Shown here piece by piece: positions 1-64,000 of a stretch of DNA of 64,000 nucleotides (the first letter of the stretch is position 1; every line of letters starts with the position of its first letter). The translations under genes were made by a program, and so were the position numbers. The notes under the pieces are model-generated. The model was not told the DNA's origin. It saw nothing but the letters and a program-made list of their open reading frames with translations, and searched no databases. Origin of the DNA: Zygnema circumcarinatum SAG 698-1b (lineage: Eukaryota > Plantae > Zygnematophyceae); NCBI GenBank assembly GCA_037447605.1, contig CM074817.1, positions 124,001 to 188,000 on the forward strand, in the 5' to 3' direction.

Positions 1-206
1 GCATAGTTAAAGCCTGCATGAATACCACCACGGTTAAGTAAAATATGGAAGGAAATAATAGCCCATCAGCTTCACAAGTTACTATGCGCATAGTTCAATA
101 CATGCTATAATTCGTAAGGGAATAGACAATTAAACAAACAAATTATATAAGTTCGATTTGAAGCAAAGCTAAATTTACATAGCAGCTTATTAAAAATGTC
201 TCAAAC

Positions 207-2261
207 CTGTTGCGCTTGCGGTGAGCCGGACTGTGAAGGGACCCGTCAAGGGCGTCGAGGAGAGCAGGGAAAAGGATGCGCCCCAATCCTTTGCCAACGG
301 TTGGAAGCTCGCTTTCTTCGCCTAAACCCGCACAAGTGAAGGGATGGGGAGGAGCGGGAAAACGAGACAGGGAGAAATAAGAGAGGGAGAGAGTGAGAGA
401 GTGAGAGAGCGAGAGAGGGACGCAATAGTACGATTTCAAAACAAAGCACATATTCGTCCTTGTTCTTAGCGAACCGAACGAATTAAGAACTAAGTGGTTA
501 AAGTTACAATGGTTCCGAGTGTAATTCACACCTATCCACACAAGAACGACCCACGAAGTCAAGCCCGCAAGCCGCCCCATCACCATCAAAAGAAGCTTCG
601 CCAACAAGCACGCGCCTTCCTCACCTGTTTGATAGCCATGGCTGCCACGGACCCGGGGCCGGCTCCTCCGCCCGGTACAACCCCAACATAGTAGGCATTG
701 AATCCCGGCAAAATTCGAAGCAACAAATTTTGGGACCCAAAGTTGCATGGCGTTCTGCCCCCACACAATACGGATTCAAACACACGTTTAGCCTTCCCTC
801 TCCCTCTCCCTCTCCCTTCATGCGACCCTCTTCTCCCGCCTCCCTCTTTCACAAACCTTCCCAATAGAAGAGCAGGCTTCACTTCACATGAGTTCAGTTC
901 AGCCCTTGCTTGCAGAGAGAGAGAGAGAGAGGGCGAGGGCGGTGCCCGTAGCGACAGTGTTGGCCGTTGGGGTGTGCGCGTACCGCTCGTAGGCGACGGT
1001 GAGCACGCCTAGTGTCCGCAGGTCATTGGCCCGCCCCGGCACCGCGAGCGCGCCGAAGGCCGCCCCTGAGAGGTCGAAGTGCGTGTTGCCGCCGCCGCAG
1101 AAGTCGCCGCCCGGGCAGAGGTCGGTCATCGCGACCGCGACGCCCGTCGCCGAGCACAGGCTGCTGCTCGTGCACTGGACCTGCCCCCAACCGATTCCGT
1201 CCGCCCGCCCAACCGCAGCATCGACGGTCAGGATTCGCCAAGGGACTCTTCAATCGTGCGAGTTCAGGATCCTTTTGGATCGTCTGTGTCTGTCTGGAAG
1301 GGAGGGATGCCGTTCGGGAGCTGGCGGAAATGGTGACTGCGTGCAGGGAGGGTTAGAATAAGGGGAGGATAGGGAGGGCTTGCTGGGAGGGGGAGGGAGA
1401 GGGGGAGGGAGTGGGAGAGGGAGTGGGAGTGGGAGTGGGAGAGGGAGTGGGAGTGGGAGTGGGAGAGGGAGTGGGAGTGGGAGTGGGAGAGGTAGTGGGA
1501 GTGAGAGTGGGAGTGGGAGTGAGAGAGGGAATGGGAGAGGAAGTGAGAGTGGCAGAGAAGGGTAAGTGGAGCTGTACTTTGTAGCACGCTCCACAGCCGG
1601 CTCCGTTTAAGAAGAGAGGAGCGGACCCAGCAGCGATAATTTTCTTGTAGGGAGTGGGCGAGAGAGGGCCATAGCCGCATGCTCCACCTGCAGGAGGAAA
1701 AGGGGGGGGAGCTCACATTCAATAAAATGTAAATCACTCTCTCACTCTCTCTTCCTTACTCTCTCTCTCCCTCTCTCCCTCTCTCCCTCCCCCCCTCTCC
1801 CCCACTCTCCCTTCCCCTCTCCCTCTCCCCCTTTCTCTTTCTCTCTCCCCCACCTCTCTCCCCCTCTCACTTCTCTCACTCCCTTTCTTCTCTCTCCCTC
1901 TCTCCCCCTGTCTCTCTCTGTCTCTCTCTCCAAATCTCACTCTCTCTTCGTTCTGCATTCCGACTGAAAGTAAAACAAGACAGTAGTTAAACATTCCGAA
2001 TCTGAGTAATATCATGCATAGCACTGGTGAAAGAAACGTATTTCCTTTTCACTCATCAGTTTTATTTAAAATCATGAAAAAAAATAAAGGTTTTATGAAT
2101 TCATAGAGAGGGGGAGTTTCACCGTCCGTCCCATCGCCTTCCGGCTCTCCGTACCATGTCGCCTTGCTGGTACCTGAGAGACCTCCGTACAACGCAACGC
2201 TAACTGACACATGTGCAAGGAACAGGGCGAGCGCTGCAAGGGGGCCACGTGGCGCCATCAT
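207..2261 (-). CDS. EXPB: Beta-expansin-like cell-wall protein, 3' partial. Exons 2261-2123, 1687-1578, 1180-984, 754-625, 321-207; the final exon is probably off-window.
   Basis: Manual GT-AG splicing gives a signal peptide plus [14 protein letters not shown]|GACGYG...GAGCGACYK|VQC...[31 protein letters not shown]...YER|TPC...GFNAYY...KQ|[17 protein letters not shown]...[13 protein letters not shown]. This has the expansin DPBB Cys motifs, the HFD motif and a CBM63-type domain, with intron phases 1,0,2,0,1. Confidence 0.92.
1385..1550. repeat. (GGGAGT/GGGAGA)n hexamer microsatellite in expansin intron 2
   Basis: Direct reading of the sequence. It explains the spurious PL/GS/SH-repeat ORFs in the track. 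Confidence 0.9.
1735..1950. repeat. CT-rich simple repeat in expansin intron 1
   Basis: Almost pure C/T on the + strand. Confidence 0.9.
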
Positions 2262-2389
2262 TGCCTGCTTAAGCAATAGCAGCATTGTGAGGATTGGTTT
2301 GGATTGATTGAAGGAGCTATGGTGTGTCAGAAATGGGGAATTTTTAAAAATGAAAAGAAATATTTCACAGAAAGAGAGATGAAGGAGCC

Positions 2390-3130
2390 TCCTAAGGCCC
2401 TCTCCCTCTCAAATCCTTCACCCTTTCCCTCCCTTTCCCCTTCGTCTTTCCAAGCCCCTCTTCCTCGTCCTTGTCCTCTTCCTTTACCTCCTAGTCTCCA
2501 TCTCATTTACATCCCCATTCCGGTCATTCTCCTCTCACTCTCTCTATTCTCCTCCCCTCCCCTCCCCTCCCCTCCTGTCTCTCTCTCTCTCTCCATGCTT
2601 TCTCAAACCCGCCTCCATGTAACTCTCCCTCTCCGGCCTTCTTGCCTTACGTCTATCTTTCATCCATCTCTCTCTCCCTCTCCCATCCCCTCTGGCTGTA
2701 TTCACTCCCACTCCCACTCCCTTCCTCTCCTTATTAACCTTCAAACACGTTCAGATTCACTTATACACTCACCTCCCACTTCGCCTCCGCCTCTCTCTCC
2801 GCTCCTTCACCTCTCCCTCCTCCTTTTTCACCCTCTTTCCCTATATACCAATCTCTCCCTCCCTATCCCTCTCTTGCCCGCTTTCACTCTCTCTCTCCCT
2901 TTCCCCTCTCTCTCTCCCACTCCAATACTCTCTCTCCCTCTCTCTCTCCCTCTCCCTCTTCCTCTCTCTCTATCGCTCAGTATTTCTCCCTCTCTTCCCC
3001 CCCCTATTATCTCATTCTCCCTCTCTCTCCCCCCATCCCTTTCACTCTCTCCCTCCGCCTTCCTCTCTCGCTCTTTCTCTCTCGCTCCTCTCGCACCCTC
3101 TCTCTCGCTCCCTATCCCCTCTCCTTTCTA
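2390..3130. repeat. About 740-bp polypyrimidine (CT-rich) tract upstream of the expansin start
   Basis: The + strand is almost entirely C/T; the ORF 2304..3419 is a low-complexity artefact. Confidence 0.85.
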
Positions 3131-3222
3131 CTCCGACAACGGCGCCCTCACATTTGTCGGTGCATGTCACATCAATGTCGGTACCGTCGTCGCATTTGGT
3201 CGGTGGCCGCCGCACCGGACAA

Positions 3223-3274
3223 CGAAAGCGACAAAAGCTACGAAAAGCGACAAAAGCTACGAAAAGCGACAAAA
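3223..3274. repeat. Short tandem repeat, about 19-bp unit CGAAAAGCGACAAAAGCTA, about 2.8 copies
   Basis: Direct reading of the sequence. Confidence 0.8.
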
Positions 3275-3377
3275 TGTTGTAGATTTCGCAAGATTGCTGA
3301 CGGCTGACGTGTCATGCATTGGTTGGTGCGTCACTGCTATTTTTTGTTTGGCGTGCAGTCCTCCAATTACGATGTAC

Positions 3378-3477
3378 CACGTGTCACTGATCCACGTGGC
3401 GGATTCTATTGCATGCTGACGAAGGCGCCTAATTGGATGCTTCCGTCACACGTGGCGAAGAATCACTCGGACACGTG
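3378..3477. promoter_or_regulatory. Cluster of four G-box (CACGTG) motifs, two in ABRE-like ACGTGGC context
   Basis: CACGTG at 3378, 3393, 3449 and 3472, with another at 4034. Function is not demonstrable from sequence. Confidence 0.35.
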
Positions 3478-4746
3478 GGGACGACAAGGGTAGTCAAAGG
3501 TGATTTTTGACGTTGACAGCGAATTTTGAGATTTCGATTATTTCTGAAATTCTGAATCGGTATTTTGAACTGCGCGAGTCTTTTAAAAACGGATTCATGC
3601 TCAGTTTGACATTTGTTTAACGGGGCTAAGGTTCTATGCGGTCAACAGAGCTGTTACTTGACTCCAATCTCTGTTGATCCTGAGAATGCTGAAATGTAAT
3701 TGGCCAAATGACTTGACGGGATTTGAACTGCGAACAGTCTTGATTCACGGGAACTGGAACGGAGAGCCTATCCTGCCATTCCATGTTCAACAAAGTAGAA
3801 CTGTCGACGGGTTTAAAGAAAAAAGAAAGGAGTTCGTATGATCGGATTTTTCGGACCGTCGGATTTGTAGATAAAACACGGCGGCGATGAAGTCACGTCA
3901 TACACAAACCGGCGATTGGGGTACAAATTTCTTTTTGGTGAATTCTGGCTTTTTCTCTTGGTTTGTCGTTTTTCGTTGTCGTTAGAAACCAGTTTTTGTC
4001 CACAAACTGGATTTGACATTTTGTCGTCATTGACACGTGGCGGTCGCAGGGGAAGCAGGGACTCAATGGACGGTCACGATTCACTGCACATCACGTCACA
4101 ACTTCCGAATTTCTGGCTTTTATTTTTTCTGCCCGTTTCAATCTTTGGCTTTTCGAATTCCTGTCCCCGACTCCCCGCACTCAACAGTCAGTTGTCAAAT
4201 TATTGATATACCATGAATATATCGTATTGGTATCGCGTGCGATATACCATAATCATATCGTAGGGGATGTATCGTATTGATATCGTTATGCTCTTCGTCT
4301 TCAGCCAATTGAAGTCTGAACTTCGGTCATCCACTTGCAAGAGAACCTTTCTAAAACCGAAAGCCGTTCTAGTGGTTCGCATGATCATGTTCATGTTCAC
4401 GTTAATGTTCATGTTCATGTTGATATTCATGTGCATTGCTCATGTATGGTGGTCACAAATGTTGTCAATACATTCCCCAAAGCCCTCACGCTTGCCATGC
4501 CCGTCCAACGACACCCAAAAAACGGTCTCAACTCTTCAAAGCGTGCAAGTAAATAAGCGAAGAAAAAACAATCTCATTATACAAATGAATACAATGTTAG
4601 ACCTCGTACACCATTTGTCCACATCTTTCGTCCCCCATCATCATATTCACAGACGCCAAAACTGCTTGTACCGCCGTACTACATGCATGCATGCATTGCA
4701 AGGCTGCCATGTATGGCATGTAGTACATGCACGGGCATGCATGGCC

Positions 4747-7700
4747 TTATTCAAAAGCGGCTCCAGGCCTTCGCCTGCCCCCATCCGTTCGAGTTCGAGT
4801 CACGGGTTTGAACCATCCCTCCTCCCCCGCCTCCTTTCCTGCCCTAAAGCTCGGAGGTCCCTGAAAGGGCAGGGGAGGCCCATGAGGAGGAGGAGGAAGA
4901 GCAGCAGCAGCAGGAGGAGGAGGAGGAGGCATCCTTCCCCACCCTAAAGGAGCAGGGGGGCCCCTCCTCTCCTGCCATGGCGCCCCTCTCTCCTCTCTCC
5001 CTCTCTCTCCCTCCACATACGCTCCATTCCGCCCATTCGAAACTCCCATCTCACCCATCATCCCCCCAGCCTCCGGCCTCACTTCTCCATTGCTCCCCAT
5101 CTCCCTCTCCCTCTCCCTCCTCCTCCTCTTCTTCTTACGAACCACCATGTCTACTGGGTGCCATCCCGCTCCCCCCTCTCCTCCAGCAAGCTGTGAGCCT
5201 CCCATCTCCCGCACCCTCTCTGCAGTAAGTCCCCTCCTACCCAAACCCATACCTGGGCCGATCCTCCCGCCTCGGAAAAGCTCTCCTCCCCTTGGCAAAT
5301 CGGCAGCTCGAGTGAGATCTGAACCCCGAGAAATTTCCGGCATGCGAGTCAAATCTGGCAGCGCTGCCCGAGTCAAATCTGGCCCCCCTCTATGTGCCCC
5401 TGTTCTCGGAGCCGCACTCCATGGGGGAACATTGACATGATCAAAATGGAGAGTGGGGAGGGAAATTGAGGGAGGATAAGGCCAGGGTGAGAGAGGTTTC
5501 AGAGGCCCAAAATCTGTGTCCGGAAAAGCAGCTTCCATTCGCTGAAAAAAGAGAGCGTGAAGGCGCCTTCCGTCTGACTGAATCTGCAGAGACATAGCCA
5601 TCGACAAGTCGCTACGTCGATACGTCAGACAAAAAAACAAAAAAAAAAGGCAAAGAAATCTGTTCTATTGTCTCATCACGACTGGGTCACTTTCACATTC
5701 ACATTTTTTTAAGACCCCAAAATCCGGAAAATGTGAAAGTGAGGAAACGACCCACCTCTGGATGGTGGGAGTGAATGAGCAGTACTCCTTCCAGCAGGAT
5801 ATGCACATCTTCAGCGAACTCCACCACCCCCCCATAGTCTCCATGTTCTAAGCGTTCCTCTACAGCTCGAACATTAGGTGCTTTTATTCCCCTTCTTAAG
5901 AACCCTCCTTGCTCTGCTCTAGTAGACAGTTCTGCAAGCAATCCCGCCATCTGTCTGCCTTCCGGCTCAGCCCCACCCAACAGCCTATCCAATAGAGCTT
6001 GGCACTGCAACAATGGCAGAAAAATCATAGCAACAAGTCAGTAAAAAACCCTTAAAAAAAACAAAAACAAGATACCTTAAAAAGGAAATGAGTTGCAAAC
6101 GGCCCGCCCCAAAAACACCTGTCGCTTACCTTTTTCTGCACTGCCTCCGGCATTCTCCCTCTACTTCCTTCCGGATGTCTGCCCCCTCTCTCTCTGCCCC
6201 ACATTCGCTGTTCTCTGGGCCTCTCCCTCTCCCTCTCCCTCTCCCTCTCCCTCTCATGTCCCCATGCTCTCCCCTCCTCCATTCCCTCCCATGCGGGACC
6301 CCTCCTCCCTCCCCTCCCTACTCCTCCCATACCTCTCCCCTGCGTATATCCCTCCCATCGGCTTCTCACGGTTTGTTGACTGCCTACGTTAGCCGCTCCC
6401 GCTACCCAATCAGAGGCTCCCGGCCTTCCTAGAGAGGGCTCCAATCGCCTTCCGCCACCTGGCAGCTCCACATGTCTCCCTCCTATTGGTAAATTTGAAC
6501 GGAGCCTTTTTGCTTCAGGAGGAAGGCTCCGAACAAGTCGGCTATCATCTCCCTCCTCGTCTCCCTTTTCTCCCACTAATTTCCGTTTCTGAGACTCACT
6601 TGCTCCAGTAAGTAAGGAGACATTGTCTCTTCCGTTGGGTTTATGCCGCTTTCTGAGTGGGAGTACGCAGTCAGCATCTTCTACCGCTACTCCATCTACT
6701 CCCCACACCTCTCCCTCCTCTCCCTCTTCATTCAGCTCACCTTCCTCCGTTACTTCTTTCTGCGCCTTCCTCTCCCTCCCTCCCTCTCTCTCGTCCCTCT
6801 TTCCGACTGGCCGACTTCGAGCACCTCGTTTCCCTTTTTTTAGCACGGATGGTAGAGGCCCATCCTGCCCGTCCTTTACTGAGGGTAAGATTTCCTCTCT
6901 CTCTTCTATCTCTTCTTCTTCTTCTCCTTCTCCTCCTCCTTCTAAATTTGCAGCAATCTCTCCTTCTTCAAGATCCTCCTTTTCTGCCTCAGCTTCACTG
7001 CCTTTTCTGCTATTTTCTGTCTCTGAGGGAGAATTAATTGAACACTGTTCTAAGGAAGAACCGGCTCTTCTCCTACTAGTGGTTCTCTGCTGTTTTAAAA
7101 AAACTACTTCCTCAAGCTCAGCTCCATCATTGTCTCTTTCTCTCTCATCCGGCAATACCTCCTTCTCCGGCTCCTCCTGCTCCTCCTCCTTCTCCTCCTC
7201 CTCCTCCACCTCCTCCTCCTCCTCATCCTCATCTTCACCTTCCGCTTCTCCCTCCTCTACTTCAGGCTCGTCTCCTTGTTCCACACCTCTCTTGGCATCG
7301 GCGATTATGCCCTCCCTGTCCTCTCCATTCTCTCCCCCTTCCTCATCCTCTTCCTCTCCCTCTCCCTCTCCCTCTCCTTCTCCCTCTTCCTCTCCTTCCT
7401 CCTCTTCCTCCACCTCCACCCTCCCATTACCTCCCCCCTGTTGATCCTCACTCCCCTCCAGCTCTCCCTCTTCTCCAGAAAGCTCCTCTTCTCCCTCCTG
7501 CTCCTCCTCCACATCTCCCTCTTCGCTCACTCCTCTCTCACTCTCCCCCCCTTGAGACCCTTCCTCCGATTGCTGCCTGAGAGATGCAAGTTCGTCATCC
7601 TCTCCCTCACTCGCACTCTGCTCTCCCTTTCCTTCATTATCAACTTCCTGTCCTCCTATTCCAACCCCGCCCTCCATCTCCTCTAACTCGTCCTCGTCTC

Positions 7701-8604
7701 CCTCCCCTTCCCCCTCTCCCTCGCCCTCCCCCTCCTCGCTGCTACCATCCTTCGCGCCTACCGTCCCATCCCCCAACCCCATCAATGCCCCCGCTCTCTC
7801 CCTCTCTCCCTCCCTCTCACTTTCCGCCAGCTTGTTCAGCCCTCTCATTCCTCTCCCATGCGTCGTATCCTCTACCACCGGCTGCGCCGCCTTCCTGAGT
7901 GGTGCCTTTGCCGTCAACTCCTGTGCCCTTACCACTTCCTTAGAGCCACAACGCAACCATTTCGGAACTTCCTCGTGGTTTTCGAGCAGCTCGGGCCACT
8001 CCTCCTGCGCATCCATGGCTTCAAAGAGATCTAATTCCTCATCCGTGCGGGCAATCAACCGGTTTACTTCCTGCAAAAATGAAGAATTTAACAAATCAGT
8101 AACAATACAAAGCACGAAAAATCATGTATCTGAAACCTAAAAGGAAAAATAACGGGGTAGTTTACCTGCATGCTTGGTACTGAATGTACACTCTGTTGAT
8201 ATCTTTCTTCATCATGAAGGAGAGCTTCTAAAGTCATTCTTCGCTCTTCCTGTGTCGTCCTTTGGTCAAACCTCCCAGCATTGATGACTTCATCCGCCAT
8301 ATCAATCTTATGCTGCTGAATGTTATTCCGTACCAAAGTCTCAATAGAACCCATATAAGGGTCTCTCACTTCCATATCTTCCTCCCCCTCTTCAGGAAGC
8401 CCACCGCTCCCAGACCCACCCCTCTTCTTCTCCTCTCTCCCACTCTTAGTTTTGCTGCCTCTCTCCCCCCTTACCTTCTCCCCCTTCGCCTTCTCCTCTC
8501 GTTTGAGTTCCCGCTCCCGTCGCTCCCTCTCCCGTCTCTCCCTCCGTCGGTCCTCCTTCTTGAAAAACGGAGTAGTCTCTACCACAGCCTCCAAGTAAAT
8601 CACT
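4747..8604 (-). CDS. BRM: BRAHMA SWI2/SNF2 chromatin-remodelling ATPase, 3' portion. Exons 8604-8166, 8070-6130, 6004-5756, 5583-4747; 5' end lost at the gap 8605-8614.
   Basis: VIYLEAVV...YMGSIETLVRNNIQQHKIDMADEVINAGRFDQRTTQEERRMTLEALLHDEERYQ...|EVNRLIARTDEELDLFEAMD...VPKWLR (post-HELICc/SnAC region) and a plant-BRM-type degenerate bromodomain (LEHGDYGGVVEFAEDVHILL...AFPDTDF) match my recollection of Arabidopsis BRM. GT-AG junctions are in frame. Confidence 0.93.
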
Positions 8605-8614
8605 NNNNNNNNNN

Positions 8615-10732
8615 GGAGAGCATCTACATGAAGCAACCGGAAGGGACGGTTGAACCAGGAGCCGAGCACCTGAGCTGCAGGCTTGTGAAGAGCCTCTACG
8701 GGCTCAAGCAAGCTCCAAGGATCTGGTATCAAAAGATACACGAACTGCTCTTGAAGAATGGCTTCACCCGCTTCCAAGCAGACCACTCGGTCTACAAGAA
8801 GGGAGAAGGAGCGGCTCAGATGTTCGTCGGCATCTACGTCGATGACTTGATCATTGTGAGCGCTTCAATGGTGAGCATTCAGGGCCTCAAGGACCTGCTG
8901 AGAAAGAGCTTTCAGATGAGTGATCTTGGACCTGCGGAGTACCTCTTAGGAATTCAGCTTAAGAGGGGAAAGGATAGCAGCATGTTCTTAAGCCAGGAAG
9001 AAGCACGTGAGGGAGGTGCTAGTATGTTTAGATGATAGTGTACTCGTGCTCTCCCCCATGGCATGGAGCATCAGCCTATCGTCACATGAGCTCGCTGACG
9101 CACCGGGGAGAAGGGAGATGGAGAAGATCCCCGCAGAGCCGCCAGATCGGCAGCCGATGACCTCATGGTGGGAACGCGCCCAGATCTCGCCAAGGCCGTG
9201 AGTACGGCCAGCCGGTACATGGAGAATCCGGGGGTACAACATTGGGAAGCGGTTAAGAGGATCTTTCGATACCTCAAAGGTACGCTTCATTATGGAATCC
9301 GATTCGAGAGGGGGAGCGGCAGCGAAGTGTACGGATACACCGACGCTGATTGGGGAGGTGACCCGGATACGGCCAGATCGACATCTGGATACGCGTTTCT
9401 GAACGCGGGCGGCGTCATTTCTTGGAGTTCGAAACTGCACGAAACGGTGGCGTTATCTTCTACCGAATCTGAGTATATGGCCGCGTGTCACGCAGCCAGG
9501 GAGGCCGTGTGGATCGCGCTCTTCTTTGATGAGTGTGACCGACCACAACTCCCGGTGCAGATTCTGTCGGACAACCAATCTTCGATCGCGCTCATTGAGA
9601 ACCCGGTATTTCAGCGGAAGAGCCAGCATATCAAGATCTAGTCTCACTTCAGGAGAGAGTTAGTGGATGTTGGAGAGATTTGGTGTCATCTGCACCTACG
9701 TGACATGGCGCAGATGCTGACGAAGGGAGTTCTGTTCGACAATGTGGAGAACAATCACCTCCTCGGATTGGGACCCATCGTGCCCAGCTGCAAGCAAGGG
9801 ATTGTGCAGCGTGTAGGGCCGGCACAAGCGTCGGGACAGAGACTTCTTGAGGACATGAAAGACTTGGGACTTTGAATCCGCCCACGCCAAAACGGACAAG
9901 GATGGTCGCGTGACCGCCCACTGCGTAAGTTTGAGGCTTAATCATGGTACTGTGATGTGACGACCGAACGAAATGTTTGGATGATCATTGACGCGCAGCG
10001 CTACGCCATAGCAGCGCGCATATCGCAATGTGACGGAGGCGCCATGGTGAATAAAATATCGCGCGACCGGAATCCAAACTTAGGATGAGTTTCAGCTAGG
10101 GCGGCCATTGAAAGTTTCAAGACACCGAGAAAAGTCAAGCAGCCAAAACCTCGCTGGTTAAGTGCTGTGGGCGCGCCGAGCTGCTACACTCACTGGTGCG
10201 CGCCCTCCCACCGGGTTATGCTACCTCGCGTAGACCTTCGCGACGTAGGCGCATCAAGGCGCACCGAGAATGCTATGGCGACACGCAGCCCATCGTAGGG
10301 TCCGGTGCATGTACTGCAGCATGCGTGCGGCCGCGGATCGGCCAATGCCCGGCGAGTTACAGGCGCTCTCCGCGAGCAGCTATGATCCGTAATCACCAGC
10401 CTTTATAGAGGTTTCGATGCCATCAAGCACGCGAGATCGAGCAAAGTAAGCCTCGAAAGTGTAGTAGCCGCCTCGAGGAAGGGTGTGGTAGTCGTGGGTA
10501 AACATAGCAACGCTTTTGGGTAGAGCGTAGGATAGAGCTGCAGCCGGGAGTAGTTTATACGCTCGCTACCGTTGTATCTTCTATTGTGGCAAAGAAGAGG
10601 TTTTCTACCGTGGGCTTTTCTTCTTACATTAATCGCCTCGGGCTTCTGCTTGGCTCACGAGTCACGCGGTCGGTGAACAACACGAGAAGACACGGACCGC
10701 AGGGGGGCTCAGTTTTGACCCTCAATTCAACA
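8615..10732 (+). mobile_element. Ty1/copia family A, copy A0: 3' part (RT, RNase H, PPT, 3' LTR 9803-10732), inserted in the RT of gypsy G1
   Basis: YMKQPEG...LYGLKQAPR...YVDDL and YTDADWGGD...SWSSK...STESEY motifs; purine tract near 9792-9802; LTR ends CTCAATTCAACA. Confidence 0.9.
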
Positions 10733-11289
10733 CGATACGCATCACGCCGTTTCAGTACATCAAGATCCGCCGCTACACGACCGATGATAACTCCAGTAAG
10801 ATCGAAAGCGCATGTGAATACTCGAGCACCTTGCAATCTGTCCAGCAAGTCATCAATACTCGGTAACGCATACCGATTCTTGACAGTTATCTTGTTAAGT
10901 GCCCGATAGTCAATGCACATTCGCAAAGAACCATCTTTCTTCCCCACAAAGAGGATTGGAGCACCGAAAGGACTCTGGCTGGGTTCAATCCAACCTTTGT
11001 CTCTCAAGTTTGAGAGTTGCTTACGCATCTCTTCGGTCTCCTGGGGACTTAACCGATAAATCGGTCGCCAAGGCGGCTTATGTCCAGGTTCCAAGGGAAT
11101 TGTATGTCCGACATGTTGTGACGGAGGCAACCCCCGAGGTAAGTCATCAGGAAAAATATCCCTGAATTCATCCAACAACGGTTGGATCCGAGATGGAACA
11201 GGTGACAACACATCCGTAGGTGTGACATGCCACTCTTGTTCCTCGCCGCGAACATCTTCCGCGGGTATCCGGCGACTTGTACCAAACAA
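10733..11289 (-). mobile_element. Ty3/gypsy G1, RT N-terminal fragment
   Basis: [22 protein letters not shown]...YRLSPQE...[47 protein letters not shown]. It joins the 32137+ segment across the A1 insertion (KAGCT/LF). Confidence 0.92.
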
Positions 11290-11294
11290 GGTAT

Positions 11295-13231
11295 TGTTGT
11301 ACAAATACAGAGGCCGCATAACCGCTTTGGGACATAGACTCTCTGTGACATGAAGGACCTCGACTTTGGCGCTGACGCCACATAAGGATGGTCGCGCCGG
11401 GCGCTGACGCCAAAAAGTCTCGAGGTTAAATCATGTACCGTGATCGACGCAATCAAAACGAAATACCCGGGCGTACGGACGACGCAAGGCGAGCGACGCC
11501 ATCAGCGGAGAGCTGAGATCGGAAATGTGAACGGAGGCGACGTGACAAATATTCGCTACACTCCTGAACCTAAATCCAAGGACGAAGTTTCGGGCGTAGG
11601 CGCGCTTAAAGTTTCGGCGACAATCGGTGAAAGCCGCTAAGTCAAAACTCGCCGGCGGCGCGGGGCGCCGAGCGCCACTCACTCGAGTGCGCCCCTCCCA
11701 CCGAAGACATGCCACCCCCCGTAAGTGCGAGACCTCGCATTGCAGGCGCGCCTCGCGCGACTGAATGCCATGGCGACACGAGCCCACGAGGGGTTCCCAG
11801 ATGTCGTGATGCGCGTGCGGCCGCGGATCGGTCACGCCGGCGAGTTACATATTGGCCCGCTGAAAGGCCAAGATCCGTAATCACCCGAGCCTTTATGGGG
11901 AGGTTTCATGCTCATCAAGCATCGCGACTGAGCAAGGCTTCCCGGAGCGAGGTAGCCGCCCGGGAGGAAGCGGTGTAGTCGGGCAAAACCGCAAGCAATG
12001 CTTAGTAGAGAGCGTAGGGATAGAGCCAGAGCCTGGGAGTAGTTCTTACGTCACAAGATGTTGTATCTTCTATCAGATAAAAGAAGAGGTTTTCTACGGG
12101 GTGGGCTTTTCTCTTACACACCGGCCTCCCTCGCCTGCTTGGGTCTACTCGTGAGTCATCATGCAGAACAACACCTTTATAGAAGACATCACCGAGGGGC
12201 CTTCAGCTTTTGACCCTCAATCTCAACGCAGTGGTATCGTAGCCGAAGGTGATGTGCGGCACACCATCCCTATCTTTCTGGAACCGACTATAAGGATTGG
12301 CGCGGCGTATTTATCAACCTTCTTCGTGAGCAAGGGCCTCTTCTTCTTTGAAGTACGCCAATCCGTTGATCTCACCATCGCCGACTCTCAATTCTCCTAC
12401 TTCCCTGACGCATGTGAGAAGACGAGTGCGGTGCTGAAGGACGCCCAAGTGAGGATGTACATCGCCGTTTAGCAAGGGGGGGAACCCTGGCTAAGATGAT
12501 GCCCGGTGAGCTCAAAATCGCACGCCAGATGTGGCAGAAGCTCACGGCCATCTATGACACCATCGACACGAACGTAAAGTTCGAACTCTACGACGATTTG
12601 GTGCAAATGAAGATGGGGCAGACGGAGGAACTGACTTCCTACGTCATCAAGTTTAGTGAACTGATGGATAAATTTGTCATTATTTGTAAAGCAATTGACA
12701 ATGACCAACGTATCATCGCTTCCTCGGAAAGAGGCCCCGGCCACCTCGCTTTGCACCAACCATAAACTTCAGTTGAAAACAAACGTCGCCAAGAACTCGG
12801 CCACCCCTTGAGGAAGTGCGCATGCAGTGAGAGCGTAAGAGAGCCGCATAAAGGGAGCAAAGAAGTCGCCTCCCGAAGACGCCATGGTGGATCAAACGCA
12901 CAACAAAACCCCTCGCGGAAGAGAGGCGCGCAATCGAACATCTCAACCACGCAGAAGTTTTGGGGCGACATCCTCGGGCTTCATTGTCGCATCAAGAAGG
13001 CGTCAGGTGGAGGACGACCTAAATGGGTAACCTCACGGTGACAAGAAGAAAGCGCGTGAGATGTTATGCTTTCGCGCCGGTCGCGTCATCTGGCCCTCGA
13101 ATCGCCCGTGGTCGTGTGGTCGCTCGCATATAGGCGAGTGTATGCGATGCCAAGCCAGCCGAATTTGTGTAAATCAAATCTTTATGAATAAAGATAATCT
13201 TTCACCGTGGCTCATAGACTCTGGTGCCTCT
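11295..13231 (+). mobile_element. Copia A1: 5' LTR (11295-about 12230), degenerate PBS, gag and start of protease, truncated at DSGAS by LTR A3
   Basis: LTR homologous to the other A LTRs; GTGGTATCG follows it; PWLIDSGAS protease motif; left flank GGTAT matches the right flank GGTAC at 32132-32136. Confidence 0.85.
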
Positions 13232-14085
13232 TGTTGTACAGCGCTAGAGGCCGTACAACTGTTTGGGACATAGACTCTCTAGGACATGAAGGACACAGGA
13301 CTTTGGTAGCGGGCCTTAGCGACAAGGATGATGCGAGGCGTGAGGCGAGATCCGAGGTTAAATCATGGTACCGTGGCGTGACGAACGGAAACGAAATGTT
13401 GAGGCGTCTGGACGGTGAACGCGGCAGACTAAGGGCCGGAGATCCGGAATGTGAGCGGGCGGCGTGAGGCAAATGTTGTGTATGACCAGGCCCCGGCAGG
13501 GCCGAGGATTTCAGTTAGGCCTTGAAGAGATTCCAGCAAAGAAAGCGGCGTTTGAAACTTCATGCTTGAAAGCGGCGGCGTCGAGCTTGCCTCCTCAACG
13601 AGTCGCTCCCCTTGAGCCATGCCACCACGTGTAGACCTGCCGCAGGCACTAAAAGGCATGCCCCGGGAATGCCATGGCGGACCACGAGCCGCGTGAGAGA
13701 GTGCATGCACGACACATGTGCATGCGGGCGGCGTGGCTGGAGTCCTTTGCCGGCCCGAGCTACATAAGCTGGCTCCGAGGAAGCTTAGTATCGAGAATCA
13801 CCCGAGCCTTTATGGGGAGGCTCATACCCCGCTACACCTTTGGGAGCAGTGCTTCCCAGAGTGTAGTAGGCACATGCGAGGAAGGTGTGTGAAGATGAGG
13901 GGGCAGCACTTAAAATAGCAGCAATGAAGCGTAGGATAGAGCGAGGCCCGGGAGTAGTTTCTTTGCCTAGCACTTTGTGCTTATCTTTCATTGTATAAAG
14001 AAGAGGTTTTCGGCCGGTGGGCTTTTCTCTTACACACTGTCTCTCAGTTCTTGCTTGGCTCACGGTAGTCATCATGGCCGAGAAC

Positions 14086-17000
14086 TGTTGATGTATAGGG
14101 TACATCAAGGTGTTGGTACTTAGTTCCTAGCATGAATGTTGTCCGGGACATCAATGTGGTGGTATAGGGACAATGTCATGTATGAATGGTCATGTTTGGT
14201 GTAGGACCGAACATGGGGGTGCTATATCGTTAGGGCATGAAGTGCAGTAGGTCTAGGGAAGGTCTAGGGTCGTAAATTACGACAGGCTTAGGTCGTACCA
14301 AAGTTACCGCGGAATGTGCTTGACCCGAAAAGGGCTGACGTGCAGTTGTGTGACTGTCTGAACGGCTTAGCGAAAACAAATGGACCGCGAAGATATTTGG
14401 CGCGAGGCGGATCTACCGCGAAGCGACATGATTGAGTCGGCGCCGGCGTCGCAGTCGCGGCCGCAGTCTTCGGGCGTGACGTGGCGGAAGTCGGTTGAAA
14501 GATTGGAGATATACGGCGGCCCGAATGGGAGGTGGCGCGTGGCATTGCAAGGACCCTTAGTGCGGTCCAGCGGCTCACGGCGAGGTCAAGCGAAGGGACG
14601 GTCGGCCTGGCGAGCGGATATATGCGGCTGGGCGGCGGGGCGTGTCGCGGCGGGAAAGCGGGCTTGTCTGGACAACCTTGTGTAGGTGATCTTGGCGTAG
14701 GTTCCCGTGAAGACCCTTGAAGCGCTGGGCTGTTGAGCAGCGTAGGCGTTGAGCGGCAGGCTGTTGAATGCATGTGCTTGCTACAGTGCGCACGTGATGA
14801 CGTGACATCGGGTGTCACGTCCGCCGGCACTCATAGTTTAAGAGGGAGCAAGCTTGGCTCTCTCACTCCTCCTCTCTCACAGTCGTATCTTTCGACCCGT
14901 TGTTGTATAGGAAGAGTAAGTATTTGAGCCTAGAGGAGTCGGCCTTGTGTATGAAGGTCGTGGAAGGAACTAGCTCTCATCATGCTAAGCTTTAGTGAAG
15001 AAGCTAGATGGTGTGTCCCTCATGTGTTGAGGTAGAGGAGTTCATGGGCCGGTAGTGCCCAGCTACTTGGTTGGGGTGTAGGCTATCTATGGAGGATTAG
15101 GATAGTGCACATGTGAGGGAGGAGGGCTCCACAGCATCTGAGATGATGTAGATTTCCTCCCGAGCTTATGCATATTACACTCATGAAGTTTTAGCAGGAG
15201 TTTTTTGGGCGTGGGCTTTCTCCTTACTACTTGTATCATTTGTCATGTGAGTCCTAGGTGTTGGATTGGCCGTGGTGGATGAGTGGAGGCGACCATTGTA
15301 TGGGGTGTGTTGCTCCACGAGGAGATCATTGGAGGGCGTGGAGTTGAGAGCGAGACCATGGAGGGAGATGAAGGGATTCACTTGTTGAGGTGGGGTGTTT
15401 GGTTTCAGCTGTCTTCACAGTGAAGGTGGACGGGGAATGTTATGCTATTGTTAGAGGCGATACAAGCCCCGTTTGGGACGAACTCTCTAGGACATAGAAG
15501 GACACAGGACTTGAAGCGCGCGGACATGGCGACAAGGATAGTGTGGCGGCGGTATGAAAAGTCGAGGTTAAATCATGGTACCAATGACGTGACGAACGAA
15601 GCGAAATGTTCCGGGCTGTCACCAGACGGCGGCGGAGAGCGGCGACTAAGGGCCGAATGAGATGTGAGCGGTAGCGGCGTGACAAGCCAGCGACTTCGGA
15701 GCTGAAGCAGGACGAGTTTGATTGAAGCGCTGAAGTTACCCGGCGCTACACCGAAACGCGTTTGAAAACTTCAGCGCGGCGGCGGCGTGTAGGCGCACTC
15801 ACTCTGAGTGTGCTCCCCTCCCAGCGAGCCATGCCTGCAATGCGAGACCTGCACGCAGGCAAGCGCGAGAATGCCATGGCGGACCTGCGAGCCCGCGTGA
15901 GAGTGCATGCGGCATTGCATGCGAGGCGGCGTGACAGTCCTTGCCCGGCGGCTACATATAGCGCTCGGGAAGCAGTATCCAGAATCACCCGGGCCTTTAT
16001 GGGGAGGCTCATGCCTCTTTGCTGCTTTGGGGCTTGATGCTTCCCAGAGAATGTAGGTAGGCTGTCACGAGGGTGTAGTAGTCGGGGGCAACGCAAGCTA
16101 GCAGCAAGTAGAAGCGTAGGATAGAGCAGGCTGGGGAGTAGTTTCTTTACTGCGCACATTTGTATCTTTCATTGTATAAAGAAGAGGTTTTCGGCCGGTG
16201 GGCTTTTCTCTTACACACTGTCTCTCAGTTCTTGCTTGGCTCACGGTAGTCATCATGGCCGAGAGCAACACGGGAGAAGACACGACCAGAGGGGGCTCAG
16301 TTTTTTGACCCCTCAATCTCAACAAGTGGTATAATTTGCGAAGGTGATGTGGGCACACCATCACATCTTTAGGAGGCGGTATAAGGATTGGCGGTGGCGG
16401 ATGGCAACTCTTCTTGAGCAGGGCGCCAAGAATGCGTCAACGGGTTGATCTCACCACCGGCCGACTACCCCTCCTACTTCACGACGGCGAGAGAAGGCGG
16501 AGTGGTGGAAGAAGAACGTCAAGTGAGGATGTACGCCATGCCTCAAGCGTAAAGGGAACCCGGCGAGATGCTCGAGAGCTCCAAAGCACCGCGAGATGTG
16601 GCGAAGCTCACGGCCATCACGACACCATAGAACGCGAGCGTGGTCGAGCTCGGCAATTGAGTGCGAGATGAAGATGGGGCCAGAGCGGAGGAACTGACTT
16701 CCCTGCGTCATCGGTTAGAACTAATGAATAAGTTTGTCATTGTATTTCTAAAAGCGGTGGCAGCCAGCAGATCATGATTTCACGAGAGCTGCCCGTTTTA
16801 CACCAACCATAAGCTTCGTTAAGCGGCGCTTTAAATCCAGAACTTCGCTCACCCTTGAGGAAATTACGAATCGAGTGAAGCGAAGCGCATAAAAAGGGAG
16901 CAAAGAAGTGGAGTGTCGAAGACGTCATAATTGTCGCTTCGCGAAACCCGTGAAGAGGCGGCACTGCAGGAACGATGCTGCAACTCACGCAAAAGCGGAA

Positions 17001-20000
17001 GGACATCGAAGCCGATTATTAGGTACCAAGAAGCGGCCGAGGGTGGAGACGACCCGGCCCGGTGTCCTCCGCGGTGACAAGAAGAAAGGCAAGGAGATGT
17101 TATGTTTTAGGTGCGGGGAAGCGGGTCGCTTCGGCGGAGCTAATCAGGAGTGGTACGGCTCGAGATAAACTGAAGCCAACACTGGCAAGTGATGCCAAGC
17201 AGTGAATTTGTAAATCAAATCTTTATGAATAAAGATAATCTTTCACCGTGGCTCATAGACTCTGGTGCCTCTAAACATATGTGTGGTGATAAGTCTCTCT
17301 TTACAGAGATGACGTTGCTTGACCAGTCACGAGCCGTGACTTCGGCAACCGGAGACGAGGTCTCCGTCACCCATAGTGGGTTCGTCCGGTTGTCCCCACG
17401 GGAGAAGGGGGCGGCTTCCAAACCCAGTGGTAGTGGTAGCTACATACCCCAGCCACGAAGAGTAGCAATAACTACCGGTTGGTCCAGTTTTGCAGAAGGC
17501 GGATGCAGCGAGGGGTCTTAGGGAGAGTCACACGTAAGATAGTGCCGCAGAAAAACGAGGAAGGTTCTTTGCGAGAGGAACACGAGAGGATGAATACTAC
17601 TTCCTAGGCTGGCTTCCTTCCCAGCAAGGAATCACGTCACCGGCCGTGCGTCTTGGGGAGTACGCCAGGGTCGGCGAGCCTCTCGGCCCGTTCCAGCGAT
17701 CGGGGAACTTTGCCAGCGCCACGATGTGGCAGCGAAGGACAGCAGCGCAAGGAAGCTGAAAGGCGGTGAGTCTCATCCACGCTGGGGAGCGCCCGGATAA
17801 GCGGATCTGCGGCTACTTGATCCACGCCCCGCGACACGGGGAAGCGGCGGCAAGGCAGCGCCACGCCTCCGAGGAGGCCTTGAAGGCGGGGAGCCCTTGC
17901 TTGGCATCTTTGGGCAGCCTTGAAAGGACGTGGGGCGAAGCGAAAGGAAGTGGAATTTAGAGTAGTACGGCAACTTAGGAGCCCGAGTGGCGTGTCACAA
18001 AGTTCGGCGGCAACGCCGTGACATGACAAGTCGAAATATTCAGAAGAGTACGGCGACCGACTTCATTGAAGAACGAGGAATCCGTACATGAAGCTTCAGA
18101 CGCGGCGCAATTGTGGCACCGCCGACTTGGTCATTTGTCGTTTAGTGGCCTGGAGGCCCTCGCGACACAGAGCCTGGTCCGGGGACTCCCCTCGACGAAG
18201 ATCTCGACACCAGAAGCTGTCTGCCCCGACTGCGCGGCGGGCAAGATACACCGGCACCCTTTCAAGAGCTTTGGAGGCGGGCTTGCTCGCGCGTCAAGCT
18301 CTTTGGAGTTGGTCCTGGCGATCATCGCGGACCCGATCCTCCCGCACGAGTCAAAGGCGGTTCAAGGTATTTCATCACCTTCCTTGATGATTGTCCGAAG
18401 ATATGGGTAATCTTCTTTGAGATTTAAAAGTAAGGCGTTTAGAACCTTTCGGACTTTAGCGGTTAAGTGAAAAGCGGGGCCGGAGAAGAAGGTCGCGAGA
18501 GGATCGAACCCGGACAATGAGGTAAGATCACAGATTCCCTCAATTCTCTGCTCACCTCAAGTCTTTCGAGATTGACACGAGTTCACGCTCCCACCAGCCG
18601 CCAAAGCAGCGGCGAAGGTGAACCGAACCCACCGGTGACATGGCAAAACCATCGCGTGAGTCCCCCCTTCACCCTCGATTTTTGGGGAGAAGCAATACTC
18701 CGCGGCGGCTTACATCGAGAACAGTGTCCTTCCGTGCCACGAAAGATGAGAAAAGTACCGAGAAGTAATAGGTAGCAATAAACCTCTGATTCAACTTAAG
18801 TCACAGGGCTCAGTCTTTGAATAAGCGTGATTCAAAGGTCAGGATTAGATCTGAAAGTTTAGCCGAGGCGAGGTTAGGCTACTTCCTGCGGCTGCGCCGG
18901 CGGCTTGACCTCGAGGGTCTGCGGAACCCTTCGCGCGAGAAGGTTATGTCAAGCAGCGTGACCTTCCAGAGTACGGCGAAAATTCAGGGGAGTTGCGGTC
19001 ACGGCAGGTGTGACCACCTCGGTGAGTTCAGCGCTTCGGTAAGGGACATCTTTGGGAGTGAGTCAACTTCACCCCTACCGCCTGCCCCCTTGTTTCGGCC
19101 CGGCGCCGAATCGCCAAAGAAAATTCGCCGCGGCGCCGGGAAGCCGCACTTGTCCCTCCCGAGCACCTCGAAGGCTGCGGGAGAGCGAAGACGGCAATTT
19201 TGACGAGGAGTCCCACAGAGGAAGCAGGTGAAGCACCGGCACCGCGTACACAGGATTCCACGCCGCGGTATGGATCCACCCTTGTATCTGGAAATGCAAA
19301 GAGGTTCACTCCGAACTTCTGGCGACAAGCCACCCTGAAGATAGGCATCAGCCGAAATGAACCGGTAGGGGAGGACCAACGAAGGGAGGCGAGAAGGAGA
19401 GGAGGCACGAAAGAAGCTCACTTGACTCCGCCCGATTTTGCGGCGATACGCCTCGCCTTAGCGCACCACGAAGGAGCATAAGCATTACTCCGAAGCGTTG
19501 GAGTGCGATGATGCGGCAAGTGGAAGTGGCCATCAAGAGTGAACTCAGCGGCCTCATATGGAGAAGCGAGGCATTAGCGGCTGGAGCCGCTGCCTCCAGG
19601 CCGCAAGGCCATAGGCTGTANGTGGGTGTTCAAAATCAAGAGAAAATCAGATGGGAGTGTAGACAGATTTAAAGCGAGGTTAGTGGCGAAGGGTTTCTCG
19701 CAAAAATTTGGTATAGATTACTCAGAAACGTTCGCACCCGTCGTGAAATTTAATTCCCTTAAATCACTGATTTTTATTGCGGCTGAAGAAGGAATGTATG
19801 TCCATCAATTGGACATCAAGACTGCCTTTCTCTATGGGGATTTAGAGGAGGAGATCTATATGCATCAACCGGAGGGGACGGTTGAATCAGGAGCCGAGCA
19901 CCTTAGCTGTAGACTTCTGAAGAGCCTTTACGGGCTCAAGCAAGCTCAGAGATGCGGTATCAAAAGAATACCGCGAACTTCTTGCTCTTGATGAATGGCT

Positions 20001-23000
20001 TCACCAGCTTCCAAGCGAGACCACTTTCGGTCTACAAGACAGAGGAGAAAAGGCGGCTCGGATGTTAAAATTACGGCATCACGTCGATGACCACTATCGC
20101 CGTGAAGCGCTTCAATGGTGAGCATTGAGGGCCTCAGGACTGCGAGAAAAACTTTGAGATGAGTGATCTTGAACTGCGGAGTACCTGTAAATTCCAGCAG
20201 AAGGGAAAAGGATAGCGGCATGTTCCCCAAGCGGGAGAAATGCGCTGGGGAGGTGCTAGCACGCTTGAGAATGGAGAAGTGTACCCCGTGCTCACTCCCC
20301 ATGGGCAGAGAACCGCACGCAACTCCAGCGGACATGAGCCCTTGAACTGTGAGGAGAAGGAGATGGAGAAGATTCGTGCAGTGCGATCCGGCGCTGATGT
20401 ACCTCATGGTGGGAGCAGCGCCCCGGCGAGGATCTCGCCAAGGCGTGAAGTGCGGCCGGCGGTATGGAGAATCGAGGGGTACAACATTGGGAAGCGGTTA
20501 GAAGGGATGCCGATACCTCAAAATTACGCTTCATTATGGGAGATCGATTGAGAGGCGGCGAAATTATCTTGAATACCGCGAGCGATTGGGGAGGTAACCG
20601 GATCGGCCAGATGAAACTTATCTGAATCACGCGTTTGAAGCAGCGTGGCGTCATTCTTGGAGTTCAAGCGCGCAGCGGTGGCGTTATCTTCCTCACAAGA
20701 TCTGAGTATATGGCGGCGTGTCCGCGCGGCCGGGGGCCGTAATGGATCGGCGCTCTTCTTTGATAGGTGGCCCGACCACAACTCGATGCGGGTCGGCCGG
20801 ACGGCCAATCTTGATGGCGCTCATTGAGAGCCACGTATTTCATCGAGGAAGAGCAAGCATATCAGATCCGATTACCACTTCACGAAGTTAGTGGATCTTT
20901 GGAGAGATCAGCGGTAATAAATTAAAATGCGGACGGTGACATGAAGCGCGTGATATCTTTGGCGAAGGAGTTTCGGGACCCGACAATGTGGAGAGGAACA
21001 ATCACCCCTCCTCAGTTGGGACCCTATGTGCCTAGCCCAAGAAGAGGGGATTGTTATGCAGCTGGCCCAGAGGCAGTACAAGCTATTTTAGGACATATAG
21101 ACTCTCCCCAGGACATATGAGGACACAGGACTTTGGCCTTGGACATAGCGACAAGGATGGTGGCGCGAGGCTGACCTTGAGATCCGAGTTAAATCATGGT
21201 ACCGTGGCGTATTGAACGAAGGCAATGTTGGGCATCACGGACGGCAATGGGCGCGGCAGCGACTAAGAGGCAGCGAGGTCGAATGTGAAGCGAGGCGGCG
21301 TGACAAATATTGTGACTGGAACTGAAACTTAGGACGAGTTTGGTTGGCCTTGGAAAGTTCCAGCGCACGAAAGCGGCGTTTGAAAACTTCATGAAGAAGC
21401 GGCGGCGTGAGGCGCACTCACTGCAGTGTGCTCCTCCCAGCGAGCCATGCCACCACGTAGAACCTGCACCTGAGAGGCACTAAAGCGCCTTGAGAATGCC
21501 ATAAGCGGACCACGGGCACGTAAGGGAGTGCATGCGGCCTTTGTGCATCGCGGCGGCCGTGACAGTCCCTTTGCCAGGCGAGCTGCATAAGCGCTCAGCG
21601 AGAGAAGCAGTATCCGAAGTCACCCGAGCCTTTATGGGGAGAGCTCATATATCTTTACTGCACCTTTGGGAAGCAGTGCTTCCCAGTGTAGGTAATTTGT
21701 CACGAGGAAGAATTGTGGTAGTCGGGGGCAGCCACAAGCAACACTTAGCAAAGTAGAGGCGTAGAGGATAAGAGCGGGGAAGTAGGGTAGTTTTGTACTG
21801 CGCTGTTGTATCTTTTCATTGTATAAAGAAAGGAGTTTTTCGGCGATTGGGCTTTTCTCTTACACACTGTCTCTCAGTTCTTGCTTGGCTCACGGTAGTC
21901 ATCATGGCCGAGAACAACACGGGAGAAGACACGACCAGAGGGGGCTCAGTTTTTGACCCCTCAATCTCAACAGAGAAGGCATATCGTAGCGGAGCGGTAT
22001 GTGGCCCAAGGAGAAGCAAAAGAAAAGTTTAGAGCTCTGATACCAAGGCATGTGATGCCCTTCCTTGAGTCTTTCCTTTCATGCTGCCCCTTGCACCCAA
22101 CCAAGTGGTATGAGGCTAAGGGTTGAGATCTTTGGGAGCATCTAGTTAGCAAGATTCAGTCTTAAAACATGGTTGTCATCGAAGGTACCAGAGTGAGTGA
22201 GGATCTTGGGCATATCTTGGGAGTGGGGTTTCAGATCGCGAGAGTATGAGTTCCGAAAAGAGATAGATCGCCCGGCTAGAGAGAGAAAGAAGCTAAGGGT
22301 AGTTCTTTGTGGGAGCTAATGGCTGGCTCAAGGGTACTCAAAAAGGATGTAGTTATGGTCAAACTCCTAATCACGTTGATGGTTTCATTTGTAGCAAGCA
22401 AGTTGCCGAAGACTTAGCTTTGAGGAGCTAGAGTCATGAGAGGATGCTTTGGAGTACTAGTCTTGACAGCTCAAAGGAAGAGTCTCGCGAGAGGCTAGGT
22501 TAGCGGCATTGAAGTGGCAGCTGTTTTGAGACTCGGCTCAAGGGGGCCAAGGTCGGCGGCGTGGAGGTGGTGCGTCAGTTGCACACATTCGAGGTGACCC
22601 AACTCAGCGGAGTTAGAGGAAGCGGCGTGAGAGGCAGCACAAGCTAGGATGGACTTACCCCAGGCTTGTATGCTGGCGGATGGCGAAGTTGCTTCATGAA
22701 GGATTGAGGGGAGGACTCATCCAGCGCCGAGGGAAGTGGGGAGAGGCTCGGTGCCGCTATCTGAGATTGCCATGGTATGTGGAGGGGACTACCCTCCCAA
22801 GCACGCTCTTGGGATTAGAGACTAGCTTTGGAGTTAGAGACTAATGAACTAGACTCTTCACATTGGTTGTGGGAGAGACTAGGAGAGGTGGAGAGTGGCA
22901 AGGAGTGCCACGTAAGGAAGTAGTTCACTTCAATGCGTTTGGGGTGAAGGAGGCCCAAGATCTAGGATCTAGGGGAGAAGCTGCCCAAGGAACCATTGCT

Positions 23001-26000
23001 TGAATCCTGACTAGTCTGGTGGACAGAGCTAGTGGAATTGATGATCACTAAGTTGTGGTGATGGACCACTAGGAGGAGTTTAGGGAATTCCCCAAGGGAG
23101 TAGTGGAGGAGATCAATTCCAGAGGTAGGAAGGTCGCAGCTTTCTACAAAGGTCTACTTCACGGAGGTAGGCTCTTAGCAAAGGAGGAGAGTGGATCGAG
23201 AGTCAAAAAGAAGCGTTGGCCAGCCTTACATTCAAGGAGGGGCAGGCTGAAGTCGGACGAGATTCCCTCCAGGTGACTTGATGAGCGAGATTATGGGAAG
23301 TCTTTGGAATCACATTGCTACGAACTGCGGGGCTGATTCTTGTGGAGGGATCGGTAGGATCAAGGAGACGTCAACATGGAGGCTCAAGTGTGTCAGGGCG
23401 TGGACCTGATCTATGTTGAGAAGAGTTTCTGCTGGGAGTGCACGCCTAGTTTACTCGAGGAACATGGGATAGAGATTTTTTCGGAGGAGGAGCCAAGTTG
23501 TTGATCTCAAGAGGAGGCAAGAGAAGCTGGTGGATCTCGAAGGAGAAGTGGCGTATAGGTGTCTTGGAAGACAAGGTTAGATCATTTTGGAAGCAAGCGG
23601 TGGAGTTAGATCACGGTTCTTTGTGAATTTCAAATCACATGCAAGTGAGTAGAGACCACTTGTGAAGGGTGAGGGCGGAGTAGCAGCCCACTTCTTCCGA
23701 AAGGGGAAGGTGGCGGTGGACGTTAGCACGATGGCTTGTGGAGCTCGGCATCGAAGTACTTGGACACGAGCTAGAGAGCTTGAAGAGCGGCACAGGACTA
23801 GGATCTTGAGAGGTTACTTTTGGAGTAAAGTCACAAAAAGAGGAAAAGAGAGCATCCGACATGGAGGCACAAGCGTGATGCACTCATGAGGGGATGGCGC
23901 TCCTAAAACAAGGCCGCAACCTTGCAAACAGCACAGTGATAGAGTTTGGGAGGAGAGGGTTTGGTTTCCCTCAGAAAAGAAGAAGATAAATAAGGCTTTC
24001 GGGTACATGGTTGGAGGAGGGGTTAGCCACAGTGTAGCCGAGAGACTAATCGTGCTATCGTGTGAGGAGCAGCAAGACCATAGGCTGGAGATGCTTGAAG
24101 CTTCAGATGACTTAAATGGGGTGGAGAAATGAAAGGTCTTTAAGATAAGGAGATTTGAGCAGTCTTGAAGAGTTGAAGCGACGAACTTGAAGGTTCGAGG
24201 AGCTGCGAGTGATCATGGAGATCAAGAGGCGGCAAGGAGCGCTTGAAGGCGCGGCTGGTGGCAACGGAATCAAGGGACAAGCAGAGTGTGGAGGCTGTCA
24301 TCATGATGATGGTGCAGTACACTTCCCTTCGTAGTATTCCTTAGAAAGTCACTAAAGCTGAAGGAGGTGTTTTCAGATGCATAGGAAGGTGCAAGAATTA
24401 CACTCGTTGGAGAAGTTGACATGCAATCAAGAAAGTGTCAAGCAGGGTTTGTAGGACNNNNNNNNNNGGTGGAGGCCTACAACAAATGGCGAGAGTACCA
24501 CGAGGAGGATTCGAAGGACAACTATGAAGGACCTCATGTTTATGAGGGGGTGAGCGGCAATGAAGAAGACGACATTCTGAATGTGTGAGTTGGGAGGAGA
24601 AGTTGTGACTTCTCGGGTTTACCTTGGAGGATGAATTTGGAAGACTTTTGGGGAAGTTGAAGGTTCCCAACACATTGTTGACAAGGTGTCAATTGCGCTC
24701 AAGGAGAATCTGATGTGCAGCGATTGCACATCTTGAGTGAAAGACCATCTTGGGAGGAGGTGGCGAGGGGAGGAAGTGCGATAGGCACATTTGCATTCCG
24801 CGGTGGAATCAATTCAAAGAGTGGTGAGCAGCGGCAAGAGTATGCTTAAGTGTTGCTTAAGCAGGGTGCCATGTTATTGACCCCTTAACTTGCAAGGAAC
24901 TTCACATTACCAAGAGGGATTGACCCGATGTATAGGGTACATCAAGGTGTTGGTACTAGTTCTATGAATGTTATCCGGGACATCCCAATGTGGTGGTATA
25001 GGGACAATGTCATGTATGAATGGTCATGTTTGGTGTAGGACCCGAACATGGGGGTGCCAGTATCGTTAGGGCATGGTGCGGCAGGTCTAGGGAAGGTCTA
25101 GGGTCGGCCAGAATTCACGACTTAGGCTTGGAGAAATAGGTACCAAAGGGGTGCCGCGGAATGTGCTTGACCCGAAAAGAGGCGGCACGTCTGGTTGTGG
25201 CGGCTATGCGGGCAACCTTGAAATAAATGGGCCTTGAGAGATATTTGGTAGCGAGAGGCGGATCTGCGAAGCGACATGATTGAGTAGCGCCCGGCGTACG
25301 AATAGCGGCAGTCTTCCGGGCGTGACGTGACGCGGAAGTCAGTTGAAGAGATTGGAGATGTCGGCGAATGAGGAGGTGGCGCATTAGCTGCTTGGACCCT
25401 TAGATGCGGTCAGCGGCTCGGCGAGGAGTCAGCGAAGGGACCGAGTGCACTGCATGGCAGGCTGGCCCGGATATATACTGACACAGGCGGCCGGGCGATA
25501 TGCGGCGGCGGCGGAACGTGCAGACGACTGCTTGTGGCAAGTCGGTGTTGGCGTAGGTTCACGATGAACACATGGTATTTGGGCACATTGAAGCAGCGTA
25601 GCTGGCCGTTGAGCAGCTTCTTGGGCTGATGAATACATGTGCTTGCTAGATGCGCTGTGACGTGACATCGGGTGTCACGTCACGCCGGCCATAGTTTAGA
25701 GGGAGCAAGCGGCTCTCTCACTCACTCACTCTCTACGAATGTTATCTTTGCTTTCGACCGTTGTTGTAGCATAGGAAAGTAAGCATTTGAGCACAGAAAG
25801 TCGACGCGGCGTAATATGAAAGGTCGTGAAGGAACTAGCTCTCATCATGCTAAGCTTTAGTGAAGGAGCTAGATGGTGTGTCCCTCATGTGTTGAGGTAG
25901 AGGAGAGAGGAGTTCATGGGCGGTAGTGCTTAGCTCACTGGTTAGGAGTGTAGAGCTATCTATGAGAGGATAGGATAGTACTCATGAGAGGAGAGAATCT

Positions 26001-26421
26001 AGCATAAGGGATTATGTAGATTTCCTAAGAGAGCATATTACACTCATGGGTTTAAGGAGTTTTTGGGAAGGTATAGGCTTTCTCCTTACCTCTTTGTATC
26101 TCATTTGTCATGTGAGGTCACCGTGTTGGATTGGCGTGGTGGATGAGTGGAGCGACCATTGTATGGGGTGTGTTGCTTCCACCGCGAGGAGATCATTGGA
26201 GGGCGTGGAGTTGAGAGCGAGACCATGGAGGGAGATGAAGAAGTTCACTTGTTGAGGTGGGGTGTTTTAGTTTTCCGCTGTGCGCACCTGGTGAGAGGTG
26301 GACGCGTAGCGGAGCGGTATGTGGCCCAAGGAGAAGCAAAAGAAAAGTTTAGAGCTCTGATACCAAGGCATGTGATGCCCTTCCTTGAGTCTTTCCTTTC
26401 TTGCTGCCCCTTGCACCAACA
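14086..26421 (+). mobile_element. Copia-derived family B, copy B1 (non-autonomous): 5' LTR 14086-15437 plus 21978-about 22103, PBS about 22104, decayed internal region about 2.8 kb, 3' LTR 24921-26421
   Basis: Perfect TSD AGAAC (14081-14085 and 26422-26426); LTRs about 1.5 kb, TGTTGATG...GCACCAACA; relic KARLVA near 24247; PPT CAAGAGGGAT. Confidence 0.88.
15438..21972 (+). mobile_element. Copia A2, full length (LTRs 15438-16324 and 21052-21972), nested in the 5' LTR of B1
   Basis: TSD [72 protein letters not shown]. The host LTR B sequence resumes seamlessly on the right. Confidence 0.9.
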
Positions 26422-29400
26422 AGAACAACACGGGAGAAGACACGACCAGAGGGGGCTCAGTTTTTGACCCCTCAATCTCAACAAGTGGTATCAGAGCTGA
26501 AGGTGATGTGCGGCACACCATCCCTATCTTTCGGGGAACTGACTATAAGGATTGGCGGTGGCAGATGACAACTCTTCTTGAGCAAGAGCCTCTTGAGAGA
26601 AATGCGTCGGCAGGTTGATCTCACCACGGCCCGACTTCACCCTCCCTGCGCTGCGACAAGCGAGGAGAAGGCGGAGTGGTGGAAGAAGGGCGTCCAAGTG
26701 AGGATGTACACATGTCGCCTCAAGCGTAAAGAACCCGGCGAAGATACTCAGAGAGCTCAAAAGCTGCCTGCCGAGATGGCAAGCGAAGCTCCACGGCCAT
26801 CACGACACCATAGACCTGGCGTGAAGTTCGGGGCTCTACGACGAATTGGTGCAGATGAAGATGGGACAGACGGAGGAACTGACTTCCTACGTCATCAGGT
26901 TCAGCGAACTAATGGATAAGTTTGTCATTATTTCTAAAGCAATTGACAGACCAACGTATCATCGGGCTTCGAGAGGGTACCGGCCATCTGTTTTGGTAAC
27001 TTCAACCATAAACTCAGTTGAAAACGTCGTTGTCAAGAACTCGCTCACCCTTGGAGGAAGTGCGTGCATGCGAAAGTGAGTATAAGAGAGCGGCATAAAG
27101 GAGCAAAGAAGTCGCCCCTCGAAGACGCCATGGTGATCGCGACCCAAACCCCCGTGAGAGGCGCGCGACCGAAACATTTCTCCCAACTAATGGCAGTTTT
27201 AAGGGACATCTCGGCCGATTGTCGTGTGCATTCAAGAAGGCGTTCCCCAAAGTGGTGGAGGACGACTCCAAATAAACCCTCACGGTGACAAGAAGAAAGG
27301 CAAGGAGATGTTGCGTTTTCGCTGCCGTAAGTCGGGTCATCCGCCCTAACCGCAGGTCGTGGTCGGCTCGCATAGAGGCGAGTAACATGGCAAGTGATGC
27401 TGCCGAATTTGTGTAAATCAAATCTTTATGAATAAAGATAATCTTCACCGCGGGCTCATGAATTCTGGTGCCCTAAACATATGTAAAGGGCGCATAAGCC
27501 CTTCTTTACGCAGATGACGCGTTTGACCGGGCCACGCAGCCGCGGGATACTCTGCGAACCGAGACTCCAGGTCTCCTCGGCTACTCCATGGTGGGTCGGT
27601 TCACCGGCCCCACAGAGAAGGGACGCCTTCCAAACTCAGAATTGGTAGCAGCGCTTCATACCCCAACCCTAAGAATAACTTCTTCGGTTAGTCGATTTGC
27701 AAGGGCGATACGGTGGGTCTCTCCGGAGGACCTCGTAAGATAGTGCACGCCGCGTAAAAACCAGGAAGTTCTTGCGTGAACACAGAGGATGGATTCCCCA
27801 CTTCCTGACCGGGCTTCCTTCGGGTAGCGAACTGCCTCACCGCGGCGCATCGAGTACACGCAGGGATCGACGCTGGCCTCCTCACGTCCGCTCAAGATCG
27901 GGAGCCCGGCCTCACAGCCACTCATCGGGCCATGATTTGAAGGTGACCCGCTACAAGAAGGGAGCCGCCAAGGCAAGTGAGAGTCTCATCCTGCTTATAG
28001 GGGACGTTTCGCATAGCGGATCTAACGACCGGGCAGCCCTACCTCCACGCATTACCGGGAGCAAATGACAGGAGCCGCTGGGCCCGGCCGGGAGGGAGCG
28101 CCGTTAAGGGCTACGCTTTGGATACGAAAAGGACCGTAGGGACGCGAAACCGAAAAGTGGAATTTGCGATGGTACGGCAACTTCCGGAACTAGTGACGTG
28201 TCACAAAGTTCCGAAGCGACGCGCCGTGACATGACAAGTCGAAATATTCAGAAGAGTACGGCGACCGACTTCATTGAAGAACAGGAATCCGTACATGAAG
28301 CTTCAGACGCGGCGCAATTGTGGCACCGCCGACTTGGTCATTTGTCGTTTAGTGGCCTGGAGGCCCTCGCGACACAGAGCCTGGTCCGGGGACTCCCCTC
28401 GACGAAGATCTCGACACCGTGAAGCCGCTCGGGCTTCATCACATACGGCATACATAATCGTCTTCGCATTGAGCGAGAAGCATCGCTACGTCTAAAGCTG
28501 AGTTGGTCCACGCCGACCGCGCGACCGCATCACTCCCGCATCAAAGGGCGTTCAAGGTATTTCATCACCTTCCCGATGATTATTCCAGAAGATATGGGTA
28601 TACCGCCGTTTAAAAGTGAGGGCGTTTCCGAGACCTTTCTAATTCGGCAAAGTAGAGTGTAAAGGCAGACGGAGAGAAGGTGCGAGGTATCCGAATCTGA
28701 CAATGGAGGTATGCTGTGTCCCTTCCACTTTCGCTTTCACACCTCAAGTCACGGGATTCAAGACGAAGTTCATCAGCCCTACGTACCGCAAAGCAACGGC
28801 TGCCGAGAGGGTGAACCAACCCTAGTGACATGGTAAGAGCCATGCTGAGTGAGTCCCCCTTCACCCTCGATTTTTGGGGAGAAGCAATACTCACGGCAGC
28901 TTACATCCGGAACAGGTGTCCTTCCAGTGCCCTGAAAGATGATAAGAAAGTACCCGAGGAAATGTGGAGTGGCAATAAGCCTACAGTTCAGCACTTAAGA
29001 GTCTGGGGCTCGAAGTGCTGGATAGCGGTTCCAAAGGTCAAGTTAGATACAAAGTTTAGCCCGGTAGCGTAGTTCGCTACTTTCGGCCATAACGCCGACA
29101 AATTAGCCCCATGTGGTCTGAACTCCTTCCTTTGCACGCGTATAAGTTATGCCGCTGCACTCAAGTCGCATTTAGAACAAGCGGGAGGTGCGATGCGTAA
29201 TCGTGCAGGAGAGCCACCTCCTACATTGGAGTTCTTCCAAGTAGTGACATCTGGGGAGTGAGTCAACTTCACCCCCTACCACTGCCCCCTTGTTTCCAGC
29301 GGCATCGGAGTCGCAAGAAGAATTCGCACGGCGCCCGGAGGCGCCGCATGACCCCTCCGCGACCCCTCAAGAGCAGCTGCCCGGAGGAGAAGAGCCCGAA

Positions 29401-32136
29401 GACGACGATTTTGACCAGGAGTCCACAGAGGAAGAAGCAATTGAGGCACCAGCACCACGTACCTGGATTCCACGCCACGGTATGGATCCACCCTTGTATG
29501 CAAATGCAAAGGGGTTCACTCCGAACTACGGCGACAAGCCACCCTACAGAGATAGGCATCAACCGAAATGGTTCGGTAGAGGAGGACCAACGAGGAGGCC
29601 GACGAGAAGGAGAGAGGAGCTCAAGAGAGAGAGCTCTCACTCACTGACATTTTATGGACGCTACCCTCTACGGGTATCATTTGCTGGGAGCCGCGAACGA
29701 TTCTCAAGCGCTGAGTGCGATATGCGCTAAGTGGAAGGTGGCTATCAAGAGGAATCGACAAAATTTCATGGCATCCAACGTGGCGGCCGGAGCCGCGAAC
29801 ACTTCCAGCCGCAAAGCGCTATAAAATGTAAAGTGGGTCTTCAAAAATCAAGAGGAAATCGACGGAAGTACGTGATATAAGGCGCAGGCTGTGGGCTTAA
29901 GGGATTTGCGCGTAAATTTGGCATAGATTACCTAAACGCTCGCGACCAGCCAAGTTTAATTCCTCATGACTTCGGGATTTTATCAAGGGCCGAAGGAATG
30001 TATGTCCATCAACTGACATCAAGATCGCCTTCCTCTACCGATTTAGAGGAGAGCATTTCACATGAAGCAACCTAAGGGACGGCTGAACCAGTGAGCCGAG
30101 CACCAGCCGTTTGTGAAGAGCCTCTACGGGCTCAAGCAAGCTCCAAGGATCTGGTATCAAAAGATACACGAACTGCTCTTGATGAATGGCTTCACCCGCT
30201 TCCAAACAGACCACTCGGTCTACAAGACGGGAGAAGGAACGGCTCAGATGTTCGTCGGCATCTACGTCGATGACCCTATCATCGTGAGCGCTTCAATGGT
30301 GAGCATTCAGGGCCTCAAGGACCTGCTGAGAAAAGAGCTTTCAGATGAGTGATCTTGGACTGCTGCGGAAAATTCTGTGAATTCAAATTTTAAGAGGGAA
30401 AGGATAAAGAGCATGTTCCTAAGCCGTGAGAAGTACGCTGTGAGGTGCTAGCACGCCGTATCGGAGAAGTGTACTCGGCCTCCCCATGGACGGGAGCACG
30501 CAGCCAAATAAGGATATGAGCTCATGACGGCAATGGGAGAAAGGATGGAGAAGATTCCGCATGTCCGCTGACGCGTACCGGAGCAAAATTCGGCGGTGGG
30601 AACGCCGCCTGATCTCGCCAAGGCCGCGTGAGTACGGCCAGCCGGTACATGGAGAACTGGGCATACCATTGGGAAGCCGTTAAGAGGATCTTCGATACCA
30701 AAGGTACGCCCATTATGGAATCCGATTCGAGGGGAGCCAAGCAAATGGGCGTACCCGATACACCGACGCCGCATCGAGGTGACCTGACACGCCAGATCGA
30801 CATCTGGATATTTGCTTCAACGCGCGCTACTTTGGAGTTCGAAATCACAGACGCAAATCTGCGGCGCTATCTTCTACCGAAACCAGGTATATGGCCGCGG
30901 TCACGCAGCCGGAGGCCGTAGGATCGCCAGCTTCTTTGATGAGCGCGACCGACCACAACTCCCCGGTGCAGGACTGCCGACAACCAATCTCGACAAGGCC
31001 ATTGAGAACCCTCAGATTAATCTAAGAGCAAGTATATCAAGATCCAAAGCACTCACTTCACGCAGAGAGTTAGTGGATGCCGAGGAGACCAAGCGTGTCA
31101 ATTGCATCTGACGGTTTCATTACGTGGCTGCCAGATATGCCATCAAGGGAGTTTCGCAATCTACAATGTGGAGGAACAATCACTGATCGGGGACCCTATC
31201 GCGCTCAGCCCCAAGAGTGGGATTGTTGCACAGCCACAGAGTCGGCTGCAACCGCTTGGGACATGTGACTCAGTATTTACGATGACCCGGGATCTCGGGC
31301 GCCGGACGCCAAGCTTGCATGAAGGGATGGTTTCGCTACGCAAGCGACGTTAAAAAGTCCGAGAGCAATCATGGTAATACCGCGGATGCGATCTAACCTA
31401 AACGAAATGTTCGGCATACTACACGCTGATGACGCCATCAAGGAGCGCCGAGATCTAATGTGAACGAGGCGCCGACGTGACAAATATTCGCTGCTACGAC
31501 TCTTCGAATCAAACTGTATCAGGCCTCGCTAGCGCTACGAAAAGCTTTCACAAGACACCGAGAAAGCTGCTTTCAAAACTCGCCAAGGCGGGCGCTGCTG
31601 AGCGACTTCACTCGAGTGTGCTCTCCCATCGGAAGCTATATACCCCTGCAGAGACTCGCACGTAGGCGCATTCTGGCGCGATCAGAATGCCATGGCTAAT
31701 ACTTCCAGCCCACGAGGTTCTGCATGTTCTCGCGTACGCAGGCGGTCGTGGACCGTCATCAGCTCATGAGTTATATATCCGGGAGAAGCTTAAGATCCAG
31801 AATCACCGAGCCTTTATGGGAGGCTCATGCTTCATCAAGCATCGCAGACCGAGTAGTGCTTCCCGAAAGTGTGTAGCCGTCTGAGGAAGGGTGTGGTGTA
31901 CTGCAGCAGCCGCAGCGCTTAGTAGAGAGCGTAGGATAGAGCCAGAAAGTCGAGGCTACGTCACTGCTGTATCTTTCATTGTATAAAGAAGAGGTTTTCT
32001 ACCGTGGGCTTTTCTTCATACTGACCGCCTCTCGCTCTTGCTTGGTCTACTCTGCAGTCATCATGGCCGAGAACAACACGGGAGAAGACACGACCAGAGG
32101 GGGCTCAGTTTTTGACCCCTCAATCTCAACAGGTAC

Positions 32137-33673
32137 ATCCTGCCTTAACAGCTTTAGCCAACTGCATGGTTGAGCACAGAAAAGGTGTATCAGACTGCTC
32201 AGTAGCATCTGAAGTCGTAATGCCTGGGCGCAGAGTTATTCGTCGTGCGCCACAACGCAAAACACAAGTGGGTATGGAAAAATCCATCTGAGCCTTGACC
32301 ATGGTTAACCACGGACTTCCCAGAATAACATCTAGGCCAGGCGCCAGATTAGTGACAAAACACCGAATCTGCCCTGAGTAAGTCTGAATCTTCAGACGTG
32401 TGGTTATGGTGCCAAGGATTTGACCCTGTCTACCATCACCAAAAGTCACGACTTCGGTGAGAGGGGAGACAAGCAAGTCAACAAGCTTAACAGCGGCACA
32501 AAGACTAATGAAATTAGAATCGCGACCGACCGCAAAATCCACTACGACCGGCCAATGAATCCTGAAAGGTCATTGAAAACGGGTGCAAAGTGGAAGAGTG
32601 ACCGCAATACATGGACGATGATGTTGAGAAATTACGCAAAGTCCCTGCATCAAAGGGGTACTACATCCAACCAAAGAACCGGGTAGAAGTATCCACCCAA
32701 TGTAGCATGGGATGTCCTTTTCGCCAGATCTTGACCAACTTCCAGTTAGTATGGCTAAAAGTCCCAATCGAAGCATGCAAAGGTATCAATACATGCAAAC
32801 TTGAAACATGACTAGTGATGCGCTGTAAACGTAAAGCAACAAATGTACAATCAATAAGAGACACATTACCTGAAGGATTCAAAATCCAAACAGTCAATTG
32901 TTCTCCATTCATCACAACATTCATGAAAGAGTCAGGAGTCACGATTAAGGAAATCGAGAATGGAATCACATTTAGATGCTCAGGACACAAAGTCACAAAT
33001 ACATCATGGTCATCCGGCTGTCTGCCCATCACATTCAGAATATCAAGAGGTTGTGGTACAAGCAAGCCTCTAGAACTGATGGCAGCAGCTGCAATCCTTA
33101 ATCCATCTTCTCCACCCGCAGCGACTCCTACACTGCTGGTGGTGTGCCGTTTTCCGGCCCTTTTCCCTTCTTGTCTTGATGCTTTGCGNNNNNNNNNNCT
33201 TAAGCTTTGGAAATAAAGGGAAGAGCTTCCGGTCTGCCTCTGGAGGTGGTGGACGTGAAGGCCCGGCGCTGCCGCCAGGAAAGGAATCAGCTTGCAAAGC
33301 CGCCGCATAGAAGAGTTTTGCATCCACTGGTTTCCATGGTTGAGATGTACGTGGATTTAATCGCAATTCCTTCTTCAAATGCGGCTTCAGGCCCATCCAA
33401 AAGTGATAAAACCACTGCTTCATCAGTAGGACGATGTGTCTTAATGAGTGACACCATCATACGAAGATCTCGTAGGAACTTTTTGGCACTACCAGTTTGT
33501 ACCATACTGTGGTACCTTTGACGCGCTTCCATTCCAGGATCCAAGACCCCAAAATGACGCTCAAGTTCCTTGCGAAATTTCTCCCAATCACTCCCAATCT
33601 TAGTGGCTAAGCTCTCGTATACACGATAGGCATCGCCGCGGAGTGATGGATATGAGAAATTCACCCACTCCTT
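32137..33673 (-). mobile_element. Ty3/gypsy G1: gag (C-terminal part), about 200-aa extra region and protease
   Basis: WVNFSYPSLRGDAYRVYE...FGVLDPGMEARQRY is homologous to G2 gag; GLDVILGSPWL protease C-terminus; interrupted at 33674 by an LTR end. Confidence 0.88.
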
Positions 33674-33838
33674 TGTTGGAGCATGGATCTGCTCGCTGCT
33701 CCCGGCGCCACCTCGCGTGTCGCCCTCCATTGGAACTCCGGTTCCCACCGATGAAGACATCTTCACTCTCTCTCACTCTATCTCACTTCACTCATAGCCC
33801 ATAACTCACAGAATGAACGCAGAGACGAGCACAGCGGA
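33674..33838 (-). mobile_element. 3' end of a family-C-related LTR inserted in G1 gag (rest lost at the gap)
   Basis: Minus strand reads ...GATCCATGCTCCAACA, similar to the LTR C end at 36620-36715. Confidence 0.7.
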
Positions 33839-33989
33839 NNNNNNNNNNAAGAATGTCACCCACATGAAGTTCTCCCCCTCTCACTAGCTACTTCTCCCCT
33901 TACTCACTACCTTGGGACACAAGCAGGGCAGCCCAACAACACGAGCAGGCACAGAATAAGTCACGGGACTACAGTANGCTAATGTGGGT

Positions 33990-34410
33990 ATCCTACATAA
34001 CAAAGCTAAACCCTATATACAGCCATGGCCGTGTTACGTGACATCTTCCTTGTTGACCGATGTCACGTCACGGCCGCCCTCATGCGTTCAGCAGCCAGGT
34101 ACGCGTTCAACATCCAGCTTTGCGGTCTTCGCAACCCTACGCGGCACCAACCTGAGTAAATTAAAATCCGAAATACGATTCGCGCCCACTCCCGAACTTA
34201 TGCGTCCCGTTCGAAGCGCGGGAGAACTTCCGCCCCGCCCGTCCGTCTGCGTCCGCCCGCCCAGCGCTTCGCATATTCGTTTAGCACCCGTACACATTAG
34301 CCGTCGCGGCAAAATCCGTCGTCGCATTCGCGCCGTTCACACTGTCGCGTGGGCTGTGACTCGGTCTCCTCGTGGATTGACCTCGTCGAGTCAGCGGACG
34401 CACTAAGTGC
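33990..34410 (-). mobile_element. Diverged LTR-B-like fragment
   Basis: CCGATGTCACGTCACGGCCG and flanking GC-rich blocks match the reverse complement of about 14350-14830. Confidence 0.55.
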
Positions 34411-34454
34411 AGCGGTTCGCCGACACTCGTAATTCTCAGCGTCACAGACGCGGC

Positions 34455-37400
34455 GTACTGGTGCAAAACAAGAAAGGGAAAGACACAAGGAAAGGGCAAC
34501 ACATGCCACCGGGTATCCGAGAGCTCAAAACTTTTCTTTTTCTTCTCCTTGGGCCACATACCGCTTCCGCCACGATATGCCTTCTCGTCCACCTCTCGCC
34601 AGGTGCGCACAGCGGACAACTAAACACCCCACCTACAAGTGCACTTCTTCAACTCCTCCATGGTCTCGGCTCCTCGCTCCGCTCCTCAATGATCTCCTGG
34701 TGGGCAACACACACGCCCATACAATGGTCGCTCCACTCATCCACGCGTGATCAAGGGCTCACATGACCAAATGATCTGATGGTAAGGGAGAAGCCCGGCC
34801 CTAAAACTCCTTAAACTTCATGGAGTGTAATCTGGCTCCTTGAGAAATCCGTGATCCATTATGCTAGATTCTCACTACTCCCGCATAAACCTTATCCTAT
34901 CCTCTCATAGATAGCCTACACACCCCAGCTACTTGTGTAAGCACTACACACTCCATGAACTCCTCTCTGCCTCCCAACACATGAGGACACACCATCTAAC
35001 TTCTTCACTAAAGCTTAGCATGATGAGAGGCTGGATTCCTTCGACGCTACACAAGGCGGACTCCTCACAAGGCTCAGGCCTGCACTACTCTTCCCGCTGA
35101 CCATGATTGGCGGCCTTAACATTGAGAGGTAGGTAGGTGAAACCAAGCACTCCCTCTTAAACTATAGCGGCCCGGCGTGACGTGACACCCGATGTCATCC
35201 ACCGGGCGCACAACAACGCGTAAAATTCCAGCAGCGTGAAGCGTTCCAGCGGCGGCTACAGCGTTCAACGGCCAGCTACACCGCCGCGTAAACCTCGCCC
35301 GGCACCGACTGCCAAAGTGCGTAAAATGCTATTCCGCCGCCCGGCACGTACACGTCCGCCGCCCAGCCGTACATATCGGCCTCGATCCAAGATCTGGCTG
35401 GTCCCTCACCGGTTGGCACAAATGAAGCCGCCCGGACACGCACTAAGGAGTCCCAGCGATACGCGCCTCTCCATTGCTTGTAGGCATCTCAATCTCTTCA
35501 ACCGACTTCCGCGTCCGCGTCCGCCGAAGACTGCGTCGCTATCGCACGGCGGCGCGACCAATCATAAGCCGTCGCGAGATCCGCCTCTCGCGCCAAATAT
35601 CTCCGCGTCCATTTGTTTCGCGTCGTCCGTACAGTCGCGCGCCGTCCGTACGGCCGCGCTCCTTTTCGGTCAAGCACATTCCGTGCACCCCCTTTTGTTA
35701 GTGTATAGTAGTTAGTCACTTGACAAGTTGTTGTTGGGACATTAGTTTTGTGTGCGTGTGTTGTGTGTGTGGCCCTTGGCGGCGATGTGCGCGCCCTAGA
35801 CAGCGAGCGTGATGCGGACTTTAGTGAGTGGAGGCGCTGACGCCCACGGCCGTCGAAATTGACGAGTAGCGACAGGCGACTGGTCGAAATGTGGCGTGGC
35901 CTTGAGGAGCCAGCCGGGCAGCGGAAGCGGAAATGAAGATGTGACGCGGCCTTGTAGCAGCTTCTTAGCATAAATCAGCCCGGCCCAGCGGCCTTGTCCG
36001 GCCGCTGGATTAGGTGATTTGGACTTGGTAGCGAGAAGTGGCGTCGGTGTCGGCCTTGATTCAGGAGTATGCGGGCTGCGCGTCCCGGGTATGGGGGTGG
36101 CGTGAAGGCAGCGGCCAGCGAGGATTGGCGTCATCTATCTTGGAGGCAAGGTCAGATCCTACGGCGCCAAGGCGTGGATTGAGCAGGCGAGTCGGTCGAC
36201 GGAGCCCAATCTTTGGATCGTGTGATGTACACGAGGATCAGCGGATTAGGATGGGGATAAGCCCTTCTTGAGGAGCCACTTTAGTCGATGTTGTGAAGCT
36301 TAAATGTTGTCGCGTGTAGTGGCGTAGTATTTAAGGATTGTTTTGTTGTAGGCCAACCAAATTAAAATTTCAGTACATTGTAGTCTACTGTTATCTTTGT
36401 TAAATTTCGTGTTGACACTACACTTACTACGTCTTTGTGAGTAGTGGTACGTGAGATTCTTGGCCGATTTGAGAGGGGTCTCTACTCAATGTGTATGAGT
36501 GGGTCAGTATTAAGGAGTTTTAGAGCGGGGAGAACTTCCTCACATTATTTCTGTTATTCATTGTGCATTGACTGGCGCTGATTCACTCTGAGTAAAATGG
36601 CTATAGTGAATGTAGGGATTTGAAGATGTCATCGTCGATTGGAACGCGAACTCCGATGGAGGGTGACCCGAATGGAGGAACGGACGGCAGCAGTGGAGGA
36701 GTCCCTGCACCAACAAGTGGTATCAGAGCTCATGGAGACTCGGAGGACCACGTCAAGTTCAGCATTCCGGCCTTTGATGGGCAGGATTACAAGGCGTGGA
36801 GATGGAGGTTGGTTCCCTTGCTTGTAGGCAAAGGGTTGCTTGGGTATGTTGATGGCAGCATCAAGTAGCCGGAGTTACCGGTTGGAGCCTCTGCGGAGCA
36901 GCAGTCGGAGCACCACGTGGTGATCGCGCGATGGAGATCCAAGGACAACAAGGCCCTGACGCGGATTGTAATGAGCGTAAGAGGAAGTCCGTCCTCTATG
37001 CAATATGATCTGAAGACCTCTCATGCCATGTGGGGATGCTTAGAGGAAATGTGTGATGTAAAAGACAATGTGGCGATAGTCGGTCTTTCTGGCGGCTAGG
37101 CAAGATGAAGATGACCCCGGATGAAACTAGAAGCTTATATGAGGTGGTTTGATGCTCGTGGGAGAGGTTCATAGCCCTTGGGAAACCATTAGAGGCAGAC
37201 CATAAGATAAGCCAGTTTCTAGGGGGTTTGACCAGTAGATTCGATGTGGCAGTGGCGGCTTTGAGGACAGTCCTGACTAATACCACGATGACTCTTGAGC
37301 AAGTCAAAGCGTAGGATAAGGAGGAGGCGGACTCCATTAGGGATGTCGGCGGCCACGAGGTACTTGCGTTACGCGCTCGACCAAATCGAAGAGGAGGCCT

Positions 37401-40400
37401 TGAAGTCAGCGAGGGAGGCTTCGGCGGTCGTGTTATACATGTGGCAAGATGGGGCCACTACTCTGGCGATTGCTTCAAAAGAGCAGGCTGACCAAGAGAA
37501 GGGAGGGAAACTAGCGACTTCATCCGGCGAAAGGAGAAAAGCGTTCGGTGGCACTTGCTTCCAAATGCAAGAAGAGGAGCCCGCGGGAGTTGAGGCTGCA
37601 AGGTAGCAGTTGAGAACAACCTCATGCTGGCCGAGGAGAATACTGAGAATGCGTTTGTGGGAAGGATTCAGGTAGAGGATCCGAAGCGGCCGTGGCTGAT
37701 TGATTCCGGCGCTTCTACGCATATGTGCGGAGACACATCGATGTTCTCCAAGCTCGACGACTTGGAGAAGACACGCTCAGTCCATTCAGCAACCGGTGAA
37801 GGAGTCACCGTGACGAGAGGTGGAGCCGTGAGGATGATACTCGGAGACGGCTCGGTCATCAATGAAGAAGACATACAAGAGAAGTTGTCAATTGGTGACG
37901 TTCTTCACACCCCTGAGCTAAAGCAGAATTTCATGTCTGTTAGCCAAGTGTGTAAGAAAGGATACAGTGTTCTGTTTGAGGAGAAGTCATGCGTGGCCAT
38001 CCATACAGAAACTGGGAGACAGCTGTTTAGGGGTTATGAGAGAGGAGGGCTGTATTATCTTGATTATAAGAGGGAGAATTATGAGCATGCCAATGCAATC
38101 TCAGAGAATGCCGTAGATGTATGGCATAGAAGACTTGGTCACTTACACCATAGAGGGATGCAGCAGTTGGCTGAGAAGGGGTTAGTCCGTGGGCTAGACC
38201 CCGGTGTAGTGGAGAAGGAGCTTGGGTTGTGCCAGGAGTGTGTGGAGGGCAAGGCGCACAGGAGACCATTCGTGAGGAGTGGAGACGAGTCCTATCGAGC
38301 GCGAGAAAAGTTGGAATTGGTACATTCTGACTTGTGTGGCCCAGTTACACCGGCGACCAACGGCGGAGCACGTTACTTCGTCACGTTCCTCGACGATTAC
38401 TCGAGGAAGATTTGGATTACGCTCCTCAAGAACAAGTCGGAGGCTTTTAGGGCCTTTCGGGGGTAAGGTGAACCAGAGGCGGAGAGCGGGGAATGGGGCC
38501 CGGCGAAGGCTTTGCTGGCGTGAACAATGGCGAATTCAAATGAAGGAGTTCCGCGAGTTCTGAAGAACAGCGGTAGAGCATGAAAAAGAGATTCTACGCT
38601 ATTCCCCTCCCGAGCAATGCTGGAGGCGGTGGCGAGTGAATGGGACATTATTGGGGACATGGCTGGACCATGTTGATTGATTCCCCCTTTCCGTGACTTC
38701 TTTTTTGGGGAGAGGCGGTTTCTACTACTCGCATTACATTAGAAGCAGATATGGAGTCTTGATGCGAAGGCCGGGAGTCCTGGCGAGATGTGGAGTGGGA
38801 GGAAGCACGATTTCCACACGAGGACCTTTGGTAGCGATCTTTGGGCTGCACTGCCCAAGGCGACGAAGTTTGACCCGGCGGTGGAGGGTTATGTTCTCGG
38901 CTATAACACCAGCGGCCGCTTGCATTATGGGGTGTGGAACCCACCATTGCGGGAGGTCACGAGCACGAGGACATTACGATTGATGAGGGAAGTCTTTGTT
39001 GGCGTGTTGCGAGACTCTCGGTCTCTCCTCCGGCAGATTTGAGATGCGTGTATGAGGAGAGGGCAGAGTGGAGGCGTGATGTCAGCATGCGGGATGCGGC
39101 GCATCACGGAAGTGAAAGAGCCGAGCGGCAGGCTGCGTCCAGCGAGCTGGCGATGTTGGAAGTACGCCCGGGCGCATGGAAGGCCGCATTCGGCGGGAAA
39201 CGTTCGGTGCACACTGATTGAGTGAGGAAGAGGAAGGAAACTTTCCGTGGAGCGGTGCGGTACTCTACTGCACTTAAGAGTTAGAAGGACAGGCGGCCGA
39301 GAGAGGCTATGTTAGCTAACGGCCTCCGGGTTTTAATACCGGACTCTACTTCTATCCGAGGGGTGGCCTTGAAAGGAGATTGGAAGAAGGTGAGGACGGG
39401 GGCGACGGATCGGTACTCGCACGAGAACAACCTCATCAGAAGAGTGCCTTGGTCCGAGGTGACCTGCGTGGGAGTTGCCCATTGCTTTATGATCACGGAA
39501 CCACAGACCTTTGAGGAAGCACACGACGGAGTCGATGGCGACAAATGGCGGGTGGCGATCGATAGCGAGTGGGACAGCTTGATAGAGAACGGCACGTGGA
39601 GGTTGGAGGAGCTGCCTCAAGGGAGGCGAGCTATTGGCTGCAAATGGGTCTTCAAAGTCAAGAGGAAGGCAGACGGAAGCGTGGACAGATACAAGGCGCG
39701 GCTAGTGGCGAAGGGATACGCCCAGAAGTATGGAGTTGACTACGTGGAGACTTTCGCTCCAGTGGTAAAGTTCAACTCCTTGAGAGCCTTGATTTCCATC
39801 GCAGCGGCTGAAGGAATGCATGTCCATCAGCTGGACATCAAGACGGCATTCCTGTACGGAGATCTAACGGAAGAGATCTATATGGAGCAGCCGGAGGGGA
39901 AGGTGGTCCCAGGAAAGGAACACCTAGTCTGTCGACTAGTGAAGAGCCTATATGGTTTGAAGCAGGCGCCCAGAGTGTGGTACGAGAAGATAGATGATCT
40001 TCTGAGGAGGAATGGTTTCGACCGATTCGAAACAGATCATTCCGTGTACCGTCAAGGAGAGGGGGCGGACATCATGTTCGTCGGGATCTACGTTGATGAT
40101 CTCATAATGGTGAGCCTCTCGCTTGAAAGAATCAGTTCCTTGAAAGAGTTGCTTCAAGCAAATTTCAAGATGTCAGATTTGGGTGAGGCGCAGTATCTGC
40201 TTGGGATGCAGCTGAAGAGGGGGCAAGATGGCAGCTTATTCTTGTGTCAGAAGAAGTATGCATCAGATGTTCTTGCCCGGTTCCACATGGAAGATTCTAG
40301 GCCGTGCTCCAGCCCGATGGAGATAGGCGCTAGATTGTCGAAGGAGATGTCANNNNNNNNNNCCAGGAGCTTTCTCCTATTCATTTCTCTCTGTTATTCC

Positions 40401-41899
40401 GCTGTGCATTATTTGCTGTGATTCACTCTGTGAGTAAAATGGGCTATGAGTGAATGTGAGGGATTTGAAGATGTCATCGTCGATTGGAACGCGAACTCCG
40501 ATGGAGGGTGACCCGAATGGAGGAACGGACGGCAGCAGTGGAGGAGTCCCTGCACCAACACCTTTGGTACGGTCTAAGCCTAAGCCGTAATTCTACGACC
40601 CTAGACCTTCCCTAGACCTGCCGTACCATGCCCTAATGATACGGGCACCCCCCATGTTCGGTCCTACACCAAACATGACCATTCATACATGACATTGTCC
40701 CTATACCACCACATTGATGTCCCGGACAACATTCATGCTAGGAACTAAGTACCAACACCTTGATGTACCCTATACATCAACAATCCCCCTCTTGGTACGT
40801 AAGTTCCTTGCAAGCTATACTAACATGGCACCCTAAGCTTAAGCAACACTTTAAGCGTACCTTGCTGCTTGCTCACCAATTCCCTTGAATTGATTCCACC
40901 GTGAATGCAACAGCCATTGCACTCTCCCCCGGGCCACCTCCTCCTGAAGATGGTCTTCACTCCGCATGTGCAATCGTTGCACATCAGAACCTCCTTGAGC
41001 GCAATTGACACCTTGTCAACAATGTGGTGGGAACCTTCAACTTCTTGAACTCTCTAAAGTCATCCTCCAATGTAAACCCGAGAAGTCCTAACTTCTCCTC
41101 CCATCTCACACATTCAGAATGTCGTCTTCTTCATTGCCGCTCACCCCCTCATAAACATGAGGTCCTTCATAGTTGTCCTTTGAATCCTCCTAGTGGTTCT
41201 CTCGCCATTTGTTGTAGACCTCCACCCAAATGAAGTGCCGTCTTCACCAACAACTTCCTCTACACGATCCTGGGACCCCACACTATGAACTACCTTTGTC
41301 TCCCATGGACAAGCTCCCCTTAGCACCATCTGCCAAGGTCGAATCTGAACACCTTAACTACCCCTTCTTAAGCTAAACAGCCTCCTTGTACAAGGACTGG
41401 TCCTCCAAAGCCACCTCCAGCTTCGACATCTCGGCACCCTCCTCTTGTACTCCACCTTTGGGGTCTTAATTCTGCTCACTTACTCCATCAATGAGCCAGC
41501 TAACCAGATGTTCCTCTTCCCCTATCAAGGTCCTACAAACCTTGCTTGACACTTCCTTCATTGCATGTCAACTTCTCCAACGAGTGTAATTCTTGCACCT
41601 TCTTATGCATCTGAAAAACACCTCACTCCAGCTTAGTGACTTTCAAAGGAATACCAATAAGGGAAGTGTACTGCACCATCATCATGATGACATTCTCCAC
41701 ACTCTGCTCGTCCCTTGATTCCGTTGCCACCAGCCGCACCTCCAAGCGCTCCTTGCCGCCTCTTGATCTCCATGATCACTTGCAGCTCCTCGAATCTTCA
41801 AGGTCTATGCTTCAACTCTTCAGGATTGCTCAGCCTCCTCTATCATAGCATCTTCTTCATTTCTCCCCACTCGGGCCGAAGTCATCTGATCAGCATCTC
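34455..41899 (-). mobile_element. Family B copy B2: 3' LTR (40782-40566 plus 35695-about 34455, split by C), PPT 40783-40794, decayed RT/RH up to the 100-N gap
   Basis: Reverse complement of the B1 LTR and internal region; minus strand reads CAAGAGGGGGAT-TGTTGATG. Confidence 0.85.
35696..40560 (+). mobile_element. Ty1/copia family C: 5' LTR 35696-36715, PBS 36716-36729, gag-PR-IN-RT, gap 40353-40362, end of 3' LTR 40363-40560
   Basis: Perfect TSD CCTTT (35691-35695 and 40561-40565); WLIDSGASTHMCGD; VWHRRLGH; LELVHSDLCGP; YKARLVAKGY; YVDDL; identical LTR ends CCCTGCACCAACA. Confidence 0.93.
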
Positions 41900-41999
41900 N
41901 NNNNNNNNNNNNNNNNNNNNNNNNNNNNNNNNNNNNNNNNNNNNNNNNNNNNNNNNNNNNNNNNNNNNNNNNNNNNNNNNNNNNNNNNNNNNNNNNNNN
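41900..41999. other. 100-N scaffold gap. Other 10-N gaps: 8605, 24458, 33189, 33839, 40353, 48340, 52447, 55709, 56530.
   Basis: Runs of N in the sequence. Confidence 1.
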
Positions 42000-42378
42000 A
42001 CTTTTCCTTTTTAATCAGACTGTACTTTGACCCTTACGGACATCGTACGATAGTGTCGCCATTTACTCCTAGGAGCGTTTCAATCCGGCAAAATTAGTGA
42101 TAGCATTGTTTAGAGTTAGGCTTTGCACACACTAGAAATAATACTCCCTCATAGTGACGGAAGGACTGTCAGCACGGTCTGTTCCGGCATATAACAGGTA
42201 AGTTACAAATATAGCTTTTTAAAAAGTGCCCTTTGTTTTTTTTTGTACAGTCATTGCCCTTGTGAGAAAAGCAAAGATATTCCGAAACAAGTCCATGTTT
42301 TCAACAAGTTCAACCTTGGCCGTGACGACTCATGTTTTCAGGCCTTGCTTGCTGGTGCACGCAGCTTTTCATATCAGC
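42000..42378. repeat. Paralogue of the 3' flank of the double-expansin gene (matches 49741-50099)
   Basis: Colinear similarity starting ACTTTTCCTTTTTAATCAGACTGTA in both places, with many substitutions. Confidence 0.85.
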
Positions 42379-42420
42379 TTCAAAAAAAGGTCCCTGTTGT
42401 TTTTGTGTACAGTCGTCGTC

Positions 42421-42577
42421 GGGCATCCCCCGTGTTCGGTCCTACAAACATGACCATCCATGCATGGATATTGTCCCTATACCACATTGTACATTTTCCA
42501 CCAACACATTGATGTTCCGGACAACATTCATGCGTGGAACTAAGTACCAACACCTTGATGTACCCTTTACATCAACA
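42421..42577 (-). mobile_element. Remnant of the 5' terminus of LTR B (about 157 bp)
   Basis: Matches 40643-40782 and ends GTACCCTTTACATCAACA. Confidence 0.8.
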
Positions 42578-43601
42578 TTTGCGAGGGAGGTTACAGAAAT
42601 CTGGGTTATATCTTAAACAAAGCCGGATCTGACTTCTGGTGTTCCAGTGCCTGCTACGCTCGACTGTACCGACACAAACAGACCAGTAATTCAGTCTTTT
42701 TCATCCTCTCTCTGAAAGATTCTCCATGTATGTTCAGAATGTTGTATTCGAGTATGTGCGTGAAATAAGGAGAGGTGGCATTCATCGTACGATGGCGATG
42801 CCATCAAATGCACATGGACCAAATTATTATAGGGAACCACGAAGTACAGGTGTTAAAGGACCTAAGGACAAAAGGAAAAAGCTAGTAGCTGAAGAATCAT
42901 CTTCTGAACATTATTTTTTCCTTCTGACGTGCGTATGACTAGCCACTGGTTGGCTCAACGGAAACAACGCATCCACCTCTTCGTACATCCCATCCCTTGA
43001 CAACTCCAAAACCCATCCATGTCAACAGCGCATCGCAGCCCTCATCTGCCGCCATTCACCCACTTCCCAAACTACCGCCACGAGTGCCTCCATCCATGGC
43101 TGCTACCATGTTCCATGTGATCACCAAACCGTCCGATCAAGGACACTGCAACATCATGCCGACTTCAGACGTAAGCATGACGTGGAAATCGCCACTTTCT
43201 GACGTCATGTATGCCCGGTACAGCGTCCGATCGCGATGCAGCGGCGGCACGGACGTCATAACACTGGGACTGACGTCGTAACGCTTGGAATGACATCATG
43301 AGCACAATTCTCACGAGTTTTCAAACCGAAGAAAGATGGCAACCGTATGCCGATATGATACGATATACTGTCAATCAAATATATTTGAAATCGTATCGTA
43401 TCGTGTAATCCAGTCCACAATCATACGCTCCGTTCACATGTTCGACATTTCCCGTCACGTTCGGTTTTGCTCATCCGTTTTGAACCGCTACGCGACACAA
43501 ATGCCGCCAGGCCAATCAGAAGCCGGGGAAAGTCAATGCCACTTGCTGACAAAGTTCTAAGGCTTCATCTGTAATTTTCAAATGGAAAAAACAAAAACGA
43601 A

Positions 43602-44540
43602 GGGTAGTGTTATTTCCACCCCTTTTTTGGATCAAAACACCCCTTCCCGGCCGGGCAGATTTTATAATGGATTAAAAACAGAAAAAATACTTTTTTCACA
43701 CCTTTTTGGAATCGATACCAACCCTCCATCGGCAGATTTTATTTTTGAGAAACAAGGAAAATGATAACCCGTCCATTTTGAATATCCCGCCTCCCTGAAG
43801 TTTTTTTCACGCTTGCGGTCCATCGCAGCGGTCGATTTCCTCGCAAATCGCAACACGGCAGATCACTATTTGAGCTGCAGCCGGGCTCGGTCACAGCGAA
43901 TGGCACGTGCCCACGTATCCCGCCAATGTCGTCTCACCGTACAAAGTTCGTACGGTCGCAACTTTGAGGAACCCAAAATTTTGTATATTGAGATCTTGGA
44001 CCAGTCAAAAATATTCCACGTCAAAAACATAACACGTGGCAGATGTTCATTAGCTAGAAACTGACAATGACGAGATCTTCGGCCGAGGGACGCGAGAACT
44101 CGCACGTGTGATCCGGCTTTGACGGGACTCGTGGGCGCTTTCCATTCGCTGAGATCGAGCCAGGCTGCAGATCGAACGGTGATCTGCCGTGGTGCGATCT
44201 GCGAGGGAATCGACAGCTGCGATTGACAAACACGTGTGAAGGACGGACACCCGCGAACGATCTCGTGGCGGACGGATCTTCAGCTCCGAGCGGATTCGGG
44301 CAGGCCGATATTTCTTTCCCTCAAAAAAAAATTCAGGGAGGCGGGATACAGTATTCAAAATGTGGTGACGGGGTATCATTTACCTTAATGAGCAAAAAAT
44401 AAAATCTGCCGACGGAAGGAGGTGGGTATCGATTCCAAAAAGGTGTGTAAATAGCATTTTCCGTTTTTAATCTCTTTTGAAATCTGCCCGGCCGGGAAGG
44501 TGTGTTTTGATCCAAAAAAGGGGTGGAAATAACACTACCC
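43602..44540. mobile_element. Foldback/MITE-like non-autonomous DNA transposon with long inverted arms (over 300 bp), possibly Mutator-like
   Basis: GGGTAGTGTTATTTCCACCCC at 43602 has its reverse complement ending at 44540; inverted similarity continues to about 43935/44105. Flanks are A-rich with no clean TSD. Confidence 0.82.
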
Positions 44541-45051
44541 AAAAGAATATGGTCGAAATAGCCCGGAGGTAAGGTCCAATGATTGCGGCGGTTTGTCGTT
44601 CACGGTCACTGGACTAAACGGACCCGGACGGAGCGTATATCGGCATATCGTCATGTCTGTGTATCGTCATACCGGCATGCGGCGGGCGGCGGATCGGCGG
44701 CCGCCGCCGACCGCCGCACCGCGCGCCGCGGCCCGCCACGTGGCGGTGGCGGCGGGGCAAGCGGCCCCGCAGTCGAGGCCCTTATGAGGGAAGGAAGGGA
44801 CGAGGGAGGCACAGCAGCGCAGAGAGAGAGATATTGAGAGAGAGACAGAGAGAGACGGACACCGAGCACAGAGAGAGGCGGGAGTGAGAGGGAGAAGAAG
44901 TGCTTAGAGAGTAAAGCGGGAAGCAGCGCAGTGGGAGAGGGAGACCAAATTATATATTGAGTCACAGCAGGGTTCAAGTGAACGGTTGCCGATTGAATTG
45001 GACGGTTTGAAGGACTGCGGTTTGAGAAGTATCGAGTTTCGAGGACGCGGA

Positions 45052-48000
45052 ATGGCGATGGGAGGACGCGGGGGGACTGCGGGGAGGACGCTGGTTCGTC
45101 TTCTCACAGCAGTAGTGCAAATTGCCGCCTTTTGCAACAGCTCGGTGAGAGCGCAGAGTCTGTACGACTCGTCGTGGCTGAACGCAACGGCGACTTGGCA
45201 CGCCGTCGGGGACGGGGACGGCGACAGTGAGTTTAAGATTAGGACCATGAGGAATCGATAAGTTTATACTATAGCACGTATTGGTGGATGCGAAATTCAT
45301 GATTTTATTGTTCTTCTTCATGTAAACAGGTCATGTTCGAAGGTCTTTTCGTGATCAAGATCACCACTGAGTTACTGACTGACCAAGGTGTGGGTCGCAG
45401 GCGGTGCATGCGGATATGCTGCGACGGCGTTCGGAAAAATGGCAACAGCAGTGAGCGGCGGATTTTACCAAAAAGGAATGAGCTGCGGCGCATGCTATCA
45501 GGTGAGAGACAATGGCACGGGACTGTCTCCCTCTTTCTCTCTCACTACCCTATCCCCCCTCACATTTAGCTCTCTACCTCGTCCCCCCTCCCGCCCCACC
45601 AAGTCTCTCTCGCTCTATCTCGAGTGTTAACCTCCTCCCACATCTTCCGATGATTCAGGTTATATGCATGAGCAATACTCTATGCTCGCAACAGCCCATC
45701 GTCGTCACAGTCAGCGACGTCTGCGGCGGCTGCGGCAATGGGAACTTTCACTTCGGCATGACCCGCGAAGCCTTTGGAGCCATGGCGGTTGTCGGACAAG
45801 AGAATGTCATTACGAATGTGGGCTACATGAGCCGCGTGATGTACAAAAGGTCAGCTCAAAGGTTCAAATTATGAATGAATACGGTCAACGGAACAACCTC
45901 AGTTTGTAGGTTTGGAAGCAACTAAGCTGCAGAATGCCGAGCTTGGAGGTATTATTGATTTTCTCAGTTACTTTCCGACATGGGACCGAAGTGACAAATC
46001 CTATTCATTGCGGGATGATGCCCAGAGTGCCCTGCAACTACAAAAAGAAGGTGTCCTTCACTGTCAACGAAGGGAGCTCGGTGTGGCGGGTTCAACTTCG
46101 ACTTCGAGACGTAGGCGGACCCGGAACAGTGACGGATGTTTTGATCAAACCGGTGAGAGGGCATGAATGAAGCTATGAAATATATCACTCTGAGCGCCTA
46201 CCTATCCGGCAAGCACACCTTCATCCCTTCGACATTTTCCAAAATTCTTTCTTCTCTCTGTCATTGCAGAATAACTCCAACATTTTTCTTCCGATGAAGC
46301 ACGCTGACGGTGCGAACTTCTACATCCAGTCCCACGGAGAAAGATTTGATGGCCCCTACATAATCCAGCTTCGGAATAACATCACAGGTGAGTGGAAGAA
46401 GGAGCTTAGCAATGCGAGAGAACGGAGGTGGGAGAAGAAGCTCATGGAACAAATATCCGTTGCCGATAAAATCCTCTTTGAAATCGTAGAACTGCTTACA
46501 GTAAATTCAAATCCCTTCACTAAACAAAGTCAAAGCAGAGAAGTACTGTAGACCAATGCTTGCCACGATAGCAGCTGCTATGTATTCGTCATTGATTTTT
46601 TTTTTTTCTTAACTTTTTTTTTCCTTGCAGGTCAATCTTTGATATGTCCGAAATCCATCCCAGGCCCTTCTGAGCAGGGCCCCGCATTCGATTGCGGAGC
46701 ACAATTCCCTATTTCTGCCTTACCACCTTCACCGCTTCGCCGATCCCCTCCTCCCCCGCCGCCGCCTCCCCCCCCTGCCCCCCCCCCGCCCAGACTTCCT
46801 CCTTCTCCTCCACCGTCGCCACGTGTCAACGGTCCCCCGCTATACGGGAGAGTGTGGTACAACGCGACCACCACGTGGTATCCCGGCGTGCCGCCTCAGG
46901 GCAATCCTGATGGTAAGATATCGCCAACGCATTTCTCTCCCTCCTCTCTCCCTCCCTCACCCCCTCTCTCGCGTTCCTCCACTCCCTCTGACACGTGGCA
47001 CCTCCTAGTTCAGGTGGAAACTGCGGGTACCTTGCGCTGAACAGCACGGCGTACGGGAGAATGGCGGCCGCTGGCAGCCAGGCGCTCTTCATGAAGGGAG
47101 CTGGCTGCGGGACGTGCTATCAGGTGCGGCCACGTGGCATGAATCCCTGGCTCGCTTTGCACGGCCATGCAACATGGACCCCTGAGGCCGCACAGCCGGT
47201 TCTAATGGCTGCTGCTATCGGCCCCTCGTGGCTGCAGATCAAGTGCACGAGCAACCCTGCATGCAGCTCGAAGCCGATCACTGTCACGATCACGGATGTG
47301 TGTCCGAGCAACGAAAAGGCGAGCCCCAACTGGTGCGGCGACGGGAAGGTTCACTTCGACCTCACAAGGGAGGCGTTTTCCGCCATGGCTATCCCCTCGG
47401 CAATGGCCAGTTTCCCGGGTAAAGGCTACATGAGCGGCGTACTTTACCGAAGGTGAATTTCTCCCTCTTTTTTGGACAAGCAAACTTGTCAAGGACAGTC
47501 ACGAACACCTCTTTTCTTTCCCACTTTTTCTATCGTTCCCTCACCCTCCCTCCCTCTCCTCCGTGCAGGGTACCATGTGTGTATCAAAAACCCATTTCCT
47601 TCGCCTTCTGGAATGGAAGCTCCGTCTGGTGGCTCAATATCATCCTGCGCGATGTGGGTGGTCCCGGAAACATGACAGACGTCTACATTCGTCCGGTAAA
47701 TCCTTGCCCTTACGAACTTTTAGGGGAAAAAATTCGAAAGAGATTTGGTTGGCAAAAACGTTGGTTGGTGCTAGTGACTAAAAGATCCTTGTTGCTCGTT
47801 TGGGTTTTGGCGCAGTCAAATTATAACAGCTTCCTTCGGATGAATTTCAAATGGGGAGCGGGCTACGACGTGCAGTCGACGGGAACGCCGTTTAATCCTC
47901 CATACGAAATGAAGCTGGTCAACAACGTGACAAGTGAGGCAGCTAGTTTGTTAACAGTTGATAAGAGTGTCCCTTATGACATACTGATCATCCCTCGCAG

Positions 48001-48267
48001 CCGCCGTTTGCTTCTCAATCACTGGAATCGCTATGCGGCTTCTGCGCCGCTTCTCTTGATTGGTGAGACTGCAAATGTCTGCAGAAGATAGGACTGACAT
48101 TTCCCAAATCCTTTCTGAATGGTTTTGCAGGGGAATCTGTGACCTGTCCGAATCTGATCAATGGCCCATACCCTTACCGCACACCCTTCAGCTGCGGAGC
48201 TCAATGGCCCACGCGAGGCAGCCGCGCTTCTCCTCCTCCTCCTCCGCAATCAAGGCGGGCAGCTTAA
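45052..48267 (+). CDS. Tandem two-module expansin-like protein (566 aa) with a Pro-rich linker. Exons 45052-45226, 45401-45501, 45659-45849, 46026-46152, 46270-46387, 46631-46912, 47014-47123, 47238-47452, 47569-47695, 47816-47933, 48131-48267.
   Basis: All introns are GT-AG; exon total is 1701 nt, open to TAA at 48265-48267. N-terminal hydrophobic segment; two GxCGY...CGxCYQ...VPC...DVGGPG sets; exon 6 reads through SPPPPPPPPPPAPPPP into the second ATTTWYPG. Confidence 0.88.
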
Positions 48268-48349
48268 GGCGCTGGATATGGGGAATCGCTTGCCACGAGT
48301 TCTGCAACAATTAGGAAATTGCCCTTCGCCATCTTCTATNNNNNNNNNN

Positions 48350-49544
48350 GGCAGCCAGGCGCTCTTCATGAAGGGAGCTGGCTGCGGGACGTGCTATCAG
48401 GTGCGGCCACGTGGCATGAATCCCTGGCTCGCTTTGCACGGCCATGCAACATGGACCCCTGAGGCCGCACAGCCGGTTCTAATGGCTGCTGCTATCGGCC
48501 CCTCGTGGCTGCAGATCAAGTGCACGAGCAACCCTGCATGCAGCTCGAAGCCGATCACTGTCACGATCACGGATGTGTGTCCGAGCAACGAAAAGGCGAG
48601 CCCCAACTGGTGCGGCGACGGGAAGGTTCACTTCGACCTCACAAGGGAGGCGTTTTCCGCCATGGCTATCCCCTCGGCAATGGCCAGTTTCCCGGGTAAA
48701 GGCTACATGAGCGGCGTACTTTACCGAAGGTGAATTTCTCCCTCTTTTTTGGACAAGCAAACTTGTCAAGGACAGTCACGAACACCTCTTTTCTTTCCCA
48801 CTTTTTCTATCGTTCCCTCACCCTCCCTCCCTCTCCTCCGTGCAGGGTACCATGTGTGTATCAAAAACCCATTTCCTTCGCCTTCTGGAATGGAAGCTCC
48901 GTCTGGTGGCTCAATATCATCCTGCGCGATGTGGGTGGTCCCGGAAACATGACAGACGTCTACATTCGTCCGGTAAATCCTTGCCCTTACGAACTTTTAG
49001 GGGAAAAAATTCGAAAGAGATTTGGTTGGGAAAAATGTTGGTTGGTGCTTATGACTAAAAGATCCTTGTTGCTCGTTTGGGTTTTGGCGCAGTCAAATTA
49101 TAACAGCTTCCTTCGGATGAATTTCAAATGGGGAGCGGGCTACGACGTGCAGTCCACGGGAACGCCGTTTAATCCTCCATACGAAATGAAGCTGGTCAAC
49201 AACGTGACAAGTGAGGCAGCTAGTTTGTTAACAGTTGATAAGAGAGTCCCTTGTGACATACTGATCATCCCTCGCAGCCGCCGTTTGCTTCTCAATCACT
49301 GGAATCGTCATGCAGCTTCTGCGCCGCTGCTCTTGATTGGTGAGACTGCAAATGTCTGCAGAAGATAGGACTGACATTTCCCAAATCCTTTCTGAATGGT
49401 TTTGCAGGGGAATCTGTGACCTGTCCGAATCTGATCAATGGCCCATACCCGTACCGGACACCCTTCAGCTGCGGAGCTCAATGGCCCACGCGAAGCAGCC
49501 GCGCTTCTCCTCCTCCTCCTCCGCAATCAAGGCGGGCAGCTTAA
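48350..49544 (+). CDS. Second, 5'-truncated copy of the double-expansin gene (module 2 exons, offset 1277 from the first copy)
   Basis: Near-identical to 47073-48267 immediately after the gap 48340-48349; differences are substitutions, mostly intronic or synonymous. Confidence 0.8.
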
Positions 49545-51176
49545 GGCGCTGGATATTTGGAATTGCTTGCCACTAGTTCTGCAACAGTTAGGAAATTGCC
49601 CTTCGCCATCGTCTATGGAATATGATGTCCAAATATTTTCAGCGATTCGACGAGACACGTCGAAGTTGAAGTAGGCGTGAGGGGCTTGAAGGGCTCGCTA
49701 GGTGCATGTTGTGTGCACCTCAAAGCTGTGCTTTAGAGCTACTTTTCCTTTTTAATCAGACTGTATTTGAACGCTTGCGGACATCGTACAATAGTTTCGC
49801 CCTTTACTCCTAGGAGCGTTTTAATCCGGCAATATTAGAAATAGTATTGTTTAGAGTTAGGCTTCGCACACACGAGAAATAGATCTCCCTCATGGTGACG
49901 GAAGGTCTGCCAACACGGTCAGCTTCGGCATATGACAGATTAATTACAAATGTAGGTTTTTGAAAAGGTCCTTTTGGTTTTTTGTACAGTCATTGCCCTT
50001 GTGAGAAAAGACAAGAGATTCCGAAACAATTCCATGTTTTCAACTAGTTTACATTTTGGCTGGCTTGGCTTAAAGGGTGCACGCAGTTTTGCATGTCTTG
50101 TTTTGATCATCTATTGAAGACTCCACGTCGCTTCGTCCTAAAATTACAACAGCAGAGATACTTGTTTTTTTTTTTTTTGTTTTGGTTGGAATGTCCCTCC
50201 GCGGTTTACACCCCTTCAGTTTGCAAATGGCACTGTACCCTTAGCTCAACAGCACCGCGCAATTCAGCGCCAGTCGAAAGCGAGTCCCTTCGAGACGAAA
50301 AAGGAAACTGAGAAAAGCATATTAGGAAAATGCATATTGACCGACCATGCCTGGGTTTAATTATTTTAAATTTTGTGTACCTGTTCATTCCGAAATTTTG
50401 CCTTTAGTTGTGCGGTCAGCCCTGGCTTGGCGGCTTTGGAACAGCTTTTCACGGCGAAGCCTTTGACGATGAGTTATCAACTTTGTTGGAGAACGTTGGC
50501 AATCACAAGGCGCAGGAAAGACTATAGCGGAAGCAAAGCTAATACGTGTAGACTTTATTATGCAGAGCCCGTCAGACGTGAGTACCGCGGTAAAGTCTTC
50601 ACCGGTGAATTACTAATTGTTCTATCACGTCTTGTCACTATTGAAAAAGACGGAGTGGACATTGTACGATCAAAGTGAGGACAGAGAGAGTTGACACAAA
50701 AAGACAGATGTGTGATTAACGTGGTACAGTGTACAATGTCCTAATCTGTTTTATATACATTGCGGCTAGAGCTACGCGACAAAAGAACGTGGAACTAGCC
50801 TGAGCAAAGGGCGGCCGGGTGTGAAGCACAGAGCCGCAAAGGTACAACTAAACTAACAAAAAAAGTACAAGCTAAAGGTACAGCCAGGTGTAAGTACACG
50901 TTGCTAGGAAAACGACAAAAGAGTACGAGAAAACTGAGAATGTCGGATTCTCAACACTCCCTCTCATTCGAAAGTGTGGAGTCCAGGAGCCGATGGTCAA
51001 AGCTGGCCGATGTGCGCCTTGGTAAGAAAATCACCTACGTTCGCTACCGGGTAGGACGTTAGGAGGAAGGTAAGGGTGTCGTCTTCGATCTTGTCCCTAG
51101 TGAAGTGGAACTGAATGTCGATGTTTTTGGTACGTTGATGGTGCACGGGGTTTTGCATGAGGGCAAGGGCACCTTG

Positions 51177-51620
51177 TGTAGCGAAACGCTATACATGGGT
51201 TGTATGGCCGAGTACTTACATCCGCGGTTGCCTTCTAATGGTAAAGCACTTAGGTGAATACCGGGAGGTCCTGAGTTCAAACCCTGCTGCAGGCAGGTTC
51301 GTTACATTGGTATCAGAGCCTAAGGACTGGTATTTGCAATCCACCCTAAAAACACCGTGATCTCTGAGCATGGTACGGTTGGCCAGAGGGTCTGAATCGT
51401 ATATTTGTGCATATGTTGAAGGAGCTTGAACGCTGCTCGTGAAAAACCTTGACTGCGCTCGAGGACGAGCCCGGTTTAGGTGGGGAGGAATGTAGCGAAA
51501 CGCTATACATGGGTTGTATGGCCGAGTACTTACATCCGCGCTTGCCTTTTAATGGTAAAGCACTTAGGTGAATACCGGGAGGTCCTGAGTTCGAACCCTG
51601 CTGCAGGCAGGTTCGTTACA
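51177..51620 (+). mobile_element. TRIM (444 bp) with 130-bp LTRs (51177-51306, 51491-51620) that contain a tRNA-like module; inserted in the RNase H of D
   Basis: Perfect TSD CCTTG; TG...CA ends; PBS TGGTATCAGAGC at 51308-51319; PPT AGGTGGGGAGGAA; the LTRs differ at 3 positions; no ORF. Confidence 0.95.
51540..51608 (+). other. tRNA-like sequence within the TRIM 3' LTR (equivalent at 51226-51294 in the 5' LTR)
   Basis: GCTTGC/GCAGGC acceptor-like pairing, D-loop-like TAATGGTAAAGC, and AGGTCCTGAGTTCGAACCC with a B box (GTTCRANNC). The cloverleaf is imperfect, so this is not a functional tRNA. Confidence 0.75.
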
Positions 51621-54600
51621 CCTTGAGAGTCCGTGAAGACGGTGGTAGCGTGAGGGGGGGGAAAAGTGAGGTTGGAGAGGAGGGATCGGAGCCAAACAAC
51701 CTCTTTGGCAGCAGTGGAGGCGGCCATATACTCTGCTTCAGTGGAGGATGTGGCCACCGTAGGCTGCTTCCGAGAGGACCATGAGATAAGGCCACTGCCC
51801 AAAGAAAAACACGAGCCAGTAACCGAACGCCTTGTGTCGGGGTCACTGCCCCAGTCAGAGTCACAAAAGCCAACAAGGGTGGGGGAGCCAGAGGAGAAGG
51901 TAAGGCTCAGGGCCTTGGTGCCCTGAAGGTAACAAAGGACACGCTTGGCAGCGCTGAAGTGAGCAGGGGAGGGGCGGTGAAGGTATTGGCTGAGCTGCCG
52001 GACGGCGGCAGCTAGGTCGGGCCGAGTACACATCATTGCATACATAAGGGATCCCACGATGGATCGGTAAGTGGCATGCTCCGTGGGGTCGGGGGAGCCA
52101 ACCACAAGGGAGGTAAGGTGAATGTGGGCGTCCAGGGGGGTGGAGATGGGGTTGCAAGCGGCCATCCCAAATCGGTCAAGGAGATTGGAAACATATTTTT
52201 CCTGACTGAGGTGAAGGGTCCGAGCAGCCCGATCTCGAATGACGTGAATCCCGAGACACCATTGCAGTTCGCCGAGGTCGGTCATGTCAAAGTGGCTGCG
52301 AAGGAGCTGTTTGACAGCCGAAATGGGGGGAAGGGAGGGACCACAGATGATTAGGTCATCAACGTAAACCGCAAGGATAGTGAGGGTCTGACCGTGGCCA
52401 CGAAGATAGATGCTGAAATCGGCTTCGATGCGAGTGAAGCCGCTTGNNNNNNNNNNGTGACATACCCGTCGGGTTGGCGCATAAAAATCGTTTCTTGAAG
52501 GTCCCCGTAGAGGAATGCGGTTTTGACGTCCATCTGGTGAATTTCCCAATCGTGGGTGGCGGAGAGAGCAAGGAGGACGCGAATGGAGGTGAATTTGGCC
52601 ACCGGGGCATAAGTTTCGGTGAAGTCGATGCCTTCAAGCTGAGAGAACCCCTTGGCTACAAAACGGGCTTTATAGCGGTCAACCGAGCCGTCGGATTTTT
52701 GTTTGTTGCTGAATACCCATTTGGAGCCGATGGCGCGACGACCGGGTGGGAGGGGGACAAGGTCCCACGTGTTGTTTTTCTGAAGGGAGAGGAATTCAGC
52801 ATCAGCGGCAGCTTTCCAGAGGGCGGCGTCAGGGGTGCGAAGGGCGGCAGCAAAAGTAGGCGGGGCAGATGAGGAGGCGACGAAGGCCATGGCGGAGGAA
52901 AGGAGGGCATGGGCGGCAGTGTCGATAATTTTCCACGTGGGTCGTCGATCGCGAGTGCCATGGCGGGGGGCAGGGCCGGGGGGAACCGGAAGGGAGAGGG
53001 CCGGAGGGCGGGGTGGCGGGGAGGCCGCGACCGGTGGAAAGGGGAGGGGAAGTCGGGGAGGCGGGAGAGAGTGCTGAGGGGGAGGAGGGGGCTGGGCCGC
53101 AGTGCAGGGGAGGGTTCCGCGCCCGGCCTCGGTGACAACTGAACTCCCTCTGACAGAAGAGGGAGGGTCGAGAGAGAGATGAGGGGAGGGAGGGGGGAGC
53201 GGGAGGGGGGTTGAATGGAGGGACGTGAAGTACCCAAAGAGAGGGAAAGGGAGCGGCGATGAGGGCGGGGAGAATAGGAATGTCGGTGGCCAATGGGGGA
53301 GCGGCTGCGGGGGGGGGAGGTGAATGATATCCAACGGTCACATAGGTGGGGGAATCGTACGGCGCAAGATTGGGATTCGGCGGGGAGGAAGTCGGCGGGT
53401 GTACGGACGTGGTCGCTGGCAAATGAAGCTGCGCGACGAGCCATGGATGTCGACGTCGCGCAAAACACAGCTCAAACTCATCGCACAGACACCAGACTCG
53501 ATCAGCCCTACAACGTGAGCGCGTGTCCCACAGGAGAGTGCCGCGTGGCCTCGCGTCCCCATTGGCACGGCTGGACGGGGTTTTTGTGCCAGGCCTGGCA
53601 CCAGAGCTGCGGAGGTGGGAAAGCAAAGGTGCCGTCCCTCCCAGGCCTCGTAGGGATTGTTGTGAGGAAGGGCAGAGGTGGGAGAAAGGTTCCGAAGGTA
53701 AGTGGCCGTGGAGATGGCTTCCGCCCAGAAGGCCATAGGGAGGTCGGCAAAATGAAGCATAGAGCGAGCCATGTCAAGAATGGTGCGGTTAAAGCGCTCG
53801 GCGACTCCATTTTGCTGGGGGGTGTAGGGAGCGGTAGTCTGATGGGTGATGCCGTGAAGGCGAAGGTATTTGGAGAAGGCGGTGGACATAAACTCGCCGC
53901 CGTTGTCAGTGCGGAGGGTCTTGATGCGGCGACCGAGAAGGGTCTCTGCACGGGCTTTGAACTCTTGGAAGCGGGAGAAAACGTCAGACTTGTGAGCGAT
54001 GGGAAAAACATGGGAAAAATGAGTCGCTTGGTCAATGAAAGTGACAAAGTATGATGCGCCGCCGAGGCTAACATCGCGCATAGGGCCACAGACATCAGAA
54101 TGAATGAGTGCCAGAGGCTCAGAGACAAGGGTGGAGCTTGAGGGAAAAGGCAATCTGGTCATTTTTCCTTGAATACAGCCGGAACAAAAAGCTAACTTCT
54201 CGGTAGAGAAGGAGTCTAAGCCTAACACTAAGCCCTGGCCGAGAGTTCTGAGGCTGCTTTCAGCAAGGTGGCCAAAACGGAGATGCCACCGAGCAAAGGT
54301 AAGGGGGGGGTCAGTGGTGTGAGCATGGGCGTGCCCAAGGGAGGCTGCAAAAGAGGTAAGGGAAAATAAGCGGCCGGTTTTGCGGCCGTGCCCAACTACA
54401 GCTTCTGGGGTGAAGAAAGAAACCCCGTCTGGCCTAAAAAGAGTTGAAATGCCTAAAATCAGGATGGAGGCTACTGAAAACAGATTCTTCGCTAGTCCAT
54501 CCACCAGGTAGACGTCATCGATGATGAAGCGCTGGCCGTCAATTAGAGTGGAAACCTGGCCGACATGCGTGGAGCGAAGGAGCGGTTATCCTGCAAATGG

Positions 54601-56365
54601 TCATGGGAGAGGAGAGAGCCAGAGAACCAGCCACGACGAAAGGTTAGATGAGATGGGAGGCACCCAGTCAACAAGCTGAAGTTGAGGGAGAGAAGGGTCA
54701 TACCTAAAAGGGTCCGCGGCCACAAAGGCGTGACTGAACTTGGAGCACCGTAGACGACACCCCGTGGGGTGGAGGTGGGCCGGGGGGGAAGCCGGGGTGA
54801 GCGAGGGTGTACGGCGGGGCGGTGGCCCGCGGAAACCAAGGGAGCGAGGACGTGAGGGAGAGGGGCCACGCAAGCTGTACGACAGGTTCAGCGGGGCTCG
54901 GGTCGAGGGGGCCAATCGGAGGCGCCGCGACACCGCTGCGCCAGCTGGGTCAGGCACGACGGCGCTGGAGCCGGCGTGCCTCCTTTTTGGCCAGAGCGGC
55001 AGTTGTCCTTTCACGTGAGTCTGTTCCCTCGCAATATTGACAAAAAAAGCGCCGATGTACTTGGACGCAGGTCATATCCAAGAGCGCGGACGTGTGGGAG
55101 GGACCTGGAGGTGGAACCCCTCCTCCTCGCCAAAAGAGGGTCGGCGAGACCAGCGACGGTTAGTGAGATCGAGGCAGCATCAATGGACGAGATGAAGGAC
55201 CGGAAAGAGTCGGGCAGCCCGCCTAAAAGATTACAGATGATCTCATCATCATGAACTACGCAATCAATGCTGCGAAGCCGTCTAGCAAAGGATTTGACGC
55301 GGTCAGTATATGTCAGCATGGTTTCAGAGGATTCCTTTACGCAGTTAGTGAAGGCACGCCGCAAACGGAGTTTGTGAGACCACTTCCGAGGTTCGTACGC
55401 ATTGGTCAGAAGAGTCCAAGCGTCGTGGGAGCTGGTGGCGTCACGGACGTGTCCGATGAGACTGCGCTGAATGCCGAGTGTGATGCGGAGAAACGCCTTC
55501 TTGTCGCGTTTTGTCCAATCGGCGATCTCCTTCGCGCGTGCAGCCAAGGCGGCCGCGTCGGCGGTGGAGGGAAGTGGCAAAGGACAGGTCTCTAGACCAG
55601 TAACGACAGACCACAGATTCTCTTCCTAAAAAAGCAGCTGGCACTGAAACTTCCAGTCGTGCCAGTTTGTCCCATCAAATTTTTCAAGCGCATTTGAGGC
55701 ATGAGTGGNNNNNNNNNNACAAAAAGACAGATGTGTGATTAACGTGGTAAAGTGTACAATGTCCTAATCTGTTTTATATACATTGCGGCTAGAGCTACGT
55801 GACAAAAGAGCGTGGAACTAGCCTGAGCAAGGGCGGCCGGGTGTGAAGCACAAAGCCGCAAAGGTACAACTAAACTAACAGAAAAAGTACAAGCTAAAGG
55901 TACAGCCAGGTGTAAGTACACGGGGCTAGGAAAACGACAAAAGAGAACGACAAAACTGAGAATGTCGGATTCTCAACAGTCACGACTGACTGCTCATTCC
56001 CAAAGGCACTGATAAGGGATCCAAGAATCATCACGGGCAATGCAGCGCAGTCCACGGTGGAGTGCCGGCGGCCCGTTGCAGGCGCATGCACGCGAGGCAG
56101 CAGGTGTACGGCCAGATTCGAGGCGCACTCACGCGCACTTAGGGACGATTCAAGGATCCCAATCCGCCCAGGAATCAACGACCGTAATGCCCAATCGAAT
56201 GGGCAACAAACTCAGCAAGAAATAGGGGGAGTCAGACCTTGACCATCGCCAAATCAATTTCGCCAGCCCGTCGGGCCAATTCTGCTTTGTACGGCAGGCC
56301 TTTTTCGCCAAAAGTGGACGTGCGACAGACTCGGGCGTCACGAATTCAAGAAAGCAATTATTTTA

Positions 56366-56529
56366 GGGTAGTGATATTTCCACCCCTTTTTTGGATCCAA
56401 ACACCCCTTCCCGGCCGGGCAGATTTCAAAAAGGATTAAAAACGTAAAATGCCTTTTTCACACCTTTTTGGAATCGATACCACCCTCCATCGGCAGATTT
56501 TATTTCTGCGAAACAAGGAAAATGATAAC
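56366..56529. mobile_element. Left TIR of a second member of the 43602-44540 foldback family (cut by a gap)
   Basis: GGGTAGTGATATTTCCACCCC...GGAAAATGATAAC is colinear with 43602-43768. Confidence 0.85.
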
Positions 56530-56539
56530 NNNNNNNNNN

Positions 56540-57297
56540 ATGAAACACAGGGTTCTCCATGAGGGCTATAGATGACTGGTTGTCCGTAAAAAGAGTCAAT
56601 GGTGTTTGTGGTTGCTTACATTCATCAAAGAAATGTTGGAACCACATCCCCTCCTTCGCTGCGTGGCACGCTCCCATGTACTCTCCTTCGGTGCTCGACA
56701 GCGCCACCGAATCTTGTAACTTCGAGCTCCATGAGATCGCGCCTCCTCCGTTCAAGAACACAAATCCTGACGTCGATCGTGACGTGTTCACGTCACCTCC
56801 CCAATCTGAGTCGGTGTATCCGATCACTCTAGTCGGCCCCCTCTCAAACCTGAGGCCGTAATCCAAGGTCCCTTTCACGAATCTGAAGATCCGCTTCACG
56901 GCCTCCCAATGTTCAGGACCGGGATTCTCCATGAACCGACTTGCTGAGCTCACGGCTTTTGCCAAGTCAGGACGAGTACCTATCATCAGATACATTAAAC
57001 TCCCGATTGCCGATCTGTACGGAACTCCGTACATTCTCTGTACCTTCGCATCTGTCGCAGGACCACCCTCCGACAACGTGTTCGATCTCCATCGGATCTT
57101 GAGAGGACGGCATTTTCCCACATTTTGAGCTGCAAGGACATCTGTGGAATTTCTTTGACAAGTAAACAAGCGCCGTCCTGCCCTCTTCAACTGCATTCCT
57201 AGGAGATACTGTGCCTCCCCTAGATCCGACATTTTGAAGTTAGCTTCCAAAAGCTGTTTCAAATCATTGATTCTCTCCAATGAGAGGCTCACCATTA
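56540..57297 (-). mobile_element. Copia (family C-like) RT C-terminus/RNase H fragment, interrupted by G2
   Basis: IMVSLSLERINDLKQLLEANFKMSDLGEAQYLLGMQLKR is nearly the same as element C; YTDSDWGGD...SWSSK...STEGEY. Confidence 0.9.
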
Positions 57298-60200
57298 TGT
57301 AGCGAAACGCTACAGTCACCCCAAGGGGGAAGGGTTACTTAGAGCCCGGCGTGGCTTTATGTTTCCATCCAATGCAGTACCTAACGGTTAGAGCATCGGA
57401 TACCCTATAGGACGACGGAGGTCCTAGGTTCGAACCTTAAGAACTGGTTCACCAGTGGGGCCGCCACATAATCTCTATGGGCCCCACGTCAGCGGCCAAG
57501 GTCCCCTCCTCTCAGCGTAGAGGAGGATCACGGGCTAACGGCACCACGGGACCAATCCGGCTCCCGTGCCATCTGCGGCCCACGCCCGGACCCCTTGCCC
57601 ATCCTCGCCGTCCCTCATGCTGACCTGTCACCGCATGCACGACCAGTTGCCAGTCGGACCCGTGTCGGGCAGGGATCGGGTTGTGAGGGCTGACTCACGT
57701 GGTGGGTGCCGACGGTGTGTGCCGTGGAATGCGGCGAGCACCTCGGGCACGCTGTACACCCTTGACCCATGCAGGTCAGAGAGGGACACGTGGCAGTTTG
57801 CCATTGGACAGCCCGCTTCCAACTCTCTCCAGGCGCTGATGACTCAGTTGGGAAGTGGCAGAGGGTGGCGGGACTGTCGGATCACCACAGACTGGATACG
57901 AGTTGGGTGCCCATCCTGGGGCTGTCCCCACTCCTGAAGGCGCTTCCTCCTCTCTCCCTCAGCTGAACTCTGAGAGGTGTTCCGCCGGATGTAGGGTTAC
58001 ATTTCAGCCGCGACATTTGGATCAGAGCAGGTTTTCGTTTTCTTTTTGGAAGGAACCTGCCGGTCATGGTGACCACTCGGCCGGGTTGGTGGACCCGGGC
58101 CTCGGAGCCACCCTCACTACCCCCGGGACGAGTGCATGCAGCAGCATTCGGGACCCCGCCACCATCCCATGGAGGGGCCCAGTCCCAGCCCACGGATGAC
58201 GACACCACCCAACCGCCTGCCCCTCTCCCGTGCCACCGGAGCGCCGGCTCCGGCAGAACCTCGCCGATTCATGATTCGTGGCCCACATCACGGTGGGCGC
58301 TTCCCTGAAGATGAAGAAGAAGATCGACGACCTGGGAGCGGATGTAAGGCAGCAGCGCGTCGCCACCATGGCCTGTACGAGGCAGGTGGACGACATGGAG
58401 CTCACGGTCCGCCGCTTGGTGGACACGCTCCAAATGGAGTTCCGGGGCCTTGCGGACAGGCTCCGGAGGATCGAAGAAGGTATGCCTCGAACCCCCCCCC
58501 AGGCTGTAGAGACAGTAGATGCGGCGGGTCCTGGGGAAGGGGTTAGGCACACCACCGCGGTAGCATCGTCGCTACCGGCGTCCCAACCGGCTGCCGGAAG
58601 CAGCCGGCAGAGATCTGGACCCCCTGTTGATTCAACGGGGGGGAGTCACCCCCATGGGGGTGGCGAACCACCCAGCAGTGGGGGACCCCCGTCGGGGGCA
58701 GCTGCTGGGGGCGGAGGAGATCCCAGTCCTCGGACTGCTCCCCCGCAACCTACTGAGGATGCCCGACGGAATCGGGCCAAAGTGGCCCCGCTTTCCTTTT
58801 GGGGCGAACATCCTACCACGGACTGCTCGATTGAGCAGTGGTTGGGTCAAACGAAGGGTTACCTTCTGGCGACCAACTGTCCCCCCCTCCAGTGGGTAAG
58901 CTTTGCTTACCCAGCACTCAGAGGAGCCGCATACCGTGTGTATGAGGGCCTCTCTGATGAGATTGGGGACGATTGGGATAAGTTCAGAGATGAACTTATC
59001 AATCACTTTGGGGCCTTGGATCCCGGCTTGGAGGCCCGGGATAAATTTCAGAACATGGTCCAAACCGGCAGTGTCAAGCAGTTCCTGCGAGACTGCGCGA
59101 GCTGTCAAACCTCACTTACAGCCTGTCAGCCCAGTTCCTCTCTCACTTCAGAATGGCTTGAAGCCACCTGAGGAAGCAGTTGAGAGTGAGCTCAGAGACT
59201 CTGAAATGTGGGACCGCCAGCCCAAGCCTGTACTTTGATGAGCCATTCAGTTGGAGATTGCCTGCAGGCGATGCAGGCCCTTCCCGACCCCAGCAGAGGT
59301 CGGGCGACGTGACAGGGTCGTGGAAGGCGGGACCCTCAGCTCCTGCCAAGATGGCAGGAAAGAACAAGCGGAAGCAGCCGGAAGTGGCTGCCCGCCCACC
59401 CACTGCACGGCCGCAGAAGTTGACTCCAGAGGAAATGGAGAAGATGCAGCGGGAAAACAAATGTTTCCGTTGCCGCAAGGAGGGGCATAAGGCCCGAGAT
59501 TGCCCTCTGAACTCCAAGGACAGGAAGGGCAAGGGGCCGGAAAACCCCAACCCACCAGCAGTTTAGGAGTCGCTGCTGGTGGAGTAAGCAGGTTAGGGGA
59601 TGGGAGGACAGTTGCCGTCAATGTTAAGGGACTTTTGTGGCTTAGGTCCACGGACATGCTTAACTTGTTGGGCAGGCCTTTGGGGGTGCACGATCTCGTT
59701 GTGTGTCATGCGCTTCCTGATTCCATGTCCTTTTCCCCTGCCACCCGGCGGTGATCCCTCTAGGTTTGATGATGATCATGTTGTGCCAGCATGTTTCAGC
59801 TCTAAGATGGGATGATGTCTTAGCATGAGATGTGCCATGGATGCCTGTTGCCCTGTGTACTTCCCACACACCAGGGGTGTGCTGGTTTGACTCCTGGCAA
59901 GGTAAATTTTTTGACGCTGACTGCGGTTGGTGAAACAGCTGAGAAAAGGGCACAAGTTAGTGCAAACGATGGAAGGATCCACCAGTTCACTGGTTGGATC
60001 CCCCTACACCTTGGTGTGGAGGACGGCTCGTCCTCAACCCTCGCATATAGTGCGATCTATGTTCCATCTTGCCCATCGTGCCATGACCTTCATCGGGTCG
60101 GCCAATGGCCACCCAGCAGTTCTACTGCTAGATACTGGGGCAGATTCTAACTTTGTTAGTTCTGCGTTCACCCAGAGATTTGGGTTGACCACAGATCCCC

Positions 60201-63200
60201 ATTCAGAAAGTGTTACTTTCGGGGATGGACGCAAGGGCCAGATCTCTGGTAGCGTCACACTCAAGATCAAGCTCCAATCCTACTCCGGGGCAGTGAAGTG
60301 CCTTCTGACACAACTGGCCTCTGGAACGGATGTTATTTTGGGGAGTGCTTGGTTAACCATGGTCAAAGCCCAATTGGACTTTTCCATCCCACACTGTATT
60401 CTGCACAGTGGGGATAGGCGCATCACACTACACCCTGGCAAAACCACATCCACTGCGTTCGCGCAGGTTGCTAGTCCTTATCTCTGCTCGGCTATGCAAT
60501 TGGCCAAGGCAGTTAAAGAGGGTTGCACCCTGTTCATGGTGCATGTCATGGCAGCCACTGAGGATGTTCATGACGAAGATCAGGAATGGCAGATCACATC
60601 TACGGATGTGCTCTCAGTCGTTCCACCCAAAATCCAACCTCTGTTGGATGAGTTCAGGGATGTTTTCCCACTGGCCTTCCAGGAGTTGCCACCATCTAGA
60701 GGAGTGGGCACACAATCCTCTTGAGCCCTGAGCAAAAGCCGCCCGCCGGCGGCCGACCCATCGGTCACGCTGAAGAAACCGAACAGACTGCGAAGCAGCT
60801 GCAACTTCACGTGATAAGGGCGGCACAGAACCCAGCTCAAGCCGCCGGGCTCATCATCTGGTCCGGGCAAAGATGGCCTCGTCGAGGATGTGCATTGATT
60901 ATCGCGCACTCAACAAGATCACTGTAAAGAACCGTTTTGCTTTACCACGTATTGATGATCTGTTGGATCGTCTTCACGGTGCCAAGGTGTTTACATCACT
61001 TGATCTCGCCCAGGGTATCATCAGATCTGCGTCACGGAAGCCGACGTGCTAAAATGCGTTTCGGATGTTGATCGGTCATTTCCAGATAAAGGTACCCCTT
61101 TCTGATTGATGGGCGCTTGGCGCTTTCCAGGCTGCGATGATCAGTGTTCATAAGCATGGATGAGTTTGTTTTGGTTTACCTCGATGATATCCTTGTCTTC
61201 AGTAAGACGGAGGAGTCACATCTTGAACACGTTCGGAAAGTGTTTGAGACCCTGAGGAAACACCAGTTTTATGCCAAGAGGAAGAAGTGTCACTTCATGC
61301 AACGTGAGTTGCTTTATCTTGGGCATATCCTCAATGATCAGGGTCTTCGACCTGATCCTGCCAAAGTTTCCGCGGTAGAAACTTGGGCGCCACCGACTGA
61401 CTTGCATCAGTTGAGGTCTTTCTTGGGATTTGCGAATTATTTTCGTAAGTTCATCCAAGGGTTTAGTAAGTTGGTTACTCCCTTGACTAATTTGACACGT
61501 TCCGGTGTCCCCTTCACATGGACCCCTGAATGCCAGAATGCATTCGAAGGTGTGCGCCATGCACTTGTTATTGACTCATTTTCCGCTCAGTGGACCTGTC
61601 CAAGCTCACTGAAGTGGTCTGATGCTTCGGGCTCCCTCTGGGCCCGCCTTGTTTCAAGGTGGCTGACCTCCGATGGCATAAAGTCGCAAATGAATCTGCT
61701 GAGTTAGCGATCTGGAACGGAGAGGAACTGCTTGGAAGGGGTCCATGCCCTGAGGACATGGCGGTGCTATTTAGAGGGGGCGAAAGCGGTCACGCTGGTC
61801 ACTGACCACCGCCCGCTGACGTTCCTCTCAACCCAACAGACCCTGTCTAGGCGGCAGGCACGCTGGTCTGAGTTCCTCCAAAGGTTTGACTGCCAGTGGG
61901 TCTATCGGCCCGGAAGGCTGAATGTAGCAGACCCACTGAGTAGGCAGCCTCGGCATCTTGCCTGGATGGTGCGCTCGTCGACTCGAGTGTTGGTGGAACG
62001 AGATGACAGAGGTGAGGGGCCGGCCAACCCCGAGTCTCCGTCTCCAGTATGCTTTGTCATAGATCCCTCCACCAGTGACGCAGTCAACCCTCCTGCTCTC
62101 TCTGATCTCAGACAGATGATTCAGGAGGGGTATACTGGTGATCCTTTGTTCCTGGATGGCCAAGGAAATGGCTATAAGAACAAAGTGGTGTCTAAGGACG
62201 GATTCTGGTACCACGGCCAGCAGTTGGTCGTGCCCAAGGCCGGGACTGTACGGCAGCTCATTCTGGGTGAGCTACATGATCCTCCGTACCGAGGTCACAT
62301 GGGAGTTGCCAAGACCCGTGAGGCACTGCTCCGAGAGTTCTGGTGGCCTGGACTCTCGAGGGATGTGAAAGCGTATGTACTCGCTTGTCCAACTTGTCAA
62401 CGAAACAAACCCCGCACTGGCAGGATCCCTGGCCAGCTGCAACCCCTCACACCTCCTTTTCGGAAATGGGACAGTGTGGGTATGGACTTGATCACAGATC
62501 TTCCTGTGACACCTCGGGGGCATGACTCCATCTCGCTTTGCTTTCAGGCCCAAGATGGTGCATCTTTGCATGAACTACTGGAGACCTCTGGTTGATTGCA
62601 TCTACGTCTGCTCACAAGTGACCATATGGTCTTCAGTCAGAAATTGTGTCTGACCGTGATCCACGATTCACCAGCCATTTTTGGACGGAAGTGCTCAAAA
62701 TCGTTGGGACCAAGCAGGCGTTGAGTACAGCTTTCCACCCGCAAACCGATGGCCAGACGGAACGGGTGAACAGGATCCTGGAGGATTACCTCCGGCATTA
62801 TGTGGGACCTACCCCGGATGGGTGGGACGAACTGCTCCCAGTGGCTGAGTATGCCATCAATAATGCTTTCCAGGAGTCCATTGGTACCACCCCTTTCTTC
62901 TTGAACTTTGGCCAGCATCCTCTAAATCCCCTGCAACCAAGGGATCAGCCCCCTGATCGTGGAACATGGGCGTCCACAGACCCCCACCCTCGCAGAGCTG
63001 AGAGGAACCACGGGGCTCAAACTCTCCGCAGTCAGACTTTTGTCCGCTAATGTCTGAGGGCGTGACACACGCAGACCTGCTGAGCCGCCCAGCCGCCACA
63101 AAAGGCCTTACATGCTGCCGACCGGGCTTCACCGTGATCTAACTCACCTTCACAACGAAGGGCGAGGTGTTGCTAAGCACGGCGAACTTGAGACTCAGCT

Positions 63201-64000
63201 TATGGCGGAACACGCAGCCGCGGGCCCGCCGACCTTTCCCGTGTCGCGGAAGCTTAATCAATGATGTCGCTATTGTGTTGATTTACCATCCCCATGAAGG
63301 CGATCCGCCTTCATGTGGGTTTATAAAGGTCTACCGTGAGTTGGCGGGGAGGATCCAACTACCCCCACTGGGGAACCTTGAAGGTGAACTTGGAGTATGG
63401 AAGTTGAAACCATTCAAGCCCACCGGCCTTGTGAGAAAGTGGTCGATCTTCCCGCCAGCGAATACTCTCGTGAAGTGGTTGGGCTATGGGGTTGAGCATA
63501 GCACATGGGAAGCTGAGGGCAACCTGACCAACTGCCAAGAGCTCATCAACTTGTACTGGGAGGCGCGGGCCGCTGGAGAGCGGGCGAGGGCGGCTCGGGG
63601 GGTTCCTGAACCGTCTTCGCGCAACTCGGAAAGGGACTTGACCGGGATTATCGCTGAGCCCTCCCGGTTATCACGTAGAGTTCGACGCGTGCCGTTGAAA
63701 CTACGAGCTGCCTTTACTACCCCACACACGTGAACGAGGACGTTCACATCCTCACAGGGGGGGAGTAATGTAGCGAAACGCTACTGTCACCCCAAGGGGG
63801 AAGGGTTACTTAGAGCTCGGCGTGGCTTTATGTTTCCATCCAATGCTGCACTCCCACCCAAGTAGAGCATCTGGAGCACCCTATGTGATCTACTCTGAGG
63901 TCCTGTGTTCGAACTCCAAGCACTGTTCACCGCTGGGGCCGCTACATAATCTCTTATGGGCCCCACGCCGCACAGGTCCCCTCCTCGCAGAGGAGGATCA
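57298..64000 (+). mobile_element. Ty3/gypsy chromovirus G2: 5' LTR 57298-58015, PBS about 58016-58028, gag 58278-59566, pol (extra domain, PR, RT, RH, IN, chromodomain) about 59545-63570, PPT 63756-63765, 3' LTR from 63769 running off-window
   Basis: Zn knuckle CFRCRKEGHKARDC; LLDTGADSNF; YLDDILVFS; WWPGL..DV; FHPQTDGQTERVNR; chromodomain LVKWLGYGVEHSTWEAEGNL; both LTRs start TGTAGCGAAACGCTAC; PBS TTTGG-ATCAGAGC. Confidence 0.93.
57375..57446 (+). other. tRNA-like A-box/B-box module in the G2 5' LTR (noisier equivalent at about 63845-63925)
   Basis: TACCTAACGGTTAGAGCA (D-arm/A-box-like) followed by GGAGGTCCTAGGTTCGAACC (T-arm/B box); the 3' LTR has GAGGTCCTGTGTTCGAACTC. Confidence 0.72.

What the first reader, a model, noticed from the sequence alone, without database searches (positions are those of the whole stretch)
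45052..48267. Single gene encoding two expansin modules joined by an extensin-like linker
Seen: one continuous spliced frame of 566 aa: signal, expansin 1, SALPPSPLRRSPPPPPPPPPPAPPPPRLPPSPPPSPR, expansin 2, SPPPPP tail. Exon 6 carries the end of module 1, the linker and the start of module 2 with no stop. Exons 4/9 (127 nt) and 5/10 (118 nt) match in size and phase, indicating whole-gene internal duplication. Established: plant expansins are normally single DPBB+CBM63 units of about 250 aa, and SPn motifs are hydroxyproline O-glycosylation sites. Inference: a bivalent wall protein with a stiff glycosylated spacer, able to bridge or loosen two polysaccharide strands. I do not know of a characterised example.
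Basis: partly seen in the sequence, partly recalled or inferred. Interest (0 to 1): 0.88.

Follow-up and report, generated by a model that had tools for sequence, protein, structure and literature searches.

The report
Transcribed gene encoding a double expansin
This is a real, expressed plant or algal gene in which two complete copies of the wall-loosening protein expansin are fused in one reading frame through a proline-rich spacer; this layout is rare, but a partial precedent was published for the desmid alga Micrasterias.

Summary
Eleven GT..AG exons (45052-48267, + strand) give one 566-aa frame: signal peptide, expansin unit 1, a 37-aa Pro-rich linker, expansin unit 2, and a short SPPPPP tail. 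The two units are 50% identical and share all five intron positions and phases.

RNA contigs from four runs in three studies confirm all ten splice junctions. They cross the linker exon without a break. One 1290-nt contig runs from the 5'UTR into exon 8.

The gene most likely arose by tandem duplication followed by an in-frame fusion. The Pro-rich C-terminal tail typical of this clade became the linker, and unit 2 lost only its signal peptide.

The clade (unit 1, unit 2 and a single-unit relative, P0003) is sister to vascular-plant beta-expansins. Unit 2 keeps the HFD motif and the domain-2 aromatic residues. Unit 1 has lost them (HFG, WR, DG), so the protein is asymmetric rather than simply bivalent.

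The layout is not unprecedented. Micrasterias MdEXP2 (2011, cloned and GFP-tagged) carries a second expansin-like unit, and a Phytophthora protein has two CBM63 domains.

The near-identical copy after the N gap (48350 onward) is most likely an uncollapsed allele.

Function is inferred, not shown. I rate this a new variant of a known kind, of moderate interest.

The parts
44867..45051 (+). 5' UTR (minimum extent), with no upstream ATG
   Evidence: RNA contigs start at 44867 (X1), 44880 (X2) and 44915 (X4). The uATG scan was empty.
45052..45153 (+). Start codon and signal peptide (aa 1-34, predicted cleavage after VRA)
   Evidence: The hydrophobic core is at aa 13-27, with Kyte-Doolittle values up to 2.2. 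The mature N-terminus aligns with that of P0003.
45154..46713 (+). Expansin unit 1 (aa 35-265; exons 1-5 and the start of exon 6), with domains 1 and 2 complete and 10 Cys
   Evidence: The beta-expansin profile hits aa 20-249 at 170 bits. DPBB_1 is found in exon 3. Alignment.
45749..45757 (+). HFG in unit 1, where expansins have the HFD motif (Asp replaced by Gly)
   Evidence: Alignment with P0003 and 12 plant expansins; coordinates.
46075..46092 (+). Unit 1 domain-2 site SSVWRV, where unit 2, P0003 and plant expansins have two aromatic residues (WW/YW)
46300..46320 (+). Unit 1 domain-2 site HADGANF, where the conserved Trp of the WG motif is replaced by Asp
46631..46912 (+). Exon 6, the fusion exon: end of unit 1, linker and start of unit 2 in one open frame
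   Evidence: RNA contigs X2 rec 4, X3 rec 10 and X4 rec 12 cover 46628-46911/46914 with no differing letters.
46714..46824 (+). 37-aa Pro-rich linker (aa 266-302) with SP10 and SP3 runs, an RR pair and no Tyr
   Evidence: It lies at the position of the Pro-rich C-terminal tail in P0003 and in unit 2 itself.
46825..48213 (+). Expansin unit 2 (aa 303-549; end of exon 6 to exon 11), with no signal peptide of its own and 10 Cys
   Evidence: The profile hits aa 311-533 at 181 bits. DPBB_1 is found in exon 8 at 6.6e-9. The N-terminus is not hydrophobic.
47352..47360 (+). HFD motif retained in unit 2
47618..47635 (+). Unit 2 domain-2 aromatic pair (SSVWWL)
48214..48267 (+). C-terminal tail RGSRASPPPPPQSRRAA and the TAA stop
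48340..48349 (.). Assembly gap (10 N) inside the 3' UTR
48350..49616 (+). Near-identical second copy of 47073-48339. It is gapless with 20 SNPs, the first 680 nt are identical, and the frame is intact with one G>S change. It is most likely an uncollapsed allele or strain variant.
   Evidence: Its specific 31-mers are held by some runs (X10 1.00, X11 0.89, X6 0.83). They are barely held by X1 (0.17), whose contigs match copy 1 exactly. X2-X4, which match copy 1 at 47073-48339, do not appear in that list.

Best explanation
This is a genuine, transcribed gene for a secreted tandem 'double expansin'.

Shown here:
- One 566-aa frame over 11 exons encodes a signal peptide, a complete expansin (domain 1 DPBB plus domain 2 CBM63-like), a 37-aa Pro-rich linker, a second complete expansin and a short SP5 tail.
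- The mRNA is spliced exactly as predicted and runs through the linker exon.

Inferred origin: two tandem paralogues of a beta-expansin-like clade were fused by an in-frame deletion. Members of this clade end in a Pro-rich tail. The deletion removed the stop codon, the intergenic DNA and the signal-peptide codons of the downstream gene. As a result the upstream gene's tail became the linker, and unit 2 begins exactly at the mature N-terminus.

Inferred mechanism:
- Unit 2 is the active wall-loosening unit. It keeps the HFD Asp, the TW(Y) Thr, the TD Asp and the aromatic platform of domain 2.
- Unit 1 is a degenerate partner. It has lost the HFD Asp and two conserved aromatic residues, yet evolves no faster than unit 2. 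It probably serves as a targeting, binding or spacing module.
- The SPn linker is probably hydroxylated and O-glycosylated into an extended spacer of roughly 10 nm.
For: Gene model and frame.

Two full-length expansin matches: 170 and 181 bits; every single-unit beta-expansin hits the protein twice; DPBB_1 in exons 3 and 8.

Transcription:
- All ten junctions are seen as GT..AG joints, or as adjacent contig pieces, in runs X1-X4 from three studies.
- X4 record 12 (1290 nt) runs from 44915 through exons 1-7 into exon 8.
- X2 record 4 and X3 record 10 cross exon 6 with no mismatches.
- X1 record 3 (1307 nt) runs from inside the linker to beyond the stop.
- Intron 5 has zero depth in all runs.

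Origin:
- Intron phases are identical in both units.
- P0003, the closest relative, is a single unit followed by a Pro-rich tail. Its mature N-terminus aligns with the first residues of unit 2.
- The tree gives (unit 1,(unit 2,P0003)) at 100/99 and 96/81 support, so the two units are old paralogues.

Asymmetry. Branch lengths are similar at 1.45, 1.39 and 1.47.

The frame is also intact in the variant copy, which has 3 synonymous and 1 non-synonymous exonic changes.
Against: - Contigs are assemblies of short reads, not single molecules. A minor transcript that starts or ends inside the gene cannot be excluded.
- Contigs covering exons 8-11 have 1.5-1.9 times the word depth of those covering exons 1-7, and contigs break near 47257-47287 in three runs. 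This is unexplained.
- There are no protein-level data. The linker holds an RR pair that could be a processing site.
- Loss of the HFD Asp does not prove inactivity. The Micrasterias expansins lack HFD altogether (PMC3191482).
- No orthologous fusion was found in other organisms, so conservation of the fusion is unknown.
- The full-length protein could not be submitted to Pfam or folded, because the spliced sequence has no reference.
Confidence: 0.72

Rival explanations
1. Polyprotein precursor. The fused gene is translated as one chain so that both units share one signal peptide. It is then cleaved in the linker, for example at the RR pair, to release two separate expansins.
For: Unit 2 has no signal peptide of its own. 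The linker contains LRRS and ends in PR just before the mature-like N-terminus of unit 2.
Against: No cleavage data exist. Pro-rich O-glycosylated stretches are usually protease-resistant (general knowledge). Single-unit relatives keep such tails uncleaved as far as the sequence shows (P0003).
Confidence: 0.15
2. Two overlapping transcription units. Besides the fusion mRNA, a shorter transcript for unit 2 alone starts from an internal promoter, and this explains the higher depth over exons 8-11.
For: Depth over exons 8-11 is 1.5-1.9 times higher, and contigs break at 47257-47287 in X2, X3 and X4.
Against: A product starting there would lack a signal peptide and the first third of domain 1. The same pattern could come from 3' bias, from a variant near 47256, or from a near-identical second copy. 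No loose ends or start pile-ups were reported in exons 6-8 (tables 6 and 7).
Confidence: 0.08
3. Assembly or annotation artefact. Two neighbouring expansin genes were wrongly joined.
For: The assembly around the gene is imperfect. There is an N gap at 48340 followed by a redundant copy. Public databases hold angiosperm 'double expansins' that look like merged tandem genes (P0001, P0004, P0056, P0073).
Against: The junction lies inside one uninterrupted exon with no gap. Independent RNA contigs from three studies reproduce it exactly and splice it to exon 5 and exon 7.
Confidence: 0.03

Closest known systems
Micrasterias denticulata MdEXP2 (HE578720; Vannerum et al. 2011, PMC3191482)
   Same: It is a secreted streptophyte expansin in which a complete expansin is followed in the same polypeptide by a second expansin-like unit. 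DPBB_1 lies at 56-136 and again at 302-385. The extension aligns to an alpha-expansin through domain 1 and the first half of domain 2, up to aa 441 of 448.
   Different: MdEXP2 is EXPA-like and lacks HFD in general, and its reported second unit is incomplete. No SPn linker was mentioned in the parts I read. The authors treated the extension as EXLA-like and did not discuss a double expansin. The gene here is beta-expansin-like, has two complete units and an SP10 linker, and keeps HFD only in unit 2.
Beta-expansins / group-1 grass pollen allergens (maize EXPB1, PDB 2HCZ; Phl p 1, PDB 1N10)
   Same: These are the closest solved structures to the clade (P0003 versus 1N10 at 3e-30 and 2HCZ at 2e-28). 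They are also the closest land-plant sequences at 35-41% identity. The two-domain DPBB plus CBM63-like unit is the same, with HFD and the aromatic residues present in unit 2.
   Different: They are single units of about 260 aa. The clade here is a sister group to vascular-plant EXPB, not nested within it. It ends domain 2 with a C-x16-CGAQ(W/F) motif and a Pro-rich tail.
P0003 (401 aa, from a public transcriptome contig, SRR8128903)
   Same: It is the nearest relative found, about 50% identical to each unit. It has the same motifs, the same C...CGAQW end of domain 2 and a Pro-rich region right after it.
   Different: It has one unit only. Its Pro-rich tail is C-terminal (about 135 aa) rather than a linker.
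Phytophthora parasitica PPTG_19415 (expansin-like, two CBM63; PMC4176579)
   Same: An expansin-family protein with a duplicated module, reported from genome annotation.
   Different: It comes from an oomycete, only the CBM63 is reported as duplicated, no transcript or protein evidence is given for the layout, and the lineage is unrelated.
Extensins / hydroxyproline-rich glycoproteins
   Same: Ser-Pro(n) runs (SP10, SP3, SP5) of the kind that are hydroxylated and arabinosylated in HRGPs (general knowledge; motifs).
   Different: The stretch is only 37 residues with no repeated SP4 array and no Tyr cross-linking motifs. It is a linker, not an extensin domain.

Membership tests
Expansin superfamily | N-terminal DPBB (GH45-like) domain 1 with conserved Cys | tested here: met
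   Pfam DPBB_1 is found in exon 3 (2e-5) and exon 8 (6.6e-9). Each unit has 10 Cys. The alignment shows the GxCGY and CGxCY motifs in both units.
Expansin superfamily | C-terminal domain 2 (Expansin_C / CBM63-like) directly after domain 1 | tested here: met
   The profile of 125 beta-expansins covers model positions 12-246 and 32-246 of 262 in the two units. Pfam Expansin_C on a single 42-aa exon gave only 0.066, because the exon is shorter than the domain. P0003, the full-length relative, scores 3e-10.
Expansin superfamily | Secretion signal | tested here: met
   There is one N-terminal hydrophobic signal (aa 13-27) for the whole protein, and none before unit 2. This was judged by hydropathy and alignment, not by a dedicated predictor.
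Expansin superfamily | HFD motif of EXPA/EXPB | tested here: inconclusive
   Unit 2 has HFD and unit 1 has HFG. The feature is met for one half only.
Expansin superfamily | pH-dependent wall creep without hydrolysis | not testable with these tools
   This needs recombinant protein and extensometer assays.
EXPB (beta-expansin) family | Phylogenetic placement within EXPB rather than EXPA | tested here: inconclusive
   The clade (unit 1, unit 2, P0003) is sister to 15 vascular-plant EXPBs (94/91) and apart from 10 EXPAs. That makes it a sister group rather than a nested member, and the tree has long branches and only a midpoint root.
Extensin / HRGP | Repeated Ser-Hyp4 blocks with Tyr cross-link motifs | tested here: not met
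   There are only SP10, SP3 and SP5 runs, and no Tyr in the linker.
Double expansin of the MdEXP2 type | A second expansin-like unit C-terminal to a complete expansin in one transcript | tested here: met
   The comparison with MdEXP2 rests on the paper's tables and its supplementary BLAST alignment. No sequence comparison with MdEXP2 was made.

The most novel reading that the evidence does not exclude
The fusion is a functional, lineage-specific innovation: a single secreted glycoprotein in which a non-loosening expansin unit anchors or targets an active one across a rigid spacer of about 10 nm. This would give a wall-loosening agent with a reach, or a cross-bridging ability, that single expansins lack. 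Together with the other expansin fusions that first readers noted nearby in this genome, it would show that this lineage builds modular expansins, much as microbes build modular cellulases.
Probability: 0.3. Interest if true: 0.65.

Novelty: new variant of a known kind. Interest (0 to 1): 0.5.

Why it matters
How expansins loosen walls is still not understood. A natural protein that couples one unit with intact conserved sites to one unit with those sites lost, on a defined spacer, is a ready-made experiment. Each unit and the full fusion can be compared in creep and binding assays to separate binding from loosening.

It is also a clean, transcript-supported case of a new multidomain wall protein arising from tandem duplication plus in-frame fusion. 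It also shows that a beta-expansin-like clade with Pro-rich tails exists outside the vascular-plant EXPB group.

The importance is moderate, because the layout has a partial published precedent and no function has been shown.

Tried and rejected
1. Whole-protein Pfam, structure prediction, fold search and exact look-ups for the 566-aa product were not run. I used exon-by-exon Pfam and a local profile instead.
2. Searching for the window's own protein or orthologous fusions found none. This covered the representative library with exon 8, the word-indexed search with P0003, exon 6 (no hits) and an alignment seeded with all exons. Only P0003 and the more distant P0028 are near.
3. Angiosperm predicted proteins with two DPBB_1 were considered as evidence that the layout is common. 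They are Oldenlandia P0001, Digitaria P0004, Striga P0056, Fraxinus P0073 and Eleusine P0111. I did not count them as such. They are single-member clusters in the results I have, come from automatic annotation, and have truncated units, so they are probably merged tandem genes.
4. I looked for a paralogue just upstream, because 42000-42310 resembles 49741-50049. tblastn finds no expansin there, only Copia-type ORFs.
5. I tried to identify the organism through a retroelement ORF look-up (none on record) and through Table S2 of Wang et al. 2024. No listed algal expansin has 566 aa and 11 exons. The organism remains unknown.
6. I considered the after-gap copy as a third, real partial unit. I rejected this as the leading reading because its variant and the copy-1 variant occur in different samples.

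Full report
**1. The observation.**

Reading 44500-48900 and splicing at GT..AG sites gives 11 exons. They are 45052-45226, 45401-45501, 45659-45849, 46026-46152, 46270-46387, 46631-46912, 47014-47123, 47238-47452, 47569-47695, 47816-47933 and 48131-48267. Together they make 1701 nt, which is 566 codons plus TAA.

The exon sizes of the two halves are 101/110, 191/215, 127/127 and 118/118 nt. The intron phases are 1,0,2,0,1 in both halves.

Exon 6 holds the end of unit 1, a 37-aa linker (aa 266-302, genomic 46714-46824) and the start of unit 2, with no stop.

The two units are 49.8% identical over 231 aligned residues. The local score is 576, against 34 +/- 4.6 for shuffles.

**2. Are both halves complete expansins?**

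- Pfam on single exons finds DPBB_1 in exon 3 (2e-5) and exon 8 (6.6e-9), and a weak Expansin_C in exon 4.
It matches the protein twice, at aa 20-249 (170 bits) and aa 311-533 (181 bits), covering nearly the whole model each time.
- Each single-unit expansin also hits the protein twice in BLASTP.
- The alignment shows that the Cys-containing stretch C-x16-CGAQ(F/W) is the end of domain 2, not an extension.
- Only the N-terminus has a hydrophobic signal (aa 13-27). Unit 2 has none.

**3. Is it transcribed as one unit?**

RNA contigs of four runs from three studies were laid on 44700-48339.

- Nine junctions are listed as GT..AG joints.
- The tenth, exon 5 to exon 6, is seen as adjacent pieces of the same contigs (46269-46384 followed by 46628 onward).
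- X4 record 12 (1290 nt) runs from 44915 through exons 1-7 and 52 nt into exon 8.
- X2 record 4 and X3 record 10 cross the whole of exon 6 with no mismatches.
- X1 record 3 (1307 nt) runs from inside the linker to beyond the stop.
- Intron 5 has zero depth in all runs.
- Low-depth contigs retain intron 1 (X3) or intron 6 (X2, depth 8.5 against 37). These look like pre-mRNA.

Two things remain open. Contigs are not single molecules. Also, contigs over exons 8-11 have 1.5-1.9 times the depth of those over exons 1-7, with contig breaks at 47257-47287. This could reflect 3' bias, a variant site, a second near-identical copy or an internal start. I could not tell which.

**4. The copy after the gap.**

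A 10-N gap at 48340-48349 is followed by a gapless copy of 47073-48339. It has 20 SNPs, and the first 680 nt are identical. Its frame is intact. Of the four exonic changes, three are synonymous and one is G>S.

A 201-nt piece specific to this copy is fully held by some runs of study P2 (X10 1.00, X11 0.89, X6 0.83). It is held at only 0.17 by X1. The runs whose contigs match copy 1 at 47073-48339 (X2-X4) do not appear in that list.

Variants that segregate among samples point to an allele or strain variant left uncollapsed at a scaffold join. They do not point to a third unit.

**5. Relatives and origin.**

The nearest protein found is P0003. It is 401 aa, from a public transcriptome contig, and about 50% identical to each unit. 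It is a single unit followed by a Pro-rich tail that starts right after CGAQW. Unit 2 ends the same way (SPPPPP).

The first residues of unit 2 (PLYGRVW...) align with the mature N-terminus of P0003 (APLYDKKW...) and of unit 1 (SLYDSSW...). The linker is therefore the former C-terminal tail of an upstream gene. The fusion removed just the stop, the spacer DNA and the signal-peptide codons of a downstream paralogue.

A maximum-likelihood tree gives (unit 1,(unit 2,P0003)) with 100/99 and 96/81 support. This clade is sister to vascular-plant EXPB (94/91) and separate from EXPA. The units are therefore old paralogues, not a recent internal repeat. Their branch lengths are alike (1.45, 1.39, 1.47), so unit 1 is not decaying faster.

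The closest solved structures to the clade are Phl p 1 (1N10) and maize EXPB1 (2HCZ).

**6. Asymmetry.**

Unit 2 and P0003 keep HFD, the WW pair and the WG tryptophan of domain 2. Unit 1 has HFG, WR and DG at these sites.

From established work on bacterial EXLX1 and on EXPB1, the HFD Asp and the aromatic platform matter for loosening and binding. This is my own knowledge and was not checked here. I therefore infer that unit 2 is the active unit and unit 1 an accessory one.

This is inference. The Micrasterias expansins lack HFD altogether (PMC3191482).

**7. The linker.**

It has SP10 and SP3 runs, an RR pair and no Tyr. It resembles HRGP spacers but fails the extensin definition. Hydroxylation, glycosylation and an extended shape of about 10 nm are inferences.

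**8. What is known.**

- Full-text searches for tandem, double or bimodular expansin phrases gave nothing.
- Vannerum et al. 2011 report that MdEXP2 of the desmid Micrasterias (448 aa) has DPBB_1 twice (56-136 and 302-385). Its C-terminal extension aligns to an alpha-expansin through domain 1 and half of domain 2. The gene was cloned by RACE, GFP-tagged and overexpressed.
- A Phytophthora parasitica expansin-like protein has two CBM63 domains.
- Wang et al. 2024 list several long algal expansins (451-744 aa in Penium). I found no comment on architecture in the parts I read.
- Angiosperm database entries with two DPBB_1 are predictions with truncated units. They are single-member clusters in the results I have and are probably merged tandem genes.
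- No orthologous fusion was found. The lineage is poorly represented in the searched collections, so absence means little.

**9. Verdict.**

The feature is real and transcribed, and it is a clean case of duplication followed by fusion. It is a new variant of a known kind: a beta-expansin-like double expansin with two complete units, an SPn linker and asymmetric conserved sites. It is not a categorically new architecture. Function is untested.

Earlier notes of this scan on the same genome were used as follows:
- The notes on an expansin-extensin chimera and an expansin with a CBM49-like domain nearby suggest that modular expansins are a habit of this genome. I did not check them.

Noticed in passing
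window 983-1679, minus strand: Another expansin gene at the window's start. tblastn of the fusion protein hits 1183-983 (43% identity, domain 1 core) and 1679-1572 (53%). First-stage notes describe it as an expansin with an extra CBM49-like domain. I did not check that.
   Followed up: no
window 42000-42310 and 49741-50049: About 310 nt just downstream of this gene's 3' region recurs at 85-93% identity directly after a 100-N gap, 3 kb upstream of the gene. It may be a small repeat, or the 3' flank of another gene copy hidden in the gap. No expansin-coding sequence lies before it.
   Followed up: partly
window 50696-50959 and 55719-55981; 51600-53000 minus strand: Direct repeats of about 265 nt, 95-97% identical and 5.0 kb apart, flank sequence whose minus strand reads like a Copia-type polyprotein by eye. 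It looks like an LTR retrotransposon, interrupted by N gaps at 52447 and 55709.
   Followed up: no
window 51177-51306 and 51491-51620: Two 130-nt direct repeats, 98% identical and 314 nt apart. A first-stage note calls this a TRIM with tRNA-like LTRs.
   Followed up: no
window 36600-40420, plus strand: Copia-type retroelement ORFs (gag-like, integrase-like 37624-38466, reverse-transcriptase-like 39309-40421) fill the region upstream of the gene. An N gap lies at 40353.
   Followed up: no
window 47257-47287: RNA contigs of three runs break here inside exon 8, and downstream contigs have 1.5-1.9 times the depth of upstream ones. This is unexplained.
   Followed up: partly
window 45685: A C>T difference in exon 3 is seen in RNA contigs of X3 and X4 but not of X1 and X2. 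It is probably a strain or allele variant.
   Followed up: no

What the first reader, a model, noticed from the sequence alone, without database searches (positions are those of the whole stretch)
57298..57450. Coding chromovirus shares the terminal hairpin and tRNA module of the TRIM: candidate autonomous partner
Seen: both G2 LTRs and both TRIM LTRs start with the same 15 nt, TGTAGCGAAACGCTA. In the G2 5' LTR this is a perfect hairpin (TGTAGCG-AAA-CGCTACA). Both families then carry a D-arm-like segment followed by GAGGTCCT.xGTTCGAAC, and both use the iMet PBS. Inference: a full gag-pol chromovirus with a tRNA-type internal promoter in its LTR, plus a miniature relative that keeps the integrase-recognition end and the Pol III cassette. 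This would identify the helper and origin of tRNA-LTR TRIMs and raises dual Pol II/Pol III control, or short LTR-derived RNAs, in an autonomous element.
Basis: partly seen in the sequence, partly recalled or inferred. Interest (0 to 1): 0.86.

Follow-up and report, generated by a model that had tools for sequence, protein, structure and literature searches.

The report
tRNA-like TRIM beside related dead chromovirus
A 444-base miniature retrotransposon whose repeats carry a decayed tRNA-like piece lies 6 kb from a broken gag-pol chromovirus whose repeats have the same ends and one matching 20-base tRNA-like block. This makes that chromovirus family a reasonable but unproven source or helper of the miniature element.

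Summary
The observation mostly holds. TGTAGCGAAACGCTA occurs exactly four times in the window, each time as the first 15 nt of an LTR: two in the TRIM and two in G2 (0.05 expected by chance).

The TRIM (51177-51620) is complete. It has 130-nt LTRs at 97.7% identity, an exact iMet-type PBS, a PPT and a 5-bp TSD (CCTTG). Its LTR holds a decayed tRNA-like segment that matches the published Selaginella 'Helenus' LTR in sequence and spacing. TRIMs of this type are already described (Kojima 2024).

G2 (57298 to beyond 64000) has every chromovirus domain, including the chromodomain, but it is dead. It carries at least 5 frameshifts and at least 3 stops, its LTRs are only about 80% identical, and its PBS is off by two positions.

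Beyond the 15-mer, G2 and the TRIM share:
- an 18-20 nt T-arm/B-box-like block
- a 7-nt D-arm-like motif upstream of that block
- the LTR end GTTACA
- a similar PPT

The stretch between these marks and the internal regions show no similarity above chance. Rfam, default ARAGORN and folding energy see no tRNA in G2.

No other copy could be found in any library, so nothing could be tested at family level. The partner or progenitor reading is plausible. Dual Pol II/Pol III control of G2 is unsupported.

The parts
51172..51176 (.). TRIM target-site duplication, left copy (CCTTG)
   Evidence: Read directly; the same 5 nt follow the 3' LTR.
51177..51306 (+). TRIM 5' LTR (130 nt; starts TGTAGCG, ends GTTACA)
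   Evidence: 97.7% identical to 51491-51620; 15-mer at its first base.
51198..51295 (+). Decayed tRNA-like segment in the TRIM 5' LTR; the same segment lies at 51512-51609 in the 3' LTR
   Evidence: ARAGORN at 90% threshold finds an intron-less 98-nt cloverleaf in both LTRs. 51239-51283 matches the D-arm/T-arm pattern of the published Helenus-1_SMo LTR with 3 mismatches in 31 specified positions at the same spacing. Rfam finds nothing.
51307..51490 (+). TRIM internal region (184 nt, non-coding), with PBS at 51308-51319 and PPT at 51478-51490
   Evidence: The PBS 12-mer is exact. The purine tract abuts the 3' LTR. There is no similarity to the G2 internal region above shuffles.
51491..51620 (+). 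TRIM 3' LTR
51621..51625 (.). TRIM target-site duplication, right copy (CCTTG)
57298..58014 (+). G2 5' LTR. It ends either at 58001 (GTTACA, as in the TRIM and in a Haematococcus relative) or at 58014 (ACA, one base before the PBS-like site).
   Evidence: GTTACA occurs only 9 times in 64 kb, and three of those are at these LTR ends.
57298..57314 (+). Terminal hairpin TGTAGCG-AAA-CGCTACA (the finding's start)
57389..57436 (+). tRNA-derived remnant in the G2 5' LTR: TAGAGCA motif followed by the T-arm/B-box-like block at 57417-57436
   Evidence: The block matches the Helenus-1_SMo block with 3 mismatches in 20 (0 expected). No tRNA is called by Rfam or ARAGORN.
58017..58028 (+). G2 PBS-like site (2 mismatches to the iMet-type 12-mer), followed by three T4-5 runs at 58032-58047
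58278..59566 (+). G2 gag (capsid-like domain and CCHC zinc knuckle), broken
   Evidence: Pfam PF03732 and PF00098. The two domains lie in different frames.
59921..63733 (+). G2 pol (protease, RT, RNase H, integrase zinc finger, chromodomain), broken
   Evidence: Pfam hits. tblastn with six relatives gives at least 4 frame switches and 2-5 in-frame stops. No Pfam hit to the integrase catalytic core was recovered.
63467..63562 (+). Chromodomain at the C-terminal end of pol
   Evidence: PF00385, E = 1.7e-9.
63756..63768 (+). G2 PPT (AGGGGGGGAGTAA)
   Evidence: Matches the TRIM PPT in 11 of 13 positions.
63769..64000 (+). G2 3' LTR, first 232 nt only (cut by the window end); B-box-like block at 63897-63914
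50696..55981 (-). Copia element that hosts the TRIM (LTRs 50696-50959 and 55719-55981, 95.8% identical)
56426..57297 (-). Copia RT fragment interrupted by G2
   Evidence: RVT_2 hit; it shares 71-75% DNA identity with other copia copies in the window.

Best explanation
The 444-bp element is a Helenus-type TRIM: a non-coding miniature LTR retrotransposon whose 130-nt LTR is mostly a decayed tRNA-derived sequence.

G2 is an old, inactivated copy of a chromovirus whose LTR belongs to the same LTR lineage. It has the same first 15 nt, the same last 6 nt, a similar PPT and a shared tRNA-derived T-arm block. Most likely the TRIM LTR arose from a G2-family LTR by deletion, or exchanged sequence with one.

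The TRIM would then be copied and inserted in trans by the RT and integrase of that family or a close relative. An iMet tRNA primes at the PBS. The PPT primes the plus strand. The integrase recognises the shared TGTAGCG.../...GTTACA ends and makes a 5-bp duplication.

Shown: the anatomy and the shared motifs. Inferred: common descent, trans-dependence, and any Pol III transcription. Pol III transcription is plausible for the TRIM by analogy with Cassandra and Helenus. It is doubtful for G2.
For: - The 15-mer occurs only at the four LTR starts.
- The TRIM is complete: LTRs at 97.7%, exact PBS, PPT, TSD CCTTG.
- The T-arm block is shared: the local alignment scores z = 4-7 against shuffles, and the block occurs in the four LTRs only.
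- The block and its spacing match the published Helenus-1_SMo LTR.
- Relaxed ARAGORN hits fall in both TRIM LTRs. Shuffled windows give 1.4 such hits per 64 kb, so p is about 0.005 for a region named in advance.
- GTTACA sits at both TRIM LTR ends and 16 nt before the G2 PBS-like site (p about 0.004).
- TA[AG]AGCA lies upstream of the block in all four LTRs.
- The PPTs agree in 11 of 13 positions and are contiguous with the 15-mer.
- Copia LTRs in the window start TGTT and end AACA. Distant chromovirus relatives start TGTAGCG, TGTAGCA or TGTAAC after a G-rich PPT, and one ends ACGTTACA.
- G2 has gag, protease, RT, RNase H, integrase zinc finger and chromodomain.
Against: - There is only one copy of each family, and no further copy in any searchable collection.
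- Similarity is confined to short blocks. The middle of the LTRs and the internal regions are no more alike than shuffles.
- The PPT likeness alone is not significant.
- The spacing from terminus to block differs by 32-41 nt.
- TGTAGCG-type ends are common in this clade and even occur in published fish Helenus LTRs, so part of the match is clade-level.
- G2 is dead and older than the TRIM insertion (Jukes-Cantor distance 0.225 against 0.023).
- G2's two LTRs disagree most in the supposed tRNA-like stretch (26 of 52 columns identical).
- Rfam finds no tRNA in any of these LTRs. Folding energy is no better than shuffles.
Confidence: 0.55

Rival explanations
1. The two are unrelated beyond clade level. 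The TRIM is moved by some other chromovirus of the same clade. The shared 15-mer reflects conserved integrase-recognition ends. The T-arm block entered the two LTR lineages independently, through a tRNA-derived SINE insertion or tRNA capture, as proposed for Helenus origins.
For: - Relatives at only about 50% amino-acid identity already share TGTAGC(G) and the G-rich PPT.
- Fish Helenus LTRs also run TGTAGCG...CGCTACA.
- The middle segments and internal regions are not similar, and the spacing differs.
- The block also resembles that of a Selaginella Helenus, so it could come from a common tRNA or SINE type.
- Kojima argues for repeated SINE insertion into LTRs (PMC10886601).
Against: - The terminus agrees in 15 of 15 nt, against 6-7 nt at clade level.
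- The block agrees in 18 of 20 nt, in the same orientation and order relative to the TA[AG]AGCA motif, in both families.
- The LTR 3' end also matches.
- No SINE hallmarks (A-rich tail, flanking direct repeats) are seen around the G2 block.
- No free SINE copy occurs in the window.
Confidence: 0.3
2. The block in the G2 LTR is a working Pol III promoter. The autonomous element would then be under dual Pol II/Pol III control or would make short LTR-derived RNAs.
For: - GTTC[GA]AAC is kept in both G2 LTRs although the DNA around it has diverged.
- The 5' LTR has no T4 run, and three T-runs follow the PBS. A Pol III transcript of about 600-700 nt is therefore conceivable.
Against: - No tRNA-like fold or Rfam hit was found.
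- Only one of the two G2 LTRs keeps the GGTTC core that Kojima reports as conserved in Helenus.
- A box-A-like TRGCY motif lies about 30 nt from the YGG motif, not next to it.
- The absence of T4 runs from 717 nt is expected by chance about half the time (my estimate from base composition).
- The T-runs would prevent a Pol III genomic RNA.
- Kojima reasons that partners of such TRIMs must use Pol II.
Confidence: 0.1
3. Chance or assembly artefact.
For: The window is a draft with 12 N-runs and one suspicious tandem duplicate.
Against: - The motif counts lie far above shuffles.
- No N-run lies inside the TRIM or the G2 LTRs.
- The TRIM has a clean TSD.
Confidence: 0.03

Closest known systems
Helenus (TRIMp3), TRIMs with tRNA-derived LTRs; Kojima 2024, PMC10886601. 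The only plant example is Helenus-1_SMo of Selaginella moellendorffii.
   Same: Short non-coding element with two LTRs of about 120-130 nt made largely of a tRNA-like sequence, an iMet-type PBS, a G-rich PPT and a 5-bp TSD. The D-arm/T-arm motifs and their 14-nt spacing match Helenus-1_SMo. As in most Helenus families, the tRNA-like part is not a functional tRNA.
   Different: The LTR ends differ (TGTAGCG...GTTACA against TGTTAG...CCAACA) and the internal region is longer (184 against 85 nt). Here a coding element with the same LTR ends and block lies nearby. For Helenus, no LTR similarity to any autonomous element has been reported, and it was argued to be unlikely.
Cassandra (TRIM with 5S rRNA-derived LTR), as described in PMC10886601 and PMC7215508
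   Same: The same concept: a small-RNA-gene-derived Pol III promoter module inside TRIM LTRs, with no known autonomous partner.
   Different: No 5S match here (Rfam). The module is tRNA-derived.
Classical TRIM or LARD paired with an autonomous partner that shares LTR ends
   Same: Shared LTR termini, PBS type and PPT between a non-coding derivative and a gag-pol element. Sequence similarity in LTRs is the usual sign of such a relation (PMC10886601, discussion).
   Different: The similarity here is limited to short blocks, and the coding copy is decayed.
Chromoviruses (Ty3/gypsy with a C-terminal chromodomain). The nearest named relatives are gene models from Haematococcus lacustris, with other green-algal proteins further off.
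   Same: Domain order gag-PR-RT-RH-IN-chromodomain, and a G-rich PPT followed by TGTA. One relative's LTR ends ACGTTACA.
   Different: Best amino-acid identity is only 48-57%. The relatives' LTRs, as far as they could be seen, have no tRNA-like block.
tRNA-derived SINE heads
   Same: A degenerate tRNA-like sequence that retains B-box-like and partial A-box-like motifs.
   Different: It sits inside LTRs of elements with a PBS and PPT. It has no tail and no TSD of its own. No free copy occurs in the window.

Membership tests
TRIM | Two short direct terminal repeats (about 100-250 nt) starting TG and ending CA | tested here: met
   130-nt LTRs, 97.7% identical, TG...CA.
TRIM | PBS next to the 5' LTR and PPT next to the 3' LTR | tested here: met
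   Exact 12-mer at 51308, one base after the LTR. Purine tract at 51478-51490.
TRIM | No coding capacity; total length well under 1.5 kb | tested here: met
   444 bp in total, with a 184-nt internal region.
TRIM | Target-site duplication | tested here: met
   CCTTG on both sides.
Helenus / TRIMp3 | tRNA-derived sequence in the LTR | tested here: met
   Relaxed ARAGORN cloverleaf in both LTRs. 28 of 31 specified positions match the Helenus-1_SMo D-arm/T-arm pattern at identical spacing, with 0 expected. It is degenerate: no Rfam hit and no excess folding energy.
Helenus / TRIMp3 | Box A (TRGCY, YGG) and box B (GGTTC) motifs as reported by Kojima | tested here: inconclusive
   TGGCC at 51205 and TGG at 51239 are about 30 nt apart. 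Box B reads AGTTC[AG]AACC, so the first G is lost.
Helenus / TRIMp3 | Transcription by RNA polymerase III | not testable with these tools
   No expression data are available.
Chromovirus (Ty3/gypsy) | gag, protease, RT, RNase H and integrase in that order | tested here: met
   Pfam hits in that order. tblastn spans about 1000-1130 residues of the relatives. No Pfam hit to the integrase core.
Chromovirus (Ty3/gypsy) | Chromodomain at the integrase C-terminus | tested here: met
   PF00385, E = 1.7e-9, at 63467-63562.
Autonomous (intact) element | Uninterrupted gag and pol reading frames | tested here: not met
   gag has at least 1 frame change. At least 1 stop lies between gag and pol. pol has at least 4 frame switches and 2-5 stops.
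Autonomous partner of the TRIM | Shared LTR termini, PBS type and PPT | tested here: met
   15 nt at the 5' end, GTTACA at the 3' end, PPT 11 of 13, and a PBS of the same type with 2 mismatches.
Autonomous partner of the TRIM | The relation holds across the family, and the two were active at the same time | not testable with these tools
   No further copies were retrievable.
tRNA gene | Cloverleaf recognised by covariance model or tRNA finder | tested here: not met
   Rfam finds none, even at E<=10 on short stretches. Default ARAGORN finds none. That E limit counts all 4227 families, so a weak match to the tRNA model alone could be hidden.
Cassandra | 5S rRNA-derived LTR | tested here: not met
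   No 5S hit.

The most novel reading that the evidence does not exclude
The G2 family is a coding chromovirus whose LTR begins with a Helenus-like mini-LTR. In the 3' LTR, the first ~175 nt run from TGTAGCG, through the tRNA-derived block, to CGCTACA, the exact inverse of the start. This would be the first LTR-level link between a Pol III-type TRIM (TRIMp3) and an autonomous element. It would show either how such TRIMs are born (by deletion from a long LTR) or that TRIM and helper exchange LTR modules. It would contradict the expectation that such partners share no LTR sequence.
Probability: 0.25. Interest if true: 0.7.

Novelty: new variant of a known kind. Interest (0 to 1): 0.45.

Why it matters
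TRIMs with Pol III-type LTRs (Cassandra, Helenus, Ajax) have no identified autonomous partner that shares their LTRs. The one paper that defines Helenus argues that such sharing is unlikely.

A coding element with the same LTR ends and a matching tRNA-derived block would give a concrete candidate family. That family could be followed through one genome to learn how these miniature elements arise and whom they depend on.

As it stands, the evidence is one decayed copy and a few short motifs. It is a lead, not a result.

Tried and rejected
- **Rfam.** I searched at gathering and at E<=10, on the whole window, on 13 kb, and on the LTRs alone. There was no tRNA or 5S hit. The mir-58, RsaE and other weak hits are chance.
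- **ARAGORN.** The default run found nothing. Relaxed thresholds with introns gave mostly nonsense hits. Only the intron-less TRIM hits were kept, with a shuffle control.
- **RNA folding of the tRNA-like stretches.** They fold no better than shuffles.
- **More copies.** Protein searches with the RNase H-integrase piece found at best 48-57% identity. A copia ORF found at best 58%. An exact look-up of a window ORF found no record. The source genome is therefore not in the libraries, and the organism stays unknown.
- **Pattern scans.** The metagenome scan with the 15-mer plus 5 degenerate positions gave 22 hits, none extending beyond about 25 nt. The viral-contig scans gave nothing.
- **LTRs of distant relatives** (L001, L024, L026, L028, L029). 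They have clade-typical ends, but no tRNA-like block.
- **TRIM internal region against G2 internal region.** No similarity.
- **SINE insertion into the G2 LTR.** I saw no tail or flanking repeats, but decay could hide them.
- I built no consensus of any LTR or gene and no reading through frameshifts.
Full report
**What is there**

The 15-mer TGTAGCGAAACGCTA occurs exactly four times in the 64-kb window, all on the + strand: 51177, 51491, 57298 and 63769. Shuffles give 0.05 matches with up to two mismatches allowed. Each occurrence is the first base of a long terminal repeat.

**The small element (51177-51620)**

This is a complete terminal-repeat retrotransposon in miniature (TRIM):
- Two 130-nt LTRs, 97.7% identical.
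- One spacer base, then the 12-mer TGGTATCAGAGC.
- A 184-nt non-coding internal region.
- A purine tract, AGGTGGGGAGGAA, abutting the 3' LTR.
- The 5-nt duplication CCTTG on both sides.

It sits inside the RT/RNase H region of a minus-strand copia element (50696-55981, LTR pair 95.8% identical). The TRIM is therefore younger than that element. That the 12-mer pairs with initiator-methionine tRNA rests on general knowledge of plant LTR elements and was not tested here. In this window the 12-mer occurs exactly five times, four of them directly after a recognisable LTR end, in several element families. It does not discriminate between possible partners.

**The TRIM LTR is tRNA-derived**

- Default ARAGORN and Rfam see nothing.
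- At 90% of its threshold, ARAGORN draws an intron-less 98-nt cloverleaf with a long variable arm in both LTRs (51198-51295 and 51512-51609). Shuffled windows give 1.4 such hits per 64 kb. A hit in a region named in advance therefore has a chance of roughly 0.005.
- The paper that defines 'Helenus' TRIMs gives the LTR of its only plant family, Helenus-1_SMo from Selaginella (PMC10886601). Its 20-nt T-arm block matches both TRIM LTRs with 2-3 mismatches, and the G2 5' LTR with 3 mismatches, with none expected.
- Its D-arm half plus 14 free positions plus the T-arm block matches the TRIM 5' LTR in 28 of 31 specified positions at identical spacing.
- The stems are decayed. The folding energy is no better than shuffles, and the 'anticodon' reads cta or tta.

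This fits Kojima's finding that most Helenus LTRs are not functional tRNAs. The TRIM is a new member of a known kind.

**G2 (57298 to beyond 64000)**

G2 has all the parts of a chromovirus, in order:
- a gag capsid-like domain
- a CCHC zinc knuckle
- an aspartic protease
- RT (N-terminal part weak, C-terminal part clear)
- RNase H
- an integrase zinc finger
- a chromodomain (E = 1.7e-9)

After these come a purine tract, AGGGGGGGAGTAA, and the 3' LTR.

It is not intact:
- gag has at least one frame change.
- At least one stop separates gag from pol.
- Against six related polyproteins, pol shows at least four frame switches and two to five in-frame stops.
- No Pfam hit to the integrase catalytic core was recovered.
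- The PBS-like site at 58017 differs from the 12-mer at two positions.
- The LTR pair is about 80% identical over the 242 columns available, a Jukes-Cantor distance of 0.225 against 0.023 for the TRIM.

This copy long predates the TRIM insertion. Only its family could have served as helper. G2 interrupts another copia RT (56426-57297, minus strand). Its 3' LTR runs off the window, so the LTR end and the TSD cannot be verified.

**What G2 and the TRIM share**

1. The first 15 nt.
2. The PPT (11 of 13 positions), contiguous with the 15-mer. BLAST reports this as a 28-nt match at 93%. The PPT alone is not significant.
3. The block GGAGGTCCTnnGTTCGAACC. It is the only significant local alignment once the 15-mer is removed (z = 4-7, with 0-5 of 1000 shuffles as good). 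It occurs in the four LTRs only.
4. The 7-mer TA[AG]AGCA, 15-28 nt upstream of that block in all four LTRs (p about 0.002 per family).
5. GTTACA as the LTR end in the TRIM, and at 57996-58001 in G2, 16 nt before the PBS-like site (p about 0.004). A second candidate end, ACA at 58014, sits one base before the PBS-like site, as in the TRIM.

**What they do not share**

- The 72-nt (TRIM) and 104- or 113-nt (G2) stretches between terminus and block are no more alike than shuffles.
- The sequence after the block is not alike.
- The internal regions are not alike.

The 'shared tRNA module' is therefore two short motifs in the right order, not a continuous homologous segment.

**Are the ends chromovirus-type?**

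Yes. The copia LTRs of the window start TGTT and end AACA. The nearest retrievable relatives of G2 have 48-57% amino-acid identity. They are metagenome contigs and Haematococcus lacustris gene models. Their LTRs begin TGTAACG, TGTAGCA, TGTAGCG or TGTAAA after a G-rich PPT, and one ends ACGTTACA. This supports a chromovirus as the TRIM's mobiliser.

It also shows that 6-7 nt of the match is clade-level. Published fish Helenus LTRs also run TGTAGCG...CGCTACA. None of the relatives' LTR parts I could see carries the block or a tRNA-like hit. The block is therefore not a trait of the wider clade.

**The hairpin**

The hairpin is real in all four copies, with stems of 7, 6, 5 and 5 bp. One distant relative (L026) also folds its LTR start back on a GCTACA about 20 nt downstream. 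Two other relatives do not. It overlaps the integrase-recognition end. With so few sequences, I cannot separate a structural role from a palindromic recognition site.

**Pol III**

For the TRIM, a Pol III start just upstream of the tRNA-like part would leave a U3 of roughly the shared 15-21 nt. This is inference by analogy with Cassandra and Helenus. The box motifs reported by Kojima are only partly kept: TGGCC and TGG lie about 30 nt apart, and the box B core reads AGTTC.

For G2 the case is weak:
- No tool sees a tRNA.
- Only the 5' LTR keeps GGTTC.
- Three T4-5 runs lie directly after the PBS. By the established rule that Pol III terminates at T-runs, they would end any Pol III transcript there.

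Dual control of the genomic RNA is thus unlikely. A transcript of about 600-700 nt that stays within the LTR is conceivable, but nothing supports it.

**Unexplained**

The G2 LTR pair has diverged very unevenly. Columns 1-78 are 76/78 identical, columns 79-130 are 26/52, and the rest are 88/112 (Fisher p = 7e-11 for the first two blocks). The worst block is the supposed tRNA-like middle. Possible causes are inter-element recombination, local gene conversion or a replaced segment.

The 3' LTR also carries CGCTACA at LTR positions 172-178, the exact inverse of the LTR start. The 5' LTR has CGCCACA at the corresponding place (positions 165-171). The first ~175 nt of the G2 LTR therefore have the layout of a small LTR around the tRNA-like block. 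I noticed this after the fact, and its chance probability is about 0.01-0.02.

**Limits**

I found no other copy of either family. The protein libraries hold nothing closer than 48-58% identity. An exact look-up of a window ORF found no record. The metagenome and viral pattern scans gave only chance-level hits. The organism is unknown. The nearest named chromovirus relatives are green-algal, and the tRNA-like block resembles that of a lycophyte Helenus.

**Verdict**

The TRIM is a new member of the known Helenus/TRIMp3 kind. The link to a chromovirus LTR is a plausible new variant, resting on five short concordant marks in single copies. The stronger claims are not supported: an intact autonomous element, a Pol III cassette in G2, and the origin of tRNA-LTR TRIMs in general.

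Once I also pictured the G2 LTR-end/PBS junction without the bases between its two candidate ends.

Noticed in passing
window 57298-57530 vs 63769-64000: The two G2 LTRs have diverged very unevenly: 76/78 columns identical, then 26/52, then 88/112. The most diverged stretch is the supposed tRNA-like middle. This could reflect inter-element recombination or a replaced segment.
   Followed up: partly
window 63940-63946 (and 57462-57468): CGCTACA, the exact inverse of the LTR start TGTAGCG, lies about 175 nt into the G2 3' LTR. The 5' LTR has CGCCACA at the corresponding place. The first part of the long LTR therefore looks like a small LTR with a terminal inverted repeat.
   Followed up: partly
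window 58032-58047: Three T4-5 runs lie directly after the G2 PBS-like site. The 717-nt 5' LTR has none.
   Followed up: partly
window 57366-57402 and 63837-63876: In both G2 LTRs, a stem formed by CCAUCCAAUGC and GCAUC(U)GGA closes over the most diverged stretch. The stem is kept while the loop has changed.
   Followed up: no
window 51547 vs 51233: One of the three differences between the TRIM LTRs turns TTCT (5' LTR) into TTTT (3' LTR), inside the anticodon-like loop. This is the only T4 run in the TRIM.
   Followed up: no
window 47073-48339 and 48350-49616: Two 1267-nt tandem copies, 98.4% identical, are separated only by a 10-N gap. This may be an assembly duplication.
   Followed up: no
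window 8600-42600: A dense nest of copia and gypsy remains, with many 68-93% identical pairs in both orientations. Four further exact iMet-type PBS sites lie at 22034, 26354, 26486 and 36718. The window has 12 N-runs.
   Followed up: partly
window 1384-3113 and 7158-7410: Purine/pyrimidine microsatellites (units TGGGAG, CTCTCC, CCTCCT). A 687-aa ORF on the minus strand (6052-8115) has no Pfam hit and is probably a low-complexity read-through.
   Followed up: no
L026:2447-2478: A distant chromovirus relative from a metagenome has an LTR that starts TGTAGCG and folds back on GCTACA about 20 nt downstream. This is a longer version of the terminal hairpin.
   Followed up: partly
L004:219-242: A GC-rich metagenome contig matches the TRIM LTR start in 23 of 24 nt, followed by what looks like bacterial coding sequence. 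I judged this a chance match.
   Followed up: partly
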